Shown: piece after piece, positions 1-64,000 of the stretch
Position numbering within the stretch: the stretch's first letter is position 1
How the letters are laid out: every line of letters starts with the position of its first letter
NCBI GenBank assembly: GCA_016712025.1
Contig: JADJRW010000009.1
Coordinates: 16,066 to 80,065 of the forward strand
Reading direction: 5' to 3'
DNA: 64,000 nucleotides
Origin: Flavobacteriales bacterium
GTDB lineage: Bacteria > Bacteroidota > Bacteroidia > Flavobacteriales_F > PHOS-HE28
The notes under the pieces: model-generated
What the model was told of the DNA's origin: nothing
Databases searched by the model: none
Seen by the model: the letters and a program-made list of their open reading frames with translations, nothing else
Made by a program: the position numbers and the translations under genes

Positions 1-10
1 ACAGGATCCC

Positions 11-1446
11 GTGCCGGGCAGCGATGTGCATACCACCATCGACATCAACCTACAGGACGTGGCCGACGCCGCGCTTGAAGCGCAGTTGCGAAAACATGGC
101 GCGCACCACGGTTGTGTGGTGGTGATGGAAGTGGCCACCGGATACATCAAGGCCATAAGCAACCTCACGCGGCGCGGCGACAGCGTGTACGTGGAGGATC
201 TCAACTACGCCATCGGCCTCGCCTGCGAACCGGGCTCCACGTTCAAGACCGCCTCGCGCTGATGGTGGCCCTGGAGGATGGCAAGGTGAAAGTGACCGAC
301 ACGGTCGACACGAAGAAGGGCCAGGTGCGCTTCCACGATCGGGTCATGAAGGATTCGCACGAAGGCGGATACGGCAGGATCACCGTGCAGCGCTCATTGG
401 AGTTGAGCAGCAATACCGGCGTGTCGCAGGTGATCAACACCGCTTACCGTACCGAACCCAAGCGCTTCGTGGATGGACTTCGCAAACTCGGACTCGACCG
501 TCCGCTCGGCGTGCGCTTGCCGGGTGAAGGTTCACCGGTGATGCGCAACCCGGGCGACCAGGGTTGGAGCGGCGTGAGCCTGCCTTGGATGAGCATCGGT
601 TATGAGGTGAGCATGACGCCCATGCAGATCCTCGCCTTCTACAACGCCATCGCCAACGGTGGCCGCATGATGCAACCGCAGTTCGCGACGAAGGTGACGC
701 GCGCAGGAAAGGAAGTGGAGCACTTCGAACCAGTGGTGCTCAATGAGCGCATCTGTTCTCCCACCACGCTCGATCAAGTGCATGCCATGCTCGTTGGTGT
801 GGTGGACAGCGGCACCGCGGTGAACCTGAAGGCCGCGCATTTCAAGATCGCGGGCAAGACCGGTACGGCGCAGATCGCGCAGGAGAAGTCCGGATACAAG
901 TTGAGCGGTACGAGTTATCAGGCCTCGTTCGTGGGGTACTTCCCTGCCGATGCACCGCGCTATTCGGCGATCGTGGTGGTGAGCTCCCCGAGCATGAGCG
1001 GCTACTATGGTAACGTGGTGGCCGGTCCCATTTTCCGGGAGATCGCGGACAAGATCCACAGCAACCGCTTGGAGATGCAGACCGGTCTGGCGGAAGTGGT
1101 GCCCAGTTCAGCGCGCACACCGGTCACCTACAGCGGCCACGCAGGCGATCTGCGCACCGCGCTCGCTGGCTTGGGCGTGAAGAGCGAACAGATCGGCGAA
1201 GGAGAATGGGTGAGCACCACGGCGGGTGATAGTTCCGTGGTATTGAAACCACGCGGCCTTCCCGGTGACGCCCTGCGCCTCGTGCCCAACGTGCTCGGCA
1301 TGGGCCTGAAGGACGCGCTCTACATCCTGGAGAACCGGGGCTTGCATGTGCGCGTGCTCGGTGCGGGTATGGTACGCCGCCAGTCCATCAGCCCAGGGCA
1401 ACGCTACACGACCGGTAGCACCATCATCCTCGATCTCACCACATGA
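11..1446 (+). CDS. ftsI: Peptidoglycan D,D-transpeptidase FtsI (PBP3), 5'-partial (runs off window start); apparent 1-nt frameshift near 250-262
   Basis: Frame of ORF 11..262 ends ...GSTFK (SxxK active-site motif) then TASR*. Frame of ORF 112..1446 continues LALMVALEDG..., with SSN (SxN) and KTGTA (KTG) motifs and PBP transpeptidase-like sequence. The two frames splice into one normal PBP. Position immediately upstream of murE in the dcw order. Confidence 0.85.
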
Positions 1447-2906
1447 AGCTGCTCAAGGACCTGCTCTACAGGGCACGCCTCGAACAGGTGGTCGGATCCA
1501 CACACACCGCTATCGAGAAGCTCTGCTTCGACAGCCGTGAGGTGGTCCCCTTCACGGCGTTCGTGGCTGTGAAAGGCACCCGCAGCGATGGGCACGATCA
1601 CATCGTCACGGCGGTGGAACGCGGTGCCACGGCGATCATCTGCGAGCATCTTCCGGAAGAGCAGAAGGAGGGTGTGACCTATGTGCGCGTGGTGAACAGC
1701 GCCCAAGCGTTGGCACTGATGTCCGCGAACTTCTTCGACCATCCTTCCCGCGAACTGAAACTGATCGGTATCACCGGCACCAATGGCAAAACGAGCGTCG
1801 CCACACTGCTCTATCGCCTTTGCCGCACCCTCGGTATCAAAGCCGGTTTGATCAGCACGGTGGAGATCCGCATCGGACAACGCACGGTTCCGTCCACGCA
1901 CACCACGCCCGATGCTGTTCGCCTGAACGAACTGCTCTCCGAGATGGTGGCGGAGAAGTGTACGCACTGCTTCATGGAAGTGAGCAGCCACAGCGTGGTA
2001 CAGGAGCGTATCACAGGGCTGCATTTCAGGGTCGGGGTGTTCACCAACATCACGCACGATCATCTGGACTACCACGGCACCTTCGCGGCCTACATCGAAG
2101 CGAAGAAGCGCTTCTTCGATCAGCTTGGCCGCAATGCCCTGGCCCTGGTGAACGCGGACGATGTGAACAGCGCCGTGATGGTGCAGAACACCAAGGCCAC
2201 CAAGCGCTCCTTCGCGGTGCAGGGTCTGGCGGACCACCGCGCACGCATCATCGAGAACCAACTCACCGGCCTGCATCTCAATATCGATGGCCGCGATGTG
2301 TACACGCGCCTGGTCGGGGCGTTCAATGCGAGCAACTTGCTCGCGGTCTATGCTACAGCGGTGCATCTCGGTTTGCAGCCGGTGGATGTGCTCACAGCGC
2401 TCAGCGATCTCGAACCGCCGCGGGGCCGCTTCCAAGTGGTGCGTGGCCCGAGCGGTGTGCTCGGCATCGTGGACTATGCGCATACCCCGGACGCGCTGAA
2501 GAACGTCCTGAGCACCATCAATGAAGTATGTGGCGATGATGAGCAGGTGATCACCGTGGTGGGTTGTGGCGGTGATCGCGATCGCGCCAAGCGTCCCGTG
2601 ATGGCCCGCCTCGCGGTGGAGCTCAGCCACCGTGTCGTACTCACCAGCGACAATCCGCGCAGCGAGGATCCCATGGCCATCCTGCAAGAGATGCGCGGCG
2701 GTGTTGCCGCGGTTGACGCGGACCGCGCATTCGTGAACGCCGATCGGCGCGAAGCCATCCGCCAGGCCGTGTCCATGGCACGCCCCGGCGATGTGGTGCT
2801 CGTAGCGGGCAAAGGCCACGAGACCTATCAGGAGATCTCCGGGGTGAAGCACCCTTTCGATGATGCCGCTGTGCTGAAGGAAACGCTTGAACTGATGCAC
2901 AAGTAA
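1443..2906 (+). CDS. murE: UDP-N-acetylmuramoyl-L-alanyl-D-glutamate--2,6-diaminopimelate ligase
   Basis: 487-aa ORF with Mur ligase P-loop ([10 protein letters not shown]), DNPR motif ([11 protein letters not shown]) and dcw position between ftsI and mraY. Start ATG overlaps the ftsI stop (ATGA). Confidence 0.93.
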
Positions 2907-4153
2907 TGCTGTACCACCTGTTCAAAGCGATGGACTTCGCGCTGCCCGGATCGGGGGCGTTCAACTTCATCTCCTTCCGCGCGGCGATGGCGGTGTTCGC
3001 CTCGCTCATCATCAGCTTTTGGTTCGGCAAAGGCATCATCAAGCTCCTGCGCCGCATGCAGGTTGGCGAGACGGTGCGCGACCTGGGCTTGGATGGGCAA
3101 CTGAGCAAGCAAGGCACGCCAACGATGGGTGGCCTCATCATCCTCAGCGCGATCCTTATCCCCACGCTGCTCTTCGCGAAGCTGAACAACATCTACATCC
3201 TGCTGATGCTCGTGGCCACGGTGTGGCTCGGGACCATCGGCTTCATCGACGACTACATCAAGGTCTTCAAGAAGGACAAGCGTGGTCTGGCCGGCAAGTT
3301 CAAGGTGGTGGGGCAGGTGGGTATCGGCATCATCGTGGGTGCGGTGGTGTATTTCCATCCGTCCATCCGTACCAAGGTGGAGGTACCGCAGGTGCTCGCT
3401 GAGCAACTGGATCCGGCCGCCCTCAGCACCTTCATCGAAGAGGATGGTACAGCACACTTCCTGCTGGACCGCAAGAGCCCGAACACCACCATTCCCTTCG
3501 TCAAGGGCAATGAGTTCAACTACTCCTCCATCCTTGGTCTCTTCGGCCGCGAGGCGCGCAACTATACCTGGTTGCTCTACATCCTCATCGTCATCTTCAT
3601 CATCACCGCCGTGAGCAATGGCGCGAACATCACCGACGGCCTTGATGGATTGGCTACTGGCACGTCCGCGATCATGGTGCTCGCCCTCGGCGTGCTCGCC
3701 TATGTGAGCGGCAACATCATCTTCTCGGAATACCTCGACATCATGTACATCCCCGACAGCGGGGAACTCGCCGTGTTCATCGGTGCGATGCTGGGCGCAT
3801 GCATCGGCTTCCTCTGGTACAATGCCTACCCTGCGCAGGTCTTCATGGGCGATACCGGAAGCCTCGCGTTGGGCGGCATCATCGCCACGCTGGCCATTCT
3901 CGTGCGCAAGGAGCTGTTGATCCCTGTGCTCTGTGGCGTGTTCCTCGTGGAGAATTTGAGCGTGGTGATGCAGGTGTCGTGGTTCAAGTACACGCGCCGC
4001 AAGTATGGCGAAGGCCGCAGGATCTTCCTGATGTCGCCGCTGCACCACCACTTCCAAAAGGCCGGCGTACACGAGAGCAAGATCGTGAGCCGCTTCTGGA
4101 TCGTCGGCATCATGCTCGCCGTACTCAGCATCGTAACCCTCAAGCTGCGATGA
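2906..4153 (+). CDS. mraY: Phospho-N-acetylmuramoyl-pentapeptide transferase
   Basis: 415-aa polytopic membrane protein with MraY signatures (NxxNxxDGxDGL: [13 protein letters not shown]; C-terminal HHHF). 1-nt overlap with the murE stop. Confidence 0.94.
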
Positions 4154-5496
4154 GGAAGCTGGTGATCCTCGGTGCGCAGGAGAGCGGCGTGGGCGCGGCG
4201 TTGCTCGCCAAGAAGCTTGGCATACCCGTGTTCGTGAGCGATGGCGGAAGCATCAAGCCGAATTACCGCGAAACACTCACCGCGAACGACATTGAATTCG
4301 AAGAGGGCGGCCACACCGCCATGAAGGTGTTGGAGGCCGATGAAGTGGTGAAGAGCCCTGGCATTCCGGATACCGCTACGCTGGTGGCCGCCGCCATCGA
4401 TCGCGGCATCCCGGTGATCAGCGAGATCGAACTCGCCGCGCGCCACACCACCGCACCCATCGTGGCGATCACCGGCAGCAACGGCAAGACCACCACCACC
4501 TTGCTCACCCACCACATCCTGCGCAAGGCCGGGCTCGACGCCGGGCTCGGTGGGAATGTGGGCCGGAGTTTCGCGGCCCTGCTCGCGGAGCGCGACCATG
4601 CGCTGTACGTGCTCGAGTTGAGCAGCTTCCAACTGGACGGCATCCGCGCCTTCCGCCCGCATATCGCGGTGCTGCTCAATATCACGCCGGACCACCTGGA
4701 CCGGTACCAGTACAACATGGACCACTATGCGGCGAGCAAGTTCCGCATCGCCATGAACCAGACCGCTGCGGACCATTTCATCCACAGCGATGACGACCCC
4801 GAGGTACGTCGCGGGCTTGCCGAGCATACCGTGCGCGCCAAGCGCTGGCCGATCAGCATCGAACACCAAGTGCCCGAAGGAGGCTTCCTCCGCGACGGCC
4901 ATCTCCATATCAACGCTTCCACCCACCCGGACCCAACCCCCCTTCGCATGAGCCTGATCGAACTAGCGCTACAAGGCAAGCACAACGCTTACAACTCCAT
5001 GGCCGCGGGCATCGCCGCCCGTATCCTCGAAGTGCGCAAGGAAAGCGTGCGTGAGAGCCTCAGCGATTTCCAGAACGTGGAGCATCGCCTTGAGCGCATC
5101 GGCCTGGTGAACGGTGTCGAGTTCATAAACGATTCCAAAGCCACGAACGTGAACAGCGCGTGGTACGCGTTGGAAACGATGGACAAACCGGTGATCTGGA
5201 TCGCCGGTGGCGTGGACAAGGGCAACGACTACACCGCGCTCATGGACCTGGTGAAGAACAAGGTGAAGGCCATCGTTTGCCTCGGGAAGGACAACGAGAA
5301 ACTGCGCAAGGTCTTCGAAACCAAAGTGCCGCACATGGTAGAGGTGGAGAGCGCCGAACGCGCGGTGAACGCCGCGTACGAACTGAGCGAGCCGGGTGAC
5401 GTGGTCCTGCTCAGCCCTGCCTGCGCCAGCTTCGATCTGTTCGAGAACTACGAGGAACGGGGTCGCAGATTCAAAACCGCTGTAAAGGCACTCTGA
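4150..5496 (+). CDS. murD: UDP-N-acetylmuramoylalanine--D-glutamate ligase
   Basis: The ORF track extends to 3799, but the conserved MurD N-terminus ([24 protein letters not shown]) begins at ATG 4150, overlapping the mraY stop. P-loop [11 protein letters not shown] and C-terminal Mur ligase domain present. Confidence 0.92.
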
Positions 5497-5528
5497 TCCA
5501 GAACGCACCGATCCATATCCCACGGACC

Positions 5529-6041
5529 ATGGACAACGAAACACTGCACCGCCTTACCGCAGCGCGCAACGCCGCCGATCTGGTGCGTGCCCGCAGCCGC
5601 TCGCTCGACGAACTGGTGAGCGCACCGCACCGCCTTGAGTTCACCGGCACGTTGCGCGGCGTGGAGTACATCAATGATTCGAAGGCCACCTACCTCGATG
5701 CCTCCCTGGCCGCGATCGCCGCCATCGAGAAGCCCGTGGTGTGGATCACCGGTGCGCTGCCGGAGGATGCACGGCAGGAGGGCGTGCGTTCCTTTCTGCA
5801 CGAACACTTGAGCGCGTTGGTGCTCTTCGGTACGGAAGGCGTGGATCGTGTGGAGGAACTGCGCCCGTGGATGGAACAGGTGTACCATGCCGCCGAACTG
5901 CGCACCGCTGTTTTCCTCGCGCATGAACTGGCACGTAGTGGCGACGTGGTGCTCTTCAGTCCGGCGTGCCCAAGTGGCGACGGCTTCGCCAACTACGAGG
6001 AACGTGGACACGCTTTCAAACGCATGGTACGCGACCTCTGA
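5529..6041 (+). CDS. Stand-alone Mur ligase C-terminal domain protein, diverged paralog of the MurD C-terminal domain (170 aa)
   Basis: By-eye alignment to the murD C-terminus encoded just upstream: HRLE, GVE(F/Y)INDSKAT, KPV(I/V)WI(A/T)G, GDVVL(L/F)SPAC(A/P)S, F(E/A)NYEERG(R/H)xFK all conserved. Approximately 35-40% identity over ~140 aa. No N-terminal or central ATPase domain. 32-bp spacer after murD, and the ftsW start follows 15 bp after its stop. Confidence 0.7.
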   Translation: MDNETLHRLTAARNAADLVRARSRSLDELVSAPHRLEFTGTLRGVEYINDSKATYLDASLAAIAAIEKPVVWITGALPEDARQEGVRSFLHEHLSALVLFGTEGVDRVEELRPWMEQVYHAAELRTAVFLAHELARSGDVVLFSPACPSGDGFANYEERGHAFKRMVRDL

Positions 6042-6055
6042 TCACAATTGATGCG

Positions 6056-7240
6056 ATGAACCGCCTCTTCCAAGAACACCTCCGCGGGGACAGGACCATC
6101 TGGATGGTGGCCCTGCTGCTTGGCATGGTCAGCTTGCTGGCCGTGTACAGCTCCATCGCATCGCTGGCGTTCAAGCGCGAAGGCGGAAGCACCTTGCATT
6201 TCCTCTTCAAGCACGGCATGATGCTCGCCACCGGTGGGGTGATCATGTACTATGCGCACCGGTTGAAGTTCGGGGTGTACTCCAAGCTGTCCCAACTTCT
6301 GTTCGGCGTTACGGTGGGCCTGTTGGTGCTCACGCTCGTGTTGGGCACGAACCTGAACGATGCCAGCCGCTGGCTGAGGATCCCCATCATCGGCCAGAGC
6401 TTCCAGACGAGCGATCTCGCCAAGGTGGTCCTCATCGTTTTTCTAGCGCGCGTACTTGGCAAACGACATGAGGAGCCTTGGACGTTCCGCGATGTCATGT
6501 TGAAACTCATGCTCCCCATCGGCGCTATTTGCGGCACCATCCTTCCCGCCAACTTCAGCACGGCCGCGATCCTCTTCCTGGTGTGCATGGTGGTGCTCTT
6601 CATCGGTGGCGTTCCGCTGAAATGGATCGGCTCAGTGGTGCTGTTGGCGGCGGGCGCCTTCGCGTTGTTGATCGCGGCGAACGAGCTGGGCGACCTCGGT
6701 GTGCTGCCGCGCGTGGAGACCTGGCAAGCGCGGCTCGAGAACCACGGTAGCGACGATAGCGATGCGAACTACCAAGTGGAGCACGCCAAGATCGCGATCG
6801 CCAGCGGTGGACTCCTGCCGAACGGTCCGGGTAGTGGCACTTCGCGGAACTTCCTTCCGCATCCTTACTCGGATATGATCTATGCCTTCATCATCGAAGA
6901 GTACGGTAGCATCCTCGGCGGCCTCGGGCTCTTGCTGCTCTATCTGATCCTGATGGGGCGTGCGGTCCGCATCGCATCGAAGTGCCCGAAGATGTTCGGC
7001 TCGCTCGTGGCGGTGGGTCTCAGCCTCAGCCTCGTGCTACAGGCGATGATCAATATGGCCGTGGCCGTCAATCTCGTTCCCGTCACTGGCCAGCCCCTTC
7101 CGCTCGTAAGTATGGGCGGCACCTCCATCTGGTTCACCTGTTTGATGATCGGCATCGTGCTCAGTGTGAGCCGAAGCGTGTACGACGAAGCCCAAGTAGA
7201 TGTCCAACCCAAAACCAGAACCGCAACAGCGGCCGCTTAA
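6056..7240 (+). CDS. ftsW: Cell division peptidoglycan polymerase FtsW (SEDS family)
   Basis: Multi-TM SEDS protein (FtsW/RodA-like loops) between murD and murG. Start moved to the internal ATG (MNRLFQEH...) because the ORF-track upstream extension overlaps the preceding gene. Confidence 0.88.
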   Translation: MNRLFQEHLRGDRTIWMVALLLGMVSLLAVYSSIASLAFKREGGSTLHFLFKHGMMLATGGVIMYYAHRLKFGVYSKLSQLLFGVTVGLLVLTLVLGTNLNDASRWLRIPIIGQSFQTSDLAKVVLIVFLARVLGKRHEEPWTFRDVMLKLMLPIGAICGTILPANFSTAAILFLVCMVVLFIGGVPLKWIGSVVLLAAGAFALLIAANELGDLGVLPRVETWQARLENHGSDDSDANYQVEHAKIAIASGGLLPNGPGSGTSRNFLPHPYSDMIYAFIIEEYGSILGGLGLLLLYLILMGRAVRIASKCPKMFGSLVAVGLSLSLVLQAMINMAVAVNLVPVTGQPLPLVSMGGTSIWFTCLMIGIVLSVSRSVYDEAQVDVQPKTRTATAAA

Positions 7241-8363
7241 GCTGATGATCAGCGGAGGTGGCACCGGCGGCCACATCTTCCCAGCGATCGCCATTGCGAA
7301 CGCTGTGCGCGAGCGCGAGCCCGACGCCGATGTGCTCTTCGTGGGTGCGCTCGGGAAGATGGAGATGGACAAAGTACCCGCCGCAGGATACCGTATCGAA
7401 GGGTTGCCGATTTGCGGGTTCCAGCGCGGTTCGATCATGAAGAACCTCGCGTTGCCCTGGCGGCTGTTGCGCAGCATGATGAAGGCGCGAAGTCTCGTGC
7501 GCACATTCCAGCCGCATGTGGCCGTGGGCGTCGGTGGTTATGCGAGCGGTCCGCTGCTCGCGGCCGCACAGCGCATGGGCGTGCCCACCTTGATACAGGA
7601 GCAGAACAGCTTCCCCGGAAAAACGAACATCTACCTCGCCAAGCGAGTGGATCGCATCTGCGTGGCCTACGATGGCATGGAGCGCTGGTTCCCCAAGGAG
7701 AAGTTGCACCGCACCGGAAATCCGGTACGATCGGAAGTGGTCCGTATCGAAGGCAAGCGCGGCATCGGCATGGAGCATTTCGGCCTGAAGGAAGGGTCTC
7801 CAGTGCTGTTCATCACCGGTGGAAGTCTTGGTGCGCGTGGTATCAACAAAGGGATCCTGAAGGCGCTTCCGCAGTTGAAGGCAGAAGGCATCCAAGTGAT
7901 CTGGCAGACCGGTTCGCCTTTCCTCGCGCAAGCGCTTGAAGCGGCAAGTTCGCTCGGGTACGACGCATGCGTGGTCACGGAGTTCGTGGACCGCATGGAC
8001 CTGGCCTATGCCGTGGCCGATCTGGTGGTGGCCCGCGCTGGGGCGATAAGTGTGAGCGAACTCTGCTTGGTGCAGCTCCCTGCGATCCTCGTTCCGCTGC
8101 CCACCGCTGCGGAGGACCACCAGACCATGAACGCACGTGCGCTCACCGATCGCGGTGCTGCGGTGCTCGTGCGCGACGATCGCACCGAGCAGGACCTGGG
8201 CGCGGTCATTCTCAAACTGATCACCGATCCAGAAGCGCTGCAAGGCTTGCGTCTGCGCATAGCTGGTATGGGCCGCCCGGACGCGGCTCAGGCCATCGCC
8301 GAAGAAACGATCCGGTTGGCACGATCCATTCCCTCGCAGCGGGTAGCTGTGGAAGCGGCATGA
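7200..8363 (+). CDS. murG: UDP-N-acetylglucosamine--N-acetylmuramyl-(pentapeptide) pyrophosphoryl-undecaprenol N-acetylglucosamine transferase
   Basis: GT28 signatures (ISGGGTGGHIFPAIAIA; C-terminal GxxxEL...H motif) and dcw position. Start ambiguous: 7200 overlaps the ftsW end by 41 nt, or the internal Met at ~7245. Confidence 0.9.
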   Translation: MSNPKPEPQQRPLKLMISGGGTGGHIFPAIAIANAVREREPDADVLFVGALGKMEMDKVPAAGYRIEGLPICGFQRGSIMKNLALPWRLLRSMMKARSLVRTFQPHVAVGVGGYASGPLLAAAQRMGVPTLIQEQNSFPGKTNIYLAKRVDRICVAYDGMERWFPKEKLHRTGNPVRSEVVRIEGKRGIGMEHFGLKEGSPVLFITGGSLGARGINKGILKALPQLKAEGIQVIWQTGSPFLAQALEAASSLGYDACVVTEFVDRMDLAYAVADLVVARAGAISVSELCLVQLPAILVPLPTAAEDHQTMNARALTDRGAAVLVRDDRTEQDLGAVILKLITDPEALQGLRLRIAGMGRPDAAQAIAEETIRLARSIPSQRVAVEAA

Positions 8364-9727
8364 GCATCCGTCCACATAGCCTGTTCTTCGTCGGTATCGG
8401 CGGCATCGGCATGAGCGGTCTCGCGCGCTACTTCCGCCAGCAAGGGGCACGCGTCGCCGGATATGATCGCACGCCCTCGGCACTCACCGATCAACTGCGC
8501 GCCGAAGGCATTGATGTGCAGTTCGACGAGGATCCGGAACTCATCCCCGTCGATCTGCGCCAAGCCGCGAAGGAAGTGCTCGTGGTGCGCACGCCTGCTG
8601 TGCCTGCCTCCAGCCCACTGCTCGCGTTTTGGAACGAGCAAGGCGCACGCATGCTCAAGCGCAGTGAAGTGCTAGGTATGATCACCGAGGACCGCCGAAC
8701 GATCGCCGTGGCAGGCACGCATGGCAAGACCACGGTGAGCACCATGGTCGCGCATCTGCTGCGCCACGGTGGCAAACGCGTCAACGCCTTCCTCGGCGGC
8801 ATCAGCGCCAACTACGGCACCAACGTGCTGCTCGACGCGCAGGCCGAACTGAACGTGGTCGAAGCCGATGAGTACGATCGCAGCTTCTTGCGCTTGCATC
8901 CGTCGGAAGCGATCATCACCGCGATGGATCCCGATCACCTGGACATCTACGGAACGCCCGAGGCGATGGTGGCCTCCTACAACGAGTTCGCCGCGCTCTG
9001 CACCGGACGCATCCTCGTACACGAACGCGCATCCGCCGCACTGCTGCAGGGACAGCGCACGAGCTATGCGATCGGCGGTAAAAGCGTTCCGCGCGCGGAA
9101 GAGGTTCGCGTGGAGAATGGCGCCTACCACTTCGATCTCGTCACCGAGCGCGGTACACTGCGCGACCTGCGCCTCGGGATGCCCGGACGGCACAATGTGG
9201 AGAACGCCACCGCCGCCGCGGCCATGGCCCAATACATCGGCGTGGACGATGCGCGCTTGCGCGAAGGGCTCGCTTCGTTCACAGGTGTGGAACGCCGTTT
9301 CCAAACGATCGTGAGCAACACGCACATGGTCTATGTGGATGACTACGCGCACCATCCAGCCGAACTGGAAGCCACGATCCGTTCCGCGCGTGAACTCTAT
9401 CCCGATCGCCACCTCACCGGCATCTTCCAGCCGCACCTCTTCACCCGCACGCGCGACTTCGCGCCGGGTTTCGCCAACAGCCTGGCGCTGCTCGATACGC
9501 TCTACCTGCTCGACATCTATCCGGCACGCGAGGAACCCATCCCGGGGATCACCTCAGAATGGCTGCTCCAGCAAGTACCGATGCAGGACAAGCACCTGCT
9601 CGCGCGCGAAGAAGTGCTGCGCCGCATCGTGGAGGCGCGCATCGAAGTGCTCCTCACGCTGGGTGCCGGGGATATCGATCGCCTCGTACCCCGCATCGCT
9701 GAACTGCTTCAACACCAAGCCGCATGA
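8360..9727 (+). CDS. murC: UDP-N-acetylmuramate--L-alanine ligase
   Basis: The conserved MurC N-terminus MSIRPHSLFFVGIGGIGMSGLARY begins at ATG 8360 (ATGA overlap with the murG stop). The ORF-track 5' extension to 7967 is a stop-free artefact. P-loop AGTHGKTT. Confidence 0.92.
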   Translation: MSIRPHSLFFVGIGGIGMSGLARYFRQQGARVAGYDRTPSALTDQLRAEGIDVQFDEDPELIPVDLRQAAKEVLVVRTPAVPASSPLLAFWNEQGARMLKRSEVLGMITEDRRTIAVAGTHGKTTVSTMVAHLLRHGGKRVNAFLGGISANYGTNVLLDAQAELNVVEADEYDRSFLRLHPSEAIITAMDPDHLDIYGTPEAMVASYNEFAALCTGRILVHERASAALLQGQRTSYAIGGKSVPRAEEVRVENGAYHFDLVTERGTLRDLRLGMPGRHNVENATAAAAMAQYIGVDDARLREGLASFTGVERRFQTIVSNTHMVYVDDYAHHPAELEATIRSARELYPDRHLTGIFQPHLFTRTRDFAPGFANSLALLDTLYLLDIYPAREEPIPGITSEWLLQQVPMQDKHLLAREEVLRRIVEARIEVLLTLGAGDIDRLVPRIAELLQHQAA

Positions 9728-10527
9728 AGAACCCGCGCAAACTCCTCCGCCCTGCGCTCATGGCCGCTGTCGCGGTGCTTCTGGTCGGTGCGCTCGGCTT
9801 CGTGGAACGCACGGCGGACCGCCGGCCGGTGCAGGATCTGGCCATTGAAGTGCGCGGCATGGACGGAGCCCGGTTCATTACCGAGCAGCAGGTGCGCGAG
9901 GAAGTGTTGAGCATGGGCGGTGCGGTGATCGGCGTGCCCCTCGCCGAGATGGACATCCGCGCCATTGAAGACCACCTGCGCGCCATTCCTAGTGTTTCGC
10001 GCGCGGAGGCCTATCACACGTTGGATGGCGTGCTGCATGTGCGCGTGGACCAGCGGGCGCCCGTGTTGCGCGTCTTCGATCGCGATGGAAGCACCTACTA
10101 CATCGATGCGGAAGGACATACCATGCCGGTGAGCAGCGCCCACACCCCGCGTGTGCCGGTGGCCCTCGGTGCGCTGCACATGCCCGGCGCTTCCACCAAC
10201 GTGCTCAGCGTATTGGACGGCGATAGCCTGATGCGTCTTTCGCGCTTGAACGAAGTGTTCCGTATCGCCACCTTCATCCGCGCCGACCCCTTCCGCGATG
10301 CACTGATCGATCAGATCGTGGCCACACCGGACGGCGAGTACGAGCTGATCCCACGCGTCGGCGCGCAACGTGTGCGCATCGGCGATGGCACCGCCCTCGA
10401 AGAACGTTTCGCCAAGCTGCGCCTCTTCTACCAGGAAGGCATCAAGCAGACCGACTGGCGCCGCTATTCCACCATCGACCTCCGCTTCGACGCGCAGGTC
10501 GTCTGCACCCAACGAACAACGCCCTGA
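9724..10527 (+). CDS. ftsQ: Cell division protein FtsQ (POTRA-containing)
   Basis: 267 aa with an N-terminal TM (LMAAVAVLLVGALGF), then a POTRA-like region. ATGA overlap with murC. Located between murC and ftsA. Confidence 0.8.
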   Translation: MKNPRKLLRPALMAAVAVLLVGALGFVERTADRRPVQDLAIEVRGMDGARFITEQQVREEVLSMGGAVIGVPLAEMDIRAIEDHLRAIPSVSRAEAYHTLDGVLHVRVDQRAPVLRVFDRDGSTYYIDAEGHTMPVSSAHTPRVPVALGALHMPGASTNVLSVLDGDSLMRLSRLNEVFRIATFIRADPFRDALIDQIVATPDGEYELIPRVGAQRVRIGDGTALEERFAKLRLFYQEGIKQTDWRRYSTIDLRFDAQVVCTQRTTP

Positions 10528-10541
10528 TAAACGAAGCACAC

Positions 10542-11831
10542 ATGGAGAACCAAGAGATCGTGGCCGGCCTCGACATCGGCACCACCAAGATCGCCTGCAT
10601 CGTCGGGCGCAAGAACGAACAAGGCAAGATCGAGATCCTCGGCATGGGCAAGAGCCGGTCCGAAGGCGTGAGCCGGGGCATGGTGGCCAACATCCAGAAG
10701 ACCGTCGAATCCATCAAGGCCGCGGTGAAGGAGGCCGAGGCCCAGGCGAACGTGGAGATCGGCACGGTGAACGTGGGCATCGCCGGCCAGCACATCCGCA
10801 GCATGCACCACCGTGGCATGATCACCCGCCAGAGCCTGGAGGAGGAGATCCGCCAGTTGGACATCGACCTGCTGATCGATGATATGTACAAGCTGGTGAT
10901 GCCCCCGGGCGAAGAGATCATCCATGTGCTGCCGCAGGAGTACATCGTGGACGGTGAGCAGGGCATCCGCGACCCGATCGGCATGAGCGGTGTGCGCATG
11001 GAGGCCAACTTCCACATCATCAGCGGCCAGGTAACCGCCGCGCGGAACATCAACAAGTGCGTGCATCGCGCCGAACTCGATGTCACCGAGCTGATCCTGG
11101 AACCGCTCGCCAGCGCCGATGCCGTGCTGAGCGCCGAGGAGAAGGAGGCCGGTGTGGTGCTCGTGGATATCGGCGGTGGTACTACGGACCTCGCCATCTT
11201 CTACGACAGCATCATCCGCCATACCGCGGTGATCCCTTTCGGCGGCAACGTGATCACCGAGGACATCCGCCAGGGCTGTGGTGTGATGCGCGAACAGGCC
11301 GAACTGCTCAAAGTGAAGTTCGGTAGCGCCCTCGCTGCGGAGAACAAGGAGAACGAAGTGGTCTGTATCCCGGGACTGCGTGGTCGCGAGCCGAAGGAGA
11401 TCAGCTTGCGTACGCTTTCGGAGATCATCCAGAGCCGCATGGAGGAGATCCTGGAGCACGTCCACTTCGAGATCCGCAACAGCGGCATGGAGAAGCAGAT
11501 GATCGCGGGTGTGGTGCTCACCGGCGGTGGTGCGCAATTGAAACACCTGCGCCAACTGGTGGAATACATGACCGGCATGAGCGCGCGTATCGGTTATCCG
11601 AACGAGCACCTCGCTAAGAGCAATGTGGACCAAGTGACCAGCCCGCTCTTCGCCACCGGCGTGGGCCTTGTGCTGAAAGGCTTCGACTACCTCGACCGTC
11701 GTCGACCCAAGCAGGTACAGGAGAACACCGCGATCCGCGTGAAAGGCCATTCCCAAACCTCCCGCGTCGGGGGCTTCTTCGATAAGGTGCTGAAAGGCGC
11801 CTCGGAACTGCTCAACGACGACGACAACTGA
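10542..11831 (+). CDS. ftsA: Cell division protein FtsA (actin-like ATPase)
   Basis: 429 aa; actin-fold motifs (LDIGTTKI, VDIGGGTTD). Position directly upstream of ftsZ. Confidence 0.93.
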   Translation: MENQEIVAGLDIGTTKIACIVGRKNEQGKIEILGMGKSRSEGVSRGMVANIQKTVESIKAAVKEAEAQANVEIGTVNVGIAGQHIRSMHHRGMITRQSLEEEIRQLDIDLLIDDMYKLVMPPGEEIIHVLPQEYIVDGEQGIRDPIGMSGVRMEANFHIISGQVTAARNINKCVHRAELDVTELILEPLASADAVLSAEEKEAGVVLVDIGGGTTDLAIFYDSIIRHTAVIPFGGNVITEDIRQGCGVMREQAELLKVKFGSALAAENKENEVVCIPGLRGREPKEISLRTLSEIIQSRMEEILEHVHFEIRNSGMEKQMIAGVVLTGGGAQLKHLRQLVEYMTGMSARIGYPNEHLAKSNVDQVTSPLFATGVGLVLKGFDYLDRRRPKQVQENTAIRVKGHSQTSRVGGFFDKVLKGASELLNDDDN

Positions 11832-11863
11832 CCCTTCCCTTCCACTTTCCAAAACCTACTGTC

Positions 11864-13465
11864 ATGAAATTCGATCTTCCCAAGGAACTGTCGTCGATCA
11901 TCAAAGTGATCGGCGTGGGGGGCGGCGGCAGCAATGCCGTGAACCACATGTACGCCCAAGGCATCAAGGGCGTTGACTTCATCATCTGCAACACCGACAA
12001 GCAGGCGCTGGACATCAGTCCGGTGCCCGTGAAAGTGCAGCTCGGGCCCGAGCTCACCGACGGCCTCGGTGCGGGCTCCGTGCCCGATCGCGGCAAAGAC
12101 GCCGCGCAGGAGAACATCGATGAGGTACGCCAACTCCTCAGCACGCGCACCAAGATGGTCTTCATCACCGCCGGTATGGGCGGTGGCACCGGCACCGGCG
12201 CCGGTCCCGTGATCGCCAGCATCGCACGCGAGCTCGGCATCCTCACCGTCGGCATTGTTACCATGCCCTTCCAGTGGGAAGGCCGTAAGCGGAAGCAACA
12301 GGCCATGGCCGGGATCGAGGATTTACGCCGTTCGGTGGATACTTTGTTGGTGATCAACAACGATCGCCTGCGTGACCTCTATGGCAACCTGAGCCTGGAC
12401 AACGCTTTCGGATACGCGGACAACGTGCTCACCACAGCCGCGCGCGGGATCGCCGAGATCATCACCGTGACCGGTAAGGTGAACGTGGACTTCGAGGACG
12501 TGAAGACCGTGATGACCAACAGCGGCGCTGCCGTGATGGGCATGGCCGAAGCCGAAGGGGAGGAGCGTGCCTTGCGTGCCGCGCAGGAAGCGCTGGCTTC
12601 ACCGTTGCTGAACGACAACGATATCAAGGGCGCCAAGTTCGTGCTGCTCAACATCACCCACGGCACGCAAGAAGTGCTGATGGACGAGATCACGGAGATC
12701 ACCGACCACATCCAGGATGCCGCCGGCAGCAGCGCCGATGTGATCTGGGGCTATTGCAAGGATGAATCGCTCGGCGCGAAAGTGCGTGTTACAGTGATCG
12801 CCACCGGTTTCCAAGTGAATCCGGACACCGGTCTGATCGGTACCGCACCCGAGGCGCGCAAGGTGATCCCGCTCGATGCCGACGTGCCCACGATGATCAT
12901 GCAGCCGATCGTGAACCCGGTCGCCGTGACGCCGAAGCAGTCCGCTCCGATAGCGCCTCCAGTTCCCAGCGAGCAGCCCATGGAGCCGTATTTGAAGCCC
13001 GCTGCCCCCGTGGTGAACGAGGCGCCATCCACACCTCCTGTGGTCGCACCCTTCCGTCCGGAGCGCCCTGTGGAGTTCGAGGTGGTTAACAAGCAGCCCG
13101 CCGCGCCGGTGAGCGATGACAAGAAGGTGCATTCACTGTACGATGATGCGCCCCCTGCCACCGTCAACACGACTAGCGCCGACAACTCCGCGCAACGCCT
13201 TCCACCGGCCGAACACCAAGCCCGTGTGGAGGAGCGCCTTTCGCGTATGCGTGATCTCACCTTGCGCCTGCGTTCACCGAACGGCATCAACGACCTGGAA
13301 CGCGAACCCGCGTACATACGCAAGCGCGTTACCCTCACCGAAGGACCGCGCAGCACGGACAGTACCGTGAGCCGTTACACGCTGAGCGAGGACCAGGACG
13401 AGAGCGGAGAACGCCGTGTGGAACTGAAGAAGAACAATCCGTTCTTGCACGACAACGTGGATTGA
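11864..13465 (+). CDS. ftsZ: Cell division GTPase FtsZ
   Basis: Tubulin signature GGGTGTG and the T7 loop region. Long Pro/Ala-rich linker followed by a conserved C-terminal peptide (533 aa). A long FtsZ like this is typical for Bacteroidota. Confidence 0.95.
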   Translation: MKFDLPKELSSIIKVIGVGGGGSNAVNHMYAQGIKGVDFIICNTDKQALDISPVPVKVQLGPELTDGLGAGSVPDRGKDAAQENIDEVRQLLSTRTKMVFITAGMGGGTGTGAGPVIASIARELGILTVGIVTMPFQWEGRKRKQQAMAGIEDLRRSVDTLLVINNDRLRDLYGNLSLDNAFGYADNVLTTAARGIAEIITVTGKVNVDFEDVKTVMTNSGAAVMGMAEAEGEERALRAAQEALASPLLNDNDIKGAKFVLLNITHGTQEVLMDEITEITDHIQDAAGSSADVIWGYCKDESLGAKVRVTVIATGFQVNPDTGLIGTAPEARKVIPLDADVPTMIMQPIVNPVAVTPKQSAPIAPPVPSEQPMEPYLKPAAPVVNEAPSTPPVVAPFRPERPVEFEVVNKQPAAPVSDDKKVHSLYDDAPPATVNTTSADNSAQRLPPAEHQARVEERLSRMRDLTLRLRSPNGINDLEREPAYIRKRVTLTEGPRSTDSTVSRYTLSEDQDESGERRVELKKNNPFLHDNVD

Positions 13466-13520
13466 GCCACTTCGATCACGCTTTCGCGGGAAAGCGCTCG
13501 AAGACGAGTAGAAGATCGCG

Positions 13521-13554
13521 GGCGGGCAGGGTAACTTGCCCGCCTCTTTCATTC
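13521..13554 (+). terminator. Putative rho-independent terminator after ftsZ
   Basis: GC stem GGCGGGCA / TGCCCGCC with an 8-nt loop, followed by TCTTTCATT, 56 nt after the ftsZ stop. Confidence 0.45.
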
Positions 13555-13564
13555 CCCCATCGCC

Positions 13565-14010
13565 ATGGATCTCAAGGAACGTATCGACGCGGACATCAAG
13601 ACCGCGATGTTGGCCCGCGACAAAGACCGCTTGAACGCGCTGCGCGCGATCAAAAGCGCCATCCTGTTGGAATTGACCAAGGAAGGTGGTCAGGCCCAAG
13701 TTTCGGAGGAAGCGGGCGCCAAGCTCCTGCAGAAGTTGCACAAGCAACGCGCCGAGGCCGCCGCGATCTTCAACCAACAGGGAAGGGCCGATCTCGCTGC
13801 AGAGGACGAAGCACAAGCCAAGGTGATCGAGGCCTACCTGCCCGCGCGCATGAGCGACGCCGATGTGGAAGCGGCGGTGAAAGCCATCATCGTCAGCACG
13901 GGGGCCAGCGGCATGAAGGACATGGGCCGTGTGATGGGCGAAGCGAACAAGCAACTGGCCGGCAAGGCCGATGGCGGTGCCATCGCGGCGATGGTGAAGC
14001 GGTTGTTGGG
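13565..14010 (+). CDS. yqeY: GatB/YqeY domain protein; 3' end uncertain because the reading frame runs into the G/C homopolymer tract
   Basis: N-terminal ~147 aa (MDLKERIDADIKTAMLARDKDRLNALRAIKSA...AIAAMVKRLLGG) matches the YqeY/GatB-Yqey family, which is normally ~148 aa. The ORF-track continuation to 14533 is Gly/Pro/Arg nonsense derived from poly-G/poly-C. Confidence 0.7.
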
Positions 14011-15010
14011 GGGGGCCCCCCGCCTGCGGGGGGGGCGGGCCGGGGGGTTTTGCCCGGCCCGCCGGGGTTGCCCTCGGGGGGGGGGGGGGGGGGCCCGCCC
14101 GGGGCCCGCCCGGCGGGCGAAACGGGCGGGGGACCCCCCGGGGGGGGGGGGCGCCCCGCGCCCGGCGCCGGGGTCGGGGGGGTGGCGCGCCCCGCCAAGG
14201 GCGGCCGGGGCTTCAGGGGGGATCGTTCCAACAAGCCGCCCGAACGAACCCCGGCGCCCGGGGAGGGGGGGGGGCGCCCCGGGGGGACCCCGCCGCGCCG
14301 CGGCCGCCCCGCGCGCAGGGGTTGCAACGCCCCCGCAACACACGGCGGGGGAACCCGACCACAGGGTTGGGGCAGCGAGACAACACCCGCACGCCGCCGG
14401 CCGGGGGCAGGGAAAAAAATATTTCAATGGAGTTGCCCCCGCGCAAACACCGCCCCCGGCGACCCGAAGCCCGGGCCCGTTTGGGCCCCCGGGGGGGGGG
14501 GGGGGGCCCCCCCCTTACCGACCGCTAGGGTGAACTACCGCACTCGCGCGGGGCGCGGGGCGGGGGGGGTGCGGGGCGGCGCCGCCGCGCCGCCCCCCCA
14601 CGGGGGGGGGGGGGCTTGGGGCCGGGGTCGCGCTCGAACGAGACCCCGCGTGTAGGGGGCAGGCGGGCCGGGCCACCCCGCACGGGGGGGGGGCCGGCCC
14701 GCCCACATTGCGCGGGGCCGGCCCGGGGGCCGGAACTCCGCCGTGGTGGGGGCCCGGGGCGTGGGCGCGAGGACCACCGCGGGCGGCCGCCCCCCGAGAC
14801 GCGCGGGGGCGGGGCCACCGCCCCACACCGCGGGGGGGAGAGGGGGGCACCCCGGCCGGCCTCGATGTGTTTGTGGCCGGGGGCGGGGTTGGGGGGGGCG
14901 GAAAGCGGCGGGGGCTCCTCCCCGGCGCGGAAAGGACGGCCCGCCCGGGCCGGCGGAGGGGGTCGGGGCGGCCCGCGCGGGGGGGGGCGGGGGGGGGCGG
15001 TGGGGGTGTA
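13995..15010. other. ~1-kb tract of >90% G+C dominated by G and C homopolymers (runs of up to ~20); probably a non-biological assembly or base-calling artefact
   Basis: Seen directly, for example gggggggggggggggcccgcccggggcccgcc and gggggggggggggggcccccccc. All six frames give only Gly/Pro/Arg/Ala strings. It ends abruptly at ~15010 where normal sequence resumes. Confidence 0.6.
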
Positions 15011-15314
15011 TAGACGGATCGTGAAAATCACTCGTGGTCATAGCCGAACGAAGCTTCCACTGATCGGCGTTGCGGTTCTGAACGACAACCCCGATAATTC
15101 AGGTCGCGAGAACCTTCGCCCCCGCCGAGACCTGCTCGCGATCGTTGTAGAAGGCGACCAAGACCTTAGGTACCAGCGGTGATGCGCCAGGTCACTGCCC
15201 AACTGGGCGGAGACCCATCCGCCAGCGGTGCTTCGGCGTTCCGTCCGGCTTGCGAACTGGCGAGGCACGGACAGCGCGACATCCGTTCCCACGTGACCCA
15301 GGACGGGGGGGGCC

Positions 15315-16070
15315 TCACAACCGAGCCAGGCTGTCCATCAGCTCCTGCTTCTTGCGGCGGCTCACGGCGACGTTGGTGCCGTCGCTCATGATCACCTCGC
15401 CGCCTTCGCCGCGGATGTACTTCTTCACGTGCTTCACGTTGATGAGGTAGCTGTGGTGTACGCGCACGAACTGCTCGGGATCGAGGATATCCTCGAACTC
15501 CTTCAATGTGCGGCTGATCACCAGGCGCTTCTTGTCCTTCTGGTGGACCACCGTGTAGTTGCTGTCGCTCTCGCAGTACATCACCTCGTCCACATCCACC
15601 ATCTCCAAGCCGTCGGCCACGGGCAGTGCGATGCGGCGCTCGGCGGCAGCGGGCCGGGTCAGGTTCTTCAGCAGCGCCATGAACTGATCGGGGGTCTGCG
15701 GGGTGCGCATCTCCGCGCGTACCTTGTTGATGGCGCCCGCGAGTTCATCGGGGTCCACCGGCTTCAACAGATAGTCCAACGCGCTGAAGCGGATGGCCTT
15801 CACGGCGTAGCCTTCGTGGGCGGTGGTGAAGATGACGTGCGGGCGGTCCGGGCCGATGGCCTGCAATAGATCGAAGCCGGTCTGCTTGCCCATCTCGATA
15901 TCCAGGAAGAGGATCTTGGGCTTCACCTTGCTCAACAGTTCGATGCCCTCGGGCACGTTGTTGGCCATGCCCAACAGCGGCACGTCCGGATGCTTGCGTT
16001 CGAGGATGCCGCTGAGGGCATCGCGACAGTGTTGTTCGTCGTCAACGATCACGGCGGTGAGCTCGCTCAT
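15315..16070 (-). CDS. Two-component response regulator, receiver + LytTR DNA-binding domain
   Basis: Receiver motifs (VIVDDE...LFLDIEM...K) and a C-terminal LytTR domain (RVHHSYLINVKHVKKY, 'SDGTNVAVSRR'). Start set at MSELTAVIVDDE (internal to the ORF-track call). Confidence 0.88.
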   Translation of the reverse strand: MSELTAVIVDDEQHCRDALSGILERKHPDVPLLGMANNVPEGIELLSKVKPKILFLDIEMGKQTGFDLLQAIGPDRPHVIFTTAHEGYAVKAIRFSALDYLLKPVDPDELAGAINKVRAEMRTPQTPDQFMALLKNLTRPAAAERRIALPVADGLEMVDVDEVMYCESDSNYTVVHQKDKKRLVISRTLKEFEDILDPEQFVRVHHSYLINVKHVKKYIRGEGGEVIMSDGTNVAVSRRKKQELMDSLARL

Positions 16071-16171
16071 GGTGGGGTGGGTGGTAAACGAGGCGAAAAG
16101 ATAGGCGCCACGGCAAAGCAAAATGACAAAGGCCCCTCCCAGGGCCTCTGCCGTTCCTCCCAAACCTACCC

Positions 16172-16780
16172 TTAGTTCTTGGCTTCGGCCTCCTGCTCGG
16201 CGCGCTTCTGCTCGGTCCAGGCGGCCAGTTCCATCGTGGGATCCACGAAGGCGGCCACCTCTTTGCGCGCGCGCTTCACCGGGGCTTGGGCCAGTGCTTC
16301 CTCCACCGGGGCTTGCTTGCTCTCCAGGCGGGCGGTGTGCAGGTGCTCGTAGCCGAAATCATTGTCCTTGGTGTTGAAGGCGATCTTGCCCACCGGGCCA
16401 TCGTACTGTTGCTCGCCCTCGGCAGGTTGCGCCAGCAGGCTTACCTGGAAGTGGAAGAGGAAGTCCTTTTTCGCCTCTGCGTTCTTCGGAAGGCGGGCGT
16501 CGAACACCAGTTCCTTGGCGATGGTGCCGGGGAGCTCGAACCGCAGGCGGTACTCATGGCCCAAGGGCAGTTCCATTTGGAATTGGGCCAGGCCCTTATC
16601 CATGCGGTTGAAGGCGGCGCCGTCCTGGAGCACAGTGACCGACGCGCCTTCGAGCGGGTTGCTGCTGAGCACCTTGCCCTCGATGCGGAGCACATGGCTG
16701 GTCTCGTTGGCGGAAGCGGTGATCGCGATGGAAGCGATGGCGGCTTGGGCGGTGAGGCGGAGGAAGGTGAGGGCTTTCAT
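16172..16780 (-). CDS. Small secreted protein, CarboxypepD_reg-like (prealbumin-like) fold predicted; paralog 3 of a three-member family in this window
   Basis: Signal peptide MKALTFLRLTAQAAIASIAITASA. The core GKVLSSNPLEGASVTVLQDG...GHEYRLRFELPG resembles carboxypeptidase-regulatory-like domains. Same architecture as the ORFs at 26794..27303 and 28654..29163. Confidence 0.6.
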   Translation of the reverse strand: MKALTFLRLTAQAAIASIAITASANETSHVLRIEGKVLSSNPLEGASVTVLQDGAAFNRMDKGLAQFQMELPLGHEYRLRFELPGTIAKELVFDARLPKNAEAKKDFLFHFQVSLLAQPAEGEQQYDGPVGKIAFNTKDNDFGYEHLHTARLESKQAPVEEALAQAPVKRARKEVAAFVDPTMELAAWTEQKRAEQEAEAKN

Positions 16781-16821
16781 TTTGGTGGGAGATTCGGAGG
16801 GCGTTGTTCGTCTTTCGCGAC

Positions 16822-16924
16822 CCAAAACAACGTCGGGAGTGGGGGTAGGGGTGAGCGCGGGCAGCGGGGAGGGAGTAGGTGGCGGTGTATGGGGTCAGGG
16901 GTAGCAGGCAGGAGCAGGTGCAGG
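16822..16924 (-). promoter_or_regulatory. Putative LytTR-box promoter of the secreted-protein gene: direct-repeat box plus a Bacteroidota-type -7-like element
   Basis: In gene sense, CCGCCACCTACT (plus strand AGTAGGTGGCGG, ~16874-16885) with a weaker partner (AGCAGGTGCAGG ~16913-16924). TTGTTTTG (plus CAAAACAA ~16823-16830) lies 43 nt upstream of the ATG. Coordinates approximate. Confidence 0.45.
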
Positions 16925-17083
16925 AGGCGCCCAACGTGCAATGCGGGGCGAGTGGGTTGGTACGGCACGGAAGAGAACGATGTGATGTTTGGCCTCGGCT
17001 GGGGACCCAGTGAGGCTGTGTCTCCTGAAATGGAAGAACCCCACGATCCGGGGACCGCAGGGCTCTTTCAGAGAAGCGCGTTG

Positions 17084-17356
17084 TTATTCGGTGACGAAGT
17101 TGCCTTCTGGGGTGATCCAGATCCGGGTCATGTCCGCATCCGTGCGTATCGCGGGTTCCGTGGTAGTGGTGCCCGACGGTGGGTCGCTATCGGCTCCATC
17201 GGTGCTGGCGACAGGCGTGGTCGCGCTCAGTTCATTGTTCTCGGTCTCTTCCGTCGCGGGGGCGGTGCCTTGAGGTGCGACCAATGCATCCTTGGTGCAG
17301 GAAGCGGTGAGCAGCAGGAACATGTAGAGGGCGGCGAAGGTGGTGTAGGCTTTCAT
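17084..17356 (-). CDS. Small acidic Thr/Ser/Pro-rich lipoprotein (90 aa)
   Basis: Lipoprotein signal MKAYTTFAALYMFLLLTASC (lipobox LTAS|C). Low-complexity mature part. Sits between the TPR kinase and the secreted-protein gene on the same strand. Confidence 0.55.
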   Translation of the reverse strand: MKAYTTFAALYMFLLLTASCTKDALVAPQGTAPATEETENNELSATTPVASTDGADSDPPSGTTTTEPAIRTDADMTRIWITPEGNFVTE

Positions 17357-17397
17357 GGCAGTTGATTTTTTTGTGGTCATCGTTGTTGATGATGGGC

Positions 17398-17469
17398 CAA
17401 AGCAAATGCCGTGTACCGAAGGGACCATTCGCCGTCGAGCAAGTGGGGGTTGGAGGGAGCAGGTGGGGG
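17398..17469 (-). promoter_or_regulatory. Putative LytTR-box promoter of the lipoprotein gene
   Basis: Plus-strand AGCAAGTGGGGG (~17438-17449) and AGCAGGTGGGGG (~17458-17469), 20 bp start-to-start. TTGCTTTG in gene sense (plus CAAAGCAA ~17398-17405) lies 42 nt upstream of the ATG. Box-to-(-7) spacing is the same as at two paralog promoters. Confidence 0.5.
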
Positions 17470-17591
17470 AACTCGCGTTCTTGGGAGTATGCCCGGACTG
17501 GCCACAGGCTCAAGCTATCCGCGTTGAAGACGAGATCTTCGTTAGGTCTTATAGACTTGCATTGAAGCTAGCGGCTTGCAGCCAGCGCGTT

Positions 17592-19546
17592 CTAGTGCGC
17601 GTGCATCAATGGCATCTCCACTTCCACCCGCGTGCCTTGCGGAACATCTACGTAGCGGAAGCCTGCGGTGCCGCCGTGCTGTTTCTGAACGAGATCCAAA
17701 CGGGAACGTGTGATCGCGGTGCCGAGACTGGTTTTTTTCGTTGGCGTATCACCCGGTGGCTGTGCCGCCGGTTCCTTCTTGGCGTTGCGCCCAACACCAT
17801 TATCCTCTATGATCCATACCAGCTGCTTGCCGCGTGCTTCTACTTTCAAACTGATGTGCCCTTTGCCCTCCTTGCCCGCAATGCCATGCCAGATGGCGTT
17901 CTCCACGAAGGGTTGCACCACCAGCGGGGGCACCACCACCTCTTCCGGATCGAGCGCATCGTCCACCGTGATGGTGAAATCGAATTTCTCCTGCATGCGC
18001 TTGCGCTCCAGATCCATGTAGCCGCGCAGCGTTTCCAAGTCGTCCTTCAAGGGGACCTCGCTGTGGCGGCTGTTCTCCAGCACGCTGCGCATCACCCGGG
18101 CGAACTTGGTGAGGTAGCTGCTGGCGCTGTCCTGATCGTTCTTCTGCACATAGGCGTTGATGGAGTTGAGCGCGTTGAAGATGAAGTGCGGGTTCATCTG
18201 GCTGCGCAAGGCGCGTGTTTCTAATTGCGCGGCATCCTTCTCGAAACGCTCCCGCCTACGCCGTCTGTCGCTAATGAAGAAGAAGGTGCCACCACCCATC
18301 ACGAGGATGGCCCCGCCCATCAGCGCCAAAGCGTTGTTACGGTTACGATCCGCCCGTAAACGCTGGATCGTTCGGTCCTTCTCCAATTGAGCGACCTCAT
18401 TGGCATGGGCCAGGCTATCCGCGAGCTGTTGCTTGTCATATTCGGCACCTGCGGTGATGAGGACCACTTCCGCCTTGCCTTGGGTGGCCTCTAGGGAATC
18501 GCGGCCGATCATCAGCGTATCGAAGTAACTGAGCGCCTCCTTGTACCGCTTTGCCTTCCGCAAGGCCTCGACAAGTTCATCCAATACGCCAACGGCCACA
18601 TCCAGGTTGCTGATCTCCTGTGCGATCCGCAAGGCGTTCTTGTGATCAGCCACCGCGTTCTCCCAATCGTTCAGACGCCCATGGTATCGGCCCAGATCGG
18701 AGTAGTACCTGGATATCCGCTCCTTGTCGCCCAGCTTTTGGGCGAGGACGAACATGCGTTCAAGGCACTTGAACGCCTTGGCATTGTCGCCGATCTTCTG
18801 ATATAGTTCGGCCTTCTGCGACAGCACGCGCAACGTGCGGTAATCGCTGTGGGCCAAGGCCAGGAGGTCCTCGTTGATCGTCAAATGCCGCAACGCGAGC
18901 GTATCATTTCCCGCTATCTGATGCGCCGCAGCGATGTTCTCATGGGCGAAGGCCAGTCCCAGGGTGTCGTGGGTCGCCTCTGTACGACTGCGCGCTTGTT
19001 CATACCACCTCATCGCCTCCCCGGCGCGTCCGAATATCAGGTACGCATTGCCGATCCATGTGGTCGCGCGGTTCGCGTTCTCGTGGTGGCCATCCTTGGA
19101 GGCCGCGGCCAGGCTCTCTTTGAAGGCCATGACGCAGCGCGTGGAGTCTTTCAGGTTGAGATAGAGGTAGCCCAGTTCGAAGTACGCTTCCGACGCTATG
19201 CCGTCATCCCCGGCCTTAGTCGCATGTTTGATGCTCTGGTTCAGGTGAACGATCGCCTCCGGGTAGTTGCTCAGCGGAGAGCTGTATACATAGCCGATGT
19301 CCACTTCCATTTGCGCCATGCCCGCGACCCATCCAAGACGCTCCGCTAGGGCCAGCGCCTTCTGGAAATGGTCCAAGGCAGTGAACGGTTCGTTGTTCCA
19401 CAGTTCCCGGCCCAAGGACCCCAGCAGGTTGACCTTGTTCGTGTCCTCCCCGCGCATTGACCAGCGCCTGCTTCAGGCTGTCGATCTGCCCCTGGCAGAA
19501 AAGTACTGAAGAGGAGGAGGACCGAAGGCAACAGGGATCGCTTCAT
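17592..19546 (-). CDS. Sensor histidine kinase, periplasmic TPR repeats + single TM + LytS-type His_kinase + HATPase (one apparent frameshift near 19450)
   Basis: Signal peptide MKRSLLPSVLLLFSTFLPG in ORF 19346..19546, then a frame change into ORF 17592..19457. TPR-like repeats, TM ALALMGGAILVMGGGTFFFI, MNPHFIFNALNSINAY (PF06580-like) and a C-terminal ATPase (IEDNGVG). Confidence 0.8.
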
Positions 19547-19584
19547 TCAGGCGGCATTGGACCGACGGACGGGAATATAGATCG

Positions 19585-21819
19585 CTATCCCGCCCCGTCG
19601 ATAGGCAGGCTCAGTTCCACCCGCGTTCCTTGCGGCAGATCGATGTACTTGAAGCCTGCGGGTTTGCCCTTCTGTTTCTGGACCAGGTCCAGCCTTGCCT
19701 TGGTGATCGTGGTGGCAAGTGAGGTCTTCTTCTGTGTTGTCTCTTGGCTCGTGACCTTTGGTGCATGGCGGCCCACGCCGTCATCCTCGATGGCCATCAC
19801 CAGTTCACTCCCGCGCCTTTGTACGCTGAGGGTGATGTGCCCCTTCTCCTCCTTCCCCGCCATACCGTGCCAGATGGCGTTTTCCACGAACGGTTGTATG
19901 ACCAAGGGGGGTACATGTACCTCTTCCTGATCGATGGTGGGATCCACTAGAATGGTGTAGTCGAACTTCTCGCCGCTCCGTGCGCGCTCCAGGTGCAAGT
20001 AGTTGTCCAGCGCTTCCAGGTCGTCCTTCAGCGGCACCTCGCTTTGACGGCTGTTCTCCAGTACAAGTCGCATCAACCGGGCAAAGCGGGACAAGAAAGC
20101 TGCGGCCTTGTCAGGCTCGTTCTTCTGCACAAACGCGTTGATGGAATTCAGCGCGTTGAAGATGAAGTGGGGGTTCATCTGGCTGCGCAGCGCTTGTGTT
20201 TCCAGGTGTGCGGCTTCCTTCTCGAAGCGTTCTTTCCGCCGCTTGCGGTCCAACCAGAAGAAGACGCCACTGGCGATCAGGACCAGCGCCCCGACGATGA
20301 GCAGCAGTCGGCTTCGGGTCTTTTCCTGCGCCGCTTCCAACCGGGCCACTTCTGCGCCCAAACGTTCGCGCTCCACTGCTTGCGCGCTCTCTATGCTGTC
20401 CGCCAGCATCTGGGCTTGGAAATCCGTTTCGATCTGCCGCTTCATCAGCCCCATGCGGAACTGCTCGCGGCCTAGCGAGTCGGAGGTGGTTTGGTAGAGT
20501 TCGTGCATCCGCAGCGCGGCGCGCGTGTCGTTGCGTTGTTTGTACACCTCGTAGAGCAAAAGGCTGGCACGGTTCACCAGTGAGAGATCGTTGCGTGCCC
20601 TGCCCCGGTTTAAGGCCCGCTCGCCGTAGCGCAGTGCTTCCGCGAAAGCGCCCTGCGCGAAGGACAGTTCGCCGAGGTCCACGGTGGGGTCCACATCCTC
20701 GAGCCCTTCTTGTTCGGCGAGGGCGTCGCTGGCCTTCAGAAAGAGCAGCGCACTATCCGTCCTGGTCAACGCGATCCAACAGAGCCCGATATCGCGCAGC
20801 AGTTCGGCCCGGCGCAGCACTACCGCACCGCTCGTTCCTCCGGGCAGGGCAACACCCGGCATGCTGCCGCCCACCAGGGCCAGCCCTTGGCGATGGTGCG
20901 ACAAGGCGGTCGCGTACTCCTTTGTGCGCATACGGAACCGGCCCATGCGGTCGTGGAACCTGGCGATGTCCGCAGCGACACCGCGGTCCTCGGCACGCTT
21001 CAGCCCGTCGGTGATCAGTTGCAATACCTGCTTGTCCTGCGCGGTGATGTCGTAAGTGGTGATGAGCAGGTCGATCGCGCTCATGGCGCCACTGGCGTCG
21101 CCCACTTCTTCGAAGCCTTTGTAAGCGCTTTGCGCATGGTCGAAGGCAGCTTCCAGGCCGATCCGTGCGGCGTGACGCGCGAGGGCCATTTGGGTGTAGG
21201 CCTCATTGCGCCTGTCGCCCATGGCTTGGTCCATTTTCAGCAGGCGCTGGCAGGCGAGGATGGCTCCGCGATGGTCGCCGAAACGGGTGCGGAGTTGTTC
21301 TTCCTGCCACAGCATCTGGCGCATACCGGCGGAATCCTTCAGCGCCGCGAGGGCCTTCGATCCCGCTTCCATGGTGGCGATCGCGCTATCCTGCCGACCT
21401 TCCTTCCAATGTGATTCAGCCAGCCAGTAACGCACATCCGAGCTGCGCATCCCCATACCCGTCGGGGCGATGGCCAGCGCGGCACGATAGGAAGCGCGGG
21501 CGCGGGACCCAGCGTTCTCCGAACCATACAAGAACGCCTCGCGGATGTGCAGTTCCATCAGCAGGCTGTCCGCTACTCGTTGCTCTGGTCCCAAGCCTGC
21601 CTTCAGGGCCTCGACCTCGGCGATCATGGTGGCCACTGCTTTATGGGCCTGGCCTAGAGGAACCGAACCGTTCGAAAGTGTGCTTGCCCGGGCAAGCAGT
21701 GCTTTCAGGTCCGCGCTGGCGGCCGAAGCCGTGGCCGGAGCAACCCAGGTGATCAGGCAAGCCGCAGCCCAGAGCGCCGCGCCATGGCCACCGATCTTGC
21801 AACGCATCGTACCCCGCAT
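19585..21819 (-). CDS. Sensor histidine kinase, periplasmic TPR repeats + TM + LytS-type His_kinase + HATPase
   Basis: Signal peptide (MRCKIGGHGAALWAAACLITWVAPATASA), long TPR region, TM LLLIVGALVLIASGVFFWL, MNPHFIFNALNSINAF and an ATPase domain. Stop is 38 bp upstream of the next kinase. Confidence 0.82.
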   Translation of the reverse strand: MRGTMRCKIGGHGAALWAAACLITWVAPATASAASADLKALLARASTLSNGSVPLGQAHKAVATMIAEVEALKAGLGPEQRVADSLLMELHIREAFLYGSENAGSRARASYRAALAIAPTGMGMRSSDVRYWLAESHWKEGRQDSAIATMEAGSKALAALKDSAGMRQMLWQEEQLRTRFGDHRGAILACQRLLKMDQAMGDRRNEAYTQMALARHAARIGLEAAFDHAQSAYKGFEEVGDASGAMSAIDLLITTYDITAQDKQVLQLITDGLKRAEDRGVAADIARFHDRMGRFRMRTKEYATALSHHRQGLALVGGSMPGVALPGGTSGAVVLRRAELLRDIGLCWIALTRTDSALLFLKASDALAEQEGLEDVDPTVDLGELSFAQGAFAEALRYGERALNRGRARNDLSLVNRASLLLYEVYKQRNDTRAALRMHELYQTTSDSLGREQFRMGLMKRQIETDFQAQMLADSIESAQAVERERLGAEVARLEAAQEKTRSRLLLIVGALVLIASGVFFWLDRKRRKERFEKEAAHLETQALRSQMNPHFIFNALNSINAFVQKNEPDKAAAFLSRFARLMRLVLENSRQSEVPLKDDLEALDNYLHLERARSGEKFDYTILVDPTIDQEEVHVPPLVIQPFVENAIWHGMAGKEEKGHITLSVQRRGSELVMAIEDDGVGRHAPKVTSQETTQKKTSLATTITKARLDLVQKQKGKPAGFKYIDLPQGTRVELSLPIDGAG

Positions 21820-22002
21820 GCGGCGAAGGTCGGGCGGAACCACCCCTGGTCCGTGCTCGGCACGGCTAACGACTTTGCGGGATGGATCGACCAACTACCC
21901 GGCCGGATCGTTTAGCTTGGCGTCCCTCTTACCAAGGAGTTTCGAGCTGGAACGGCGGTGACCGGGAGATCTCGGGATGGAACAATGATCGATCGGACCC
22001 TC

Positions 22003-23119
22003 ATGCGGACCATGCATACCGATAGCGTACTTCACCGCCACGGCGCTTGCGCGTGGCCTGGCGCGATGCTGTTTCTCGCGCTCCTTTCCGGACCCGCCGC
22101 TCGGGCACAACAGACCCTGGTCCGTGCGGACGGATCACAACTGAGCGGTCAAGTCCAGCGGATATCCGCCGATCATGTGGATTTCTCCGTGGCGGGTGGC
22201 CGCTCGGCCGGTACCACCAGCGTGCCTTGTGGCGAGGTGATTTGCATCGTTGACGGATCGCTTCGCGTGCATACCCGCCCCTGCGGCGGCAATGCGGGCG
22301 ATCTTGCGGGGAACGAGCCGACCTGCAACGCCTTGCTGCGGAATGACAACCAAGTGCTCAAAGGCACCATCACCCGGTGGGCCGATGATCGCTTCACCAT
22401 CCGCACAGGGCGTGGCGATGTGAACGTACCGCGCAGCGATGTGGCAGGAGTGCTTTCGCCGGGGCATGTGGAGTTCTCGCTCTCACCCGATCGGCTCAAG
22501 GCGCTCATGGCGAACGGCTCCGTGCTGAACGCCCTGAACGATGCGAGCAAATGCCCGCCCGTTGTCGAACCGCGCACCGTGCAGTATTCCGAGAAGTGGG
22601 TCGCGCCCAAGTTCGAACGCGCGGCCAGCGAGACCGCTTCAGAGGACCTCGACTTCGTGCGCTTCAAGGATGTGGCCCTCGAGAAGACCAAGCGCCTCAG
22701 CGGCTACATCGAGCAGATCACCAACAAGGAGCTCAGCAGCATTGTGAAGGACAAGGCGGTGGACCAAGCCATCGGGCTCTTCGAGCGGGCGGACAACATC
22801 GTGCATGTCTCCAACGCCACCACCGGCATTCAGAAGGAACACCTCATCACGCGCTATCTCGGCAGTCACCTGCGCATGCTGAACTACGACCTGGTGAAGA
22901 TCGAATGGGCCGACATCCAGTACGCCAGTGATTTTGAACTGCAGATGGACGGCAGCTATACCGCGGTGGTCTCGATCCAACAGCGCTTCACCGGCCGTAA
23001 CGAACAAGAACGTGCAGATCAAGCTGCGCACCTACCAGAAGGTGCAGGAGGGCCGCACCACGGTGCTCTGGGATGTGTTCCTCGGCGATATCGGCGTGGT
23101 TTCCACCAAGGCGGAATGA
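22003..23119 (+). CDS. Secreted hypothetical protein (~370 aa), one apparent frameshift near 23005
   Basis: Signal peptide ...WPGAMLFLALLSGPAARAQQ. The C-terminus in ORF 22928..23119 ends with a stop overlapping the next ATG (ATGA). The ORF-track fusion with the next gene results from the frameshift. Confidence 0.55.
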
Positions 23120-23889
23120 TGCGCACCCTCGCGATATTCTTCGCGCTCGCCTGTGCCGCGGTGGTGGTCGCGCAGACACCCGACCAGCAGTACGAACTGT
23201 GCGTGAAGCAGTTCGATGAGTTCCGCGATCGATTCAATGGCGTTTATAAAGGGACCGTGCCTCCCGGCGTGGATCCTCCGTCGCGGGAAGTGTTGCTGCA
23301 CAGCGTGCTCAGCGCCGAGGTCGCGGAGGTCGATCAGGATGCGTTCGTGCAGGCTATGCTTACCGCCGAACCGTCGGTCGCGCTGGAACTGGATGGCGTA
23401 CCCTGGCTCGCCCGCGTTACCTGCCGCACATGGACCAATGGCGATACCACGGATATCGCTTTTTGGCTGGTGCGCGAAAAGGTGGGCGCGGCCCGGAAGT
23501 GGTCGATCCTGAGCAGCGATCTCGCCCGCATCAATACGAACACGCAACTCTACATCGACTCCAAGAGCCATGAGTACGGCTTCATCGATCTGCTCCGCGT
23601 GGACGATGGTGGGCATCCCGGGGTCTATCCTTACATCGGCCCGCCGGGGATCGCCGGGTTGTTCGAATTGCAGGACGCGTTGCTGCGGTCGGAACTGCAA
23701 GTGGTCGGCATCAAGCGGATCGAAATGCATCTTCTGCAACTTCCAGGATGGTTCCTCCTGGTGGAATACCGCCCCACCCCGGTCCGTGCCAAAGACTTCA
23801 CACCCTCCGGCTGGAACATCACCAAACTCGTGCGCATGCAGGATGGCGATAAAACCGCCTACCTCTGGCACCAAGTGCTTGGTTTGTGA
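23116..23889 (+). CDS. Secreted hypothetical protein (257 aa)
   Basis: Signal peptide MMRTLAIFFALACAAVVVAQ. In frame and translationally coupled with the neighbours. Confidence 0.6.
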   Translation: MMRTLAIFFALACAAVVVAQTPDQQYELCVKQFDEFRDRFNGVYKGTVPPGVDPPSREVLLHSVLSAEVAEVDQDAFVQAMLTAEPSVALELDGVPWLARVTCRTWTNGDTTDIAFWLVREKVGAARKWSILSSDLARINTNTQLYIDSKSHEYGFIDLLRVDDGGHPGVYPYIGPPGIAGLFELQDALLRSELQVVGIKRIEMHLLQLPGWFLLVEYRPTPVRAKDFTPSGWNITKLVRMQDGDKTAYLWHQVLGL

Positions 23890-23893
23890 TCCC

Positions 23894-26718
23894 ATGTCCC
23901 TCCGTCGCGCGCTACCGATCCTCTTCGTTATGGCCACAACAGTGGTCAGCGCATTGCCGGGGGATAGCCTCACCGTACGCGACAAGGGCTTGATCAACGC
24001 GTTGGCGGAAAGCACCTTCAAGCGGTATATCCTGCTGCTCGACAACATCGCCGGCATGGAAGCCAGCGATGATGAAAGCACCCTCCTCGTGCATGAGCTC
24101 ATCACCGGCGCATGCACCGGTCGCGACCGCATGTTCCTGCGGCCCGATGTGCGCATCGAGGACAATGTGGATCCCACGAACGGATCACAGACCGCGGGCA
24201 AGGACCGCCCTGTTGAAGAATACGCCAACGATCTGCTCCTCTACTTCCAGAGCAACGATCCACTGCGCACCGCGCTGGAGGCGAAGCTGCTGAAGATGCG
24301 CGAGCCGGATGTTTCAGAGACCGCCTTCACTCAGATCCTCTACGAAATGCGCTTCCTCGGGCGGCACAGCCAGTCCACCGAGCCCTACACCATCCATCGC
24401 CGTGTGCTGGAGTTCGTGGCCGAACCACGGGCGGGGGGCGGCTGGGACGTGGTGATCGCTTCGGACAATTTCTTCGACCCCTCGGCCACCTTCGCCGAGA
24501 CGCTCCTGGAGCAGGATATGGATTCCCTCGCTCGCGCCGGGCGAAAGGACATCAAGCAGCTCACGGCGGCAGCGGCCGAGTACCGCAGCGCGTTCGAGCA
24601 GGAGCAGCACAGGGAAGAGCAACAACGCGCCGAACGGCGCCAGGCCTTCGAGACCGCCATGACGGCCGCGCGCGACCAGTTGACCAACGGCGAATTCGAA
24701 GGAGCGACGAACCTCCTGGAGCAAGCGCGTTCCATCGACCCCCTGGCTGTGGAACCGCTCGTATTGTTGAACGAGACCCGCCGCGCCATGGAGCGTAAGC
24801 GCCTGAAGGATGAGGCGGACTTCGCCTCGGCATGCGAACAAGGCGCGGCTCTCAATGGCATGCGGGCCTACGAACGTGCGAAGTTGTCCTATGAGCGCGC
24901 ACTGCTGATCAAGCCCGGGAGTACCGAGGTGAAAGCACTGGTCGACGGCCTGAGCGCGATCCTGGTGAAGAAGAAGGACAGGGAGAAGTTCCTCGCGCTA
25001 GGCGATCAGGACAAGGCCCTGTCACAGGTGCAAGCATCGCTGAAGGAACCCGGCCGGGGCGGCGATGTGGAGTTGATGGTGCTCGAAGCGCGTGTGCTGG
25101 TCGCCAAAGAGCTCAGTGGCCAGGCCGTGCCGCTGCTCAATACCGTGCTGCGACGCGAACCCCGCTATCTCGATGCCCTGGCACTGCGGGCGTCCATACT
25201 GGAAAAGAGCAACGTGGCCGATCAACAGGCCGCCGTGGCGGACTACTACACGCTGATGCTCCATGATCCCTGGCAGCCCGCCTACCATCATCGCCTCGCA
25301 CGCCTGTTGTGCAACGTCCAGGGGAAATGTGATGAGGCCATGGAAGTTTTGGAGCAGGCGAAGACCAAGGCGCCCAATGATCCCGAGACACGCTACCAGA
25401 TGGGTGTATTGCTGGCGTATCGCGCGCGCCATGCGGACGCGCTCGTGCGGTTCGATGAGGCGCTCGCCATGGACAGTGCCTCTGCGCCTTGCCACCTCGC
25501 CCGCGGCCTCAGCCTCTTGGAAATGGACCGTGTTGCCGAAGGGGAAGGGGCTGTTCTCACCGCCCAGCGCACAGGGCTCTCTCCCCAGGAACGCACCGGG
25601 ATGACCCTGCTCGCGCAACAGCACCTGTCCAAAGCGAAGGAACTGCAAGGCCTCAACGCGTTCGCGGAGGCCGACCATCAGTTCCTGCTGGCATGCGTCC
25701 TGGATCCCGAGCAGAGCGAGAACCGTTTGCTCAAGGCGCGCAACCTGATGCGCTTCGAGCAGTACACCGCCGCCATCACCGATCTGGACCGCTACATCGA
25801 GAAGGCCGTTACACCCTTCGTCGGTTTCCTGGAGCGCGGCAATTGCCACTTGGGTGCGGGCAACTACGATCTCGCGCTCAAGGATTTCGAGACCATCCTG
25901 AGCAACAATGTGGAGAGCATGCGCCAACCCGCCATGCTCGGCAAGGCCCGCGCCTATTTCGCCAAGGGCTGATCCGGCGAACGCGGAATCACTGCTGAAG
26001 GGCGTGCTGAAAACCGAGAAACGCAACGGCGAGGTCCTCGCCATGATGACCAAGATCTGTCTTGCCGCCGGGCGGTTGATGAGCGACGGGGTTCGGGGAA
26101 CAGGCGGCCGATGCCGACAAAGCGAACCATGCGTACGTCTTCGATCTCGGTCTGGCCTACCAGGCACTGCTGAACGACAATGCCGCTGTGCGCTGTTTCG
26201 AGAAAGCGATCACCCTGGGTGCCGATCGCGCCGATGCCAAGAAGCAGGTGGGCCGTTCGGCCATGCTCGTGAACAATTTGAAAGAGGCCCTTCCCGCCTT
26301 CGATGAATCCTTGCGCATCCGCGACGATGTGGAATGTGGCCGCTGGCGCGCGGACTGCCTGCGCGAGACCGGCAAGTACCAAGAGGCGCTCGAACAACTG
26401 AACCTGGTATTCGACCGCAACGAGGCGATGAAGCGGGATGTGAGCATCCATGTCGACCTCGCGATGCTCTATGTGCTCAACGATCGGCTTCCCCTGGCCA
26501 AGGACTATATCGCCGAGGCCGAGGCGTTGGATCCTTTGTACCGTCGCACCCAGATCACGAAAGGCGCCTACCTCTATCGCGCAGGGCAGCAGGAAGACGC
26601 GGTAAGGTTGCTCCGCAGTTTGGTGAACAGCGGCGAAGTGAAGGAGGATGACCTGCGCAAAATGCCCGTGTTGAAAGAAGTGCTCGCTACGAAGGCGTAC
26701 CGCGAGTCGGGTCGCTGA
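23894..26718 (+). CDS. Large TPR-repeat protein with signal peptide (~940 aa), two apparent frameshifts near 25965 and 26095
   Basis: The ORF-track 5' extension to 23570 overlaps the previous gene in another frame. MSLRRALPILFVMATTVVSA is a signal peptide. Many TPR-like repeats. The sequence continues across frames 23894..25972, then ~25966..26095 (DPANAESLLKGVLKTEKRNGEVLAMM...), then ..26718 (ADADKANHAYVFDLGLAYQALL...). Confidence 0.65.
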
Positions 26719-26743
26719 TCGCGGACGCGGAAAAAAAGCGAAA

Positions 26744-26772
26744 GGCCGATCGCGGTGATCGGCCCATTTGCC
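26744..26772. terminator. Putative bidirectional hairpin terminator between convergent genes
   Basis: GGCCGATC-GCGGT-GATCGGCC perfect 8-bp stem, preceded by AAAAAAAGCGAAA and followed by CATTTG. Lies between the TPR gene (+) and the small secreted-protein gene (-). Confidence 0.4.
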
Positions 26773-26793
26773 TTGGAGTGATCGGCTGCTGTT

Positions 26794-27303
26794 TCACATC
26801 GGCACCGCGCAGCTCATGTTCCCGGAGGCGATCAACAGATCGGGATCCAGGTCGATGATGCGCGTCTCACCCGTGGTGGCATCGAACATCACCTGGCCCA
26901 TCGGTTTGTCATAGCAGAGTTGCAGGTCGGTGGGCTGGGGTTCCAGCGTGAGGTCGAGTTCCACGCGGGCGGTGCGCTCGATCACGCCTTCCTTGCTTGG
27001 TGCATTGTGCGTGTCGATCAGCATCGTCTTGCTGATGTAGCCGGGACGGTCGAGCGTGAGCGTCACTTGATCGTTCACGGGGATGAAGAACTCGAACTTG
27101 CCATTGGGGCGGAGCGCGACTTCCATTGTCTCGGTGCCATCGGTCACTTGCATGTGGACGTTCTCCATATCGGCGGAGGCGACCAGCAGGCGGCCTTCGA
27201 AGGCAACGAAGGCCTGGGCATTGGCAGCGACTGTGATCGTAAGACCGGCGACGATCATTGCGGCTTGCAACAGAGTGCGCTTGATGTGGGGCTGGAGGTT
27301 CAT
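26794..27303 (-). CDS. Small secreted protein, CarboxypepD_reg-like; paralog 1
   Basis: MNLQPHIKRTLLQAAMIVAGLTITVAANAQA signal peptide. ~45% identical to the ORF at 28654..29163 by eye (AFEGR..., HMxVTDGTETM, DTHNAPS, RTxxV). Start at the internal Met of the ORF-track call. Confidence 0.65.
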   Translation of the reverse strand: MNLQPHIKRTLLQAAMIVAGLTITVAANAQAFVAFEGRLLVASADMENVHMQVTDGTETMEVALRPNGKFEFFIPVNDQVTLTLDRPGYISKTMLIDTHNAPSKEGVIERTARVELDLTLEPQPTDLQLCYDKPMGQVMFDATTGETRIIDLDPDLLIASGNMSCAVPM

Positions 27304-27357
27304 GGTAGTGGGGGGTGTTTGGGTTTGGTTGAGGTTGGTTGTTTCTGTTCGACGGGT

Positions 27358-27430
27358 CAAAACTGCCATGACCAGCCCCGCTGGCATAGCGGCGCCGAGC
27401 AAGTGGCGGGGGTGAGGAAGCAAGTGGCGG
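27358..27430 (-). promoter_or_regulatory. Putative LytTR-box promoter: two perfect 12-bp direct repeats AGCAAGTGGCGG spaced 21 bp, plus a -7-like element
   Basis: Plus-strand AGCAAGTGGCGG at ~27398-27409 and again at ~27419-27430. CAGTTTTG in gene sense (plus CAAAACTG 27358-27365) lies 55 nt upstream of the ATG. Confidence 0.55.
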
Positions 27431-27502
27431 AGGAGGGATAGCCTATCTTGTGGAGGCGCCGACTACCTTATCCCAACAGGTCATCCAGGAAGCCGAAAGA
27501 AC

Positions 27503-28456
27503 ATGCTCAGGGCACGCTTTCTATTCCTCACAAGTCTTGTCCTCGCCACAATGGCGACGGCGCAGAACCTTGTGCCCAATCCGAGCTTCGAGGATACGGT
27601 GGATTGTGAAACGCCGACCCAATGCCAACTGCTCAAGGCTACGCACTGGCGCAACCCGAACACCGCCACCCCCGATGTGTGGGATGCCGACCTGGTGCGT
27701 GAGTGTGGTTTTCCTATGGATTCCACGGAGATCTTCGGATATCAGGCACCTTTCCATGGATCACGATGCAGTGGGTTATATTTTTGGTTCGGACCGGGAA
27801 GCTCAGATACGAGGGAGTACCTCATGATACAGTTGACATCTTCCCTCACCTCGGGGTCTGCCTATCGGGTGGGTCTGAATTATTCCCGTCGTGATGACTT
27901 TAAATGGGCCACGGACCACATTGGTGTGTGGTTGGGAACGGATAGCGTGTTCGAGAACACACCGAACTGGCTGAGCCTCACCCCCCAGGTGCGCTTGTAC
28001 GACCCGAACAGCCCCTACCTCAGCGAGGCGGACCTTTGGGTGGAATTGGCCGATACCTTATTCGCCCAAGGCGGAGAGCATTGGATGATCATCGGGAATT
28101 TCGATGTGGCCGATTCGGTCAATGGCATCCAAGTGATACCGGTGGGCTGGTCCTATGCCTATTACTACATCGACCAAGTCAGCCTGGTGCACTTGGGGGA
28201 GGTGCAGGCATTGCCGGAACCATTGTTGCAGGTTCAGTTGATCGCAGGATCTCTTCAGATACAGCTTCCTTTCGGCTTTCAAGCGCAAGAGATCACTGTA
28301 CGAGATGTTTCTGGAAGATCGGTTCTCACTCAACCGATCCGGTCTGCATCGAGCCCAATACAAGTGGACCTGGAAGATCTCTCTGCGGGCATTTACGTGC
28401 TTACGGCGGTTGGAGGAGCATGCGGAACATCGGTTCGGTTCGTCAAGGAGGAATAG
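27503..28456 (+). CDS. T9SS C-terminal-domain secreted protein (317 aa); gene body noticeably lower in G+C than its surroundings
   Basis: Signal peptide MLRARFLFLTSLVLATMATAQNLVPNPSFE. C-terminal ~80 aa has the T9SS type-A sorting-domain pattern (...GIYVLTAVGGACGTSVRFVKEE). The 27700-28450 stretch is visibly AT-richer (~50% GC by eye). Confidence 0.65.
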   Translation: MLRARFLFLTSLVLATMATAQNLVPNPSFEDTVDCETPTQCQLLKATHWRNPNTATPDVWDADLVRECGFPMDSTEIFGYQAPFHGSRCSGLYFWFGPGSSDTREYLMIQLTSSLTSGSAYRVGLNYSRRDDFKWATDHIGVWLGTDSVFENTPNWLSLTPQVRLYDPNSPYLSEADLWVELADTLFAQGGEHWMIIGNFDVADSVNGIQVIPVGWSYAYYYIDQVSLVHLGEVQALPEPLLQVQLIAGSLQIQLPFGFQAQEITVRDVSGRSVLTQPIRSASSPIQVDLEDLSAGIYVLTAVGGACGTSVRFVKEE

Positions 28457-28653
28457 TGCCTCGAGCGAGAACTCGAAGCCCGAACTCCGGCGCGAGCTTC
28501 ATTGTGCAACAGAAAGGGGTCGCGGAAATGCGGCGGAAACCACCCCTCATTCCCCTCCTTATGTGCTCGGGCGAGCGATCACCCTCAGGAGGCGAGGTCA
28601 ATGCAGAAAGCCGCCCCGGTCCCCCGAAGCGGCTCTTCCGATCGACGTTCTCT

Positions 28654-29163
28654 TTACTGCATCGCGCTCGCTTGCGTGTCGACGGCGATCTTCTCCTGCG
28701 GCATGTTCAATATCACCGTGGTGAGGCGGCCATCGCAGTCCACGAAAGCCACCGCGCCCACTGGCCCGGCATAGGCGAGTAGCTGGCCTTCCGGCTGGCG
28801 CTCCAGTTCCAGATCGAAACCTACTTTCTCGGTGCGGGCGAAGACGCCTTCGGTGCTGGGCGCGTTGTGCGTATCGAGCAACACCTCCTTGGTGAGGTAG
28901 CCGGGACTGGCGATGTGTAACGTTACCTTTTCGTCCACGGGCACGAAGAACTTGTAGTTGCCGGTGCGGCCCAGCTCTACGTCCATGGTTTCGGTGCCAT
29001 CGGTCACCGTCATGTGTACCGGGTGCAGGGCGTTTTCCTGGAGGATCACGCGGCCCTCGAAGGCGACGTAGGCCTGGGCGTTGGCCAGTGTGCAGAGGGA
29101 GATCCCGGCGACGATCAAGCCGGCTTGGAAGAGGGTGCGGGTGATGTGGGGCTGGAGGTTCAT
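28654..29163 (-). CDS. Small secreted protein, CarboxypepD_reg-like; paralog 2
   Basis: MNLQPHITRTLFQAGLIVAGISLCTLANAQA signal peptide. Paralog of 26794..27303. Located directly downstream of the decayed TPR kinase on the same strand. Confidence 0.65.
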   Translation of the reverse strand: MNLQPHITRTLFQAGLIVAGISLCTLANAQAYVAFEGRVILQENALHPVHMTVTDGTETMDVELGRTGNYKFFVPVDEKVTLHIASPGYLTKEVLLDTHNAPSTEGVFARTEKVGFDLELERQPEGQLLAYAGPVGAVAFVDCDGRLTTVILNMPQEKIAVDTQASAMQ

Positions 29164-29205
29164 GGCAATGGGGTTTGTTAGGTGCGTTGTTGTCGTTGGC
29201 TGGGA

Positions 29206-29278
29206 CAAAACTCATCGTACCCGAAGCCGGCGCGTAGCCTGGATGAGCAAGTGGCGGGTGGGGGGAAGTAATTGGTGG
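29206..29278 (-). promoter_or_regulatory. Putative LytTR-box promoter of paralog 2
   Basis: Plus-strand AGCAAGTGGCGG (~29246-29257) and degenerate AGTAATTGGTGG (~29267-29278), 21 bp apart. GAGTTTTG in gene sense (plus CAAAACTC 29206-29213) lies 43 nt upstream of the ATG. Box-to-(-7) spacing identical to 27358..27430. Confidence 0.5.
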
Positions 29279-29403
29279 GAACGGAGATCCCAGCCGCAAG
29301 GCACTAGCCTCAAGCCACAAGCTTCATGCGGCGTCGAAGACGACATGAGGTCGTCAGGTCTGGTAGAGCTTGTGGCTAGTGGCTTGAGGCCCTCGCCCCG
29401 GCG

Positions 29404-31608
29404 CTAATTCGCGTACATCAGCGGCATATCCACCTCCACCCGGGTGCCCTGCGCGAGATCCACGTATTTGAAGCCGGCCTTTCCACCGTGCTGCTTCTGC
29501 ACCAGGTCCAAACGTGCGCGTGTGATCGTGGTTCCCAACGAGGTCTTCTTCACCCCGGTCACTGGAGTTCCTTCCGGCAAGGGTGCCTTCTTCGCATGTC
29601 GCCCTGCACCATTGTCCTCGATGATCCACACGAGTTGCTTCTCCCGCGCTTCCACTTTCAAGCGGATTTGGCCTTGCCCTTCCTTCCCCGCCATGCCATG
29701 CCAGATGGCATTCTCTACGAAAGGCTGCACTACGAGCGGAGGTACCATCACCTCTTCCGGATCGAGCCCCGGATCTACCTCCACGGTGAAATCGAACTTC
29801 TTGTCCATGCGCATGCGCTCCAGGTCCATGTAGCCGCGAAGGGCTTCCAGATCTTCGGAGAGGGACACTTCCGCATGGCGGCTGTTCTCCAGCACGCTGC
29901 GCATCACGCGGGCGAATTTCCCCAAGTAACTGCTGGCGCTGTCCTGGTCGTTGCGTTGCACGAACGCGTTGATCGAGTTGAGCGCATTGAATATGAAGTG
30001 CGGGTTCATCTGGCTTCGCAATGCCTGCGTCTCAAATGTGGCCGCTTCCTTCTCAAAGCGTTCCTGCCGCCGCTTCCTGTCGGATACGAACCAGGCCCCC
30101 GCCCCGCTGAGCAAGAGCAGCGCCCCGCCACCGGTGGCCCAGGCGCGGTTGCTGTTCTGGTCCGCACGCATCGATTCGATCGTACGTTCTCGCTTTCCAG
30201 CACCATGCGCTCGCCGGCATAGCGCAGGCTGTCCGCCATTTGCTGTTTGCCGAAGGTGTAGAGCAGGTCGCGTTGGGTGAGCTCTCGCGTGCTCTTTCTC
30301 GGTGGCCATGCTGTCGCGTGTCACCACATGGAATTCCTCGAGATAGCGCAATGCGGTCAGACCATCGCCCCGCGCCTTGTGGGCCAGATAGAGGCATTCG
30401 CAGTTTTCACCGCGTTCGGTCAACGCGGCCGCCTCGCCAGCGCGAACCGCGCCGTGCAATGCGCGATCGCTTCACGCGGCAGGACCTCGGTCCAGAGCCA
30501 CGCGGCCCAAGAGGGCCAGGGTCTCGGCCTCCGTGGGCGCATCCTTGAGTTCACTCCCCAGGGTGAGCGCCTCGTCGCAATGAGCCATCGGCATCGGCGG
30601 TCGGCCCGTCTCGCGATATGCACGGGCCGGCAGTTCACAGTGTGCGGCACATCAGGTCTTTCGCATCGAACTCGCGTTCCAAACCGATGCGCTCCAACCA
30701 AGTGGATCGCGCTATCTGGCTGGTCCATCTCCAATAGCGCGCTGCCGATGCTCCGGCCAGAGGTCATCATGCCTTGACGATAGCCGACCTTGGTGTAGAA
30801 ACCGTACGCACGTCGCAACAAGGGCCGGGGAGTCATCCGTCTTCACCGAGCGCGTCCTTAAGGTCCGCTCACGGTGGTGAGCGAGGTCGCGATGCCGCGG
30901 TCGTTCTTCAGATCTTCCATGATGGCGAGGCACTTGTAGGCGAAGTCGATCGCGGGGCCGATCTGGCCCATGCGCTCGTCACGTTGGCGCGATTCCCCAT
31001 AGCTCGCGGCCACCATTGCGGCCATGCCGAGGGTCGCCGCGAGCTCTGCCGCCTTGGCGTAGTTACGAGCGCGCTGTCGTTCTGCCCCTGGATCCTGGTG
31101 CAACGGCCGATGCCTGCCGAACCCTCTTCATCGTTCGCCAGGTGGTGCATCGCGGATGCGCTGGTCCAAGGCTCCATCGCCTCTTCCATAAGGCCAGGGT
31201 TCTTGTGGCCAACTGCCCATGCTGCTGGATGATGCCCACGCTCCCCGGCATCTGGCGGCCAGCCTCCAGTGCCGAAAGAATCCCTGGCGGTGGTACAGCG
31301 TGTGCAGGGCGGTAGCGGTGGAGCGCTTCATCAATGTTCCGGGCCTCGCATCGGCTATAGCGCCAAAGTGCGATGCGCCAGGGTGTCGTTCTGCTCACGG
31401 CCTGGCGCAACAGGTCATCGCACAGCACGCGCGCCGAATCGGAGTTCTCGTAGCGTGTTTCGTCGACGATCTCGTGCAGGAGCAGGAGCCGCTCGTGGTC
31501 GTCCTGTCCCGGCGTGCGGTAGACCTGCCAGAGCGAATCGAGGTACGGGCTATCGGAGGTCTGGGTGGCAGACAGGAAGGAGAAGGACAAGAAGCAGGAG
31601 GCTAGCAC
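29404..31608 (-). pseudogene. Third TPR-sensor LytS-type histidine kinase, broken into at least 5 reading frames (decayed gene or locally very poor sequence)
   Basis: C-terminal kinase half is intact in ORF 29404..30459 (TM, MNPHFIFNALNSINAF, ATPase). The N-terminal signal peptide and TPR region are scattered over ORFs 30420..30836, 30858..31103 and 31063..31608 (MLASCFLSFSFLSATQ...) in different frames. Confidence 0.55.
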
Positions 31609-31670
31609 AGGAACTTAGGGCACGTTTGGAATGGGCGAGGCAGTGTTCGCCTACCGCCAAGGTAGCTCCG

Positions 31671-32369
31671 CTACCCCACCTGCAACTTGAACCCTACCCC
31701 ATGCACGTTCACGATCTGCACGCGCGGGTCGTTCTTCAGGTACTTGCGCAGGCGGCTGATGAAGACATCGAGGCTGCGGCCCAGGAAGTAGGTGTCATCA
31801 CCCCAGACCATGTTGAGCACCAGCTCCCGCGGCAGCACCTGGTCCTGGTGCAGGCAGAGCAGCCGGAGCACATCAGCTTCTTTTCGCGTGAGCTTCCGCT
31901 CTTCGGTGGGATGCTTCAGCACGAGGTCGCGCTGATCGAAGGTGTAGTCGCCCAGTTCGAACACATCGCGTTTGCGCTTGTCATCACCCTTGCCCTGCGT
32001 GCGGCGTAGGATGGCATCGATGCGCAGGGCGAGCTCTTCGTGACTGAAGGGTTTCGTGAGGTAGTCATCACCCCCGGCCTTGAACCCGGTGATGCGGTCC
32101 TCGGTCTGGCTCTTGGCGGTGAGGAAGACGATGGGCACTTGCTCGTTCACCGAACGGATGTCCTCCGCCAGGCTGAAGCCGTCCTTGTGCGGCATCATCA
32201 CGTCCAGCACGCAGAGGTCGTAGCTGTGCTCGTTGAAGTACTTCAACCCTTCCTTGCCATCGCGGCACAGGTGTACCGCATAGCCTTTGCGCTTTAGCGC
32301 GTCCTGGATCACGAAGCCCAGGTTCTGGTCGTCCTCCACCAGCAGGATGTTCGCTTTGGTATCGCTCAT
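31671..32369 (-). CDS. OmpR-family response regulator (receiver + winged-helix)
   Basis: Receiver motifs (ILLVEDD, DLCVLDVMMP, K) and a C-terminal trans_reg_C domain (READVLRLLCLHQDQVLPRELVLNMVWGDDTYF...VHGVGFKL). Confidence 0.88.
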   Translation of the reverse strand: MSDTKANILLVEDDQNLGFVIQDALKRKGYAVHLCRDGKEGLKYFNEHSYDLCVLDVMMPHKDGFSLAEDIRSVNEQVPIVFLTAKSQTEDRITGFKAGGDDYLTKPFSHEELALRIDAILRRTQGKGDDKRKRDVFELGDYTFDQRDLVLKHPTEERKLTRKEADVLRLLCLHQDQVLPRELVLNMVWGDDTYFLGRSLDVFISRLRKYLKNDPRVQIVNVHGVGFKLQVG

Positions 32370-32414
32370 GCTTAGTGCGCCGAAGCCCGGCGTAGGCGTG
32401 ATCGTGGTGTTCGT

Positions 32415-33734
32415 CTAAGCCAACGGAAGTTCTAAAATGAAAGTGCTGCCATGCCCGGGTTCGCTGTGTACAGTGATCCGACCGCCGTGGGCCTCGGCGA
32501 TCTGCCGCACATAGTGCAGGCCCAGACCGAAGCCCTTCACATCATGCACATTGCCGGTGTGTACCCGGTAGAAGCGCTCGAAGATGTGCCGCTGATCCTG
32601 CCTGCCGATGCCGATGCCATGGTCGCGCACTTGGATGTGCAGCCATCGCCCATCGTTCTTTGTTCCCAGTTCGATCGTCGGCGCCGCCGGACTGTACTTC
32701 ACAGCGTTGTCCACCAGGTTGTGAAGAGCGTTGCTGAGATGGACCCGGTCGCCGGATACAACGGCATCGCTGGCTTGGAGGTCGGAGCGGAGTTCACCAT
32801 CCCGCTCTTTCAACACCAGATCGAACGAGCGCGATACCTCACCGATGAGGGTGTGCATGTCCACCCGATCGCGCTTCATGCGTGCATTGCCGTCCTCCAG
32901 CGTGGTGAGTTGGAGCACGCGTTCCACCTGGGCGCGCAGGCGTTCGTTCTCCGAGCGGATGATGCCCGCATAAGTGCGCAGACGTTCCGGTTCATGCACG
33001 ATGGCGGGATCACCGAGTACCTCACTGCTCAATGCGATGGTGCTGATCGGCGTCTTCAACTCGTGCGTCATGTTGCCGATGAAGTCGTTCTTCATCTCGC
33101 TCAGTCGTTTCTGCCGTGCGATGGTCCACACGCTGTAGGCGAAGAAAATGAACACGATCAGAGTGACGATCGCCGGGTAGATCCAGGTACTGCGGCTGGC
33201 CGGTGCCGGCGACCAAAGCGCGCTGCTGCGTCGCGGGAAGTAGACCCCGAAGTAGTGGCCGTCCTTGTCCAGTTTCTGCAGGTCGGTGTGGGTGCTGTCC
33301 GTGGTCACGGAATCCATGCCCACATAGTTGCCATAGACAATGCTATCGGTGAAGCAATCGTAGATGCCGTACTCGAAATCCTCCTGGATCCCGCGCCGCT
33401 GGAACTCCTTCATCAGCAAGGCCTCGAGCAGGTAGGGGTGGAGCGTGTCGTTGATGGTGACGGCGAAGTAGTTGGGCCGCTCCTCGACCACCGCATCGAA
33501 CAGGTCGGAGGGGTCCTTGTTGATCGACAGGATCTGCTCAGTTACGTCCGTGAGGGCGATGGTGACCCGATCGCTGAATTGTTTGTCCAGTTGTACCTGC
33601 TGCTGGCGCTGCAGTGTGAGCTGGTCGTTCTGTAGGCGGAAGGCGCGGTCCAGCCACAGCATCTGCGTGAGCACCACCCCGATCACGCTCAGCGTGGCGA
33701 GCAGCACCAGGGTTCCGAGACCGCGCCGTTTCAT
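32415..33734 (-). CDS. Sensor histidine kinase (HisKA + HATPase), partner of the OmpR-family regulator
   Basis: Two TMs, H-box (MTHELKTPISTI), N, G1 (DHGIGIG) and G2 boxes. 46-bp gap to the downstream regulator. Start at MKRRGLGTLVLLATL. Confidence 0.85.
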   Translation of the reverse strand: MKRRGLGTLVLLATLSVIGVVLTQMLWLDRAFRLQNDQLTLQRQQQVQLDKQFSDRVTIALTDVTEQILSINKDPSDLFDAVVEERPNYFAVTINDTLHPYLLEALLMKEFQRRGIQEDFEYGIYDCFTDSIVYGNYVGMDSVTTDSTHTDLQKLDKDGHYFGVYFPRRSSALWSPAPASRSTWIYPAIVTLIVFIFFAYSVWTIARQKRLSEMKNDFIGNMTHELKTPISTIALSSEVLGDPAIVHEPERLRTYAGIIRSENERLRAQVERVLQLTTLEDGNARMKRDRVDMHTLIGEVSRSFDLVLKERDGELRSDLQASDAVVSGDRVHLSNALHNLVDNAVKYSPAAPTIELGTKNDGRWLHIQVRDHGIGIGRQDQRHIFERFYRVHTGNVHDVKGFGLGLHYVRQIAEAHGGRITVHSEPGHGSTFILELPLA

Positions 33735-33746
33735 GGTCCAGGTAAT

Positions 33747-33900
33747 AGAGGCTATCTCAAAAATACCCTTTGGGCTCCGCAAGGGTCTTCCGCGCCCATG
33801 CTTCGTTGTGAGAGCCCGGGGCGCCCAGCCTGCTCGGTTCTCACGCCTCGCCGAAACAGATCCCTCTTGCGCGCTTCCAAAGCATTTTGAGATAGCCTCT
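33747..33900. repeat. 16-bp perfect inverted repeat (AGAGGCTATCTCAAAA / TTTTGAGATAGCCTCT) with a 122-bp spacer in the divergent intergenic region
   Basis: Seen directly at ~33747-33762 and ~33885-33900. The left arm overlaps a perfect Bacteroidota -7 consensus (TATTTTTG in the sense of the kinase gene), 24 nt before its ATG. The right arm is ~66 nt upstream of the glycosyltransferase start. Confidence 0.5.
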
Positions 33901-33965
33901 GGGCAATGTTACAGGTTCACGATCTTGGCGGCCGCTGCGTTAACGATCCTTTGGATCGGCCGCCT

Positions 33966-35358
33966 ATGTCCCTCCTGCACTATCGTTTCCTTCTTTTCGT
34001 TCTGGCCGCTGTTGTAGCGGCCGGTATGGGTCTGGACCTCAGGGAGGTGGACGCCGCGCAGTACGCGGCCATGGCGAGGAGATGCTGGAACGCAAGGACT
34101 ACCTGCACCTGTACCACCGCGGCAGGATTACCTGGACAAGCCTCCGTTGCTTTTCTGGCTGTCCGCGCTGAGCTACCATGTCTTCGGGGTCAGCAATTGG
34201 AGCTACAAACTGCCCTCCGTATTGGCCGCGTCCTGGGGTCTTTACGCCCTTTACCGGTTCGTGCGCCTGCATCGTGATGAGGCACGCCCGTTGGGCCTGT
34301 CTTCGGACTAGTAGCGCCGCCTTCCTTCTCATGACCAACGACGTGCGGAGCGACACCTTGCTCACCGCCCGGTGATCAGCGCGGTGTGGACGGGCTCGGC
34401 GTACCTCGAGGAACGGAGATGGTGGTCGTTGATCGCCTTCGGGGTCGCTTTGTCCGCTGGCTTGCTGGCCAAGGGGCCCATCGGGGCGGTGGCGCCCATA
34501 CTGGCATTGGGCGGTGATGTCGCCTTGCGCGGGCGGTGGGGGAAGCTGTGGGACGCACGCTTGCTGCTCGTGCCCGTCCTGGTCCTCCTGCTCCTCCTCC
34601 CCATGTTCCTGGGCCGCTACGAGCAGCATGGTTGGCATGGTGTGCGCTTCTTCCTATGGGAACAGAGCTTCGGTCGTATCACCGGTGAGAACCGCTGGAA
34701 GGATGACAGCACCCCGTTCTTCTTCCTGCACGAGTTACCCTGGCTCATGCTGCCATGGACGCTCTTCCTGGTCGTGGGTCTTTGGCGATTTCCAGGTTTG
34801 GGCAACGCTGTGGAACGCATTGCGAGGAACGCATCTCGCTCTGGCGGGTGCCGTTGCCGTATTCGTGGCGGTGTCCTTCTCGCACTTCAAGTTGCCGCAT
34901 TATATCTACGTCACCCTGCCCTGGTTCGCGGTGCTGGCGGCGAACGGCCTGAGGACCCGCCGCCTTGGCTGGTCCGCGCGCATGGGGCGCTCTTGGCGCT
35001 CCTTGGTGCGGGCGTCGGGTTCGTTGTCCTGTATTGTTTTCCATCCAACACCGGCATGGTGACGCTGATCGCCTTGGTGATCACGTGCGGTTACGCCATC
35101 CGAACCACATGGCAGGGAAGGGGATCATGGGTCGCGGCGACGGGCGCGTTGTTCATCGCATGCGCACTGACGATCAATGTGTGGATCCATCCCGCCGTTC
35201 TTCAATACCAGGCCAATGCCTTCGCTGGCCGTTGGGCAGTCGAGCACGGCGTTCCGGAGGATCGCTTCTTCGGCCTGCAAGTGGCGGGTACCGCGCTCGT
35301 CTCTACGCCGGGCACCCGGTCCGTTGGTTGTCCAATTTGGAGGAAGCTGCGGGAGTAG
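33966..35358 (+). pseudogene. Glycosyltransferase family 39/83 (ArnT/PMT-like membrane glycosyltransferase), at least 3 frameshifts
   Basis: Characteristic N-terminal segment is split across frames: ...DAAQYAAMAR | EMLERKDYLHLYHRGR | DYLDKPPLLFWLSALSYHVFGVSNWSYKLPSVLAASWGLYALYRF. A polytopic membrane C-terminal part follows in ORF 34372..35358. Confidence 0.55.
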
Positions 35359-35790
35359 CGCCTGGCGGTGATTTACACTGATGCCGCCCATGCCGAACCC
35401 TTCGGGAGGCGGGGTTCGTTCCGAAGGACAGCTTGGCGCTCCAGGATCACCGCGTGCAACTGCTCAGCCCGGAGTTCCTCCTACCGAGCACTCGTTCCAA
35501 GGTGCTTGGGTCCCGCTTGATCTTGGTCTACTAGCAGACCTCTGCTCACCCGCTCACATTTTTTTTCGGGACCTCCGAACAAGAGTTCGAGCAGTCTGTT
35601 CAGTCCTGTACAACTTTCCCTAAACAACCGTCCAGCGGCGGCATCAACCAACCATCCCATGCAGACGTTCCCTCCCGGACAACCAGGCCTCTTTATGAGG
35701 TTGTTGCGAACCATGTCACTCATGGTCGCCTTGGTTTTCCCAGTCCCGCAATGACAATCCTATTGCCCTTCCGACGGAGGTTCGGGCAAT

Positions 35791-36210
35791 GTGTTCAACG
35801 TACAGCGCGTGCAGTTCGCTGGTATCGACAACAGTAGTGGCGACAACAATGGCTACGCCGACTTCACGTCGATCAGCGCAACGGTTCAAGCAGGTGATGC
35901 CTATTCGATCACTTTGGACGGGGCGGGGGTCTTCTTCCTTCCGAAGCGCTTCCGCGCCTGGATGGACTGGGATCAGAACGGAGTGTTCTCCGCTTCCGAG
36001 CTCGTATTCCAAGCAAATGGCTTTGGCCAGCAAAGCGGAACGGTCACAGTTCCAGCAGGGGCGAACCTGGGGTCCACGCGTATGCGTGTGAACACCAGTT
36101 CACTCACCTACCAAGGCGCCTGCGCCAATTACAGTCTGGGTGAAGTCGAGGATTACACGGTCATGGTCATCGGTCAATGCCAGGCCAGTGCGGGCGCACT
36201 CAGCCAGTAA
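35791..36210 (+). CDS. GEVED-domain segment, probable N-terminal portion of the large repeat surface protein (separated from it by a frameshift-ridden, degenerate stretch)
   Basis: NYSLGEVEDYTVMV motif and surrounding GEVED-domain-like sequence. A signal-peptide-like stretch (MRLLRTMSLMVALVFPVP) lies ~100 nt upstream in another frame. Confidence 0.5.
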   Translation: MFNVQRVQFAGIDNSSGDNNGYADFTSISATVQAGDAYSITLDGAGVFFLPKRFRAWMDWDQNGVFSASELVFQANGFGQQSGTVTVPAGANLGSTRMRVNTSSLTYQGACANYSLGEVEDYTVMVIGQCQASAGALSQ

Positions 36211-36479
36211 AGCCACTGATCTGGCTATACGGGCATTGAAGCTTTCATTCAAGCAACTGTTACCGCTCAGCCTGTAGTTCCCTCCAGGATACGAAGTCGT
36301 CTATGTGCTTACGCAAGGCCCAGGACTTGTCATTCAGAACGCTGGTGCCGACCCGCAGTTCTCTGTGGGTGTTGGAGATTACACCATCCACACCTGCACA
36401 TGACCTTTGATGGCAAGGGCTGAGCAACGACAACGACAACACAGTTACGCTGCGCGCAGAACGCGGGCGCCCCGAGCTT

Positions 36480-39400
36480 AGACCGAAGAGGACTCTAATC
36501 CACACCCGTTACGACCAACACGCTGGACCTGTCCATCGTGGAATTGGGCGTGACCACGGGCTTTGATGTGAACGGATTGCTGGTGCAAGGCGGTGGCGCG
36601 ATCTGCGCCGCCTTGGATGTAGCCGGTGCTCAGTTCAGTGTCACGGACCCGAACGCAGGCACCCTGAGCGGTGGCGCGGATGTGTGCGGCACCAACGGTG
36701 CAGCTACACTAACGGCCACTGCCAACGGCGACGCGAACGTACCAGCGGGATACAGCACGGTGTACGTGCTGACGCAAGGTGCGGGCCTGACGATCGTGAA
36801 CGCAGGAGCGGCCCCGAGCTTCGATGTGACCGAAGATGGACTCTCACGATCCACACCCTGGTGTACGATGCCAACACGCTGGACCTGTCCATCGTGGAGT
36901 TGGGTGTTACCACGGGCTTTGATGTGAACGGATTGCTGGTGCAAGGCGGCGGCGCGATCTGCGCGAGCCTGGATGTGGCCGGTGCCCAGTTCAACGTGAG
37001 CAGCCCGAGCGCAGGCACCCTGAGCGGTGGCGCGGATGTGTGCGGCACCAACGGTGTGGCCACACTCACCGCCACTGCCAACGGCGACGCGAACGTACCA
37101 GCGGGATACAGCACGGTGTACGTGCTGACGCAAGGTGCGGGCCTGACGATCGTGAACGCAGGAGCGGCCCCGAGCTTCGACGTGACCGAAGATGGACTCT
37201 ACACGATCCACACCCTGGTGTACGACCCCAACACGCTGGACCTGTCCATCGTGGAGTTGGGCGTGACCACGGGCTTTGATGTGAACGGATTGCTGGTGCA
37301 AGGCGGCGGCGCGATCTGCGCGAGCCTGGATGTGGCCGGTGCCCAGTTCAACGTGAGCAGCCCGAGCGCAGGCACCCTGAGCGGTGGTGCGGATGTGTGC
37401 GGCACCGATACGACCACCCTCACTGCCACTGCCAACGGCGACGCGAACGTGCCAGCGGGATACAGCACGGTGTACGTGCTGACGCAAGGTGCGGGCCTGA
37501 CGATCGTGAACGCAGGAGCGGCCCCGAGCTTCGATGTGACCGAGGATGGACTCTACACGATCCACACCCTGGTGTACGATCCCAACACGCTGGATCTGTC
37601 CATCGTGGAATTGGGCGTGACCACGGGCTTTGATGTGAACGGATTGCTGGTACAAGGCGGCGGCGCGATCTGCGCGAGCCTGGATGTGGCCGGTGCCCAG
37701 TTCAACGTGAGCAGCCCGAGCGCAGGCACCCTGAGCGGTGGCGCGGATGTGTGCGGCACCAATGGTGTGGCTACGCTAACGGCCACTGCCAACGGCGACG
37801 CGAACGTACCAGCGGGATACAGCACGGTTTACGTGCTGACGCAAGGTGCGGGCCTGACGATCGTGAACGCAGGAGCGGCCCCGAGCTTCGATGTGACCGA
37901 AGATGGACTCTACACGATCCACACCCTGGTGTACGATGCCAACACGCTGGATCTGTCCATCGTGGAATTGGGCGTGACCACGGGCTTTGATGTGAACGGA
38001 TTGCTGGTGCAAGGCGGCGGCGCGATCTGCGCGAGCCTGGATGTGGCCGGTGCCCAGTTCAACGTGAGCAGCCCGAGCGCAGGCACCCTGAGCGCGGATG
38101 ACGACGAAGTATGCTTCGAAGAAGGTACGGTCACTATCTCAGCCACCCCGAATGGTGATGCAGTTGTACCGGCGGGCTATAGCACGGTATACGTGCTGAC
38201 GCAAGGTGCGGGCCTGACGATCGTGAACGCAGGCGCGACTCCGAGTTTTGAGATCAGCGCGATCGGTGACTACACCATCCATACGTTGGTATACGACCCG
38301 AATACGCTGGACCTGTCCATCGTGGAGTTGGGCGTGACCACGGGCTTCGATGTGAACGGATTGCTGGTGCAAGGCGGTGGCACGATCTGCGCGAGCCTGG
38401 ATGTGGCCGGTGCGTCCGTAACGGCGGTGGAATGTCCGCTGAATTGTGATGCACTTGCAGGCACCCTGAGCGGTGGTGCGGATGTGTGCGGCACCAATGG
38501 TGTGGCCACACTCACTGCCACTGCCAACGGCGACGCGAACGTACCAGCGGGATACAGCACGGTGTACGTGCTGACGCAAGGTGCGGGCCTGACGATCGTG
38601 AACGCAGGAGCGGCCCCGAGCTTCGACGTGACCGAAGATGGACTCTACACGATCCACACCCTGGTGTACGATCCCAACACGCTGGATCTCACCATCGTGG
38701 AGTTCGGCGTGACCACGGGCTTTGATGTGAACGGATTGCTGGTGCAAGGTGGCGGCGCGATCTGCGCGAGCCTGGATGTGGCCGGTGCCCAGTACAACGT
38801 GAGCAGCCCTGGTGCGGGAACACTGTCCGCCGAGGCTTCGGAAGTCTGCCTGATCGATGGTGTGGCCACATTGACCGCCGCTGCCAATGGCGACGCGAAC
38901 GTACCAGCGGGTTACAGCACGGTCTACGTGCTGACGCAAGGTGCGGGCCTGACGATCGTGAACGCCGGAGCGGCCCCGAGCTTCGACGTGACCGAAGACG
39001 GACTCTATACCATCCACACCCTGGTGTACGACCCCAACACGCTGGACCTGTCCATCGTGGAGTTGGGCGTGACCACGGGCTTTGATGTGAACGGGCTGCT
39101 GGTGCAAGGCGGCGGCGCGATCTGCGCGAGCCTGGATGTGGCCGGCGCCCCGATCAATGTGATCGAGTGCAACACGGATTGCATCGCCGATGCGGGTACG
39201 ATCGCGGCTGAAGACTTCATCGTCTGTCGTTCGGGCGGTAACGCGACCCTTACCGGTATCCCCGGGGGCAATGCAGTGGTTCCGGCCGGCTACCAGACCG
39301 TGTACGTCCTGACCCGTGGTTTCGGTCTCACCATCGTCCAAGCGGGTGCGACACCTGTGTTCAACGTGCAACAACTCGGTCTGTACCGAATTCACACCCT

Positions 39401-39560
39401 GATCTATGATCCCGCGACGCTGGATCTATCGATCGTGCAGTTCGGCACAACCACCGGTTTCGATGTGAACGCCCTTTTGATACAGGGTGGAGGCACGATC
39501 TGCGCCAGCTTGGATGTGACCGGTGCCCCGCACCTGGTGGTTGGTCCCTTCCTGTGCTCC
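36480..39560 (+). repeat. Tandem array of ~8.5 near-identical 357-bp (119-aa) coding repeats
   Basis: The string gtgaccgaagatggactctacacgatccacaccctggtgtacga and its flanks recur with a period of 357 nt. One copy has a 3-nt deletion (354) and one a 1-nt deletion (356, the frameshift at ~36845). Two copies carry short Cys-rich insertions (~38400 and ~39150). Most copies are >95% identical at the DNA level. Confidence 0.9.
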
Positions 39561-39929
39561 CTCCTCAACGGCATCTTCGGTGCCGGTCAGCAGAGCACCG
39601 ATGCCCTGGTGTTGCAGGATGGTACCGAGATCGACGCCGAGATGCTGAAGGCTATCGAAATGGACATGCCTGCCTCGGTAACCGCTGTTTGGCCGAACCC
39701 TGTGCGTGATGTGCTGAATGTGGAATTGACCGTGCTGTCTGAAACCCAGTTGGGACTCTCCGTCACCAACAGTCTCGGACAGGAAGTCGCACCGCGCATC
39801 GGTATCAATGCTGGTGTGGGTGTTAGCAGAACTACGATCGATGTCGCCGCACTTCCGGTCGGCACCTATTTCCTGCGGCTCTCCGCTGGCGATGGCGTGA
39901 CCACTGAGAGGTTTGTGAAGGTGGATTGA
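36684..39929 (+). CDS. Large tandem-repeat cell-surface protein with T9SS C-terminal sorting domain (intact 3' part of a longer, 5'-disrupted gene)
   Basis: 1081-aa ORF made of 119-aa repeats (...LTATANGDANVPAGYSTVYVLTQGAGLTIVNAGAAPSFDVTEDGLYTIHTLVYDPNTLDLSIVELGVTTGFDVNGLLVQGGG...). It ends with a T9SS CTD-like ~80 aa (VWPNPVRDVLNVELTVL...GTYFLRLSAGDGVTTERFVKVD). Confidence 0.8.
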   Translation: MRHQRCSYTNGHCQRRRERTSGIQHGVRADARCGPDDRERRSGPELRCDRRWTLTIHTLVYDANTLDLSIVELGVTTGFDVNGLLVQGGGAICASLDVAGAQFNVSSPSAGTLSGGADVCGTNGVATLTATANGDANVPAGYSTVYVLTQGAGLTIVNAGAAPSFDVTEDGLYTIHTLVYDPNTLDLSIVELGVTTGFDVNGLLVQGGGAICASLDVAGAQFNVSSPSAGTLSGGADVCGTDTTTLTATANGDANVPAGYSTVYVLTQGAGLTIVNAGAAPSFDVTEDGLYTIHTLVYDPNTLDLSIVELGVTTGFDVNGLLVQGGGAICASLDVAGAQFNVSSPSAGTLSGGADVCGTNGVATLTATANGDANVPAGYSTVYVLTQGAGLTIVNAGAAPSFDVTEDGLYTIHTLVYDANTLDLSIVELGVTTGFDVNGLLVQGGGAICASLDVAGAQFNVSSPSAGTLSADDDEVCFEEGTVTISATPNGDAVVPAGYSTVYVLTQGAGLTIVNAGATPSFEISAIGDYTIHTLVYDPNTLDLSIVELGVTTGFDVNGLLVQGGGTICASLDVAGASVTAVECPLNCDALAGTLSGGADVCGTNGVATLTATANGDANVPAGYSTVYVLTQGAGLTIVNAGAAPSFDVTEDGLYTIHTLVYDPNTLDLTIVEFGVTTGFDVNGLLVQGGGAICASLDVAGAQYNVSSPGAGTLSAEASEVCLIDGVATLTAAANGDANVPAGYSTVYVLTQGAGLTIVNAGAAPSFDVTEDGLYTIHTLVYDPNTLDLSIVELGVTTGFDVNGLLVQGGGAICASLDVAGAPINVIECNTDCIADAGTIAAEDFIVCRSGGNATLTGIPGGNAVVPAGYQTVYVLTRGFGLTIVQAGATPVFNVQQLGLYRIHTLIYDPATLDLSIVQFGTTTGFDVNALLIQGGGTICASLDVTGAPHLVVGPFLCSLLNGIFGAGQQSTDALVLQDGTEIDAEMLKAIEMDMPASVTAVWPNPVRDVLNVELTVLSETQLGLSVTNSLGQEVAPRIGINAGVGVSRTTIDVAALPVGTYFLRLSAGDGVTTERFVKVD

Positions 39930-40095
39930 TCCAAGACGTCCGGTGAGGCGGGGCTCGGGAAGCGCGGACGAAAGTCCAAGCGACCTGGGCCTCGCCATTT
40001 TCGGGATGTTCATTTCGCGGAGTTCTGACGATCGCGTGACGACCGAGGTGGTGCGCGTGACCTGCTTTGCGATCTCAAAGACATAGATCCACACC

Positions 40096-41323
40096 ATGCG
40101 CCTCGCTACACTTTTCGCCAGCGGTCTTCTTGCCGGCGTCCTTCATGCACAAACCACGGTAACGGTCACCACGGGCCCGGCCAATTCCGAACAGACCTGG
40201 TACAGTCTCGCCGATGGCGTAGTTGGCTCGGCAGCGCTGGCCGAGTGGGACCTGGCCTTCGAGATACAGGGATTCACCGCGAGTATCCTCACCAACGGTG
40301 CGAAAGGCATCGTGCTGTACAAAGCCCCATACGCCATAGGCGACTTGGGCCGCGCTGGATACGAACGGCATGGGCACCACCTGGACCACCTCATACAACA
40401 GCGATAGCGATTGGAGCAGCGGCGCTTTCAACCAGGGCCTCACCACGGATGAGTTCGATCTGGGCTGGGGCGTGTACAATATGATCACCCACGCCGTAGC
40501 GGGCGATAGCCTGTTCGTGATCAAGCTCGCCAACGGGGCGTTCAAGAAGATCCGTATCGACGCGCTCGCCACCGGCAGCTACTCCTTCGCCTGGGCCGAT
40601 GTGGATGGCGCCAACGAACAGACCGCCTCGGTCGCCAAGGCTGCCTATGCCGACAAGAATTTCGCCTACTACAGCCTAGAGAACAATGTTGCGCTCGACC
40701 GTGAACCCGTCAACAACACCTGGGATCTGCTCTTCACCAAGTACACCACGTTCATCCCAACGGCATACGGCGTTTCCGGAGTGCTCACCAACAAGTACAT
40801 CACCTCGCTCCGCGTGGATGGCGTCGATCCCAGCCTCGCTGATTGGACCACCGCGCCGTTCGATAGCGTGATCAACACGATCGGCTACGACTGGAAGACC
40901 TTCAACATGCAGACCTTCCAGTACGAGTATGATCAGGACCTCACCTTCTTCGTGCAGGACCGAACGGGTTCCATCTGGAAGCTTCTCTTCACGGAGTACG
41001 GCGGAAGCGCCACCGGTGATATGACCTTCACCCAGGAGCTGGTGAGCGCCGCTTCCGTGGAAGAACGTGCCACGAACGGCCAAGCCGTGGTGTTCCCGAA
41101 CCCCGCCACCGACGCGGTGAATGTGTTGTTCGACATACCGGCAACGGATGCTGTGCTCACGATCCATGATGTCGCTGGCAGCCTGGCGCGCACTGAGCGT
41201 TTCGCGGGCATCACGCCCATGTCCACCCGGATACTTGATATCTCCGGCTTGCGCACTGGGGTGTATTCCCTGCGCTTGGAACACGCTTCCGGAGCGGTAT
41301 ACTCCCGCTTGGTGGTGCGCTAG
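40096..41323 (+). CDS. HmuY-like (heme-binding-like) protein with T9SS C-terminal domain; one apparent frameshift near 40360
   Basis: Signal peptide MRLATLFASGLLAGVLHAQ. WDLAFE and WDLLFTKY motifs are shared with the downstream paralog at 43729..44703. The C-terminal VVFPNPATDAVNVLF...GVYSLRLEHASGAVYSRLVV is T9SS-CTD-like. Located immediately upstream of a TonB-dependent receptor. Confidence 0.5.
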
Positions 41324-41470
41324 GTTCAGGGCACCCTGCAACGGTCCTCTCATCAAGTGGTGGGAGGACCGTTGTCATTCGGGGCGACCGATCTACCCTG
41401 CCATGACAGAAGGCCCACGCGCAGCAAGGACCTTTGAGCACGGGATCCGGCCCTGGCCGACCTTACAGCA

Positions 41471-43732
41471 ATGCGCGGCGTCGCCCTTTTTCTTCTCTTC
41501 CTCGTGCCCTGCACTTCGCTGAGAGCGCAGGTTTTTGTTCAGGTATCCGACGCTGTTGACGGGGCACCGGTCCCGTTCGCGGGGATCGAGCTTCTTTCCG
41601 CGGATAGTGCGCGCCTGGCGGCAGTGGCCACCGACCAACAGGGACACGCAAGGCTTTCGGCGGAAGCGGCTAGTTCGCAATGAGGTTGATGCGCGTCACC
41701 GCCCTGGGGTTCGCATCGCGCGTGCTACCCATCGCGCCTGAACGTATGCGGGTGGCCTTGCAGCGCGATCAACGCTTGCTGCGCGAGTTGGTCGTCACCG
41801 GACAGTATGCGCCTACCTCCACCGATCAGGGCCGTTCACAAAGTGCGCGTCATCGATGAACGCCGCCTGAAAGCCCTCGCCGCCAATGACCTGAGCGATG
41901 CGCTGCGCAACGAGTTGAACATCCGTCTTTCGCAGGATAACATCCTCGGCTCATCCGTGAGCATGCAAGGCTTGAGCGGGGCGAACGTGAAGGTGCTCGT
42001 GGACGGTGTGCCAGTGATCGGCCGCCTGGACGGTGACCTGGATCTGGCGCAGATCGGCCTCAACGGGATCGCCCGCATCGAAGTGGTGGAAGGGCCGCTC
42101 AGTGTGAGCTATGGCAGCAACGCGCTGGCGGGCACCATCAACCTGATCACCAAGCGCAATGCGGGTTCGGCACCCACTGTGAAGTTCTCGGCCTACGCCG
42201 AACAGATCGGCCGCCTCAACCTCTGGGGCACCTTCGCGCAACGCTGGGGCCGCCACCATTTGAACGTGAACTTGGGCCGCGACTTCTTCAACGGCTGGAA
42301 CCCGACCGATCAAGGCATCCCCGACTTAGGTCCCTCACCTGCCGACACCACCCGCTTCCAGCAATGGAAGCCGCGCGAGCAATACACCGGCCGCATCAAC
42401 TACCGCTGGAACGGTGCGCGTTGGCAGTTGGGGTACAAGGGCGAGTACGCCGATGACGTGATCACCAACAGGGGCATGCCGCGCGAGCCCTATCGCGAAA
42501 CCGCCTTCGATGAACGCTACCACACGGTGCGGTTGGACAACGCCCTTTTCGCCGATCGCTTTTGGGAAGATGGACGCAAGCTGACCCTGCTCGCTGCGCA
42601 CAACCGCTACACCCGCACGCGCAATACTTGGCTCCGTGACCTCACCTCCCTCGATGGGGAATTGGTGCCATCCGAAAGCATGCAGGACACCTCGTTCTTC
42701 ACGCTTTCCAATGTGCGCGCGGTCTATGCCAGTGCCGGGGACAGTGCCCGCCTGCGTTATGAACTGGGCACCGACCTGAACTACGAGACCGGTTCCGGTG
42801 GCCGCATCGAGGCTGGCGATCAAGTGATCGGCGACTACGCGCTTTACACGAGCCTGGAGTATCGTCCTGTGGAGAAACTCACGCTTCGCCCGGCGCTGCG
42901 CTATGCGTACAACACGGTCTATGGAGCACCGCTGTTGCCTTCGCTCAACCTGCGTTGGCAGTTGGCGAAGAGCGTGGTGGCCCGTGCCAGCTTCGCGCAA
43001 GGGTTCCGCGCACCGTCGCTCAAGGAGCTGTACTTGTTCTTCGTGGACGTTAACCACAACGTTCAGGGGAACACGGAGTTACGCGCCGAGCGGTCCAACA
43101 ACTACAGCCTCTCCTTTACCTGGACCAACGCCAGGGAGCGGGGCGCATGGCGCGCTGAGATCAGTGGCTTCTACAACGATGTGCAGGACCTGATCACATT
43201 GGCCCAAGTGGACGCATCACTTTACACCTATACCAACATCGGCACCTACCACACCGCCGGAGGCACTGCGGGTTTGGGTTGGGAGGATGCGCGGTGGTCG
43301 TTCACCGCAGGTGGCAACCTCACGGGCCGCAGCGATGACCTCGCGCAACAGCAACAACAGAAGTATCTCTGGGCGCATGAAGCGCGCGCTTCGGCGCAAT
43401 ACACCTGGGCCAAGGGTGGGCTCACCGCGCAAGTGTTCTACAAGTATCAAGGGGAGGTGGCGAACTACATCACATGGAGCGATGGTTCCGTGGGTCGCGG
43501 GGCGATCGCGGCCTACAGCATGGCCGACGCATCCGTCACGAAGTCGTTGTGGAAGGAGCGCCTCGGGATAACGCTCGGATGCAAGAACCTCTTCGACGTC
43601 AAGAACGTGACCACCACCGCTTCGGATGAAGGCGGCGCGCATGCCAGCGGAGGGAGCAGCGTGCCTATGATGACCGGACGGATCTGGTTCGTGGGGTTGA
43701 ACGTCGAACTAACGGGAGGGAAGGAGCGATGA
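41471..43732 (+). CDS. TonB-dependent outer-membrane receptor (HmuR-like by context), two apparent frameshifts near 41670 and 41805
   Basis: Signal peptide + CarboxypepD_reg-like N-terminus (MRGVALFLLFLVPCTSLRAQVFVQVSDAVDGAPVPFAGIEL) in ORF 41471..41683. Middle piece ...RELVVTGQYAPTSTDQ in another frame. Plug and barrel in ORF 41807..43732, with a C-terminal aromatic-ending barrel. Confidence 0.75.
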
Positions 43733-44703
43733 ACAGAGGCCTCCAGATCATGATGGTGCGGATGGCGCTCGCCGGAACGCTCTCCTCGTGCTTGAAGGAA
43801 GAGCTACCCGTGCCCGCGAGGCCGCGCGGCGATGTGACCGAAGTGGAGACTTGCATGGGCCCCGGCTACCAGGACCAGGTGTGGGTGGACCTGGGCACGC
43901 GTTCCGTGCGGAGCACGAATTTGAAGACCGCGTGGGACCTCGCTTTTGAAAGTGATCCGGCGGGTTGGCATGTTCTGCTGAACGGCTCCCGCTTGCTCAC
44001 CGTGTGGAACTGTGGCCAGCAGGACATCGCCCTCAACACGGATACCGCAGGCATGTACGCCGCGCGCCGGATCGATGCGCCGAGCGGTGCGCTCGATAGT
44101 ACCGCGATCGGCGATCCGCGTGCCACCCAGGATGTGTTCGTGGTCGATCTCGGATTCAACAACCTGGGTCAAAGCCTCGGTTTACGGAAGATCCAGTTCC
44201 TTGAAGTGACCACCGAGCGTTACCTCTTCCGCACTGCCGCGTTGGACGGCAGCGGCCTGCTGGAGCGCGAGGTGGTAAAGGACCCACAACGCACCTGCAC
44301 TATGTTCAGTTTCGCGACGGGCACCATCAGCATTGAACCGGCGGCGGGCACTTGGGACCTCGTCTTCACCCAGTACACGCACCAGTTCACCGACCCGTTC
44401 ATTCCCTATCTCGTTACCGGTGTGCTCACACCGCCCGGTGTACGTGTGAGCCGCATCCCCGCCGCGGATTTCGCTTCGATCGTGCTCACGGATACGCTGG
44501 CCCATCCCTTCAGCGCGCAGCGCAATGCCATCGGGTACGACTGGAAGTTCTATTCCTTCGATGATGGCACCTACGTGGTCGATCCTTCGCTCGCGTATAT
44601 CGTGCACGATGCCGAAGGCTTCTTCCACAAGTTGCACTTCATCGATTTCTACAGTGCCTTGGGCGTGGCGGGCTGCCCGCGGTGGGAAGTGGCAGGGCTC
44701 TGA
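43729..44703 (+). CDS. HmuY-like lipoprotein
   Basis: Lipobox ALAGTLSS|C. Motifs WDLAFE, WDLVFTQY and IGYDWKFYSF parallel 40096..41323. ATGA-coupled to the receptor gene. Confidence 0.5.
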   Translation: MNRGLQIMMVRMALAGTLSSCLKEELPVPARPRGDVTEVETCMGPGYQDQVWVDLGTRSVRSTNLKTAWDLAFESDPAGWHVLLNGSRLLTVWNCGQQDIALNTDTAGMYAARRIDAPSGALDSTAIGDPRATQDVFVVDLGFNNLGQSLGLRKIQFLEVTTERYLFRTAALDGSGLLEREVVKDPQRTCTMFSFATGTISIEPAAGTWDLVFTQYTHQFTDPFIPYLVTGVLTPPGVRVSRIPAADFASIVLTDTLAHPFSAQRNAIGYDWKFYSFDDGTYVVDPSLAYIVHDAEGFFHKLHFIDFYSALGVAGCPRWEVAGL

Positions 44704-44707
44704 AAGT

Positions 44708-47191
44708 CTACATATCCATTTCACCTCCGTTCTGCTCCCTCTGCCCTTGCCTTCTGCGGAACAGGGAGCTGTTCTGCTCGCCGAATTTCCAGGTGAGGGT
44801 AAAGCGCACGAACCGCATCTCCCGCCTGCGGAAGCTCTCTTGCGACAGGTAGTCGGTCTCCACGGTATTGCCCCACTTGCGGGTGAAGAACACATCGTTC
44901 ACCGAGAGCACCGCGCCGAATTTTTTCGTGAAGTCCTTCGACATGGAGAGGTCCATGCCGTATTGCGGGATGCTGCGCCCTTGCGCCTGGATCCTTGCGC
45001 TCTCGTATTCCGCGTTCACCTGCACGCCCCAATCCTTGGGCAGCCGGTAGTTCACCAGCACTTTGGCGTTCCAGTTGGTGCCGGCGTTGCGGTCCCCCCC
45101 ATCGGCGGCGGCCAGTGCCACGTCCGTGTATTGCACCGTGCCGCTCAGGGTGAGCTGCAAGCCGATCACCGGTTCAAGCTTGATCACGTTCTCCCAGCCG
45201 CTGGAAACGCTGTAGCGCCCGTTCACGAAGGTGCTCAACAGGATGCTCGTGTCGCTGGCCAGGGGAGTGCTGTAGCTGGTGATCGCTCCTTCCGTGTACC
45301 GGCCGAAAACGCTCGTGAGCCACGTGGCCTTGCCATTGAAGAAGGGCAGCAAGTGGTTCACCTCCGCCAAATTGCTCAGTTCCGGTGCCAATGCGGGATT
45401 GCCGATACGCACGTTCCGGCTGTCGCTGAACATGATCACCGGCATGACCTGCCAGAAGCGCGGTCGGCTGATCTTGCGCGAGAAGTTGATCTGTACTTCG
45501 CGCTGGCTATCCTCCCAACGCCGCACGAGATAGATCGCCGGGAAGAGCGCCTTCAACAGGTTGTCCGCGCCATCCGGGTAGCGATAGTCGAATTCCTGGT
45601 CCTTGTTGAGGATCTGGGTGATGAACATGGTCTGCTCGAAACGCAGGCCGGCCTGCAGGCTCCAGCGCTCGGTGAGTTTCCGCGACCAGTTCACGTAGGC
45701 CGCGTTCGTCATATCCGTGATCTTGTAGTCGTTTGTGAGCGCACTGTCCTGTATATCCTCCCCGAACAGTGGGGTGGTGACATACACGTCCAGCCATGTG
45801 CGGTCCAGGCGGAAATTGCTCTTCAGCCCGTATTCCCACTTCGTGCGCGGGCTCACCGGATCCACAAAGTCCAGCTGCCAGGTGATCTGGTCGTAGTAGG
45901 ACCCACCGAGGTTGTCTTGTACGCGCGGGGTGGAGGGGTCCGGTGCGCCATCGGCCAGGGAACTAAGCATAGCGAAGGTGGACCTGCTTTCACGGTCCCA
46001 CCGGTTGTAGGTCAGGTCCGTGCTCCATTCCTTTCCCTCCTTCGGTGCCTTGTGGCGGAACATCAGCTGCGATGTCAGGCTCTGGGTGTGGCTTTTCGAG
46101 ATGTTGTACTGGGAGCCTTGGGAAAGGGTGCTCCCTTCGGCATCGCGCGAGGTGTACTGCTGTAGATCATCGCCCTTCATATCATGGATGCGGAAGCCCT
46201 GTGAAAGGCTCAATGTGCTGCGATTGCTCACCTGCCAGTCCACACCCGCGCGCCCGCCGTGCATCAGTCTGCCCGCTTCGCTCGCGGTGGCCTGATCGAA
46301 GAAGCCCGTGGTGATACCCTGGCTCAGATCGGTGCGGGCGGTGCTGCCGTCGGTCACATTATTCCCTGTGTTGAAATTGTAGCTGGCGTTCAGGCCCCAG
46401 CGACCATCCTTCAAATTGAAGTTCAGCCCGGCCTGATAGCGGTCGTTGGTGCCTGCGCCCCCCTGCACCTGGCCACTATATCCGGGCTTGGTGCTCTTCT
46501 TCAATATCACATTGATGATGCCCCCGGTGGTATTGGCATCGAAGATCACGGAAGGGTTGGTGATCACCTCGACACGTTCGATCTCTTCTGCGGGGATCTG
46601 TTCCAGGCTCAGGGAGGAGGGGCGGCCATCCACCAGGATCTGGGGGCTTGCGCCGCGCATCTGCACGTTGCCTTCCACGTCCACGCTGAGGCCAGGTACG
46701 TTCTTCATCACATCCACACCGGTGCCACCGCGCGTACTCAGGTCCTTGTCCACATGGAACACTCTACGATCCACCTGGAGCACGTTTGTGCTGCGGTCCT
46801 TCACCACATCCACCTGTTGCAAGAGGTCAGCATCGGTCTCCAGCAAGATGTTCCCAAGGTCCATTTCGGGCCTCTCCCGTGTGATGGCGACCGGCCGCTC
46901 CAGTACCTTATAGCCGAGGAAGCTCACGGGAACGCGGTAGCGCCCCAAGCGCAATTGATCGAGGACGAAATCACCGTTGGGCCGCACCATGGTACCGGTG
47001 ATTACGCTGTCCTGCTCCTGCGCATAGAGCGTTACCGTGGCGAACTCAGCCGGTTTTCGCGAAGCTGCGTCCAGTACTTTGCCAGAGACCTTCCCGTTGG
47101 CTGGCCCACCGCCAGGCCGCTGGCCCACCGCGTGCATGTTGGTCGAGAGCGCTACCCCTAAGAGGAACACTGTTGCTAAGCGGGCGCGCAT
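44708..47191 (-). CDS. Outer-membrane beta-barrel protein of the TonB-dependent-receptor-like / CarboxypepD_reg-N-terminal family
   Basis: Signal peptide MRARLATVFLLGVALSTNMHAVGQ, then a CarboxypepD_reg-like domain (GKVSGKVLDAASRKPAEFATVTLY...GYKV), plug-like and long barrel segments. C-terminal ...FTLTWKFG. Confidence 0.7.
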   Translation of the reverse strand: MRARLATVFLLGVALSTNMHAVGQRPGGGPANGKVSGKVLDAASRKPAEFATVTLYAQEQDSVITGTMVRPNGDFVLDQLRLGRYRVPVSFLGYKVLERPVAITRERPEMDLGNILLETDADLLQQVDVVKDRSTNVLQVDRRVFHVDKDLSTRGGTGVDVMKNVPGLSVDVEGNVQMRGASPQILVDGRPSSLSLEQIPAEEIERVEVITNPSVIFDANTTGGIINVILKKSTKPGYSGQVQGGAGTNDRYQAGLNFNLKDGRWGLNASYNFNTGNNVTDGSTARTDLSQGITTGFFDQATASEAGRLMHGGRAGVDWQVSNRSTLSLSQGFRIHDMKGDDLQQYTSRDAEGSTLSQGSQYNISKSHTQSLTSQLMFRHKAPKEGKEWSTDLTYNRWDRESRSTFAMLSSLADGAPDPSTPRVQDNLGGSYYDQITWQLDFVDPVSPRTKWEYGLKSNFRLDRTWLDVYVTTPLFGEDIQDSALTNDYKITDMTNAAYVNWSRKLTERWSLQAGLRFEQTMFITQILNKDQEFDYRYPDGADNLLKALFPAIYLVRRWEDSQREVQINFSRKISRPRFWQVMPVIMFSDSRNVRIGNPALAPELSNLAEVNHLLPFFNGKATWLTSVFGRYTEGAITSYSTPLASDTSILLSTFVNGRYSVSSGWENVIKLEPVIGLQLTLSGTVQYTDVALAAADGGDRNAGTNWNAKVLVNYRLPKDWGVQVNAEYESARIQAQGRSIPQYGMDLSMSKDFTKKFGAVLSVNDVFFTRKWGNTVETDYLSQESFRRREMRFVRFTLTWKFGEQNSSLFRRRQGQREQNGGEMDM

Positions 47192-47305
47192 GGTGCGCAA
47201 AAGTACCTGCACAGGTGAGGGGGGCATGGTGTTACGACCGCAATGGTCGTGTGCCGTTCGTTCGATCAACATCTTTTCACATACCAGCACCCGCGCAGGT
47301 GGAAT

Positions 47306-47340
47306 GAAAAAGCCCCTCCGCCGTTGGGCGGAAGGGCTCT
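47306..47340 (-). terminator. Rho-independent terminator downstream of the RRM-protein gene
   Basis: In gene sense: AGCCCTTCCGCC-CAAC-GGCGGAGGGGCT followed by TTTTTCATT. 17-50 nt after the stop. Confidence 0.6.
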
Positions 47341-47356
47341 TGATCTTGCGTAAGGT

Positions 47357-47761
47357 CTAGTACTCGTCGCGACGTGATCCGCCGCCGCCGCCGCGATCGC
47401 TGCGGTAGCCACCACGATCACCACCGCGGTCTCCACCACCGCCGCTGCCACCACGGTATCCACCGCGGTCTCCACCACCGCTGCGGCCACCACCGCCGAA
47501 GCTTGGACGGTCACCTTCGGTGCGAGGACGTGCCTCGTTCACCACCAGGTCACGCCCGTGGAAATTCTTTCCGTTGGTGCCTTCGATGGCAGCACGTCCG
47601 GCATCATCGTTGGCCATTTCCACGAACCCGAAGCCTCGGCTGCGGTTGGTGGCTTTGTCCATGATGATCTTCGCGGATGTCACTTCTCCGAACGGGGAAA
47701 AAAGCTCGTGGAGATCCTGGTCCTTCACTGAGTAAGGCACGTTGGCGACGTAAATGTTCAT
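47357..47761 (-). CDS. RNA-binding protein with a single RRM and Gly/Arg-rich C-terminal tail (134 aa)
   Basis: RNP-1 (RGFGFVEM) and RNP-2 (IYVANV) motifs, then an RGG/GGDRGGYRG tail. The ORF-track upstream extension to 48070 is unlikely to be translated (long leader instead). Confidence 0.85.
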   Translation of the reverse strand: MNIYVANVPYSVKDQDLHELFSPFGEVTSAKIIMDKATNRSRGFGFVEMANDDAGRAAIEGTNGKNFHGRDLVVNEARPRTEGDRPSFGGGGRSGGGDRGGYRGGSGGGGDRGGDRGGYRSDRGGGGGSRRDEY

Positions 47762-48123
47762 GAGTTCTACTGACTGGGTTTCGTTGGTCTTTGCCTGTAC
47801 CCCCGTGGTCTCGCCAAAGCACAGGGGGGCCGTTGGGCGCAGCGAATGTAGACAGTTTTCGGATCCCGGCAAGCCGGGCAAGGGCGCGGCCAAGGCCGCC
47901 TGCGCGCGGCTCGGGTACGTCGCTGATAGCGAATGGGGCTCGGCGGAGCATCCCACTTCGGCAACATGGCTTAGGGAGGTGTAGGGTTGGTGGTAGTCGC
48001 CTAACCGTTCGTCACAGGTGCCGCTGACCCCCACATATCTCTTTCGTGTGGTTGTTGGGATGAAGAACATTGCGGTTTTTTGTTGCCGATGTTCTTCCCG
48101 TTCCGACGTCGATACTCTTGTGC

Positions 48124-49371
48124 ATGGACAGAGCCATTGATACCCGCCCTACGCGCCGCAAGCGATTGATCGCCATGGGCTGCGTTGGGGGCATCGCCCT
48201 CATCGCCATCGCGTTCTGGAGCAGTTCGTTCGCGACCAGTCGGGTGCGCGTGGAGGAAGCCAAGGTGCAGATCGGCAGGGTGGAGAAGGGCATGTTCCGC
48301 GAGTTCATTCCCGTGACCGGAACCGTGCAGCCGATCCAAACGGTCTTCCTCGATGCGCCGGAAGGAGGTACCGTGAAGAAGCGCTTTGTGGAAGACGGCC
48401 ACATGGTGAAGGAAGGCGAACCGATCATCGAGCTGAGCAATCCGCAGTTGCACATGGACGCGATCAACCGCGAAGCACAACTGCTCGACCAGCAGAACAA
48501 CCTGCGCAACACGCGGCTGGCGATGGACCAGCAGACCACGCGCCTGAAGGATGAACAGCTGAACTTGGAGAAGGACCTGAAACGGCTGGAGCGCGACCAG
48601 AAGATCGATGACCGCTTGGTGAAGGACTCCTTGCTCGCGCAGAACACCTACCTCGGCAACAGCGAGAACCTCCAATACATGCGTGAGAAGCGCAAGCTCG
48701 TCGCCGCGAACGTGCGCAGCGATTCCTTGTTCCGCCTGAGCCAAGTGGGATCGATCACCAACAACCTGCTCCTCATCGATCAGAACCTCGCCTTCCTGAG
48801 GGAGAACCTGCAGAACCTGGTGATCAAGGCACCGATCGATGGACAACTCAGTGGACTGAACGTTGAACTGGGACAGACCAAGCAACGCGGCGAACGCATC
48901 GCGCAGATCGACGTGCTCGATGGTTTCAAGGTGCGCGCGCGCATCCCGGAGCACTATGTGAGCCGCATCAGCATCGGCTTGCACGGAACGTTCACGCACG
49001 CCGGCAAGGAACACGCGATCGAGATCTTCAAGGTCTATCCCGAAGTGAGCAACGGCGAGTTCGATGTGGACCTGCGTTTCGTGGAAGCCGCACCGGTCGG
49101 CATCCGCCGCGGACAGACCTTCCAAGTGCGACTGCAACTGAGCGAGGACATGGAGGCGGTGATGCTGCCGCGCGGTCCGTTCTTCCAGGATACCGGCGGG
49201 CAATGGGTGTACGTGATCGATGCCGAAGGCACCGCCACCAAGCGCACGGTGAAGCTCGGCCGCCAGAACCCCGACATGTACGAAGTGCTCGAAGGGCTGC
49301 AACCCGGTGATCGGGTTGTGACCAGCCGGTACGCCGCTTTCAATGACGCTGACGAACTCATCATCCAGTAG
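48124..49371 (+). CDS. HlyD-family periplasmic adaptor (membrane-fusion protein) of an ABC exporter
   Basis: N-terminal TM, a long coiled-coil (QLHMDAINREAQLLDQQNNLRNTRLAMDQQ...) and beta-barrel/lipoyl-like segments. Directly upstream of an ABC ATPase and FtsX permeases. Confidence 0.8.
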   Translation: MDRAIDTRPTRRKRLIAMGCVGGIALIAIAFWSSSFATSRVRVEEAKVQIGRVEKGMFREFIPVTGTVQPIQTVFLDAPEGGTVKKRFVEDGHMVKEGEPIIELSNPQLHMDAINREAQLLDQQNNLRNTRLAMDQQTTRLKDEQLNLEKDLKRLERDQKIDDRLVKDSLLAQNTYLGNSENLQYMREKRKLVAANVRSDSLFRLSQVGSITNNLLLIDQNLAFLRENLQNLVIKAPIDGQLSGLNVELGQTKQRGERIAQIDVLDGFKVRARIPEHYVSRISIGLHGTFTHAGKEHAIEIFKVYPEVSNGEFDVDLRFVEAAPVGIRRGQTFQVRLQLSEDMEAVMLPRGPFFQDTGGQWVYVIDAEGTATKRTVKLGRQNPDMYEVLEGLQPGDRVVTSRYAAFNDADELIIQ

Positions 49372-49396
49372 TACGGGCCCCGCCAAACACACCACC

Positions 49397-50093
49397 ATGA
49401 GCCTCCTGAAAACCCAGAACCTCTCCAAAGTCTACCGCACGGACACGGTGGAAACCACCGCGCTGAACGCAGTCGACATCTCGATCGGCCAAGGCGAGTT
49501 CGTCGCGATCATGGGCCCGAGCGGCTGCGGCAAGTCAACGCTGTTGAACATCATCGGCCTGCTCGACTCGCCCAGCAGTGGCAGCTACTTCGTGAGCGGC
49601 GAGGACGTGAGCGGCTACAACGAGCGCAAGCGCGCCGAGGTCCGCAAGAACACCATCGGCTTCGTGTTCCAGAGCTTCAACCTGATCGATGAACTGACCG
49701 TTGCGGAGAACATCGAGTTGCCATTGATCTACACGGGCCTCGGGAAGACCGAGCGCAAGCAGCGCACACTCGCTGCCATGGAGCGCATGAACATAGAGCA
49801 CCGCGCGAAGCACTTTCCGCAGCAGCTCAGTGGTGGCCAGCAGCAACGTGTGGCCATCGCCCGCGCCGTGGTGAACAACCCCAAGCTCATCCTCGCGGAT
49901 GAACCGACCGGGCAACCTGGACAGCGCCATGGGCGAAGAGGTGATGAACCTGCTGACCGAGTTGAACAAAGCCGGCACCACGATCATCATCGTAACGCAC
50001 AGCCTGCGCGATGCGGGATACGCGCAGCGCACGATCAAGCTGCTGGACGGGAAGGTGGTGGCGGGGGATGTTCCGGCGAGCGCGTTGCTCTGA
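49397..50093 (+). CDS. ABC transporter ATP-binding protein (MacB/LolD-like), one apparent frameshift near 49910
   Basis: Walker [10 protein letters not shown], signature [14 protein letters not shown], Walker B ILADEPTG. Then a switch to the frame of ORF 49899..50093 ([14 protein letters not shown]...IIIVTHS). Confidence 0.85.
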
Positions 50094-50105
50094 TCCCGCG
50101 TCCAC

Positions 50106-52542
50106 ATGTTCCAGAATTATCTCCTCATCGCCTGGCGCACCCTCAAGCGCGACAAGCTCTTCGCGGCCCTGAACATCATCGGGCTCGCCATCGGCATCGT
50201 GGCATGCATGCTCATCTACATCTATGTGCAGGATGAACTGAGCTTCGATGCGCACCATGCGAAGGCCGACCGCATCTACCGCGTACAAGCGCACTACAAG
50301 TTCGGCGACACCCAGGACGATTTCGGGATCACGCCCTTCCCGATCATGGAGGCGCTGCTGAAGGAATACCCCGACATCGAGAGCGGTGTTTCGCTTTACC
50401 AGCTCGGGCAGACGACGCTTGAATACGAAGGCAAGCCATACATCGCGGAGGACGGCTACAACGCCGACACCAGTTTCTTCCGCGCCTTCGATTTCACCTT
50501 CGTGAAGGGCGACATCACGGCGCTCGACGAGCCGGACAACATCGTCATCATGCAAGAGATGGCCACGCGCATGTTCGGCGATGAAGAGCCCATCGGCAAG
50601 ATGGTCCACGCGCAACACGCGCACACTGAAGGTGGCCGGCGTGATCGATGAGAAGGCGGAGAACACGCACATCCCGATGGGTGTGTTCATGAGCCGGCTC
50701 GGCATGCCGCCGCAGGCGAAGGAGCAGCTCGGACAGAGCTGGGGCAACAACAGCAGCTTCAATTACCTGGTGCTTGGGCCGGGTGTGAACGAGAAGGACT
50801 TCCAGAGCAAGATGGACGCGTTCGTCACCAAGTACATCATCCCGGCCTGGGGCGGACAGGATTTCCATGGCGAGATCAGCTTCAACCTGGAGCCGCTGCG
50901 CGAAGTACACTTCAACAACGACCTCATCTACGACACGCCGAAGAAGGGCAACAAGGCCTACGTCACGCTCTTCGCCATCGTGGCGGTGCTCATCCTCGCC
51001 ATCGCGTGCATCAACTACATCAACATGAGCACGGCCGATGCCACGCGCCGCGCCAAGGAGGTGGCGCTGCGGAAGGTGAGCGGCGCGCAACGCGGCCAGT
51101 TGGTGGCACAGTTCATCGGCGGCAGCGTGATGATCGCCATCATCGGCATCCTGGTCGCGCTCGTCCTCTTGTGGCTCTGCCTGCCTGCGTTCAACACGAT
51201 CACGGAGAAGGAGATCGGCATGGGCTACCTGTTGCGCGGCAGCTTCTTCGCCGTGGTCATGCTCATCGTGCTGCTCATCGGTGTTGTCGCCGGCAGCTAT
51301 CCGGCCTTCTTCCTCTCGCGCTTCTCACCGCAACTGCTGCTGAAGGAAGGCGTGGCCAGCGGGGCAGGGAAGGGGCGTGTGCGCAAGGTGCTCATGGGCG
51401 CGCAGTTCGCCATCGCGCTCTTCATGGTCGTGGGAACGCTCGCCGTCTTCGCACAACTGCACTGGTTGCGTACCAGCGACATGGGCTTCCGCAAAGAGAA
51501 CCTGCTCAGCATCACCATGCCGCAACCGCGCGGCGAGGATACCCTCGCGTGGGATGCGCTGCGTCCCGTGAAGCTGGAGATGATGCGCGAGAACTTCGTC
51601 ACCGGTGCCTCCTTCGCGCAGAGCCTGCCCGGCCAGAGCGGCGGCCGTTGGGTGCTTCAGGTGAACACGCCCGAAGGTCGCATCGACAAGCCGATGCCCA
51701 CGCTCAACGTGGATGCCGACTTCCCCGAACTGCTCGGCCTGGAACTGGCGGCGGGCCGCTACTTCGACCCCAAGATCCCCAGCGACGCGGAGACCGCCGT
51801 GGTCGTGAACGAGAGCGCGGTGAAGGCCTTCGGCTGGAAGGACCCGCTCGCCGAGAAGATCTACATACCTGGCGATGCGCAGGCCTCTCCACCCCAGCCC
51901 GATCAGGAACTGATGGTGATCGGCGTGGTCAAGGATTTCCACTACGCCAGTATGCACTCGCCCATAGAGCCGTTGTGCATGTTCCAAAGCAGCCAGCGCT
52001 ACGGCGTGCAGAATCTGGTGCTGCGTCTTGCGCCCGGTGATGTGGGCGCGCAGCTCGCCACCTTGCGGAAGCGCTGGAGCACCCTGCGGCCGAACGACGA
52101 TTGGGACGCGATCTTCCTCACCGACAGCATCGCGCAACTCTACCAGGCCGAGGATAAACTCTTCCGCGTGTTCTCCGCATTCGCCGTGCTCACCATCCTG
52201 CTCACCATCATGGGCCTCTATGGCCTCGCCTATTTCACCGCGAAGCAACGCACGCGTGAGATCGGCATCCGCCGTGTGATGGGCGCTCCGCTCTTCGACA
52301 TCGTGCGCCGCATGAACCGCGAATTCGTGGTGCTGCTCGGCCTCGCGTTGCTCGTCGCCTTTCCGCTGGCGTTCTATGCCATCGGTCGCTGGCTGGAGAC
52401 CTTCGCGTACCACACGGACATCTCGCCGGTGCTCTACGCGGCGGCGTTGTTGCTCACGCTCTTCGTCACCGTGCTCACGGTAAGTGTGCAGGCCTATAGG
52501 GCCGCAATGGCGGATCCGGTGAAGGCGTTGCGATACGAATAA
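50106..52542 (+). CDS. ABC transporter permease, FtsX/MacB family (~810 aa), one apparent frameshift near 50600
   Basis: MacB_PCD-like periplasmic domains and two FtsX 4-TM modules (…RKVSGAQRGQLVAQFIGGS… and …RRVMGAPLFDIVRRMNREF…), split between ORFs 50106..50651 and 50581..52542. Confidence 0.8.
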
Positions 52543-52544
52543 CC

Positions 52545-54954
52545 ATGCTGAAGAACATCCTCCTCACCTCGTTGCGCAACCTCGCGCGCAACAAGCTCTA
52601 CACGCTCATCAACCTGCTGGGCCTGGCCACGGGCATCGCGTGCTTCGTGCTCATCGGTCTGTACGTCGATCATGAGCGCAGCTTCGATCGCTTCGTTCCC
52701 AAGGCCGATCAAGTCTACCGCGTGGTGGGCGAGATCGAGATGGAAGGGCAGGGCGAGCACAGCAGCAGCATGGTCTTCGGCCTCGGGCCAACGCTGTCCT
52801 CGGACCATCCGGAACTGATCGAGCGCTATTGCCGCTGGTTCGATTTCCAAGCCCCACAGCACTCCTTGAAGGTGGGCGACAGCCTCAGCACGGACAAGCT
52901 CTTCACCGAGACCGGTCTCTACCTGGTGGACAGCACGGTGTTCGACATCTTCAACTACCCGCTGCTGGTGGGCGATCCGAAGACCGCACTGACGAAGCCC
53001 GGTAGCATCGTGCTCTCGCAGGCGCTCGCGAAGAAGTACTTCGGCAATGCCGACCCGATGGGCCAGATGATGAAATGGGACAACGCCATGGACGTGCAGG
53101 TCACCGGCATCCTGGGCGAGATCCCACGCAACTCGCACATCAACTTCGAAGGGCTGGTCTCCTTCAACACCATTACGCAGTTCTGGCAGAACATCGAGAA
53201 GAACAACTGGGTGTGGAACCCGTGCTGGACCTACGTGCGACTGAAGGATGGCATCAGCGCAGCGGAAGTGAACAGGATCTTCCCCGACTTCATCCAGAAG
53301 TACTACCCCGACTTCCTGAAAGACCAGATCGGCCATGAGCTGCAGCCGTTGCTGGACATCCACCTCACCTCGAAGCTCGACTTCGAGATGCACCAGAACG
53401 GCGATGCGGGCAGCGTGAACATCCTCTGGGTGATCGGCTTCTTCATCATCCTGCTGGCCAGCGTGAACTTCATGAACCTCGCCACGGCACGCAGCGCCTA
53501 TCGGGCGCGTGAAGTGGGCGTGCGGAAGTCGGCGGGTGCCACGCGCGGGCAGTTGATCGGGCAGTTCCTGTTGGAGAGCGTGCTGATGAGTTTGATCGCG
53601 GCGGTGATCGCGTTGGTGCTGATCCAGTTGTTGATGCCGGCCTTCAACGAACTCGCTGGCGAGGTGATCGCACTGCCGCGGATGTTGGTGCCGGGTGTGT
53701 TGGGCATCGCCGTGATCGTCGGGCTGTTGAGCGGGATCTATCCCGCCTTCTTCCTTTCCTCCTTCCAACCGGTCGTCGTGTTGAAAGGCAACACCGGTGG
53801 CACCTCGCGCGGGCAAGCGTTGCGGAAGTCGCTCGTGGTGGTGCAGTTCGCCATCGCGCTGGTGCTGATCATCGGTACCGTGTTCGTGAAGAAGCAACAC
53901 GACCACCTCCGCACGGTGGATCTCGGATTCAACAAGGAACAGGTGCTGCTGATCCCCGTGCGCGCACCCATGGCCGATGTGTACAACGCCGTCTTCCCCG
54001 GAGCTGAAGAACATCAGCGGTGTGAAGAGCGTGTCGTGGGCGAACGACATCATCGGCAAGAAGCACAACACGCACGAGTTCAATTGGGGCACGATGGAGC
54101 AGGGCAAGTGGACCTACCTGCCCGCACTGTACGTGACACCTGATTTCAAGGATGTGATGGACATCGAACTATTGGCCGGGCGCTGGTTCTCGCGCGAATT
54201 TTCAGGCGATGATTCGCTGAGCGTGATCGTGAACGAGACGTTCGCGCGGCAGACGCACCCGGATGATCCCGCCAAAGCGATCGGCGACCGGATGGACACG
54301 CCGCACGGCGATGAACGGGTGATCGGCGTAACGAAGGACTTCTCCTTCGACCCGCTGTTCAAGGCCGTCCAGCCCTTCGTCTTCGACATGTGCCAGCCGG
54401 ACGACACCCACCAATGGATCCAATACCTATACCTGCGTTTGGAATCAGGCGATCCCGCACCAGTGATCGCTGCGGCGAAGGAGAAGTGGAACGCACGCAC
54501 CACGGACTTCCCCTTCGAGTACCAGTTCCTGGATGAGCAGCTCGACGGGCAGTACGAAGCACAGGGCCGCCTGGCGAAACTGATCGGCATCTTCTCGTTG
54601 CTCGCGGTGTTCATCGCGTGCCTGGGTTTGTTCGCGCTCGCCTCATGGACCGCCGAGAAGCGCACGCGCGAGATCGGCATCCGGAAAGTGATGGGTGCGG
54701 ATACCGTGCGCATCACCTACCTCGTCACCCGCGATTTCCTGCTGTTGGTGTTCGTCGGCGCGGTCGTGGCCATGCCGCTGGCCTGGTTCGGCGTGGGCCG
54801 CTGGCTGGAGAACTTCGCGTTCCGCACGGCGATCGAACCGCTGGTGTTCATTCTCGCGGCGCTGGTGGTGTTGATGATCGCGACGTTCACCGTGAGCTTC
54901 CGGGCGGTGCGCGCGGCCCAGACGGATCCGGTGCGGGCCCTTCGTCACGAATAA
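52545..54954 (+). CDS. ABC transporter permease, FtsX/MacB family (~800 aa), one apparent frameshift near 53995
   Basis: Same architecture as the preceding permease (…RKSAGATRGQLIGQFLLES… and …RKVMGADTVRITYLVTRDF…), split between ORFs 52545..54143 and 53977..54954. Confidence 0.8.
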
Positions 54955-54965
54955 CACAACTGAGA

Positions 54966-55475
54966 ATGGACCGCAGACACTTCCTATCCACCACCGCGCT
55001 CGGCCTTCCGCTGATCGGCAGCGGTGCGCTCTTCACACAGGACATGGCGAAGCCTCCCAAGCCAGCGCAATTGCCGGCAGAGCTCGTGAAGGCCTTCGTA
55101 TCCGCGGGCCACAACAACTTGCCGGAGGTGCAACGCATGCTGAAGGTGCAGCCGGGATTGCTGAACGCCTGCTGGGACCTCGGCGGCGGCGACTTCGAAA
55201 CGGCGCTGGAAGGAGCTGGGCACGTGGGTGATCGCGAGATCGCGGAGTACCTCATCGGTCAAGGTGCGCGCGCGAACATCTTCGTGCTCACCATGCTCGG
55301 GCACACGGCGGTCGTGAAGGGCCTACTGTCGCTCCATCCGCATCTGCTTCGTTCGAAAGGCCCACATGGCTTTACACTTTTACACCACGCGCAACGCGGT
55401 GGCGAACCTGCGACGGAGTTGCTGGATCACATCAAGGGGCTTGGGCTCACGGAGACGAAGCTGGCGCTGCCGTGA
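54966..55475 (+). CDS. Tat-signal ankyrin-repeat protein (169 aa)
   Basis: Twin-arginine motif MDRRHFLSTTALGLPLIGSGALF. Ankyrin-like repeats (GDFETALEGAGHVGDREIAEYLIGQGARANI...GHTAVVKGLL...GFTLLHHAQRGG). The ORF-track extension to 54618 overlaps the permease. Confidence 0.7.
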   Translation: MDRRHFLSTTALGLPLIGSGALFTQDMAKPPKPAQLPAELVKAFVSAGHNNLPEVQRMLKVQPGLLNACWDLGGGDFETALEGAGHVGDREIAEYLIGQGARANIFVLTMLGHTAVVKGLLSLHPHLLRSKGPHGFTLLHHAQRGGEPATELLDHIKGLGLTETKLALP

Positions 55476-55492
55476 GCCAAGTGGCGGTTGTA

Positions 55493-57196
55493 CTATCTCG
55501 CCACACCCACGCCCTCCTTCTCCAACTCCCCCACGATCCTCGCCGCATTCGCGTTCTTCGGATCCATTGAAAGCGCGCGTTTGTAGTTGATCAACGCCAT
55601 CTCCTTGTTGCCCATCTTCAAGCATGCTTCCGCATAACTGTCATAAACATTGGCGCTTTCGCCATGGAGTATCATGTTCACAAAGAAGACATCCTGCCCT
55701 TGCTTCAGCTGGCCGTCGTTCATGAGTTCGTAACCGAGGAAGTTCAGGCGCTCCTCGCTCACCATTTCGTCCGCCTGGTTGGCGGCCTTCAGGTCAGCAT
55801 AGGCTTTTGCCGCCTCGTCGCGCTTACCTCGCATGATCAGCTCGAAGGGGATGTGTTCATCCTCCTTCATACGCCGCAGGGTGGAGAAGTCCTTGGCGTC
55901 GATGGCATCCATCACCTGCACGGTCATTTCGCCGGTAGAGTCTTTTGCGAACCTCCGGTATCGCTCGTCCAAGCGGCTCACGAACACATTGTCGCCGATG
56001 TGCACAAGTTCGCCAGCCTCCTGGCGCAACGGTTGACGGATCAGCTTGCCACCACGCCGCGTGATGGTGACCAGATCATCGCTGCCCACGCGGTAGCGGC
56101 CGGTGAATGCATCCAGCGCCGTGCTATCCAACGGTTGGGCTTTCCGCACGGGTACGAACTCTGGCCAGTCGTAGGCGCGTGCGATCGAGCGCACCACCTC
56201 GCCCATGAAGTCGGGCTCATTCGCGTTGATGAGGATCACCGCGCCCTTTCCGTTCTCGACATGTCCGACGATCCAACCACAGAAGCCCTCGTTCCAGCCA
56301 CCGTGATCGAAGTAGCGCTCGCCCTTCTTGTCCTCGATGGTAAGGCCCACGGCAGCGTGCGGCTCCACGAAGGGCTCCACCATCTGCATGGCCGTGGCGC
56401 GGCTCAACACCTTGCCGCTATCACTGGTGATGGTCTTCTGCAGGTCGATGACGAAGTGCGCGAGGTCGGTGGCGGTGGTCCAGAGGCCATCGGGCGAGAG
56501 TTCGGGGTACACGTGCCACTTGCCCTTCACAGCCGACCGGTCGGGCAGGTATCCCGTCGCGGCATTGTGGTTCCATGCTTCCGGCAGCGGCTGCTGGTAG
56601 GTACTGCGCGACATGCCAAGGGGATCCAGGACGAGATCGTGCATGTGTTGCGGGATGCTTCCGCCCTTCGCGTCGAGGATGAGTTGCGACACGACGCAAT
56701 AGCCACCACCCGAGTAGCGCCATGAGCTGCCAGGAGTCTGGTCCACGACGATCGCGGGGGAGTTCGACGGTGCTTCGCCGTTCAGGATGTTCAGCAGCGA
56801 TGGAAGCGGTTCGCCCACCGCGTAACCTTCGAACCCGTGCACGGTGGTCCCGGCCACGTGGCCCAGCAACCGTTTCAGCGTGACCTTCTCCGTTGCGGTG
56901 AACGCGTTCTCAGGGAGCTTCCACGACGTGAGCGTGGCGTTCACGTCCTCATCGAGCTTCACTGCGCCCAACTCCGCGAGTTTCAGCACGGCCATGGTGA
57001 ACACCGGTTTGCTGATGGACGCGGCCTGGAACAAGGTGCTGTCCGTTACAGGGCGCATGCTGGTGGTGTCCATCACGCCGTAGCTCTTCGTCCATGCGAT
57101 CTTGAAGTCATCGATCACAGCGATGCTCATGCCTGGAACACCGAAGTGCTTCATGCGTTCTTCGATCGTCCAGGTGCTGTCGCCTTCGATCACCAA
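55493..57196 (-). CDS. Serine hydrolase of the beta-lactamase/transpeptidase fold (class-C-like) with C-terminal TPR-like extension; N-terminus or signal peptide not resolved
   Basis: SxxK motif (FQAASISKPV), YxN-like and HxG-like regions. C-terminal ~120 aa is TPR-like. The ORF-track start is a TTG. The upstream 330 bp contain no clean signal peptide in frame, so there may be a frameshift. Confidence 0.7.
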   Translation of the reverse strand: MVIEGDSTWTIEERMKHFGVPGMSIAVIDDFKIAWTKSYGVMDTTSMRPVTDSTLFQAASISKPVFTMAVLKLAELGAVKLDEDVNATLTSWKLPENAFTATEKVTLKRLLGHVAGTTVHGFEGYAVGEPLPSLLNILNGEAPSNSPAIVVDQTPGSSWRYSGGGYCVVSQLILDAKGGSIPQHMHDLVLDPLGMSRSTYQQPLPEAWNHNAATGYLPDRSAVKGKWHVYPELSPDGLWTTATDLAHFVIDLQKTITSDSGKVLSRATAMQMVEPFVEPHAAVGLTIEDKKGERYFDHGGWNEGFCGWIVGHVENGKGAVILINANEPDFMGEVVRSIARAYDWPEFVPVRKAQPLDSTALDAFTGRYRVGSDDLVTITRRGGKLIRQPLRQEAGELVHIGDNVFVSRLDERYRRFAKDSTGEMTVQVMDAIDAKDFSTLRRMKEDEHIPFELIMRGKRDEAAKAYADLKAANQADEMVSEERLNFLGYELMNDGQLKQGQDVFFVNMILHGESANVYDSYAEACLKMGNKEMALINYKRALSMDPKNANAARIVGELEKEGVGVAR

Positions 57197-57527
57197 CGGC
57201 GTACAGAGGCCGGTTTCCGCGTGGCGGATGAGGAACGCATTCGGATCCTCGGTGCGCGTGGGGTGCTGCAGGCCGAGAACAGCAGGGTGGCTATGAAAGA
57301 GGTTGGTGGCGCATGAGATGATGTGGATGCCGCGAAGGTGGGCCGGATCGGGCTCCGAACCACGGCAGCTCGAGGCGATGGTGCGCTATCAGGGCTTGTC
57401 GCGCCCCGCGAAGCGCTCCTTGCCCACGAAGAAACCGATCGCCCGCGCCACGTTCTTCTAGATCACCTCCTCGCTTTTCATGGCGGCGAAGGTTGCGCCG
57501 ATCCAGCCGTGAATGACCGCGCTACCC

Positions 57528-58031
57528 CTACGGCAACGGCCAGTCGAAGCGGTACACCAATGCCTCCGCGAAATTCTCCGCCCGTCCATCCTTCCAATAG
57601 CGGCCACCGTTCTTCTCGATCACCCGTTGGCTGGCGGTGTTGCCACGTGCGATCTTGGAAGCGATGTAGTGAAGCTGGTGCTTGATGAACGCAAGATCCA
57701 GCATCGCGCGCACCGCTTCGCTCGCAAAGCCCTGGTCCCAATGTTCGCGCAACAGGCGGTAACCCATCAGCACTTCGCCATCGGCATAGCGCCGCAGGCT
57801 GCAACGGCCGATCCAAACGCCCTCCTTGCTCTCGATCGCCCAACGGCCGATGCCGCGCGGCAGTTGGCGTGGGATGTCCAGGATCCAATGGCGTGCGGCA
57901 TGCACGTCCGCAAAGGGCTCATCATGCACATAACGCAACACTTCGGGATCGCTGTTGAGAAGCAGGATCATCTCCGCATCGCGCTCTTCCAAACCGCGTA
58001 GCACAAGTCGATCCGTGGTGGTGTCGATCAT
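57528..58031 (-). CDS. GNAT-family N-acetyltransferase (RimJ/RimL-like)
   Basis: 167 aa. Motif A region (VWIGRCSLRRY...QGFASEAVRAMLDLAF) and C-terminal ...ASQRVIEKNGG. Confidence 0.8.
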   Translation of the reverse strand: MIDTTTDRLVLRGLEERDAEMILLLNSDPEVLRYVHDEPFADVHAARHWILDIPRQLPRGIGRWAIESKEGVWIGRCSLRRYADGEVLMGYRLLREHWDQGFASEAVRAMLDLAFIKHQLHYIASKIARGNTASQRVIEKNGGRYWKDGRAENFAEALVYRFDWPLP

Positions 58032-58034
58032 GTC

Positions 58035-58715
58035 CTACCGGAACAGCTCGATCACTTCCCCTTGCTCAGGAATGATGAACCGGCAATTGGTGCAGGGCGC
58101 CTTTACGTCCACGCCCGCGAATTCGTCCTTGGTATGGTGGTACATGATCACCGTGCGCGCCCCGATGGTGCGACCGCTCTTGTTGATTGCGGTGATCAGC
58201 CAGGGCGTTACGAAGGCCACATCGATACCCTGCGTATCGAGCAGCGGTTTCGGATCCTCGGTGTCGCCGGTGAAGTAGAGCCTGCGCCCGTTCGCGGCCA
58301 CGAGGTAGGAGTTGTGCGGCAGGTCAGCGTGCGGTGTGGGCAGTGGATACACGTAGATCCCGCGTGCCTCCAGTTTGGCCAGCACTGCTGCGCGATCCGC
58401 TTCGGGTTGATCGGCGGCGATCAGCTCCAACTTGCTCGCGCTGAAGAGGGCATGGTCGAAATGATCCCGATGCGCATGCGTGATCAGCGCGGTGCCCTTG
58501 GCCGTGTTGAAGCCTTCCGGCAGTGCGTAGCTGCTATAGCCTGAATAGCCGCTCTCATAGGGGAAGTCCGAGTAGATGGTCCAGTCCGTGAGGTCGATCC
58601 GGAACGCACAATTTCCCAGGAAGGTGGCCTTGGTCGGTTGCGCCATCACGGACGGATGGACTAGGCACAGCGCAAAAAGGGTAAGCAGATGGAAGGTCTT
58701 AGGAAGGCGTCGCAT
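58035..58715 (-). CDS. Secreted MBL-fold metallo-hydrolase
   Basis: Signal peptide MRRLPKTFHLLTLFALCLVHPSVMA. HxHxDH motif (THAHRDHF). Downstream His/Asp ligand positions. Confidence 0.8.
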   Translation of the reverse strand: MRRLPKTFHLLTLFALCLVHPSVMAQPTKATFLGNCAFRIDLTDWTIYSDFPYESGYSGYSSYALPEGFNTAKGTALITHAHRDHFDHALFSASKLELIAADQPEADRAAVLAKLEARGIYVYPLPTPHADLPHNSYLVAANGRRLYFTGDTEDPKPLLDTQGIDVAFVTPWLITAINKSGRTIGARTVIMYHHTKDEFAGVDVKAPCTNCRFIIPEQGEVIELFR

Positions 58716-58807
58716 GCCGCGAAGTTCGCCGATCGGCGAAACCGGAAAGCGAGCGGCGGCGACCCTGGTCCCAAAACCAGCATCGCCGCCGAGGCCTTGG
58801 CAACCGC

Positions 58808-59866
58808 CTATCGCGCTATCACGAAGGTGGAACGCTGACGGTGCTCCGCCGCGATCGCCACCAAATGATACACGCCGGGTGCGAGTGCCGTTGTGTTCAG
58901 GTCCATGCGCATCGCGCCCACGACGCGTTCGATGATCACGGTGCGACCCAAGGCGTCAACCACTTGGAGTTCCTCGGTGGCGCTGTTCAGCAGTTCCACG
59001 GTCAATCGGTCGCTCGCGGGGTTCGGGTAAAGGCCCTGCACCAATTGTTGCTGCACCGGGCGCAGTCCGTTCGAGAGGCAGCCGGAAGGGAGGAGTGAAC
59101 ACGCGCTTTCGTCGTTCGCGAAGATCAATTCCACCACGTTCATATCCACCGCGTTGGTGCCACCGGAATTGGGCGGCTCACCGGCGCTCAGGTAATACAG
59201 ATTGATGTCCCCGAAGCCGACGATACCCCCGCTATTGCCAGGCAATTGAGCAGGTTGGAAAATGAAACCAAAATTCGTGCATACCGTGTAGTCCGGCGTG
59301 GATCCGTTAAGGTTGCCGGTGGCTACCAGTCGGTTTCCCGGTGGAACCCCGTCCATACACTTGTATGCGTTGCCCTGGATGTTGATGCAATCCTCTGGCG
59401 AGTTGGACTCCCATCCCACCACGTTCGGCGTGCCGGAGATGGCGATAAAGGGCTCCACGTTCGGTGTGATGCTCAGTCCGGTGTACGCGCTCACCATGGT
59501 GGCGGCCGCGAGCGAGGCGATCTCGCAGCAACTCACTTCGTACTGCAGAAGCACCTTGCCTCCGTTGGACAGGAACACCTGCACTTGGGCGTTAAGGCTG
59601 CTGCGGTCCTGGTTGCCATAGAAGCACAACCAGTGGAATCCGTTCACCGGATCCTCGCATGCGGTCACGAAGTTCGCGGGCAGCGTGGTGGCACCCATCG
59701 CGGACTCTACCACGGTATGGCCCAGGCTCTGTATCGCCGTGATCAGTTCGGGATCCGCCGAGTTGTACCCCGTGGAATTCATGATGTACACCCGGTCGGC
59801 GTGTACGTATTGCACACCGGCCAAGGCCAGTGCGGAGAGAAACAGACGCGCGTATCGTTTTGTCAT
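58808..59866 (-). CDS. Cys-rich secreted protein with T9SS C-terminal sorting domain (paralog a)
   Basis: Signal peptide MTKRYARLFLSALALAGVQYVHA. C-terminal LYPNPASDRLTVELLNSATEELQVVDALGRTV...GVYHLVAIAAEHRQRSTFVIAR is a T9SS CTD. ~45% identical to the next gene. Confidence 0.65.
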   Translation of the reverse strand: MTKRYARLFLSALALAGVQYVHADRVYIMNSTGYNSADPELITAIQSLGHTVVESAMGATTLPANFVTACEDPVNGFHWLCFYGNQDRSSLNAQVQVFLSNGGKVLLQYEVSCCEIASLAAATMVSAYTGLSITPNVEPFIAISGTPNVVGWESNSPEDCINIQGNAYKCMDGVPPGNRLVATGNLNGSTPDYTVCTNFGFIFQPAQLPGNSGGIVGFGDINLYYLSAGEPPNSGGTNAVDMNVVELIFANDESACSLLPSGCLSNGLRPVQQQLVQGLYPNPASDRLTVELLNSATEELQVVDALGRTVIIERVVGAMRMDLNTTALAPGVYHLVAIAAEHRQRSTFVIAR

Positions 59867-59990
59867 GGTCGCAAGTGTTGAGTTGTGCAACCAAGTTAGC
59901 AGGTTGCGTTCCATATGCCGACCATGCTATAACGAAGGTTATAGGCGCCGGGGCTGAGGTGGCCCCGTCCCCGATGGGTCACGCCCAACG

Positions 59991-61037
59991 TCAACGCGCG
60001 ACCACGAAAGAGGTGCGTTCGCGAACGGAACTGCCTATGGCCAGCACCTGGTAGGCTCCGGGCGCGAGCTGGCCGATGTCCACCGTGATCCGAGCAGTGG
60101 CACCGGACCGCTCGCTCTTCACGAGGCGTCCCATTGCGTCGAGGATGTCGATCCGTTCCACATTCGCCGCTTGCAGTTCGATGGTGAGTTGTTCGTTCGC
60201 GGGGTTCGGGTAGACCGTTCCGATCAGCGGTGTGTTCCGATCTCTCAGGCCGTTGGAGCCCGAAAGACAACCCACAGGAAGCAGTGAACAACCGCTGGTG
60301 GGCGTAGGGAAGACCAAGGACACCACCGCCATATCCACGGGCTGTGTGCCGAGGTTGTTCGGTGGTTCGCCCGCGTTCTGGTACCAGAGGTTCACATCAC
60401 CGAAGCCGATGATCCCTCCGCTTCCGTTGGGCAGGTCGCCTGGGCTGAACACAAAGCCGAACACCGGGCAGGTGGTATGATCGAGCGAACCACCGTTCAA
60501 CGTGGCCGTGGCCAGGAGCTGGTTCGCAACGGGGACACCGTCCATGCATCTGTAGGCGTTACCCGCCACTTGCAAGCAACCCTCCACGGAATTGGCTTCC
60601 CAAGCCGGGTTCCCGCCGAGGGCGATGTAGGAGGCCGGGTTTTCTATGATGGGTTGGCCGGTGAGCGCGTTCGCGATGCTGGCGCTGCTCAGTGCGGAGG
60701 CAGTGCAACAATCCACTTCCCATTGCAGGTAGATCTTGCCGCCTAGGTCGAGGTAGATCTGGAGGTCCGGCAAAAGGGCCACGCGGTTCTCCACGCCGAA
60801 GAAGCAGAGCCAGTCATACCCGTTCACCGGATCCACGCAGGTGGTGGTGAACCCCACCGGCAACGAGGTCGCGTTGTTCGGGGCCACGTCCACGGTGTGG
60901 CCCAGGCTCTGAATGGCGGTGACCAATTCCGGATCGCATTGGTTGAAGCCTGTGCCGGGCATGACGTAGATCCGTTCCGCAGTGACGGTCGCAGCGGTGA
61001 AGCACAGGGTGAGCAAGAGCGCGTAACGAGTCAGCAT
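59991..61037 (-). CDS. Cys-rich secreted protein with T9SS C-terminal sorting domain (paralog b)
   Basis: Signal peptide MLTRYALLLTLCFTAATVTA. Conserved blocks are shared with paralog a (DPEL(I/V)TAIQSLGHTV, WLCF(Y/F)G, CMDGVP, GG(I)(V/I)GFGD(I/V)NL(Y/W)Y, GEPPN). T9SS CTD present. Confidence 0.65.
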   Translation of the reverse strand: MLTRYALLLTLCFTAATVTAERIYVMPGTGFNQCDPELVTAIQSLGHTVDVAPNNATSLPVGFTTTCVDPVNGYDWLCFFGVENRVALLPDLQIYLDLGGKIYLQWEVDCCTASALSSASIANALTGQPIIENPASYIALGGNPAWEANSVEGCLQVAGNAYRCMDGVPVANQLLATATLNGGSLDHTTCPVFGFVFSPGDLPNGSGGIIGFGDVNLWYQNAGEPPNNLGTQPVDMAVVSLVFPTPTSGCSLLPVGCLSGSNGLRDRNTPLIGTVYPNPANEQLTIELQAANVERIDILDAMGRLVKSERSGATARITVDIGQLAPGAYQVLAIGSSVRERTSFVVAR

Positions 61038-61089
61038 GGGGGGGCAGGTCGGTACAAGATAGCCCAAGTGCCTTTCACCACCACGCCCG

Positions 61090-62540
61090 TTATGGAACGA
61101 GCAGCACTTTGCCGACGGCCAGCGTTCCATCACTGCCGCGCAACGTTACCACATACGTCCCGGGAGCGGTTCCGGGAAGGTCTATCCGTGCATGCGCGCA
61201 ATTGATCGCGCTCCGATGCACGCAGCGGCCGTTCATATCCAGCAGGCGCACTTCCGCCTGTCCATCGCTCATGGGTCTGTCTATCACAATGCCATGACCT
61301 GAAGGGTCCGCGACCACGCTGAGCATCGCTTCAACGGGCGCTTCAATTCCGGTCGCGAATTGTGGGGACCATGCGTAGATCACCACGCCGCCGAAATTGG
61401 AGTAGTACGGCTGACCAAGGAGCACGCTGTTGTTGAGGTAGCATGATACGACCAGGCCGCCGTGCGCGTCCACACCCCAGGCGACCGCCGTATCGTTCGG
61501 CACGATATGCCCACCTGCGAGCGCGGGCAGCATCGGGTCGGTGATGTTGTAGATGAGCAGTTCGCTGTCCGCGCCGCTCACGAAGAGTAGGCTGTCGCCC
61601 ATGGCGGTGACCAGTTCATTGGTGTGCCCGTCGCTGCCCAGCCAGGAGAGCCCGAAGCAGTTCCAAGGGTTCAGCCAGGCGACCTGGGTGATGTTCGTCG
61701 GATCACTGATGTCCACCACTTCCAACCCGCAATAGTCATAGGAGATGTAGGCCTTGGTGCCGACGAGCGTGATGTTGTTGTAGGCGTTCGGGGTGAAGAG
61801 CGGTGGGTGATCGGGATTGATGTACTGGCCGATCTGGGACATGCTGCCGGGTGTCGAGATGTCGATGGCGCGCAGGGCACCGGCATCGTAACACAGGTAA
61901 AGCACGTCGCCGTCGATGGCCATGCCGCGTGCGTTGGGCAGGTAGTTCACAATGCCCGGCCAGGTGGGGTCCGGTTGGAAGGAGCCGATCTCCTGGATAT
62001 TACCCGGATCGAACACGTTCAGGGCGATCACGCCATCGGTCATTCCGCCGAGGTAGGCGATGCCGCCGTCGATCAACACGATGGCACTGCCGGCGGTATA
62101 GGCCGGGCCGCCGTTCCATATATCGAGCACCACGGGCTGCGTGGGATCGCTCACCTCCACGATGGCAAGGCCGGTGGTCTGTGTGCTATCATCGAAACCA
62201 CCGAGCGCGACATAGAGCAAGGGGCCCACTTGTTCCACGTTCATCGCGTTCAGACCGTCGAGTTCGCCGAGGGTCAGCGTGTCCACGGGGATCGGCTGGG
62301 AGGGATCGCTGATGTCCAGTTCCACGAGCCCCGAGGTTCCAGCAGGCCATGTGGATGTAGGGTCGGTCCAACCGGTCGATCCGGCAGGGAGAAGGTGCTG
62401 CTGGAATAGTTGCCCAGCAAGTAAGGGTGTTGGTAGCGACCGACCTCTGTGAGCATGACAGTGTCGATCGCTTGGGCGCACATGAGCCGCGTGCCGACAA
62501 GAACGATGAGCGAAGCGATCGCCCGTCCAGGGATGATCAT
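61090..62540 (-). CDS. Beta-propeller (LVIVD-repeat-like) secreted protein with T9SS C-terminal domain, one apparent frameshift near 62400
   Basis: Signal peptide MIIPGRAIASLIVLVGTRLMCAQA is in ORF 62274..62675. Repeated D(I/L)S(D/T)P..P blocks typical of LVIVD repeats. C-terminal RLLDMNGRCVHRS...GTYVVTLRGSDGTLAVGKVLLVP is a T9SS CTD. Confidence 0.6.
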
Positions 62541-62581
62541 GCGGAGGCTTTCCCGAAAGGTAGCGCGACGCCCGGTCCCGC

Positions 62582-64000
62582 TCACTCCACCACCACCGGT
62601 TCGTCCTTGGGATGCTTCACGCTGTAGCTGAAGCCCAATTTCTTGGTGCCCTTCGGTTCGATGGACAGCTTCCACACGAGCGCACCCGTCTGTTCGTTCA
62701 CCGAGGCGCCTCCCGCATCCTCCAGCTTCACTTCCACTTCGCTGCGCGGGCTCAAGGGATATTGATCGCGCACTTCAAGATCGATCGCAGTGGCTTTCGT
62801 ATTGCGCACGGTGAGGTCCCAGCCGCGCGTCACGGTGCGCTTGCCGCCCAAGATGGTCTTATCGTCCGAGCCCTTGCGACGCACGCGTTCCACCACGACA
62901 CCCTTGTCACGTCCCAGGCTGATATCCAAGGTATCCTGCGGACGGCTCAGGTCCAGAAAGCTCTGGCCCACGTAGGTGCCTTCGAAGAACACGTTCGCCT
63001 GGCCCGGCAGCAGGTTCAGATCTTCCCAGCCGGTGGTGCGTGCATAGAGGAAGGCGTCCTTGTCCAGCTTCGGTGTGCAGTAGTGCTTGTAGCTGGCGGG
63101 TACCGTATGGGTCTTCACACCCACCATGTGGGCCATGCCGTCCGCAGGCACGCTGAAGGGTGCATCGATGGCGAACTCGACGGTGGTGGTGCGATACACC
63201 ACGGTATTGCTCACCTCGATCGAAGCGTCCATGTCCTCGCGGTTGTCGTAGGCGCCACCCATTTCCATGGAAGAGGGCGCTGCCGCTTTCATTGCGTCTT
63301 GCTCGCCGCGCGTTCGGCTCGCCCGCCCGATGGTCTCTAGCAGGATCGGTTGTTCGAGCACCCAGGCCTGGAGCTGCGGCATCACGCCGCCTTGTGTGGG
63401 GTTGCCGCTGCTGAGGGCGAGATCCACCTTCGTCCAGTCTTCACCGGTGTTGTTCAGCACCTGCGCCTTCATCAAGAGTTCGATGGGCTGGCCGGTGCCT
63501 TTGGCGCGCAGATCGTAAGCGGGGCTCCAACCAGCGCTGCGCACGAAATAGCCCAGGGTGAAGGTGGCGCCCACCTCGGCCTCGCTCGCGATCTCCACCA
63601 CGATCTCACTCGTAGGGCGCGGTGCTTGGGCCTGGAGCTGACCGAGCTGTTGGCGCAGTTTGTCCGCCTCCTCGCCGATGGCCGTGAGCTTCTCTTGTTG
63701 GGCGAGCCAGTTCGTCTTGGTCACCTTCAACCGCTCGCGCACATAGTCGTTCACGGCGGTGAGCTGTGCGGCGGTGAGGCCGTTCTGTTGTCCACCGATG
63801 CTGGAGTTCTTGCCCAACAACTGCTCTTCGTTCACCCACACATCCTGCATCGCCTTCTCGTAGGCCCAATCCTTTTCGAGCTTCTTCACACGCGCTTGCA
63901 TGTCTTCGATCTCCTTCTTCTTCGGGCTTTCGGTGAGGTAGTTGATCCGGTGGTTCACGCTCAGGATCGTGTAGCCGCCCTTGCCCGTGACCTGGATGCT
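62582..64000 (-). CDS. Conserved hypothetical protein (possibly DUF4139/DUF4140 'mucoidy-inhibitor-like' family), 5' end beyond window
   Basis: 458-aa ORF running to the window edge. N-terminal coiled-coil-like region then a beta-rich domain. The family assignment is from memory only and unverified. Confidence 0.4.
   Translation of the reverse strand, partial: SIQVTGKGGYTILSVNHRINYLTESPKKKEIEDMQARVKKLEKDWAYEKAMQDVWVNEEQLLGKNSSIGGQQNGLTAAQLTAVNDYVRERLKVTKTNWLAQQEKLTAIGEEADKLRQQLGQLQAQAPRPTSEIVVEIASEAEVGATFTLGYFVRSAGWSPAYDLRAKGTGQPIELLMKAQVLNNTGEDWTKVDLALSSGNPTQGGVMPQLQAWVLEQPILLETIGRASRTRGEQDAMKAAAPSSMEMGGAYDNREDMDASIEVSNTVVYRTTTVEFAIDAPFSVPADGMAHMVGVKTHTVPASYKHYCTPKLDKDAFLYARTTGWEDLNLLPGQANVFFEGTYVGQSFLDLSRPQDTLDISLGRDKGVVVERVRRKGSDDKTILGGKRTVTRGWDLTVRNTKATAIDLEVRDQYPLSPRSEVEVKLEDAGGASVNEQTGALVWKLSIEPKGTKKLGFSYSVKHPKDEPVVVE

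Follow-up and report, generated by a model that had tools for sequence, protein, structure and literature searches.

A small additional gene, here called mini, lies between murD and ftsW in the window, i.e., the whole stretch of 64,000 nucleotides that was analyzed. The dcw cluster, to which it adds a member, ranks among the most conserved gene arrays of bacteria, with a set of genes that is regarded as thoroughly known. The genes and spacer at the locus are as follows.

4150..5496, + strand: murD, the parent gene, 448 aa (Pfam, TIGR01087, and alignment to E. coli MurD 1e0d)
5497..5528, + strand: spacer between murD and mini, 32 nt (sequence and promoter/terminator scan)
5529..6041, + strand: mini, a stand-alone paralogue of the MurD C-terminal domain and predicted pseudoenzyme, 170 aa plus stop codon, ATG start
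6056..7240, + strand: ftsW (SEDS family), the 3' neighbor (Pfam FTSW_RODA_SPOVE, 230.8 bits; synteny)

The ATG start codon of murD overlaps the stop codon of mraY, and 14 nt separate the stop codon of mini from the start of ftsW. A preliminary description of this DNA had placed a 170-aa open reading frame (ORF) 32 bp after murD, in a murD-ftsW space of about 560 bp, and the ORF list gave the same picture (32 nt and 559 bp). On the + strand between 3800 and 7400, no terminator-like or sigma-70-like promoter site was detected by a scan tool whose promoters do not cover Bacteroidota. An Rfam search of the window gave no match. Since such sites are absent from the + strand and the spacings are tight in relatives, mini is considered part of the operon and cotranscribed with murD and ftsW. 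At one related locus (L042), a 2.9-kb insertion separates mini from ftsW, and none lies between murD and mini. Expression of mini as a read-through or frameshift fusion with murD was also considered. It was ruled out by the differing reading frames of the two genes and by the lack of any frame pattern in the spacers of relatives, which measure 2 to 100 nt except at one locus with a long-read frameshift and show no conserved frame relation.

In a BLASTP comparison, 61 of 150 residues (41%) were identical between mini and the window's MurD, with an E value of 1e-31, far beyond a chance match, and MurD residues 303 to 448 aligned. This bears out the similarity to the MurD C-terminal domain noted earlier at about 35 to 40% identity, and all of the conserved blocks listed then (HRLE, GVE[F/Y]INDSKAT, KPV[I/V]WI[A/T]G, GDVVL[L/F]SPAC, and NYEERG[R/H]xFK) fall in the alignment. 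Pfam found MurD_N, Mur_ligase_M, and Mur_ligase_C in the window's MurD, which retains all three domains as well as the MurD-invariant residues. In mini, only Mur_ligase_C (PF02875) was matched, at 40.4 bits against a cutoff of 28.4 and with the profile covered from end to end. No N-terminal UDP-MurNAc-binding domain was found in mini by Pfam, although both N-domain models (MurD_N and MurD-like_N) match the neighboring MurD, and a central ATPase domain with its P-loop was likewise missing in Pfam (no PF08245 match). The TIGR01087 (murD) model scored 412.7 bits on the window's MurD, above its cutoff of 211.95, and 118.5 bits on mini, below the cutoff and over model positions 295 to 440 only. Pfam and TIGR01087 thus agree with the earlier remark that the ORF lacks the N-terminal and central domains.

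The AlphaFold2 model of mini had a mean pLDDT of 85.4. When it was searched against the PDB with Foldseek, the 33 best matches were all MurD chains (best E value, 1.5e-12; TM score, 0.72 on the query). As modeled, the mini product keeps the fold of the MurD C-terminal domain. On the grounds of homology, predicted fold, and the conserved synteny described below, mini is an old, diverged, stand-alone copy of this domain. Because its protein identity to MurD is only 41%, it is not an assembly duplicate or a collapsed repeat, as the preliminary description had also held.

The residues kept and lost in this copy were examined by column statistics on 273 stand-alone proteins and 276 MurDs (E. coli numbering), and the roles of MurD residues in contacts with ligands, ATP, and D-Glu were taken from PMC9780078. 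Five segments of mini were compared.

5535..5615, + strand: long N-terminal helix, residues 3-29 (AlphaFold2, H3-29, block pLDDT 61-75; column comparison)
5628..5639, + strand: H34-R35-L36-E37, equivalent to E. coli H301-R302-x-E304 (column statistics)
5673..5690, + strand: N49-D50-S51-K52-A53-T54, equivalent to E. coli N316-D317-S318-K319-A320-T321 (column statistics)
5751..5777, + strand: G75-A-L-P-E-D-A-R-Q83, degenerate remnant of the MurD 'GGxDKGNDY' loop (column statistics)
5958..6008, + strand: S144-P-A-C-P-S-G-D-G-F-A-N-Y-E-E-R-G160, retained SPAC...NYEERG loop and helix start (column statistics)

Many MurD positions are kept in the stand-alone family: the equivalents of H301 and E304 (98% each), N316 and D317 (99% each), S318 and T321 (97% each), and, in the last segment, which covers the equivalents of S415, F419, N421, F422, R425, and G426, S415 (97%), R425 (99%), and G426 (98%). 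Some of the conserved "cleft" residues may serve folding only. Other positions differ consistently from MurD. The ATP-contacting R302 falls from 99% in MurDs to 60% in the stand-alone family (30% Ser), K319 from 100% to 53% (39% Arg), and N322, which is Asn in 98% of MurDs, is Phe in 71% of the stand-alone proteins and Tyr (Y55) in the window's mini. G345 is present in 100% of MurDs and in none of the family. In the window's copy, G75-A-L-P-E-D replaces GGVDKG, with the loss of the second Gly and of the D-Glu-binding Lys (E. coli K348). This column (K357 in the numbering of the window's MurD) is Lys in 95% of the 276 MurDs. Among the 273 stand-alone proteins, its most frequent residues are A (27%), D (15%), S (11%), and E (9%), and Lys is not one of these four. 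Also specific to the family are P at A414, G at L416, and, just upstream, LFSP in place of LLSP. The window's mini itself retains the ATP contacts R35, D50, and K52 (R302, D317, and K319), all three of which are 99 to 100% conserved in MurDs.

Compared with the cognate MurD C-terminal domain, mini has the same fold and shares the H..E, NDS..T, W..G, SPAC.S, and NYEERG motifs, but it is free-standing, at 170 aa, with neither the N-terminal nor the ATPase domain. Its N-terminal helix, the counterpart of the final central-domain helix of MurD together with the interdomain linker, is shortened by 4 residues relative to MurD and is conserved only at L18, A21, and R22. Conserved residues specific to mini are F/Y55, D57, L60, LFSP, P148, and G150, and the subfamily of the window also conserves the helix R125-T-A-V-F-x-A-x-E133. 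Because the UDP-substrate and ATPase domains are absent and MurD-invariant residues have been lost throughout the family, mini is, as predicted from its sequence, a pseudoenzyme unable to ligate.

Relatives of mini are encoded in up to 282 GTDB species genomes. For the best 80 of these loci, the check proposed in the preliminary description, a search of related genomes for a short C-domain-only ORF between murD and ftsW, was positive in 80 of 80: each carries an intact ORF of 162 to 177 aa directly after a full-length murD and before ftsW. The only ORF breaks were long-read frameshifts, and the assemblies include both short-read and long-read ones. The closest relatives, L002 and L003, are MAGs (metagenome-assembled genomes) from activated sludge in Denmark and Sweden. 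At least 120 database proteins of 132 to 183 aa (nearly all 160 to 183) were 43 to 64% identical to mini, and an exact look-up of the window's own protein in the contig index gave no record. The stand-alone family was defined by a length of 159 to 204 aa (mode, 170), the presence of the C-domain only, LFSP in place of LLSP, loss of the K348 loop, and location in the murD-ftsW slot. The window's mini fits this definition, with 170 aa, VVLFSPAC, and the Lys loop lost, in the slot. Wherever the searches gave an organism label for a member, the source was a MAG, and the family is retained in hundreds of uncultured Flavobacteriales. Divergent copies occupy the slot in a Salibacteraceae-labeled MAG and in other metagenome contigs, one of which carries two tandem copies. 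A metagenome scan with a closer alignment was dominated by full-length MurD loci, which were used as a control set. In MAGs of Crocinitomicaceae/Fluviicola, the same slot holds a much more degenerate form that has lost the whole NDS..T / SPAC / NYEERG cleft signature. The preliminary description mentions neither these degenerate forms, nor the broad occurrence of the family, nor its loss of K348 and other MurD-invariant residues. The arrangement is unusual for a dcw cluster, as the preliminary description had suggested, and no published description of the gene was found in the literature.

Several apparent variants proved to be artifacts. The recurrent 182-aa proteins, initially a candidate second family, are pieces of MurD whose first residue is the conserved Met267 and whose murD genes are frameshifted or truncated, such as the one at L085, a frameshifted long-read assembly. 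The family signature cleanly separates true members from these fragments. A mini-ftsW fusion (L003) and a broken murD (L022) were attributed to long-read indel errors, since the frames change again inside ftsW. Current database labels for the family are hypothetical protein, cyanophycin synthetase, glutamate ligase domain-containing protein, and MurD. For cyanophycin synthetase, an enzyme with an ATP-grasp domain plus a Mur ligase M domain, NCBIfam gave only a partial murD match and no match to TIGR02068 or NF010623. This label, given by some NCBI records, seems to reflect nothing more than the PF02875 domain that the proteins have in common.

In a neighbor-joining tree of 53 stand-alone proteins and 45 MurD C-domains, 52 of the 53 stand-alone sequences formed one pure clade beside the Bacteroidota MurDs, with bootstrap support of 2/100 for this clade and 2/100 for strict monophyly of all 53. 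The sequences suggest a single origin of the family. The gene originated when part of murD was duplicated in tandem long ago, the copy comprising the final central-domain helix and the whole C-terminal domain.

Such a duplication could have left only a nonfunctional relic, or the gene could be an assembly or annotation artifact, and two observations lean this way: mini evolves faster than its neighbors (at about 2.3 times the rate of the MurD C-domain, with a mean pairwise identity of 56% versus 76%), and databases do hold artifactual "stand-alone" MurD C-terminal pieces of 182 aa. However, intact ORFs of conserved length occur in the same slot in 80 independent species-level assemblies, with a sharp length mode at 170 aa, many invariant residues, and a signature distinct from that of the fragments, and the 41% identity to the murD product excludes a collapsed or duplicated repeat. 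The dN/dS comparison proposed earlier points to purifying selection and not to neutral evolution. In close ortholog pairs, Nei-Gojobori dN/dS was 0.02 to 0.10 for mini, similar to that of murD. Between the window and L002, the values were 0.048 for mini, 0.048 for the MurD C-domain, 0.046 for the MurD N-terminal plus central (N+M) part, and 0.031 for ftsW. Distant pairs were discarded: with GC-rich genes such as these, saturation or bias affects their synonymous sites, and ftsW itself gave 0.4 to 0.6. Conserved length, intact ORFs, and these close-pair values refute the decaying relic offered as one option in the preliminary description. The relic or artifact explanation as a whole is highly improbable, and mini is a real protein-coding gene kept by selection.

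What selection maintains could be the binding of a small ligand, with mini acting as a sensor or buffer of D-Glu, a UDP-MurNAc-peptide, or a nucleotide. The ligand contacts D317, T321, S415, and F/Y422 are 95 to 99% conserved even though overall identity is about 56%, and the loss of K348, which in MurD pairs with the alpha-carboxylate of D-Glu (PMC9780078), together with the family-specific substitutions beside the pocket (F for N322, G for L416, P for A414), has the look of remodeling and not of decay. However, the MurD pocket needs the central domain and the UMA substrate, so that an isolated C-domain offers half a site, and these ligand residues are all missing from the degenerate forms in the slot; a sensor is unlikely. 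It is still less probable that mini serves in trans as an alternative C-domain on the N+M body of MurD, giving an active enzyme with another amino acid specificity or mode of regulation. The conserved cleft face that meets the central domain, the R35 and K52 retained in the window's copy, and the constant position of the gene next to murD would all suit such a role. Nevertheless, K348 and the GG motif, which 95 to 100% of MurDs have, even distant MurDs, are missing, 40% of members carry another residue in place of R302, the intact, tethered C-domain of MurD has a large local-concentration advantage, and the degenerate relatives would be incapable of the role.

The best overall explanation, to which we assign a probability of about 0.6, is that mini is a selected, MurD-derived pseudoenzyme that acts by binding, and it is probably a new accessory protein of cell wall synthesis. 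Working through binding rather than catalysis, it would most likely use the conserved cleft face (the equivalents of H301, N316-D317-S318, T321, S415, Y422, and R425-G426), the side that meets the central domain and substrates when MurD closes. With this face, mini may dock on the central domain of a Mur ligase, MurD in the first place. One outcome would be a decoy in trans that tunes MurD; a role as decoy or regulator of MurD is put forward tentatively, but a C-domain in trans would need to compete with MurD's own tethered one. A possible alternative outcome is an adaptor or scaffold to membrane or other Mur proteins, which might join the soluble Mur enzymes to MraY, MurG, and FtsW. There is also a slim chance that the function is something else. 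If the function is common to the whole superfamily, the cleft residues must be dispensable, since the degenerate slot relatives have lost them, and a fold-based adaptor would then be favored over a cleft-based decoy. A mirror-tree analysis against murE, mraY, murD N+M, murD C, ftsW, murG, and murC, which covered only 21 loci, gave no clear coevolving partner of mini: the residual correlations were 0.35 with MurC, 0.23 with MurG, 0.18 with FtsW, 0.12 with MurD N+M, and -0.11 with MurD C, and the positive controls MraY-FtsW and MurE-MurD N+M reached 0.79 and 0.66. As a more speculative extension of binding by mini, the murD-ftsW slot of several Flavobacteriales families might hold a dedicated, unrecognized subunit of the machinery for peptidoglycan precursors, a MurD-derived pseudoenzyme that gates MurD in trans through mimicry of its closing C-domain or tethers the soluble Mur ligases to FtsW, MraY, or MurG. 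This subunit would have evolved from a mimic of half an active site, as in the window, to a fold-only adaptor, as in Crocinitomicaceae.

A conserved extra dcw gene that derives from an enzyme domain and has lost its catalytic residues is a pointer to regulation or assembly, specific to the lineage, in the synthesis of peptidoglycan precursors. It is an open issue whether the Mur ligases act as a complex and how they connect with the steps at the membrane (PMC10214165), and here a lone MurD C-domain, with its gene between those for MurD and FtsW, is a concrete candidate. If the slot does encode the subunit described above, it would provide a naturally occurring means, separable by genetics, of approaching the Mur "metabolon" that has long been postulated. 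The slot also presents a graded series at a fixed position, from full motifs minus K348, through tandem copies, to a form recognizable by profile or fold only, which makes it a clear example of an enzyme domain turning into a nonenzymatic protein at one genomic position. For annotation, it matters that family members are mixed in databases with the artifactual 182-aa MurD fragments.

Known systems provide partial parallels. MurT, of the MurT-GatD lipid II amidotransferase, is a Mur ligase homologue whose C-terminal domain docks the partner GatD. By analogy, it may serve as a lead for a C-domain acting in protein-protein binding, although MurT is catalytic and keeps its central ATPase domain, and NCBIfam gave no MurT match for mini. 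PAP11, a plant MurE-like protein, is a noncatalytic structural subunit and, by analogy, a possible precedent for a scaffold-like role. This Mur-ligase-derived subunit of the plastid-encoded RNA polymerase (PDB 8r6s chain Q and 8qma chain O) was among the weaker Foldseek matches of mini, with E values of about 3e-5 to 3e-4. However, it is a full-length, three-domain MurE homologue of a eukaryotic organelle, with an unrelated partner and origin. The C-domain of Mpl (PDB 3mvn), which matches both predicted models, was crystallized alone, so a Mur ligase C-domain can fold by itself; the crystallized construct was taken from a full-length enzyme in the laboratory and does not represent a natural stand-alone gene. 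Natural dcw chimeras (MurD-FtsW, MurG-MurC, and MurE-MurF) are also known; they have been interpreted as signs of a physical Mur/divisome complex, and the existence of a Mur complex was put forward in the same work (Shirakawa et al. 2023, PMC10214165). A gene like mini is not described there (PMC10214165). The likeness lies in dcw rearrangements with MurD and FtsW adjacent, and mini sits exactly at the murD-ftsW junction. In contrast to these fusions of complete enzymes, mini is an extra, partial, catalytically disabled, and separate gene.

The + strand of this region carries a dcw cluster of the Bacteroidota type:

Ahead of murE, + strand, PBP gene
1443-2906, + strand, murE
2906-4153, + strand, mraY
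4150-5496, + strand, murD
5529-6041, + strand, small ORF of 170 aa, in a different frame from murD
6056-7240, + strand, ftsW
7200-8363, + strand, murG
8360-9727, + strand, murC
After murC, + strand, ftsQ, ftsA and ftsZ

In a scan with a sigma-70-like promoter model, which does not cover Bacteroidota promoters, no terminator-like or promoter-like site was found on the + strand between the small gene and murD or ftsW, which is consistent with cotranscription of the small gene with both neighbors. ATGA start/stop overlaps at mraY-murD (4150-4153) and murG-murC (8360-8363) indicate tight translational coupling; the small ORF instead has spacers, starting 32 nt 3' of the murD stop and ending 14 nt 5' of ftsW.

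The preliminary description had read this ORF as a diverged copy of the MurD C-terminal domain lacking the N-terminal and central domains, and this was confirmed. BLASTP aligned the ORF with the window MurD at 41% identity over 150 residues (E 1e-31; MurD residues 303-448), all of the conserved MurD motif blocks listed in that description were present, and Pfam detected Mur_ligase_C and no other domain. The MurD model TIGR01087 matched over its last 146 positions only, below the cut-off. The protein belongs to the Mur_ligase_C domain family and is a MurD by no whole-protein criterion; cyanophycin synthetase, the database label of some members, was rejected. An AlphaFold2 model built from a 121-sequence alignment (mean pLDDT 85.4) placed an alternating beta/alpha domain after a long N-terminal helix (residues 3-29, modeled with lower confidence). 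The best 33 Foldseek matches in the PDB were all MurD chains, aligned through their C-terminal part over 142-164 columns (top match, E 1.5e-12, TM 0.72, rmsd 2.7 Å over 144 columns), and MurE, MurF, and Mpl ranked far below. The alignment with Escherichia coli MurD spans residues 277-436, so the duplication reached back into the final helix of the central domain. Column-by-column comparison with cognate MurDs placed a 4-residue deletion in the interdomain linker.

Among 5.8 billion proteins searched, there were at least 120 relatives of 132-183 aa (nearly all 160-183), 43-64% identical over their full length. The named ones all came from "Flavobacteriales bacterium" metagenome-assembled genomes (MAGs) and were labeled hypothetical protein, cyanophycin synthetase, or MurD; in all of the searches, every named carrier of the gene was a MAG. 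Recurrent 182-aa "Mur_ligase_C-only" proteins (e.g., P0374, P0290, and P0283) were discarded as artefacts: they are MurD fragments that begin at the conserved Met267 and come from truncated or frameshifted genes, as at L085:4345-5549 (contig_11794, 3.75 Mb), and they retain every MurD signature residue (R, K, N, GG, K). Scanning one genome per GTDB species for ANYEERGx[EA] and VLFSPACPS, two peptide patterns specific to the family, gave up to 282 stretches encoding a relative. All of the best 80 of these 282 loci, on 80 distinct contigs, carried an intact ORF of 162-177 aa after a full-length murD and before ftsW; murD was 2-100 nt away in all but one of them. The nearest relatives (95% protein identity) were from the activated-sludge MAGs L002 and L003. 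Departures from the pattern at L003 and L022 were frameshifts in long-read assemblies. An unrelated 152-aa ORF separates the small gene from ftsW at L038, and at L042 a 2.9-kb insertion with three unannotated ORFs does so, the murD side still adjoining. By eye, the insertion ORFs (L042:4934-7865; 270, 374, and 322 aa) are like MlaE/MlaF/MlaD-type ABC transporter genes, and the unrelated small ORFs before ftsW at L038:5550-6008 (152 aa) and in the L148 gap 3444-3959 (122 aa) resemble "four-helix-bundle" proteins common in Bacteroidota intergenic regions. At L001:7720-10242 (JASGIM010000002.1, the same contig as L023), murG and murC are predicted as one 840-aa ORF with Glyco_transf_28 and Mur ligase domains, in a nanopore-derived bin where an indel error is possible; MurG-MurC chimeras are known mainly from Actinobacteria (PMC10214165).

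Selection on the gene was estimated by the Nei-Gojobori method on codon alignments, using only pairs with unsaturated synonymous sites. In close pairs, its dN/dS was 0.02-0.10.

dN/dS in four locus pairs (small gene; MurD C-domain; MurD N-terminal + central domains [N+M]; ftsW)
Window vs L002: 0.048; 0.048; 0.046; 0.031
L045 vs L046: 0.023; 0.050; 0.077; 0.014
L050 vs L051: 0.037; 0.043; 0.062; 0.049
L018 vs L020: 0.057; 0.034; 0.078; 0.024

Between distant loci, the small protein changed faster than its neighbors: its pairwise identity averaged 56%, compared with 76% in the MurD C-domain, 82% in MraY, and 70% in FtsW. The small gene is thus under weaker constraint than the parent domain, though the constraint is clear. 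The small ORF is a real gene: the decaying relic that had been considered is contradicted by intact ORFs in relatives and by the selection in close pairs, and an assembly artefact by the intact ORF in the same slot on 80 contigs. Rate covariation with other dcw genes at the 21 loci having all of them singled out no partner for the small gene. At these loci (seven dcw genes, a subset of L002-L081), the membrane proteins MraY and FtsW covaried strongly after background removal (0.79), and the soluble MurE, MurD N+M, MurC, and MurG formed a second group (0.50-0.66). The MurD C-domain covaried with neither group, and at 0.02 with its own N+M body.

Residue use was compared between 276 MurDs (full-length or fragmentary) and 273 stand-alone proteins, 549 C-domain sequences in all, drawn from the loci, both protein searches, and an exhaustive profile search of 1.84 billion representatives. 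We take K319 of MurD to be an ATP contact.

Residues lost or partly replaced in stand-alone proteins (E. coli MurD numbering; roles from PMC9780078)
R302, ADP contact: MurDs 99% R; stand-alone 60% R, 30% S
K319, outside the ADP-contact list of that paper: MurDs 100% K; stand-alone 53% K, 39% R
N322: MurDs 98% N; stand-alone 71% F
G345: MurDs 100% G; stand-alone lost
K348, charge partner of the D-Glu alpha-carboxylate: MurDs 95% K; stand-alone, K outside the four commonest residues
Rest of the GGxDKGNDY loop: MurDs 87-93%; stand-alone randomized

The stand-alone proteins kept H301 (98%), E304 (98%), N316 (99%), D317 (99%), S318 (97%), T321 (97%), S415 (97%), Y/F422 (95%), R425 (99%), and G426 (98%), and have signatures of their own: LFSP replacing LLSP (96%), A414 to P (78%), and L416 to G (70%). 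In the window protein, R35 and K52 are present and the K348 loop is gone (G75-A-L-P-E-D). With the MurD C-domain fold, no catalytic core, and the loss of residues retained throughout real MurDs, the small protein is a predicted pseudoenzyme.

Divergent, AT-richer stand-alone proteins of 160-190 aa, sharing about 35-45% identity with the window protein, were found by the profile search and follow-ups. Those examined were all in the murD-ftsW slot: P0134 (L082-84; Salibacteraceae MAG, labeled "glutamate ligase domain-containing protein"), P0369 (L086), P0237 (L087), and P0207 (L088). Nearly all lack the K348 equivalent too. At L088:4001-5055 (ENA ERZ27314325 k141_565774), two tandem Mur_ligase_C genes (174 and 172 aa, 38% mutually identical) show that the small gene was duplicated again, long ago. 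An unplanned control set comprised 76 metagenome loci in which a Bacteroidota-type murD had an ftsW downstream. In 63 of these, ftsW directly followed murD (gap ≤300 nt); in the others the gap held a recognizable stand-alone copy in 6, a 142-158 aa ORF without HMM similarity in 6, and an unrelated ORF in 1. The median gap was 38 nt over all 70 control loci with a single C-domain region.

The six HMM-unmatched ORFs (L101, L117, L127, L143, L149, and L161) belong to a degenerate slot family of at least 168 proteins (142-160 aa) with no Pfam or NCBIfam match, the named members being "hypothetical protein" of Crocinitomicaceae, Fluviicola sp., Flavobacteriales, and Bacteroidota MAGs. In a Fluviicola sp. 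MAG (L169:3501-3974), the gene abuts both murD and ftsW. Profile-profile alignment (hhalign) with the divergent stand-alone family gave 96% probability and E 1.6e-9 over 133 collinear columns. The AlphaFold2 model (pLDDT 84.2) has a secondary-structure order much like that of the window protein, with one helix fewer; its Foldseek ranks 1-4 in the PDB were Mur-ligase C-domains (Mpl, MurE, and MurF) and MurD 4buc ranked seventh, the first match alone passing E 1e-3. Profile comparison, predicted fold, and slot position thus point to a family related to the stand-alone MurD C-domains. The NDS..T, SPAC, and NYEERG motifs were lost, and HGK..GMD.FSW.NP and SFPF..W were gained and are invariant. The slot thus holds a graded range of forms, at one end half of an active site without the lysine and at the other the fold alone.

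A neighbor-joining tree placed 52 of 53 stand-alone representatives in one clade beside Bacteroidota MurD C-domains, that of the window MurD among them, with negligible bootstrap support. The most parsimonious, though unproven, origin is one partial tandem duplication in an ancestor shared by these Flavobacteriales lineages.

Because architecture and lost residues exclude catalysis, binding remains, and we consider the small protein a noncatalytic binding subunit of the Mur/divisome machinery, with a probability of about 0.6. An alternative C-domain acting in trans is quite improbable, and absence of function, given the constraint described, more improbable still. In the window's subfamily, the surface is best conserved on the side that, in MurD, covers the central domain, ATP, and D-Glu upon closure; the natural partner of this face would be a Mur-ligase central domain. 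Thus, a decoy or regulator acting on MurD in trans is the most direct model, although a tentative one. Nearly tied with it is a possible adaptor role, favored by the Crocinitomicaceae form, which keeps slot and fold and none of the cleft residues, and by natural MurD-FtsW chimeras, which show that a functional protein can have the C terminus of MurD linked to the N terminus of FtsW (PMC10214165). A ligand sensor is unlikely, and some other role is slightly less probable again. Within the noncatalytic binding subunit, helix 124-135 (consensus ELRTAVFLARELA) is a candidate new interface: it is strongly conserved in the window's subfamily and probably solvent exposed, the matching MurD positions are variable, and the AT-richer subfamilies do not conserve it.

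Full-text literature searches, in which few subscription journals were covered, and a survey of Mur gene arrangements (PMC10214165) yielded no account of a gene for a stand-alone MurD C-domain. The small gene is a conserved, unrecognized addition to the textbook operon, with a function that we infer. It offers an experimental way into how a Mur complex is assembled or regulated. The closest functional analogies are other derivatives of Mur ligases that serve in binding: plant PAP11/MurE-like of the plastid RNA polymerase, which was among the weak Foldseek matches of the small protein, and the MurT C-domain. The natural Mur chimeras offer a further analogy (PMC10214165).

Follow-up and report, generated by a model that had tools for sequence, protein, structure and literature searches.

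A G/C-rich tract between yqeY and a LytTR regulator gene in a Flavobacteriales metagenome-assembled genome is very probably a consensus failure overlying an ordinary gene

Introduction

The described systems closest to the tract reported here are the poly-G artefact of two-colour Illumina sequencing, biological targeted hypermutation, and the residual consensus errors of Nanopore R9.4.1 assemblies. Two-colour artefacts consist of long, near-pure G (or C) runs that are independent of the underlying sequence and typically lie at read or contig ends. Among the hypermutation systems, which include deaminase clusters, diversity-generating retroelements introduce substitutions only at the adenines of a nearby template repeat and carry a reverse transcriptase. 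R9.4.1 errors are usually indels and transitions rather than a drift toward G. As far as we know, overwriting of A and T in blocks of about 500 nt with the register preserved is not a described error mode. For Nanopore R9.4.1 metagenome assemblies, residual consensus errors and unpolished low-coverage regions have been acknowledged (PMC8012365), and indel errors have been discussed (PMC9262707).

We analyzed a 64,000-nt stretch (hereafter, the window) of a contig from a Flavobacteriales metagenome-assembled genome (MAG), in which about 1 kb of G/C-rich, low-complexity sequence separates yqeY from a gene for a LytTR-type response regulator. The tract shares its G excess, its G runs, and its low complexity with two-colour poly-G. 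Unlike poly-G, it is internal to the contig, interleaves G and C runs of at most 18 nt, retains the G and C positions of the true gene, and adjoins errors of the deletion type. As in targeted hypermutation, the substitutions are base specific, confined to a short stretch, and in register; here, however, the changes affect T as well as A and extend to about 70% of these sites, the window holds no template repeat, the stop codon of a conserved gene is destroyed, and deletions accompany the substitutions. The locus resembles R9.4.1 residual error in its deletion-only profile beside perfectly polished flanks, in its position at a strain-variable spot, and in the frameshifted genes of a sister MAG at the same locus. 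It departs from that precedent in the register-true overwriting of A and T in two blocks of about 500 nt, one of which is templateless.

Results

Extent and composition of the tract

The tract occupies positions 14006 to 15010 (1,005 nt) (Table 1). A first-pass annotation, made from the bare sequence, had reported about 1 kb of G/C homopolymers at this place; the tract is present as described, and its edges could be sharpened to 14006 on the left, since alignment to relatives ends at 14005, and to ~15008-15010 on the right, where ordinary-looking sequence returns. With 97 A, 349 C, 494 G, and 65 T, the tract has a G+C content of 83.9%, compared with 61.3% in the remainder of the window. The strong G/C enrichment given in the annotation thus stands, but its figure of >90% over about 1 kb does not apply throughout, as 200-nt windows peak at 90% and drop to 74-80% at the centre (14200-14450). 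Outside the tract, no 100-nt window within the 64 kb reaches 80% G+C. Of the 44 homopolymer runs of at least 6 nt in the window, 24 fall within the tract (longest G18, G16, and G13), equivalent to ~24 per kb versus ~0.3 per kb elsewhere. Its fraction of distinct 6-mers is 0.46 (mean, 0.79), its GC skew is +0.15 to +0.3, and 9 of the 10 plus-strand G4-type motifs of the window fall within it. No N runs are present, and scans of the tract for tandem periodicity, tRNAs, and Rfam families were empty or trivial.

Table 1. Genes and segments of the yqeY-LytTR locus (window coordinates)
Feature	Coordinates	Strand	Reading
ftsA	10542-11831		Division gene
ftsZ	11864-13465		Division gene
yqeY (GatB/YqeY family)	13565-14008	+	148 codons intact; last codon and stop overwritten
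Tract, left block	14006-14514		~509 nt, G/C-rich, low complexity; without identifiable source
Intact 29-nt island	14515-14543	-	Stop and last codons of hypothetical gene (P0001/P0003 family)
Tract, right block	14544-15010	-	Body of hypothetical gene, A/T sites mostly overwritten
Hypothetical gene 5' part (start near 15161) and upstream spacer	15011-15316	-	Normal composition, many deletions, in-frame stops
LytTR-type response regulator	15315-16070	-	Intact; right border of damage; Pfam Response_reg and LytTR

In relatives, the tract is replaced by a variable spacer of ordinary sequence

Scanning species-representative genomes with YqeY retrieved Flavobacteriales MAGs from activated sludge, and the genome and metagenome scans taken together returned relatives only. 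The best species-representative relatives show 90% nucleotide identity both over ftsA, ftsZ, and yqeY and over the sequence that begins with the LytTR gene. The order ftsA-ftsZ-yqeY-variable spacer-LytTR is common to at least 10 related contigs. Exact matches to the FtsZ, FtsA, and LytTR proteins of the window were absent from the contig index, and the same strain was not represented by an independent assembly; the nearest contigs are 92-95% identical. These include the short-read contigs L162-L167, whose flanks align to those of the window without gaps over 4,950 nt at 92.5-94.9% identity; L162 is contig 74267 of SRR36607705.

The spacer itself holds zero, one, or two genes among close relatives (L001-L006 and L161-L173), making the yqeY-LytTR interval a hot spot of gene-content variation. 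It measures 60-90 nt in L003, L004, and L006, contains a single minus-strand open reading frame (ORF) of 300 aa (P0001) in L002, and carries two plus-strand genes in L001 and L170-L173. The hypothetical gene occurs as three allelic types (P0001 and P0002, 300 aa each; P0003, 231 aa). A protein search with the L002 ORF retrieved just three clusters among 5.8 billion proteins, none of which contains a Pfam domain. P0003 is found on L162-L167, where the order is LytTR, 210 nt, P0003, 28 nt, yqeY, ftsZ, and ftsA. The first-pass annotation had recommended comparing the region after ftsZ in relatives; this comparison places the tract between syntenic flanks, in a spacer that is elsewhere variable, ordinary coding sequence. 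The 169 related loci compared total 1.3 Mb, and some of their contigs share 92-95% identity with the window; none has a 200-nt segment that reaches 80% G+C. A functional G-quadruplex or i-motif island was also considered and rejected, because the orthologous site in relatives is ordinary coding sequence and the motifs are not conserved.

One sister MAG shows irregularities of its own. In L171 (JADJHV010000008.1, 4904-6966), which is 99% identical to L172, 1-nt indels break ftsA and yqeY; its FtsA is shortened (414 versus 429 aa), and the yqeY gene call is abolished. At the variable spot, L171 has a 1.9-kb stretch (8004-9893) of ~50% G+C in which no gene is called.

The right half of the tract overlies a hypothetical gene

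When the tract was compared with relatives by ordinary blastn, the 29-nt island near its middle gave the only match, with 28 of 29 nt identical to L002, L162, and L168. The island encodes the C-terminal peptide AVVHPSGR-stop, the counterpart in a relative being AVVQPSGR-stop. An exact search for the island, with its A/T bases, in viral contigs gave no matches.

For the remainder, we used a custom alignment scoring in which an A or T of the relative facing a G or C of the window is neutral. Only under this scoring is the right block colinear with the hypothetical gene. Against L002 the alignment scores 312, compared with 116 ± 10 for dinucleotide shuffles (z = 18.8), and against L162 it scores 273 (z = 15.5); among 320 locus strands, L002 is the unique top match. 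When the right block was divided into 60-nt segments, five of eight independently selected the same diagonal out of ~12,400.

The aligned sites reveal a consistent pattern of replacement. At A sites of the right block, 37 bases are kept, 44 have become G, and 24 have become C (65% converted); at T sites, 29 are kept, 50 have become G, and 32 have become C (74% converted). Taken together, ~68% of A/T sites now read G or C. Changes among the G/C sites are lopsided, with 24 of C to G (16% of C sites) and 3 of G to C, and the plus strand shows a net drift of 118 changes to G versus 59 to C. Identity at G/C sites is 88.5%, approximately equal to the divergence of the flanks, and deletions amount to ~7%.

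Conversion is nearly uniform over codon positions 1, 2, and 3 (66%, 70%, and 66%). In contrast, the differences between the flanks and L002 fall overwhelmingly at position 3 (76/79 in ftsA, 72/78 in ftsZ, and 28/34 in yqeY; 176/191 in total). The flanks are thus genuine sequence that has diverged under selection, whereas the changes within the tract were never under selection. The retained A/T sites are clustered (runs test, z = -3.0), and whether a site became G or C correlates weakly with the G/C context around it (rho = 0.20, p = 0.013). Clustered survivors and a context-dependent choice are what patchy overwriting of a draft would be expected to leave. A stricter rule, in which each new base is copied from its neighbour, was not adopted given that correlation and an agreement of 66% where ~52% is expected.

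These alignments also bear on how much sequence has been lost. The first-pass annotation had called about 1 kb of true sequence unknown; ~800 of the 1,311 nt can in fact be mapped onto the close relative L162. It had also suggested that the tract might conceal the real end of yqeY and one or two small genes, which agrees with the overwritten stop codon described below and with the colinearity of 14515-15010 with the hypothetical gene.

The adjoining 300 nt contain deletions only

Composition returns to normal at ~15010, as the annotation had noted, but the integrity of the sequence does not, as the following 300 nt are full of deletions. The match to L162 resumes at 15008. Between 15059 and 15329, the window differs from L162 by 6 mismatches in 271 aligned sites (97.8% identity) and by 31 deletions totalling 62 nt, with no insertions. 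Against the same contig, positions 9056-14005 align over 4,950 nt without a gap, and the LytTR gene aligns to relatives gap-free from 15317 onward. A ratio of 31 indels to 6 substitutions, in one direction and beside indel-free flanks, is the profile of a sequencing consensus and not of evolution. These deletions also account for the two in-frame stops detected by tblastn in the 5' part of the hypothetical gene. Because the deletion profile continues 3' of the tract, the damaged region comprises the whole spacer, 14006-15316.

In a global fit of 14515-15330, L162 scores 628 and L002 scores 393, and thus the true gene is probably P0003-like, running from ~14525 to ~15161 on the minus strand. 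Judged by this template, the true locus would probably be ~940 nt long and consist of the yqeY stop (KRLLS-stop), ~28 nt, a minus-strand gene of ~231 aa, ~210 nt, and the LytTR gene. A G8 run at 15305-15312, immediately beyond where the LytTR gene ends, is matched in L162 by a G7 run; it is probably genuine and outside the artefact.

The left half of the tract has no counterpart in relatives

At the site of the left block, relatives have 18-28 nt only (26 nt in L162), and the block lengthens the spacer by ~370 nt relative to L162. Under the A/T-to-G/C-neutral scoring, searches of both strands of the window itself and of 175 related loci for a source yielded scores at the shuffle level. A fold-back chimera was rejected on the same grounds, as the left block scores at the shuffle level against the reverse complement of the right block and is unrelated to it. 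The first 44 nt look compatible with the post-yqeY sequence of L002, although not significantly so. The left block may be an insert specific to this strain that has been degraded, or nothing more than noise in the consensus.

The tract extends yqeY into a spurious fusion in the public record

Residues 4-148 of YqeY match Pfam PF09424 over the full model (1-143 of 143; E = 2.3e-42). The first-pass annotation had concluded that yqeY loses its C terminus at the tract; in fact the full domain is covered to residue 148, and only the last residue and the stop are overwritten. The last codon and stop, TCC TAG in relatives, read GGG GGG in the window. YqeY proteins of relatives are 149-150 aa long and end in KRLLS-stop or KRLLSL-stop, whereas the window ORF, deprived of its stop, extends to 14533 and encodes 322 aa.

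This fusion is present in NCBI as MBK8339239.1 (322 aa), annotated as "GatB/YqeY domain-containing protein," with a tail of 174 residues of Gly, Pro, Arg, and Ala. It is the only long member of its 90% cluster (n = 15), the other 14 members being 110-159 aa. The FtsA, FtsZ (identical), fusion, and LytTR proteins correspond to MBK8339237.1, MBK8339238.1, MBK8339239.1, and MBK8339240.1, from a MAG contig of 94,366 nt. As MBK8339239.1 and MBK8339240.1 are consecutive, there is no annotation inside the tract, and because the window proteins, including the 322-aa fusion, are in NCBI, the tract is part of the public record.

Discussion

A failed consensus as the most probable explanation

We consider it very probable that consensus building or polishing of a long-read MAG failed here and that the organism itself lacks this sequence. 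The first-pass annotation had likewise favoured an artefact over real genome, a judgement strengthened by finding that the right half is an overwritten real gene, that the next stretch bears only deletions, and that relatives lack the tract. Of the origins that it had proposed, a low-quality read artefact fits: G and C are kept, A and T are overwritten, and the neighbouring sequence is biased toward deletions.

The proposed course of events begins with the spacer, whose gene content differs between co-occurring strains and species. Given this variability, the flanks, and not the spacer, would be well supported by reads. Deep and consistent support over the conserved flanks would permit polishing to high accuracy, while the strain-specific spacer would be built from very few noisy Nanopore reads, presumably at low coverage. 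The right-hand 300 nt would then keep the raw error profile with its many deletions. In two adjacent blocks of ~500 nt (14006 to ~14510 and ~14510 to 15010), most A and T positions would have been overwritten by G or C with the G/C skeleton and the register kept, presumably by a consensus or polishing software step. The default window length of Racon is about the size of each of these two blocks.

The most likely source is a Nanopore R9.4.1 assembly made with CANU, Racon, and medaka, at a low-coverage, strain-variable spot. We infer this platform and pipeline, and membership of the window in the project of Singleton et al. 2021, from accession-block adjacency and from sister MAGs of that project (L001 and L171-L173) in the same block. 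That project combined R9.4.1 PromethION reads, CANU with corMinCoverage=0, Racon with --include-unpolished, two rounds of medaka, and a final Racon step with HiSeq X reads; reads were quality-trimmed at Q20 (Singleton et al. 2021). Several points count against a failed consensus. One is the left block, for which no source was recovered that would mark it as a degraded copy. Our literature searches returned no description of an A/T-to-G/C overwriting error mode. Likewise, to our knowledge no tool has been documented to replace A and T by G and C in register, and a drift toward G is not the usual form of R9.4.1 error.

Alternative explanations

The net G drift on the plus strand (118 versus 59, with 24 C-to-G and 3 G-to-C changes) and the positive GC skew recall the no-signal poly-G artefact of Illumina sequencing, which a short-read assembler might have carried into the contig directly or which might have come in when G-rich junk reads were used for polishing. 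Where a draft has no quality values, junk reads of high quality that align through its G/C positions could prevail at the A/T positions, and blocks of Racon window length would suit polishing with such reads. Nevertheless, we regard this explanation as very unlikely. No run exceeds G18, and the tract lies inside the contig and follows a real gene colinearly; the poly-G reads suggested in the first-pass annotation are difficult to reconcile with runs of at most 18 nt and a base-for-base correspondence of 14515-15010 to the expected gene. T-to-C (n = 32) and A-to-G (n = 44) changes are as common as those predicted by loss of one channel, and with transitions as frequent as transversions, one lost colour channel does not account for the whole pattern. 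Moreover, the presumed project used HiSeq X, which has four-colour chemistry, and trimmed at Q20. Less probable again, to the point of being hardly credible, is a scaffold-gap fill, a mis-join, or a foreign insertion between two contigs. Such an event would account for a left block without counterpart in relatives and for a spacer ~370 nt longer than that of L162. However, the flanks are syntenic in every relative, N runs are absent, and both the right block and the 300 nt after it carry the sequence predicted for this locus, correctly ordered and oriented. The annotation's suggestions of a mis-join and of a gap fill are therefore countered, respectively, by flanks syntenic with at least 10 related contigs and by the colinearity of 14515-15010 with the expected gene rather than with unrelated sequence. 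Judged by synteny and colinearity, this explanation is excluded for the right half.

The remaining alternative is that the tract is real DNA, namely, a dead gene that has undergone extreme local A/T-to-G/C hypermutation and deletion, for example, by repeated error-prone repair or by reverse transcription under a nucleotide-pool bias. Damage that is limited to A/T sites and keeps the register would indeed befit a base-specific mutational process, uniform rates over codon positions also suit a pseudogene, and the deposited record does contain the tract. Against this, yqeY, a conserved gene, loses its stop codon to the tract; the neighbouring 31 deletions, 0 insertions, and 6 substitutions are not an evolutionary ratio; the 1.3 Mb of related loci hold no comparable tract; and the apparent source is an early Nanopore MAG pipeline that retains unpolished sequence. 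We also know of no process that converts ~70% of A and T sites over 1 kb and leaves the neighbours untouched. A variable region of a diversity-generating retroelement was rejected separately, as A and T are converted alike (65% and 74%) and there is no second copy in the 64-kb window. We therefore give hypermutation very little credence, and the same small probability attaches to the broader case of a genuine decaying gene rewritten by an A/T-to-G/C and deletion process or of dense base modification misleading the nanopore basecaller. If real, such rewriting or modification would indicate that an uncultured Flavobacteriales bacterium has an activity that edits or modifies its DNA locally.

Implications for public records

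The tract is almost certainly an error in the public record and not biology, and its main relevance is to data hygiene. A spurious 322-aa protein stands in NCBI nr, and a real hypothetical gene is hidden. Automated scans would score such tracts as G-quadruplex or i-motif islands, low-complexity proteins, or "novel" sequence, and models trained on MAGs would learn them. The underlying sequence is partly recoverable, as alignment neutral to A/T-to-G/C changes revealed the gene beneath the damage; the same approach can serve to detect and mend such patches elsewhere among long-read MAGs.

Other irregular stretches in the window

Three further regions of the window deviate in composition or gene structure. 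The intergenic stretch at 16700-17020 has a strong G skew (up to +0.52) with no overall G/C enrichment; its alignment to relatives is poor, with several indels of 3-4 nt. The kilobase with the lowest 6-mer diversity of the window, below that of the tract, lies in a tandem repeat at 36515-39162 (360-nt unit, 7.4 copies, 87% matches). This repeat is located within a 1,120-aa ORF (36567-39929, plus strand), which is probably a repetitive surface protein. The ORFs of 34372-36600 appear fragmented: a 139-aa ORF (35791-36210) is split from the repeat protein, and a 328-aa ORF (34372-35358) has an odd Arg/Gly-rich C-terminal part. These fragmented ORFs may reflect residual frameshift errors elsewhere in the contig.

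Follow-up and report, generated by a model that had tools for sequence, protein, structure and literature searches.

A candidate LytTR circuit of several TPR-sensor kinases and boxed genes for small exported proteins in a Flavobacteriales bacterium

In the 64-kb stretch of DNA analysed here (the window), which derives from an activated-sludge Flavobacteriales MAG, several TPR-sensor kinases appear to feed one BtsR/LytR-like regulator, which would activate genes for exported proteins. We regard this circuit, drawn from sequence comparison, as the probable reading, with considerable room for doubt. The small exported proteins are most likely direct targets of the regulator, as each of their genes lies behind a conserved double box. 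In the proposed circuit, three kinases (HK1, HK2 and HK3), each with a different helical or TPR domain on the periplasmic side and a LytS/YehU-type transmitter inside, would most likely all converge on the window's sole LytTR regulator. The phosphorylated regulator would bind the double box as a tandem dimer and switch on short monocistronic units of box, promoter, gene and terminator. Their products, Lipo90, Sec202, Sec184' and Sec209', would be sent to the cell envelope as the circuit's direct transcriptional output. Domain content, the boxes and their conservation, the terminator-like hairpins and the conserved gene neighbourhood are observations. We infer which kinase phosphorylates the regulator, the binding of the regulator to the boxes, and activation rather than repression; it is adjacency and co-occurrence that point from the boxes to this regulator. 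The features are listed in Table 1.

Table 1. Features of the candidate circuit, in window coordinates.
Feature	Position	Strand	Details
LytTR response regulator	15315..16070	-	REC + LytTR; Response_reg 4.5e-18, LytTR 7.3e-22
Possible own -7-like element of regulator	16095-16103	-	TATCTTTTC
Intrinsic-terminator-like hairpin, Sec202–regulator gap	16125..16152	-	strong; 12-bp stem + T-rich tail
Sec202, exported protein	16172..16780	-	signal peptide ends ASA / NE
Sec202 -7-like element	16822..16830	-	TTGTTTTGG; kept in 8/8 aligned orthologous promoters
Sec202 boxes	16873..16920	-	perfect CACCTGCTC 16912-16920; one-mismatch CACCTACTC 16873-16881
Terminator-like hairpin after Lipo90	17037..17056	-	
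Lipo90, small acidic lipoprotein	17084..17356	-	signal peptide ends LLLTASC
Lipo90 -7-like element	17397..17405	-	TTGCTTTGG; 31 nt downstream of proximal box
Lipo90 double box, perfect	17437..17465	-	CACCTGCTC-N11-CACTTGCTC; repeat + regex scans
HK2, second TPR-sensor LytS-type kinase	17592..19546	-	PF06580 1.5e-23 + HATPase_c
HK1, kinase, 744 aa	19585..21819	-	PF06580 His_kinase 2.9e-24 + HATPase_c
Sec209', tail-less Sec-family paralogue, 169 aa	gene 26794-27303; with box 26794..27426	-	
Sec209' double box	27397-27426	-	PWM 41 bits
Sec184', tail-less Sec-family paralogue, 169 aa	gene 28654-29163; with box 28654..29274	-	
Sec184' double box	29245-29274	-	distal copy degenerate; PWM 31 bits
HK3, third TPR-sensor LytS-type kinase	29404..31650	-	at least 3 frame changes needed for read-through

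A sequence-only reading of this DNA had described a five-gene module on the minus strand. HK1, Lipo90, Sec202 and the regulator stand where it placed them, and the gap between the two kinases is 38 nt, as it said, but HK2 is not a single ORF. The genes form four predicted transcription units on that strand (HK1-HK2, Lipo90, Sec202 and the regulator) rather than one module, and these lie within a larger island of about 15.3-33.8 kb. Lipo90 and Sec202 each have their own terminator-like hairpin, kept in relatives: the hairpin 3' of Sec202 recurs in the related loci L009 (the closest relative), L010 and L217, and an analogous one lies 3' of a 72-aa gene in L003, L012 and L031. A third TPR kinase and two further boxed Sec paralogues lie between 26.8 and 31.7 kb of the window, and an OmpR-type regulator and HisKA kinase pair (31671-33782) adjoins HK3. 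The 64 kb contain three such kinases for a single LytTR regulator.

The HK2 span measures 1955 nt, which is not divisible by three, and occupies three reading frames in the window. Compared with an intact counterpart of 650 aa (L009 1013-2962, 98% identical), it has a surplus T in the run at 19499-19502 and a surplus G in that at 19448-19451, and its longest unbroken ORF is 17592-19457. As many other frameshifts are found elsewhere in the window, these breaks are probably sequencing errors. As assembled, both HK2 and HK3 contain frameshifts; they may therefore be pseudogenes, which weighs against the circuit.

In HK1, an N-terminus resembling a signal peptide is followed by about 470 aa of helical, TPR-like periplasmic domain, then by a TM segment, a LytS/YehU-type His_kinase domain and HATPase_c. 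Both HK1 and HK2 have a single strong TM segment (residues 501-525 and 405-425, respectively) followed by a basic stretch, which places their N-terminal domains outside the cytoplasm, in line with the periplasmic TPR domains proposed earlier. The TPR assignment itself is solid for HK2 (TPR_12, 4.5e-23), whereas all TPR matches in HK1 fall under the Pfam cut-offs. The HK1 sensor model, a single-sequence prediction of low confidence, is all-helical. Weak similarity (E=1e-8; 26% over 193 aa) links the domain to the TPR region of the L003 kinase, of which HK3 is the orthologue by position. The transmitter modules of the three kinases share 65-78% pairwise identity (78% between HK2 and HK3), and the TPR parts can scarcely be aligned (87 aa at about 23% for HK1 vs HK2). 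The tandem kinase pair did not hold up as a conserved feature: L010 and L217 carry a single natural hybrid kinase, with an HK1-type sensor (84%), an HK2-type transmitter (89%) and a junction inside the H-box. This hybrid makes the transmitters look interchangeable. Sensors also differ between loci, with the HK1 type alone in L217 and the L003 type elsewhere.

In its parts the system resembles known LytS/LytTR systems (E. coli BtsS/BtsR = YehU/YehT and YpdA/YpdB; Staphylococcus LytS/LytR), which likewise combine a PF06580 + HATPase_c kinase with a REC + LytTR regulator and whose targets are small separate transcription units close to the system. It differs from them in having three kinases per regulator and in candidate targets that are exported small proteins rather than transporters or holin-like proteins. 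The sensors differ too: the Pfam scan of the kinases found no polytopic 5TM-LytS or GAF input, and here a single TM segment lies behind 400-500 aa of periplasmic TPR/helical domain. Unlike BtsR and LytR themselves, the regulator stays below both equivalog cut-offs of NCBIfam (BtsR, its best match: 8.8e-43, 146 bits vs 246; LytR: 112 bits vs 375), so that an equivalog-level assignment to either was not reached. Within Bacteroidota, FimS/FimR use other transmitter and regulator types, and no boxed small exported proteins are known to accompany them. HK2 shares a periplasmic TPR input with Porphyromonas gingivalis FimS, a Bacteroidota kinase whose signal is unidentified (PMC11053733); its match to NCBIfam HK_Porph_FimS is weak (2.3e-11, 42.7 bits, far under the cut-off of 600) and involves the TPR part alone.

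The evidence that links the small genes to one another lies in their promoters. The double box has the consensus CCACYTGCTC-N11-CCACYTGCTC with a period of 20-21 nt, and a -7-like promoter element follows about 33 nt downstream of the proximal box end; the Bacteroidota -7 consensus is TAnnTTTG (PMC7641319), and AgrA sites are centred near -60 (PMC4227749). LytTR sites consist of two repeats of 9-11 nt with a spacer of 11-13 nt (PMC4847170), and the boxes 5' of Lipo90, Sec209' and Sec184', as predicted sites, fit this rule. As pairs of ~10-nt direct repeats set 11 nt apart, they also resemble the sites of YpdB, which binds the repeat GGCATTTCAT (PMC4847170). The window contains eight copies of the single box CACYTGCTC where 1.3 are expected, a count reached in 0/100 shuffles, and the PWM scores of the Sec209' and Sec184' double boxes compare with a top score of 18.6 in 20 shuffles. 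The boxes occur on the coding strand and solely 5' of genes for exported proteins, with fixed period and -7 distance. The earlier claim of boxed promoters holds fully for Lipo90; the period of its double box, 20 nt in the window, is 21 nt in L009, L010 and L217. It holds in part for Sec202, where one box is perfect and the other, with one mismatch, lies at a non-canonical 39 nt start-to-start. L009 and L010 have a perfect proximal Sec202 box; in the window, a 10-nt insertion follows it. We counted this promoter, with its single perfect box, off-spaced partner and insertion, against the circuit.

The same double box, equally spaced, precedes Sec-family, tail-peptide and lipoprotein genes in L001-L031 and L217, and double boxes precede a distant Sec-family member in L091 and L096. 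The boxes follow the clade of orthologous regulators (at least 73% identity); they are absent in L032, a 57% relative, and 56 paralogous LytTR loci (Chitinophaga, Maribacter and others) gave one chance-like match only. Of the 25 orthologous regulator loci, most carry a Sec-family domain, the tail motif or further boxed exported genes, none of which was found in the paralogous loci. The sequence-only reading had named absence of the small genes from orthologous loci as its refutation, and this outcome was not observed. The co-localisation of the small genes also survives rearrangement, as they may precede the regulator, follow it or separate it from the kinase. Boxed genes in relatives further include an exported TonB_C-like, a MORN-like and a 689-aa LVIVD protein, so the regulon may exceed a closed signalling loop. 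In the window, the scan for double boxes gave no hit 5' of HK1-HK2 or 5' of the regulator, and there is therefore no evident autoregulation or autoinduction; L026, with one possible box before the regulator, is the sole such case among the loci inspected.

Sec202 starts with a signal peptide, followed by a predicted transthyretin-like beta-sandwich (aa ~30-150, modelled by AlphaFold at pLDDT ~97), a linker and a C-terminal helix with the tail motif KEVAAFVDPTMELAAWTEQKR. Support for the proposed CarboxypepD_reg likeness is confined to the fold, where the best matches to the model are of the CarboxypepD_reg/transthyretin-like kind (PF13620, PF13715; the SusC N-terminal extension; the TTR-like domain of carboxypeptidase D/N). 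The top Foldseek matches are all weak (E ~1e-3, TM ~0.3: 6fb3 teneurin, 9hfj SusC NTE, 5aq0 and 2nsm), the Pfam scan of Sec202 gave nothing at E<0.1, and two of ten distant relatives reach 17 bits with CarboxypepD_reg against a cut-off of 32.3. What sets the Sec family apart from CarboxypepD_reg domains is a conserved FVDPT helix and additional strands at the C-terminus. Sec202 belongs to an unannotated family that would be linked to CarboxypepD_reg by fold only. Lipo90 (MBK8339242.1, "hypothetical protein") is the small acidic lipoprotein it was said to be, with a mature pI of 4.05; its body is low-complexity and Thr/Glu/Asp/Pro-rich, with a conserved C-terminus, MxRIWITPEGNFVTE. A search of 5.8 billion proteins found three homologues only, confined to the closest relatives.

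The exported proteins could be components of the signalling itself as well as regulated. The periplasmic TPR domains would then be bound by Lipo90, by the FVDPT..LAAW tail of Sec202 or by both, acting as ligand, decoy or chaperone. The outcome would be autoinduction by positive feedback, or else negative feedback of the CpxP or MgrB kind. We consider this unlikely, though worth weighing. Peptide binding is common among TPR domains, products and sensor domains would meet in one extracytoplasmic compartment, and the co-localisation with kinase-regulator genes holds through rearrangements. There is a functional analogy with CpxP-CpxA and MgrB-PhoQ, in which small envelope proteins are induced by, and feed back on, their own two-component system; the proteins here would similarly be small, exported, under the system's control and in the sensor's compartment, but they have no sequence or fold relationship to CpxP or MgrB. 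The tail is also found on small peptides that lack the Sec domain, and in at least ten loci it forms stand-alone boxed secreted peptides of 70-85 aa adjoining kinase-regulator pairs, which formally resemble Gram-positive LytTR pheromone genes. However, the tail (a helix with the consensus R-x-E-V-A-x-F-V-D-P-T-x-x-L-A-x-W) is nearly invariant across lineages whereas the adjacent TPR domains cannot be aligned, which is unexpected for a ligand-receptor pair, and the tail-less Sec184' and Sec209' are just as box-driven. Long-form Sec-family members adjoin yqeY-ftsZ, where kinase, regulator and boxes are absent, which argues for a basic function of the family that is independent of signalling. Lipo90, which occurs in close relatives only, reads C-T-K-D-A from its lipidated cysteine (C-A-K-E-A in L009 and L010), with one acidic residue each; the optimal Bacteroidota surface-export signal (LES) is C-X-K-(D/E)2-X (PMC5080379). 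As this partial motif (C-x-K-D/E-A) resembles the export signal, Lipo90 may leave the periplasm. Feedback of the exported proteins on the sensors is possible but unsupported.

The boxes could also be bound by a regulator encoded elsewhere, or be a non-regulatory repeat, with the adjacency of the small genes a legacy of synteny. The DNA inspected comprised the 64-kb window and loci of at most 20 kb, which leaves the LytTR or unrelated regulators of the rest of the genome out of view, and similarity between promoters is inflated by their generally C-rich DNA. The fixed spacing, the restriction to exported-protein genes, the match to the published LytTR layout and the tracking of one regulator clade make this explanation very improbable. 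That the small genes are unrelated cargo, independent hitch-hikers between kinase and regulator genes, was already disfavoured in the sequence-only reading and is hardly credible: each does have its own promoter and terminator, Lipo90 is lineage-specific and the region is prone to rearrangement (a variable insert between yqeY and the regulator; T9SS cargo genes inserted in L003), but most of the 25 orthologous loci keep the neighbourhood and a common box motif ties all the small genes at two separate places in the window.

The circuit that we favour, in which the regulator controls the exported-protein genes, also has a formal parallel in the Gram-positive pheromone circuits (Agr, ComCDE, Blp and Pln). 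These too combine a LytTR regulator with direct-repeat boxes before genes for small exported products that adjoin kinase and regulator genes, and some of the boxed genes in relatives encode secreted peptides of 70-85 aa. Unlike in Agr, Com and Blp, the kinases here are of the PF06580 type with one TM segment rather than polytopic HPK10-type receptors, and the products carry Sec or lipoprotein signal peptides instead of a double-glycine leader or AgrB processing. The kinase and regulator genes also have no box, a terminator separates Sec202 from the regulator, and neither module nor island contains a dedicated ABC exporter or other exporter gene. With marked reservation, as a quite unlikely case, we raise a Bacteroidota counterpart of Gram-positive peptide autoinduction, in which the boxed tail proteins or peptides would be sensed by the TPR domains, or by a conserved membrane-proximal segment, of the LytS-type kinases. 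If true, this would be a closed feedback loop, and a previously undescribed form of envelope or cell-cell peptide signalling in Gram-negative bacteria.

The domains, boxes, terminators, gene conservation and Sec202 fold that we observed are best read as a circuit in which many sensors converge on one regulator and small exported proteins are the output. In such a circuit, several TPR-sensor kinases of the LytS type would pass phosphate to a single LytTR regulator, which would bind paired sequence boxes and thereby activate promoters. Its direct output would be a set of small exported proteins, each with its own predicted box-dependent promoter.

The genes at 15315-21819 had been described by the sequence-only reading as a five-gene module. 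ORF, domain and signal-peptide checks bore out four of the five genes, namely the kinase HK1, the small acidic lipoprotein Lipo90, the secreted protein Sec202 and the regulator (see the table), and the gap between the genes of HK1 and the second kinase HK2 measured 38 nt, as had been stated. As terminator-like hairpins lie 3' of Lipo90 and Sec202, the module instead reads as four predicted transcription units: HK1-HK2, Lipo90, Sec202 and the regulator. The hairpin after Sec202 is kept in the closest related locus from another genome (L009) and in two further relatives (L010 and L217), and an analogous hairpin precedes the regulator in loci of the L003 type. Judging from its sequence, TATCTTTTC at 16095-16103 may serve the regulator as a -7-like element of its own. 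Lipo90 and Sec202 have the same protein sequences as MBK8339242.1 (IPK99_04230) and MBK8339241.1 (IPK99_04225), respectively, both annotated as hypothetical proteins of a Flavobacteriales bacterium MAG.

Features of the signalling locus and of its second copy in the window
Feature	Position	Strand	Description
HK1, sensor kinase	19585-21819	-	His_kinase PF06580 + HATPase_c
HK3, third kinase of the HK1/HK2 type	29404-31650	-	adjoins OmpR-type regulator (31671-32369) + HisKA kinase pair
Regulator	15315-16070	-	Response_reg + LytTR
Lipo90	17084-17356	-	lipoprotein signal ending LLLTASC; mature pI 4.05
Sec202	16172-16780	-	signal peptide; no Pfam match
Sec184', Sec202 paralogue	28654-29163	-	
Sec209', Sec202 paralogue	26794-27303	-	
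Terminator-like hairpin after Lipo90	17037-17056	-	
Terminator-like hairpin after Sec202	16125-16152	-	12-bp stem + T-rich tail

HK2 could not be retained as a single ORF at 17592-19546, an interval of 1955 nt that traverses three reading frames. Alignment with L009 (JAGNSU010000028) revealed an extra T in the run at 19499-19502 and an extra G in the run at 19448-19451; the L009 counterpart is intact (650 aa) and 98% identical to the repaired window sequence. The GGGG run of CCAGGGGCAG is ruled out as the site of the first frameshift, which this alignment puts at the T-run. As both changes are homopolymer indels in an error-rich assembly, they point to sequencing error, with a real pseudogene as a possible alternative. 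Frame disruptions are numerous in the assembly, for example as same-strand ORF overlaps in housekeeping genes, and the HK3 gene needs at least three frame changes to be read through. Long same-strand ORFs with gene-like codon bias also overlap at 2906-5496 and 21958-25972, which suggests further assembly frameshifts, some within dcw genes and others within genes for uncharacterised proteins or TPR proteins that diverge from HK1.

The window, with a G+C content of 62%, contains the end of the dcw cluster, where ftsZ (11864-13465) is followed by yqeY. At 14010-15010, about 1 kb has a G+C content of 84% and consists mostly of long G and C homopolymer runs; as this stretch begins exactly at the expected yqeY stop codon, the yqeY ORF continues past it. 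It has no similarity to the corresponding interval of relatives, which measures ~75 nt in L003-type loci; L009 has 0.95 kb of normal sequence there, and in L010 and L217 the interval reaches 2.2-2.4 kb and holds Kelch-repeat genes. The stretch probably arose as an artefact of assembly or polishing where the region is variable.

HK1 and HK2 each have a signal-like N-terminus and a single strong transmembrane segment with a basic stretch behind it, which places their N-terminal domains (400-500 aa) in the periplasm. TPR domains, proposed earlier for both kinases, were recovered in HK2 (TPR_12, 4.5e-23); in HK1, every TPR match fell below threshold. A single-sequence AlphaFold model of the HK1 periplasmic domain is all-helical, with stacked helices, at low confidence (pLDDT 60). 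The transmitter modules of HK1, HK2 and HK3 share 65-78% identity, and the sensor domains are scarcely alignable (HK1 versus HK2, 23% over 87 residues). The OmpR-type regulator and HisKA kinase beside HK3 identify it as the positional counterpart of the L003 kinase.

L010 (6357-8553) and L217 (7093-9279) each encode one 728-aa kinase that joins an HK1-type sensor (84% identity) to an HK2-type transmitter (89%), with the switch point inside the H-box, NPHFIFNALNSINA. This implies recombination between tandem kinases such as those in the window and L009; the simplest account, from sequence comparison, is that tandem paralogues recombined with deletion of the HK1 transmitter and the HK2 sensor. 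By the same comparison, the single kinase of these loci shows the tandem pair to be an apparently labile arrangement in evolution. The hybrid also suggests that the transmitters may be interchangeable with respect to the regulator.

To place the small genes in context, a regulator-based genome scan returned 24 loci from Flavobacteriales MAGs, with regulators 57-98% identical, and 56 paralogue loci at ~42-48% identity from Chitinophaga, Maribacter and others. The orthologous set comprised these 24 loci together with L003 and L217, both obtained by separate retrieval. In nearly all orthologous loci with sufficient contig, the gene directly upstream of the regulator encodes a TPR-LytS kinase. L009 has the gene order of the window, and L010 and L217 have a single kinase, Lipo, Sec202 and the regulator. 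The order in L011, L031 and L013 is kinase, 192-aa Sec, 193-aa protein, a 72-aa stand-alone copy of the Sec202 C-terminal motif (tail peptide), regulator, yqeY and ftsZ, to which L003 adds two T9SS cargo genes between the kinase and the 192-aa Sec. Other arrangements are kinase, regulator, Sec, Sec, yqeY, ftsZ (L016, L019); kinase, Sec, regulator (L014, L021, L024); and one or more tail peptides upstream of the kinase and regulator (L017, L020, L023, L025). No Sec domain or tail was found in any of the 56 paralogous LytTR loci. The proposed tie between the small genes and the kinase-regulator locus thus holds for the Sec family, which recurs across orthologous loci and so is not missing from them; Lipo90, with only three homologues, is limited to the nearest relatives. 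In L017, its position is taken by a similar acidic lipoprotein.

A second copy of the theme was observed at 26794-33782 (-), with boxed Sec209' and Sec184' genes, HK3 and the adjoining two-gene pair, and, on the plus strand, with a T9SS-cargo-like gene (27503-28456). Its gene order mirrors the surroundings of the L003 kinase. The 193-aa protein (L003 10633-11214; orthologues in L011, L012, L013 and L031) lies between the 192-aa Sec and tail-peptide genes; weaker copies occur in L017, L020, L023 and L025, and the window lineage lacks it. No signal peptide is obvious in this protein, it has no Pfam match, and its sequence pattern is reminiscent of the Sec sandwich.

Upstream of Lipo90, 89-109 nt before its start codon, is the direct repeat CACCTGCTC...CACTTGCTC. 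The 9-mer CACYTGCTC occurs eight times in the window against 1.3 expected, a count that none of 100 shuffles reached, and its five coding-strand copies are upstream of Lipo90 (two), Sec202, Sec209' and Sec184'. In orthologous loci, a double box (9-10-mers 21 nt apart) precedes Sec-family, tail-peptide and Lipo90-orthologue genes and a few other exported-protein genes, and it also precedes more distant Sec-family members in L091 and L096; the 56 paralogous loci gave one, chance-like, match. A PWM built from 22 sites scored 41 bits at Sec209' and 31 bits at Sec184' (top score over 20 shuffles, 18.6), with no further site above 12 bits in the 64 kb. This fixed-length matrix overlooks the Lipo90 double box (17437-17465) because the period there is 20 nt, versus 21 nt in L009 and L010, one nucleotide of the spacer being missing in the window. 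Motif and PWM scans of the window found no double box upstream of HK1-HK2 or the regulator.

About 31-34 nt past the proximal box follows TTG(C/T)TTTGG or CAGTTTTG, with the start codon 35-45 nt beyond; both resemble the Bacteroidota -7 element TAnnTTTG (PMC7641319). As a sequence pattern, the double-box arrangement is that of published LytTR sites, in which two 9-11 nt repeats lie 11-13 nt apart, as for YpdB on GGCATTTCAT (PMC4847170); AgrA sites are centred near -60 (PMC4227749). An ECF-sigma promoter was rejected as the explanation of the boxes in view of the tandem direct repeat, its two-turn period and its place upstream of a housekeeping-type -7 element. Double boxes also precede the Sec gene of L014, L021 and L024, which speaks against it as a promoterless third signalling component within the operon. 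The boxed promoter previously assigned to each small gene is evident at the Lipo90 repeat and weaker at Sec202, where one mismatch lies in the proximal box (L009 and L010 have none), the distal box is degenerate, and 10 nt are inserted relative to L009 and L010 between the proximal box and the -7-like element (16831-16872). The Lipo90 spacer loss and the Sec202 insertion would reflect either genuine drift of the promoters or additional errors of the assembly.

The double box was also seen before other exported-protein genes in relatives (L018 1522-3100; L025 6499-7100 and 9103 (-); L029 7787 (-)). These further products are a TonB_C-like 123-aa protein, a conserved lipoprotein of 181-183 aa encoded just 3' of the regulator, a protein of 167 aa that is MORN/YwqK-like and an LVIVD-repeat protein of 689 aa. 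Going by these boxes, the regulon may extend beyond the Sec and tail families. A metagenome-wide scan returned at least 120 stretches with a double box; among the matches listed, essentially all are chance, and a -7-like element at the right distance was present in one of 133 sites, which is unrelated. In two unrelated metagenome contigs, L160 (1369-1482) and L172 (5129-5200), the box pattern recurs every 42 nt, apparently as a tandem repeat, and nothing in these repeats pointed to a link with the LytTR system.

Six Sec202 homologues were found by a word-indexed search of 5.8 billion proteins, and an exhaustive search with a family profile that included the paralogues matched 1511 cluster representatives (E<=1e-3). 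None of the members checked reached a Pfam or NCBIfam cut-off, the best result being CarboxypepD_reg, which two of ten distant members matched with 17 bits where the cut-off is 32.3 bits. A PDB-sequence search with Sec202 gave no match, and Pfam, NCBIfam and PDB sequences yielded nothing usable for Sec202, Lipo90, the tail peptides, the 193-aa protein or the L017 lipoprotein. The Sec202 AlphaFold model (60-sequence alignment; pLDDT ~97 over residues 30-150) is an all-beta sandwich followed by a linker and a C-terminal helix (181-201). Foldseek matches in the PDB were weak (E ~1e-3, TM ~0.3) and enriched in transthyretin-like/CarboxypepD_reg-type sandwiches, such as the teneurin TTR domain and the SusC N-terminal extension, and they included the TTR-like domains of carboxypeptidases D and N. 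As these matches are weak and the profile scores are below cut-off, the CarboxypepD_reg label given to Sec202 may hold at the fold level only.

The C-terminal helix carries the conserved tail motif, (R/K)xEVAxFVDPTxxLAxW(V/T)ExxR, which closes the short members, sits centrally in the long ones (290-400 aa) and, in relatives, also stands alone in proteins of 70-85 aa, where only a signal peptide and a basic linker accompany it. In L092 (8001-9044; also L093 and L094), a long-form member of 347 aa lies directly beside yqeY-ftsZ at the dcw cluster end. The FVDPT motif is internal in this member, and its C-terminal module, ..TEYR(K/H)V.H.YG..YFF.NG..CS, is conserved; no kinase, regulator or boxes were found at this type of locus. 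The place beside the division cluster may be ancestral for the Sec family.

It is possible, by analogy, that the exported products act as ligand, decoy or chaperone of the TPR sensors, as the sequence-only reading had proposed: they share a compartment with the sensors, and the stand-alone tail peptides recall pheromone genes. However, the tail is nearly invariant beside very different TPR domains, tail-less paralogues are boxed equally, and the long-form members beside yqeY-ftsZ do without the signalling genes and boxes. Moreover, Lipo90 continues after its cysteine as C-T-K-D-A, a partial match to the optimal surface-export motif C-X-K-(D/E)2-X (PMC5080379). The circuit with exported proteins as its output thus remains the better-supported reading. 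Its transmitters and regulator place it with the LytS/LytTR family (BtsSR, YpdAB, LytSR), from which the window system differs in missing the input-domain feature and the equivalog cut-offs. By gene content it is not an Agr/Com-type circuit, as it has no HPK10 kinase, no leader-peptide export machine and no boxes on the kinase or regulator genes.

Bacteroidota genomes contain many LytS-type TPR-sensor kinases paired with LytTR regulators. The literature searched describes no signal, DNA site, targets or regulon for these systems; FimS is a Bacteroidota precedent for periplasmic TPR sensing, and its signal is likewise unknown (PMC11053733). The main value of the present locus is a precisely testable regulon together with an unannotated exported-protein family. 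The candidate regulon combines uniformly exported targets with a defined box of 2 x 10 nt, whose distance from the -7 element is fixed, and the Sec family comprises ~1500 representatives (E<=1e-3) of hypothetical proteins with a putative transthyretin-like sandwich and an FVDPT helix. In the locus, nature also provides an example of several sensors that would feed into one regulator, and of sensors swapped through recombination. Feedback of the products on the sensors, if it occurs, would amount to a new kind of signalling by peptides or proteins in the envelope of Gram-negative bacteria.

Follow-up and report, generated by a model that had tools for sequence, protein, structure and literature searches.

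A paired direct repeat lies upstream of four genes in the window, that is, the whole stretch of 64,000 nucleotides of DNA analysed here, and together with a REC-LytTR response regulator encoded nearby it most likely defines a small and so far undescribed regulon of a TPR-sensor two-component system. As judged from comparative sequence data, the neighbouring regulator probably uses this paired box as its operator. Three of the four genes (sp1, sp2 and sp3) code for small secreted proteins of one family and the fourth for a probable lipoprotein (Table 1).

The degenerate 11-mer CSCCACYTRCT (C[CG]CCAC[CT]T[AG]CT) was found six times in the 64 kb, whereas 100 dinucleotide shuffles gave 0.37 matches on average and never more than 3. 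All six matches were on the minus strand, which is the gene sense, and within the upstream regions of the four genes. The initial annotation had placed the element there, and its coordinates were all verified: both sp2 copies and the proximal sp3 copy are perfect 12-mers, the proximal and distal copies of the lipoprotein site have one and two mismatches, respectively, and the sp1 copy has two. Three sites exhibit a common layout, with a degenerate distal repeat followed after 20-21 bp by a near-invariant proximal repeat, CCGCCACTTGCTC, and 34 nt later by the octamer cAGtTTTG. The start-to-start distance of the repeats is 21 bp at sp2 and sp3 and 20 bp at the lipoprotein promoter. The gap between the 12-mer and the GTTTTG or GCTTTG hexamer is 34 nt at three of the four sites; its fixed length agrees with the earlier description, which had given 32-33 bp with the ends defined differently. 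The conserved core of the repeat is CCACTTGCT (9 nt), contained in CCGCCAnTTGCT(C), with the two cores 12 nt apart. Three of the four promoters in the window carry two copies, as do at least 20 promoters outside it. Unpaired near-matches inside coding regions, at 35276 and 60563, and an unpaired match inside a long called ORF, at 45356, were taken as chance.

The sp1 promoter differs from the three others. A good copy with a weak partner had been described at this site, and only the copy was found: compared with the orthologous promoters of JADJCS01 and JAGNSU01, an 11-bp deletion has taken out CCACTTGCTCG, the proximal repeat, so that the surviving distal box is now 45 nt from GTTTTG. In orthologs of the lipoprotein promoter the proximal repeat is CCGCCACTTGCTC or CCACCACTTGCTC. 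Terminator-like hairpins are located after the lipoprotein gene, sp1 and sp2, and the regulator is therefore probably outside their operon. These hairpins suggest separate transcription units and conflict with the proposal that the regulator forms one operon with two of the target genes, whereas the broader claim, of a dedicated cis-element whose regulon belongs with the LytS-type kinase and LytTR regulator next to it, received strong comparative support. The gene divergent from sp2 might be co-regulated with it. In the window, neither the regulator gene nor the kinase genes have a box ahead of them, so there is no sign here of the autoregulation that is usual in many LytTR systems.

Table 1 Features of the box-associated loci in the window (positions in the 64,000-nucleotide stretch).
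Feature	Position	Strand	Remarks
REC + LytTR response regulator, proposed box binder	15315..16070	-	Pfam LytTR 8.9e-22, Response_reg 6.1e-18
Terminator-like hairpin between sp1 and regulator gene	16125..16152	-	12 pairs
sp1, 202-aa secreted protein	16172..16780	-	transthyretin-like domain + C-terminal RKEVAAFVDPT module
sp1 surviving distal repeat CCGCCACCTACT	16874..16885	-	GTTTTG at 16823-16828
Hairpin 3' of lipoprotein gene	17037-17056	-	
Small probable lipoprotein, 90 aa, MKAYTTFAALYMFLLLTASC...	17084..17356	-	
Lipoprotein-promoter proximal repeat CCCCCACTTGCT	17438..17449	-	34 nt before GCTTTG at 17398-17403
Lipoprotein-promoter distal repeat CCCCCACCTGCT	17458..17469	-	
HK1	17592..19457	-	TPR repeats, one TM segment, His_kinase (PF06580), HATPase_c
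HK2	19585..21894	-	signal peptide, TPR-like sensor, TM segment (residues 530-548), His_kinase, HATPase_c
Terminator-like hairpin 3' of sp2	26743..26765	-	
sp2, 169-aa Sec-exported protein	26794..27303	-	transthyretin-like beta-sandwich
sp2 -7-like octamer cAGTTTTG	27358..27365	-	
sp2 proximal repeat CCGCCACTTGCT, then C	27398..27409	-	21 bp after distal start; 34 nt before GTTTTG
sp2 distal repeat CCGCCACTTGCT	27419..27430	-	kept in JADJCS01 and JAGNSU01 orthologous promoters
Divergent gene, weak T9SS C-terminal sorting domain	27503..28456	+	shares sp2 intergenic region
sp3, 169-aa sp2 paralog	28654..29163	-	50% identical to sp2
sp3 -7-like octamer gAGTTTTG	29206..29213	-	
sp3 proximal repeat, perfect copy	29246..29257	-	34 nt before GTTTTG at 29206-29211
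sp3 degenerate distal repeat CCACCAATTACT	29267..29278	-	orthologs: CCCCCACCTACT
HK3	29404..31608	-	intact kinase core 29404-30459; N-terminal TPR part split across frames (30420-31608)

The host organism belongs to an uncultured Flavobacteriales lineage. A check on orthologous promoters came out in favour of the element, two related MAGs retaining the boxes with diverged spacers. Conservation over 17 promoters is confined to functional blocks, with an information content per position of 1.28 bits in the distal box, 1.81 in the proximal box and 1.45 in the -7 octamer, compared to 0.29 in the flank and about 0.5 in the spacers; this set and the metagenome set include orthologs of closely related populations, so that counts from both overstate the independent events. 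In the metagenome scan, 85 pair matches were obtained, about 46 of them promoter-like. In 40 of the 85, TTTG or TTCG followed the 13-mer at a distance of exactly 35 nt, with a mean of 0.7 at other offsets. The 9-nt gap was present in 44 of the 46 promoter-like sites; a downstream ORF could be read at 38 of them, and 22 of these sites precede family members. A GTDB-wide scan led to 29 matches in 27 stretches. Eleven of them fell in two Flavobacteriales MAGs (5-6 per genome), each upstream of a small secreted-protein gene, and the same scan returned two tandem paralogs with the box among housekeeping genes and with no regulator nearby. Distant genomes (loci L033, L034, L035 and L036) have the same box with the 21-bp period and with the -7 box 34 nt further on; their spacers have diverged, and their target proteins are only about 30% identical (33% for L033).

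The three kinases of the window carry a PF06580 domain (E 1e-23 to 3e-24), with one TM segment before the core and TPR repeats N-terminal to it, and a polytopic LytS/5TM-type membrane sensor domain is absent from them. HK2 and the L064 and L033 kinases have a signal peptide, and the HK1 ORF is without one at its N-terminus. HK3, which is orthologous to the kinase of the L033 module, had been noted as a third TPR-kinase module beside a paralog; its kinase core is intact but its TPR part (30460-31608) is broken into fragments. The module, in the order TPR-sensor kinase, box-driven small gene(s) and REC-LytTR regulator, recurs in L033, L044, L065, L087, L092 and L109, and further LytTR regulators are probably encoded in the box-bearing genomes. 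The regulator has BtsR as its best NCBIfam match, below the cut-off of that model. The regulators of the window and L033 share 88% identity, compared to 33% for the targets, and the TPR domains of the two are weakly similar, roughly 20% by eye. The box weakens or changes with falling regulator identity: single CCGCCAGYTGCTC boxes occur at 63-64%, and no box was found in L038 (59%). From synteny and from this co-conservation with the REC-LytTR gene, we infer that the LytTR protein binds the box.

The box might instead be a real operator of another factor, either the OmpR-type regulator encoded at 31671-32369 beside HK3 and sp3 or an unlinked regulator. OmpR/PhoB regulators likewise bind direct repeats, and an OmpR-type gene is a recurrent upstream neighbour of one box locus; in L003, L068 and L093 it is immediately upstream of the box-driven genes, and in the window and in L002 it is close by. 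However, the repeat period in the OmpR family is normally about 10-11 bp, compared to 21 bp for the box, whose conservation follows the very high conservation of the LytTR protein. Moreover, no OmpR-type gene was present in the 8-10 kb flanks of L033 and L036 or in the examined pieces of L087, L064, L065 and L109, and an orthologous LytTR regulator was present in each. We regard binding by such another factor as unlikely.

Published LytTR sites are composed of two direct or inverted repeats of 9-11 nt with a spacer of 11-13 nt and thus a period of about 20-22 bp (PMC4847170), and the LytTR-like architecture recognised in the initial annotation fits them in repeat length and spacing, with a 9-nt core, a period of 20-21 bp and a fixed register immediately upstream of a putative core promoter. 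The sigma-A -7 box of Bacteroidota is TAnnTTTG at about -12 to -5 (PMC9723704). The -7-like consensus cAGtTTTG matches it at the A and at TTTG, not at the first T. No -33 element was recognisable at the box promoters, and a sigma-70 consensus scan showed nothing there, as expected for Bacteroidota. The fixed distance to a downstream conserved element, the lack of an evident -33 element and a leader conserved just after TTTG (ACCCGTCGAAC / CATCGTCAAAC) could also be accounted for by a promoter of an alternative (ECF-type) sigma factor, or by an UP-like element, in place of an activator site. Such an origin is improbable: the element consists of the same 12-mer twice at 21 bp, the end of its proximal copy, 34 nt before the -7-like box, is too far away for a -35/-10 pair, the downstream element matches the sigma-A -7 box at the A and TTTG, and no sigma or anti-sigma genes recur beside the loci.

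The target genes code for Sec-exported transthyretin-like proteins, small FVDPT-motif proteins and a lipoprotein. Sec-type signal peptides (e.g. ...ANAQA) are carried by products of 169-202 aa and by the FVDPT proteins of 71-81 aa. What is exported is either a folded protein with a predicted beta-sandwich (about 140 aa, 15 kDa) or a polypeptide of some 50 residues. The small basic FVDPT proteins exhibit the motif RK(Q/E)VxxFVDPT, fused to sp1 in the window and split from it in other genomes. No match to Pfam CarboxypepD_reg (PF13620/PF13715) was obtained for sp1, sp2 and sp3 at E <= 0.01, and relatives reach about 16 bits, where the gathering cut-off is 32. The predicted resemblance to CarboxypepD_reg/transthyretin-like domains is at the level of the fold, and the family differs from the Pfam domains by an extra C-terminal segment and an unusually conserved N-region of the signal peptide. 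The transthyretin-like family (sp1, sp2, sp3 and unlinked paralogs) evolves fast.

Three of the four window genes are paralogous, and the promoters of sp2-type genes and of a 159-aa paralog have leader sequence in common too, so the likeness of the boxes could be a residue of gene duplication, promoters having been copied with the paralogs and bearing no regulatory meaning. The pattern of conservation largely refutes this very improbable explanation. The paralogs are 20-50% identical at the protein level, a divergence at which neutral DNA should be randomised, and only the boxes and the -7 element are kept; the same box persists across the genomes with 30%-identical targets and also precedes non-homologous genes, namely those of the lipoprotein, the FVDPT proteins, a 693-aa protein with a T9SS tail and a protein of >1000 aa. 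Lipoprotein orthologs are found behind it in L001, L013, L066 and L118. Two box-associated proteins, of 693 aa in L036 and 609 aa in L037, were not homologous to the small family. That the repeats act in RNA, as a 5' leader or attenuator element, is the least credible alternative, its only support being their position upstream of ORFs: no Rfam family matched at 14000-32000, the repeat is direct and not inverted, and a well-conserved -7-like box follows the element after a fixed interval.

With the box taken as the operator of the LytTR regulator, the following mechanism can be proposed. The TPR-sensor kinases HK1, HK2 and HK3 (LytS/His_kinase type) would phosphorylate the regulator, their TPR domain being presumably periplasmic, as indicated by the signal peptide and single TM segment where the N-terminus is intact. 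Two regulator molecules would then bind the same face of the DNA at the direct repeats CCGCCAnTTGCT, 21 bp apart, which would be centred near -50 and -71 if the -7 box is at -12 to -5. The bound regulators would activate a sigma-A promoter having the -7 box cAGtTTTG and lacking a recognisable -33 element; activation rather than repression, with transcription starting from the -7-like box, is what the arrangement of the sites suggests. Each target unit would comprise the box, the promoter and one small gene, usually ended by a hairpin, and the output of the regulon would be a set of Sec-exported small proteins. These products may feed back on the TPR sensors as modulators, act as signals or be plain cargo.

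An almost invariant regulator and operator, set against fast-evolving sensors and products, is the pattern expected of a ligand-receptor or feedback pair, and this contrast makes the system a promising one in which to identify what periplasmic TPR sensors respond to. A more specific reading, tentative and on balance doubtful, is that the box-driven secreted proteins are the ligands of the periplasmic TPR sensors, in a protein-based autoinduction or kin-recognition circuit in Bacteroidota. The common compartment of products and sensors and the fast divergence of both are circumstantial indications of such autoinduction. If the reading is true, the LytTR regulator and operator would stay almost frozen and the sensor-ligand pairs around them would diversify rapidly, by a logic analogous to that of Gram-positive pheromone systems with different parts. 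LytTR regulators paired with PF06580-type kinases are very common in Bacteroidota, and no description of a LytTR operator or regulon in Bacteroidota or Flavobacteria was found in the searchable literature. The present analysis offers a precise candidate operator, CCGCCAnTTGCT-N9-CCGCCACTTGCTC, 34 nt upstream of the -7 box, together with a compact regulon and a conserved three-part module (TPR-sensor kinase, small secreted proteins and LytTR regulator). The putative tight activator-dependent promoter could be usable as a tool in Flavobacteriia.

Among known systems, E. coli YpdA/YpdB (yhjX promoter) and BtsS/BtsR have the same combination of a His_kinase (PF06580) + HATPase_c kinase with a REC + LytTR regulator, an operator of two direct repeats spaced by about two helical turns just ahead of the core promoter, and a very small regulon (PMC4847170). 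In contrast to these, the sensor described here has one TM segment and a predicted periplasmic TPR domain and is not of the polytopic LytS type, the targets are small secreted proteins and not a transporter, the putative promoter resembles the Bacteroidota sigma-A -7 type, and the repeat sequence is unrelated (CCGCCAnTTGCT compared to GGCATTTCAT). P. gingivalis FimS, from the same phylum, shares the idea of a TPR sensor, and the TPR region of HK1 matches it weakly (E 2.3e-11, 42.7 bits), far below the 600-bit cut-off of the model; the kinase core here is of the PF06580 type, the partner is a LytTR regulator and the targets are unrelated.

The analogy with Gram-positive pheromone regulons (AgrA, ComE, PlnC/D, BlpR, VirR), drawn in the initial annotation, holds for the operator and the regulator and fails for the precursor, the exporter and the type of sensor. 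Both have imperfect direct repeats that recur after about 21 bp by the promoter, a LytTR regulator, exported products encoded beside the kinase and regulator genes, and a conserved regulator with fast-evolving sensor and products. The products here carry ordinary Sec signal peptides, and among them, whether beta-sandwich proteins or the polypeptides of about 50 aa, no double-glycine leader or AgrD-type precursor was seen; in the examined neighbourhoods neither a C39/dedicated ABC exporter nor a gene of the AgrB type was observed, and the kinase is not a polytopic HPK10 sensor but has a predicted periplasmic TPR domain. CpxP (CpxAR), ZraP (ZraSR) and Spy are small periplasmic proteins which are encoded beside their system, are its main induced target and feed back on the periplasmic domain of the sensor. 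Unlike them, the proteins described here have a predicted transthyretin-like beta-sandwich and not a helical fold, with many paralogs per genome, but the synteny and the common compartment of products and TPR sensors resemble the CpxP/ZraP/Spy logic.

The initial annotation had placed one direct-repeat element in front of four genes, three coding for paralogous Sec-exported small proteins (sp1, sp2 and sp3, with a transthyretin-like beta-sandwich) and one for a small lipoprotein. The positions given for its 12-mer were all found. With the degenerate 11-mer CSCCACYTRCT, six matches were obtained in the window for 0.37 expected, a count attained by no shuffle, and all six lie in gene sense within the four upstream regions, so that a common element does precede the four genes. 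In three of the four promoters, read in gene sense, the distal repeat CCAMYTRCT-YCC is followed by a spacer of 8-9 nt, the proximal repeat CCGCCACTTGCTC, a 34-nt spacer and G(T/C)TTTG. The sp1 promoter retains the distal copy alone. Its alignment with two orthologous promoters (window 16829-16873 versus L001 9640-9700 and L013 3560-3620; L numbers denote loci of other genomes or metagenomes) showed that the proximal, best-conserved repeat was taken out by an 11-bp deletion; what had been described as a weak partner repeat at the 16874 site is therefore absent, and this promoter may be weakened or inactive in the window genome. A single CCGCCATTTGCT at 30233-30244 on the plus strand, the same as the distal box of L035, lies antisense within the coding region of the kinase HK3; it is unpaired and probably due to chance.

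The boxed genes belong to two clusters with TPR-sensor kinases (HK1 to HK3), and the HK3/sp3/sp2 cluster is organised by the same logic as the one containing the REC-LytTR regulator gene. The TPR, His_kinase (PF06580) and HATPase_c domains of the kinases were confirmed with Pfam. In HK2, a signal peptide and one TM segment precede the kinase core, which should place the TPR-like domain in the periplasm; in HK1 the TM segment is present, but the ORF is without an N-terminal signal peptide. The regulator had been assigned to the same operon as two box genes, which is probably not the case, because hairpins with T-rich tails come after the lipoprotein, sp1 and sp2 genes, so that each target looks like a short transcription unit of its own. 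The sp2 box stands in an intergenic region (27431-27502) common to the divergent gene 27503-28456, the product of which bears a weak T9SS sorting domain; one site could control both genes.

Features of the two kinase clusters, in transcription order within each cluster
Feature	Coordinates	Strand	Remarks
HK2	21894..19585	minus	cluster 1, first gene
HK1	19457..17592	minus	cluster 1, next after HK2
Small lipoprotein gene	17356..17084	minus	cluster 1; box in front, hairpin behind
sp1	16780..16172	minus	cluster 1; box remnant in front, hairpin behind
REC-LytTR regulator gene	16070..15315	minus	cluster 1, last gene; Pfam LytTR and Response_reg
HisKA kinase and OmpR-type regulator	33782..31671	minus	start of cluster 2
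HK3	31608..29404	minus	cluster 2; TPR part fragmented
sp3	29163..28654	minus	cluster 2; box in front
Gene with weak T9SS sorting tail	27503..28456	plus	between sp3 and sp2
sp2	27303..26794	minus	cluster 2; box in front, hairpin behind

The segment that directly follows the regulator gene, positions 14000-15010, consists largely of long G and C homopolymers (73% GC over 14001-16000), and its ORFs translate to Pro/Arg/Gly-rich nonsense; it resembles either an artefact of sequencing or assembly or an inserted low-complexity sequence. HK3 (29404-31608), in its TPR half, and a PMT_2-like glycosyltransferase gene (34372-36500) are split across reading frames, with L002 similarly fragmented, and these splits represent either long-read MAG indel errors or pseudogenes.

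The few close homologs that sp2 has were found in MAGs labelled 'Flavobacteriales bacterium'. The element proved to be conserved in orthologous promoters, the boxes being kept and the spacers differing in GCA_016703105.1 and GCA_016704195.1. Both boxes of L033, where the targets are 33% identical to sp2, read CCGCCACTTACT-N9-CCGCCACTTGCTC, then 34 nt, then GATTTG. With the same 34 nt before the last motif, L034 has CCGCCACTTACG-N9-CCGCCACTTGCTC and GTTTTG, L035 has CCGCCATTTGCT-N9-CCGCCAGTTGCGC and GTTTAG, and L036 has CCGCCAGTTGAT-N9-CCGCCACTTGCTC and GATTTG; the gene behind the L036 box codes for a protein of 693 aa that carries a T9SS tail, and it is oriented divergently to a TPR-kinase/LytTR pair. 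Over 17 promoters, the information content per position is 1.28 bits in the distal box, 1.81 in the proximal box and 1.45 in the -7 octamer, a putative sigma-A promoter element (cAGtTTTG), compared with 0.29 in the flank and about 0.5 in the spacers. The sp2 ortholog of GCA_016704195.1 (L002 9640-10290) has ACG for start codon, several frame breaks and a decayed proximal repeat, which may reflect joint degeneration of gene and operator or assembly errors. The pair match at L079 6150-6180 has a shorter gap and lacks TTTG at the usual offset, yet a secreted protein (MKTKLRLL...IRFFGQPV...) follows it, and the contig also codes for a LytTR regulator that is more distant (E 4.9e-33); the system may be present here in diverged form, in a relative of lower GC.

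GTDB was scanned, one genome per species, with an exact degenerate pattern of the pair, which gave 29 matches in 27 stretches. Two Flavobacteriales MAGs account for 11 of them (six and five), and in every case a gene for a small secreted protein or for the lipoprotein lies 67-86 nt downstream; the others come from unrelated phyla, one per stretch except for a tandem pair in a Microbacterium contig. Five Latescibacterota chromosomes (L018, L020, L027, L028, L032) have one match each, probably through coding sequence in common. Two tandem 159-aa paralogs, each with its own box, lie amid housekeeping genes (purN-like, MarC, RNase H, BCCP, SOD, PfkB, SSB), and the lack of a regulator gene near them indicates that the element acts in trans. 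In metagenomes, the pair was matched 85 times. As the pattern left the -7 element unspecified, this element provides an independent check: TTTG or TTCG occurs exactly 35 nt past the 13-mer in 40 of the 85 matches, versus a mean of 0.7 at other offsets. The gap is 9 nt, corresponding to the 21-bp period, in 44 of 46 promoter-like sites. Among the 38 metagenome sites classified by a readable downstream ORF, sp family members follow 22, secreted basic proteins of 71-81 aa four and the lipoprotein two; the remainder includes a secreted protein of >1000 aa, a receiver-only protein and an NRDE-like protein. The paired box is a real, selected cis-element, and the secreted proteins behind it would form a small regulon of an uncultured clade of Flavobacteriales.

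The order TPR-kinase, boxed small gene(s), REC-LytTR was found again in L033, L044, L065, L087/L081, L092 and L109. The window regulator shares 88% identity with that of L033, the LytTR domains being nearly identical, and the kinases of the two have a well conserved core and a weakly similar TPR region (roughly 20% identical by eye). An intact box accompanies a regulator 75% identical (L036), only single CCGCCAGYTGCTC boxes one 63% identical (L037), and no box was seen with the one 59% identical (L038); judged from these sequences, the box changes with falling regulator identity. Its layout agrees with the published generalisation for LytTR regulator sites, two repeats of 9-11 nt with 11-13 nt between (PMC4847170). 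The box thus probably belongs to the adjacent REC-LytTR regulator as its predicted operator. Binding instead by the OmpR-type regulator (31671-32369), whose gene is a repeated neighbour of one box locus, is unlikely, as no such gene was seen at the other box loci examined (within 8-10 kb at L033 and L036, and in the available sequence of L064, L065, L087 and L109) and a 21-bp repeat period is atypical for the OmpR family. In several genomes, one box locus has as its conserved upstream neighbour a block made up of a PMT_2 glycosyltransferase, a HisKA kinase and an OmpR-type regulator (window 31671-36500; L002 198-4089; L003 680-4382; L068; L093).

The sp products matched no Pfam or NCBIfam model at threshold. 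A profile search retrieved 982 representative clusters (E <= 1e-3), including ~165-aa stand-alone proteins and multi-repeat giants. Homology links the C-terminal tail of sp1 (RKEVAAFVDPTMELA; window 16172-16330) with the 71-81 aa proteins driven by boxes. These proteins are secreted and Lys/Arg-rich, with FVDPT invariant inside a conserved RK(Q/E)V-x-x-FVDPT stretch, and constitute a second box-controlled family (loci include L064 5213-5440 and 6302-6532, L067, L068 and L093). The boxes of L064 each drive a gene for an FVDPT protein and, directly behind it, a transthyretin-like ORF, both upstream of the kinase and regulator. Given this homology and the split genes of L064, sp1, in which the motif is joined to the transthyretin-like domain, seems to have arisen by fusion of two components that other genomes encode separately. 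At the sp N-termini (27268-27303, 29128-29163; family alignment A5), the signal-peptide N-region MNLQPHIKRTLL is among the best-conserved parts of a family otherwise about 30% identical, and such signal-peptide conservation is unusual; the 693-aa L036 target has a similar N-terminus, MMKLPIRIQRHIL. The sp and FVDPT products could be ligands of the TPR sensors or CpxP/ZraP-like modulators.

Most likely, the phosphorylated LytTR regulator would activate the box promoters by sitting on two same-face repeats, with centres near -50 and -71, at a sigma-A type promoter with a -7 box (as defined in PMC9723704). The likeness to Gram-positive pheromone regulons put forward in the initial annotation stands for the operator, since that of Gram-positive LytTR regulons resembles the window box, but not for membership of the class: pheromone systems have a double-glycine or AgrD-type precursor with a dedicated exporter, neither of which was seen in the neighbourhoods examined, and a polytopic sensor, whereas the sensor here is not polytopic. 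In its working, the window system is like the LytS/LytTR regulons of E. coli (YpdB, BtsR), which are small as well.
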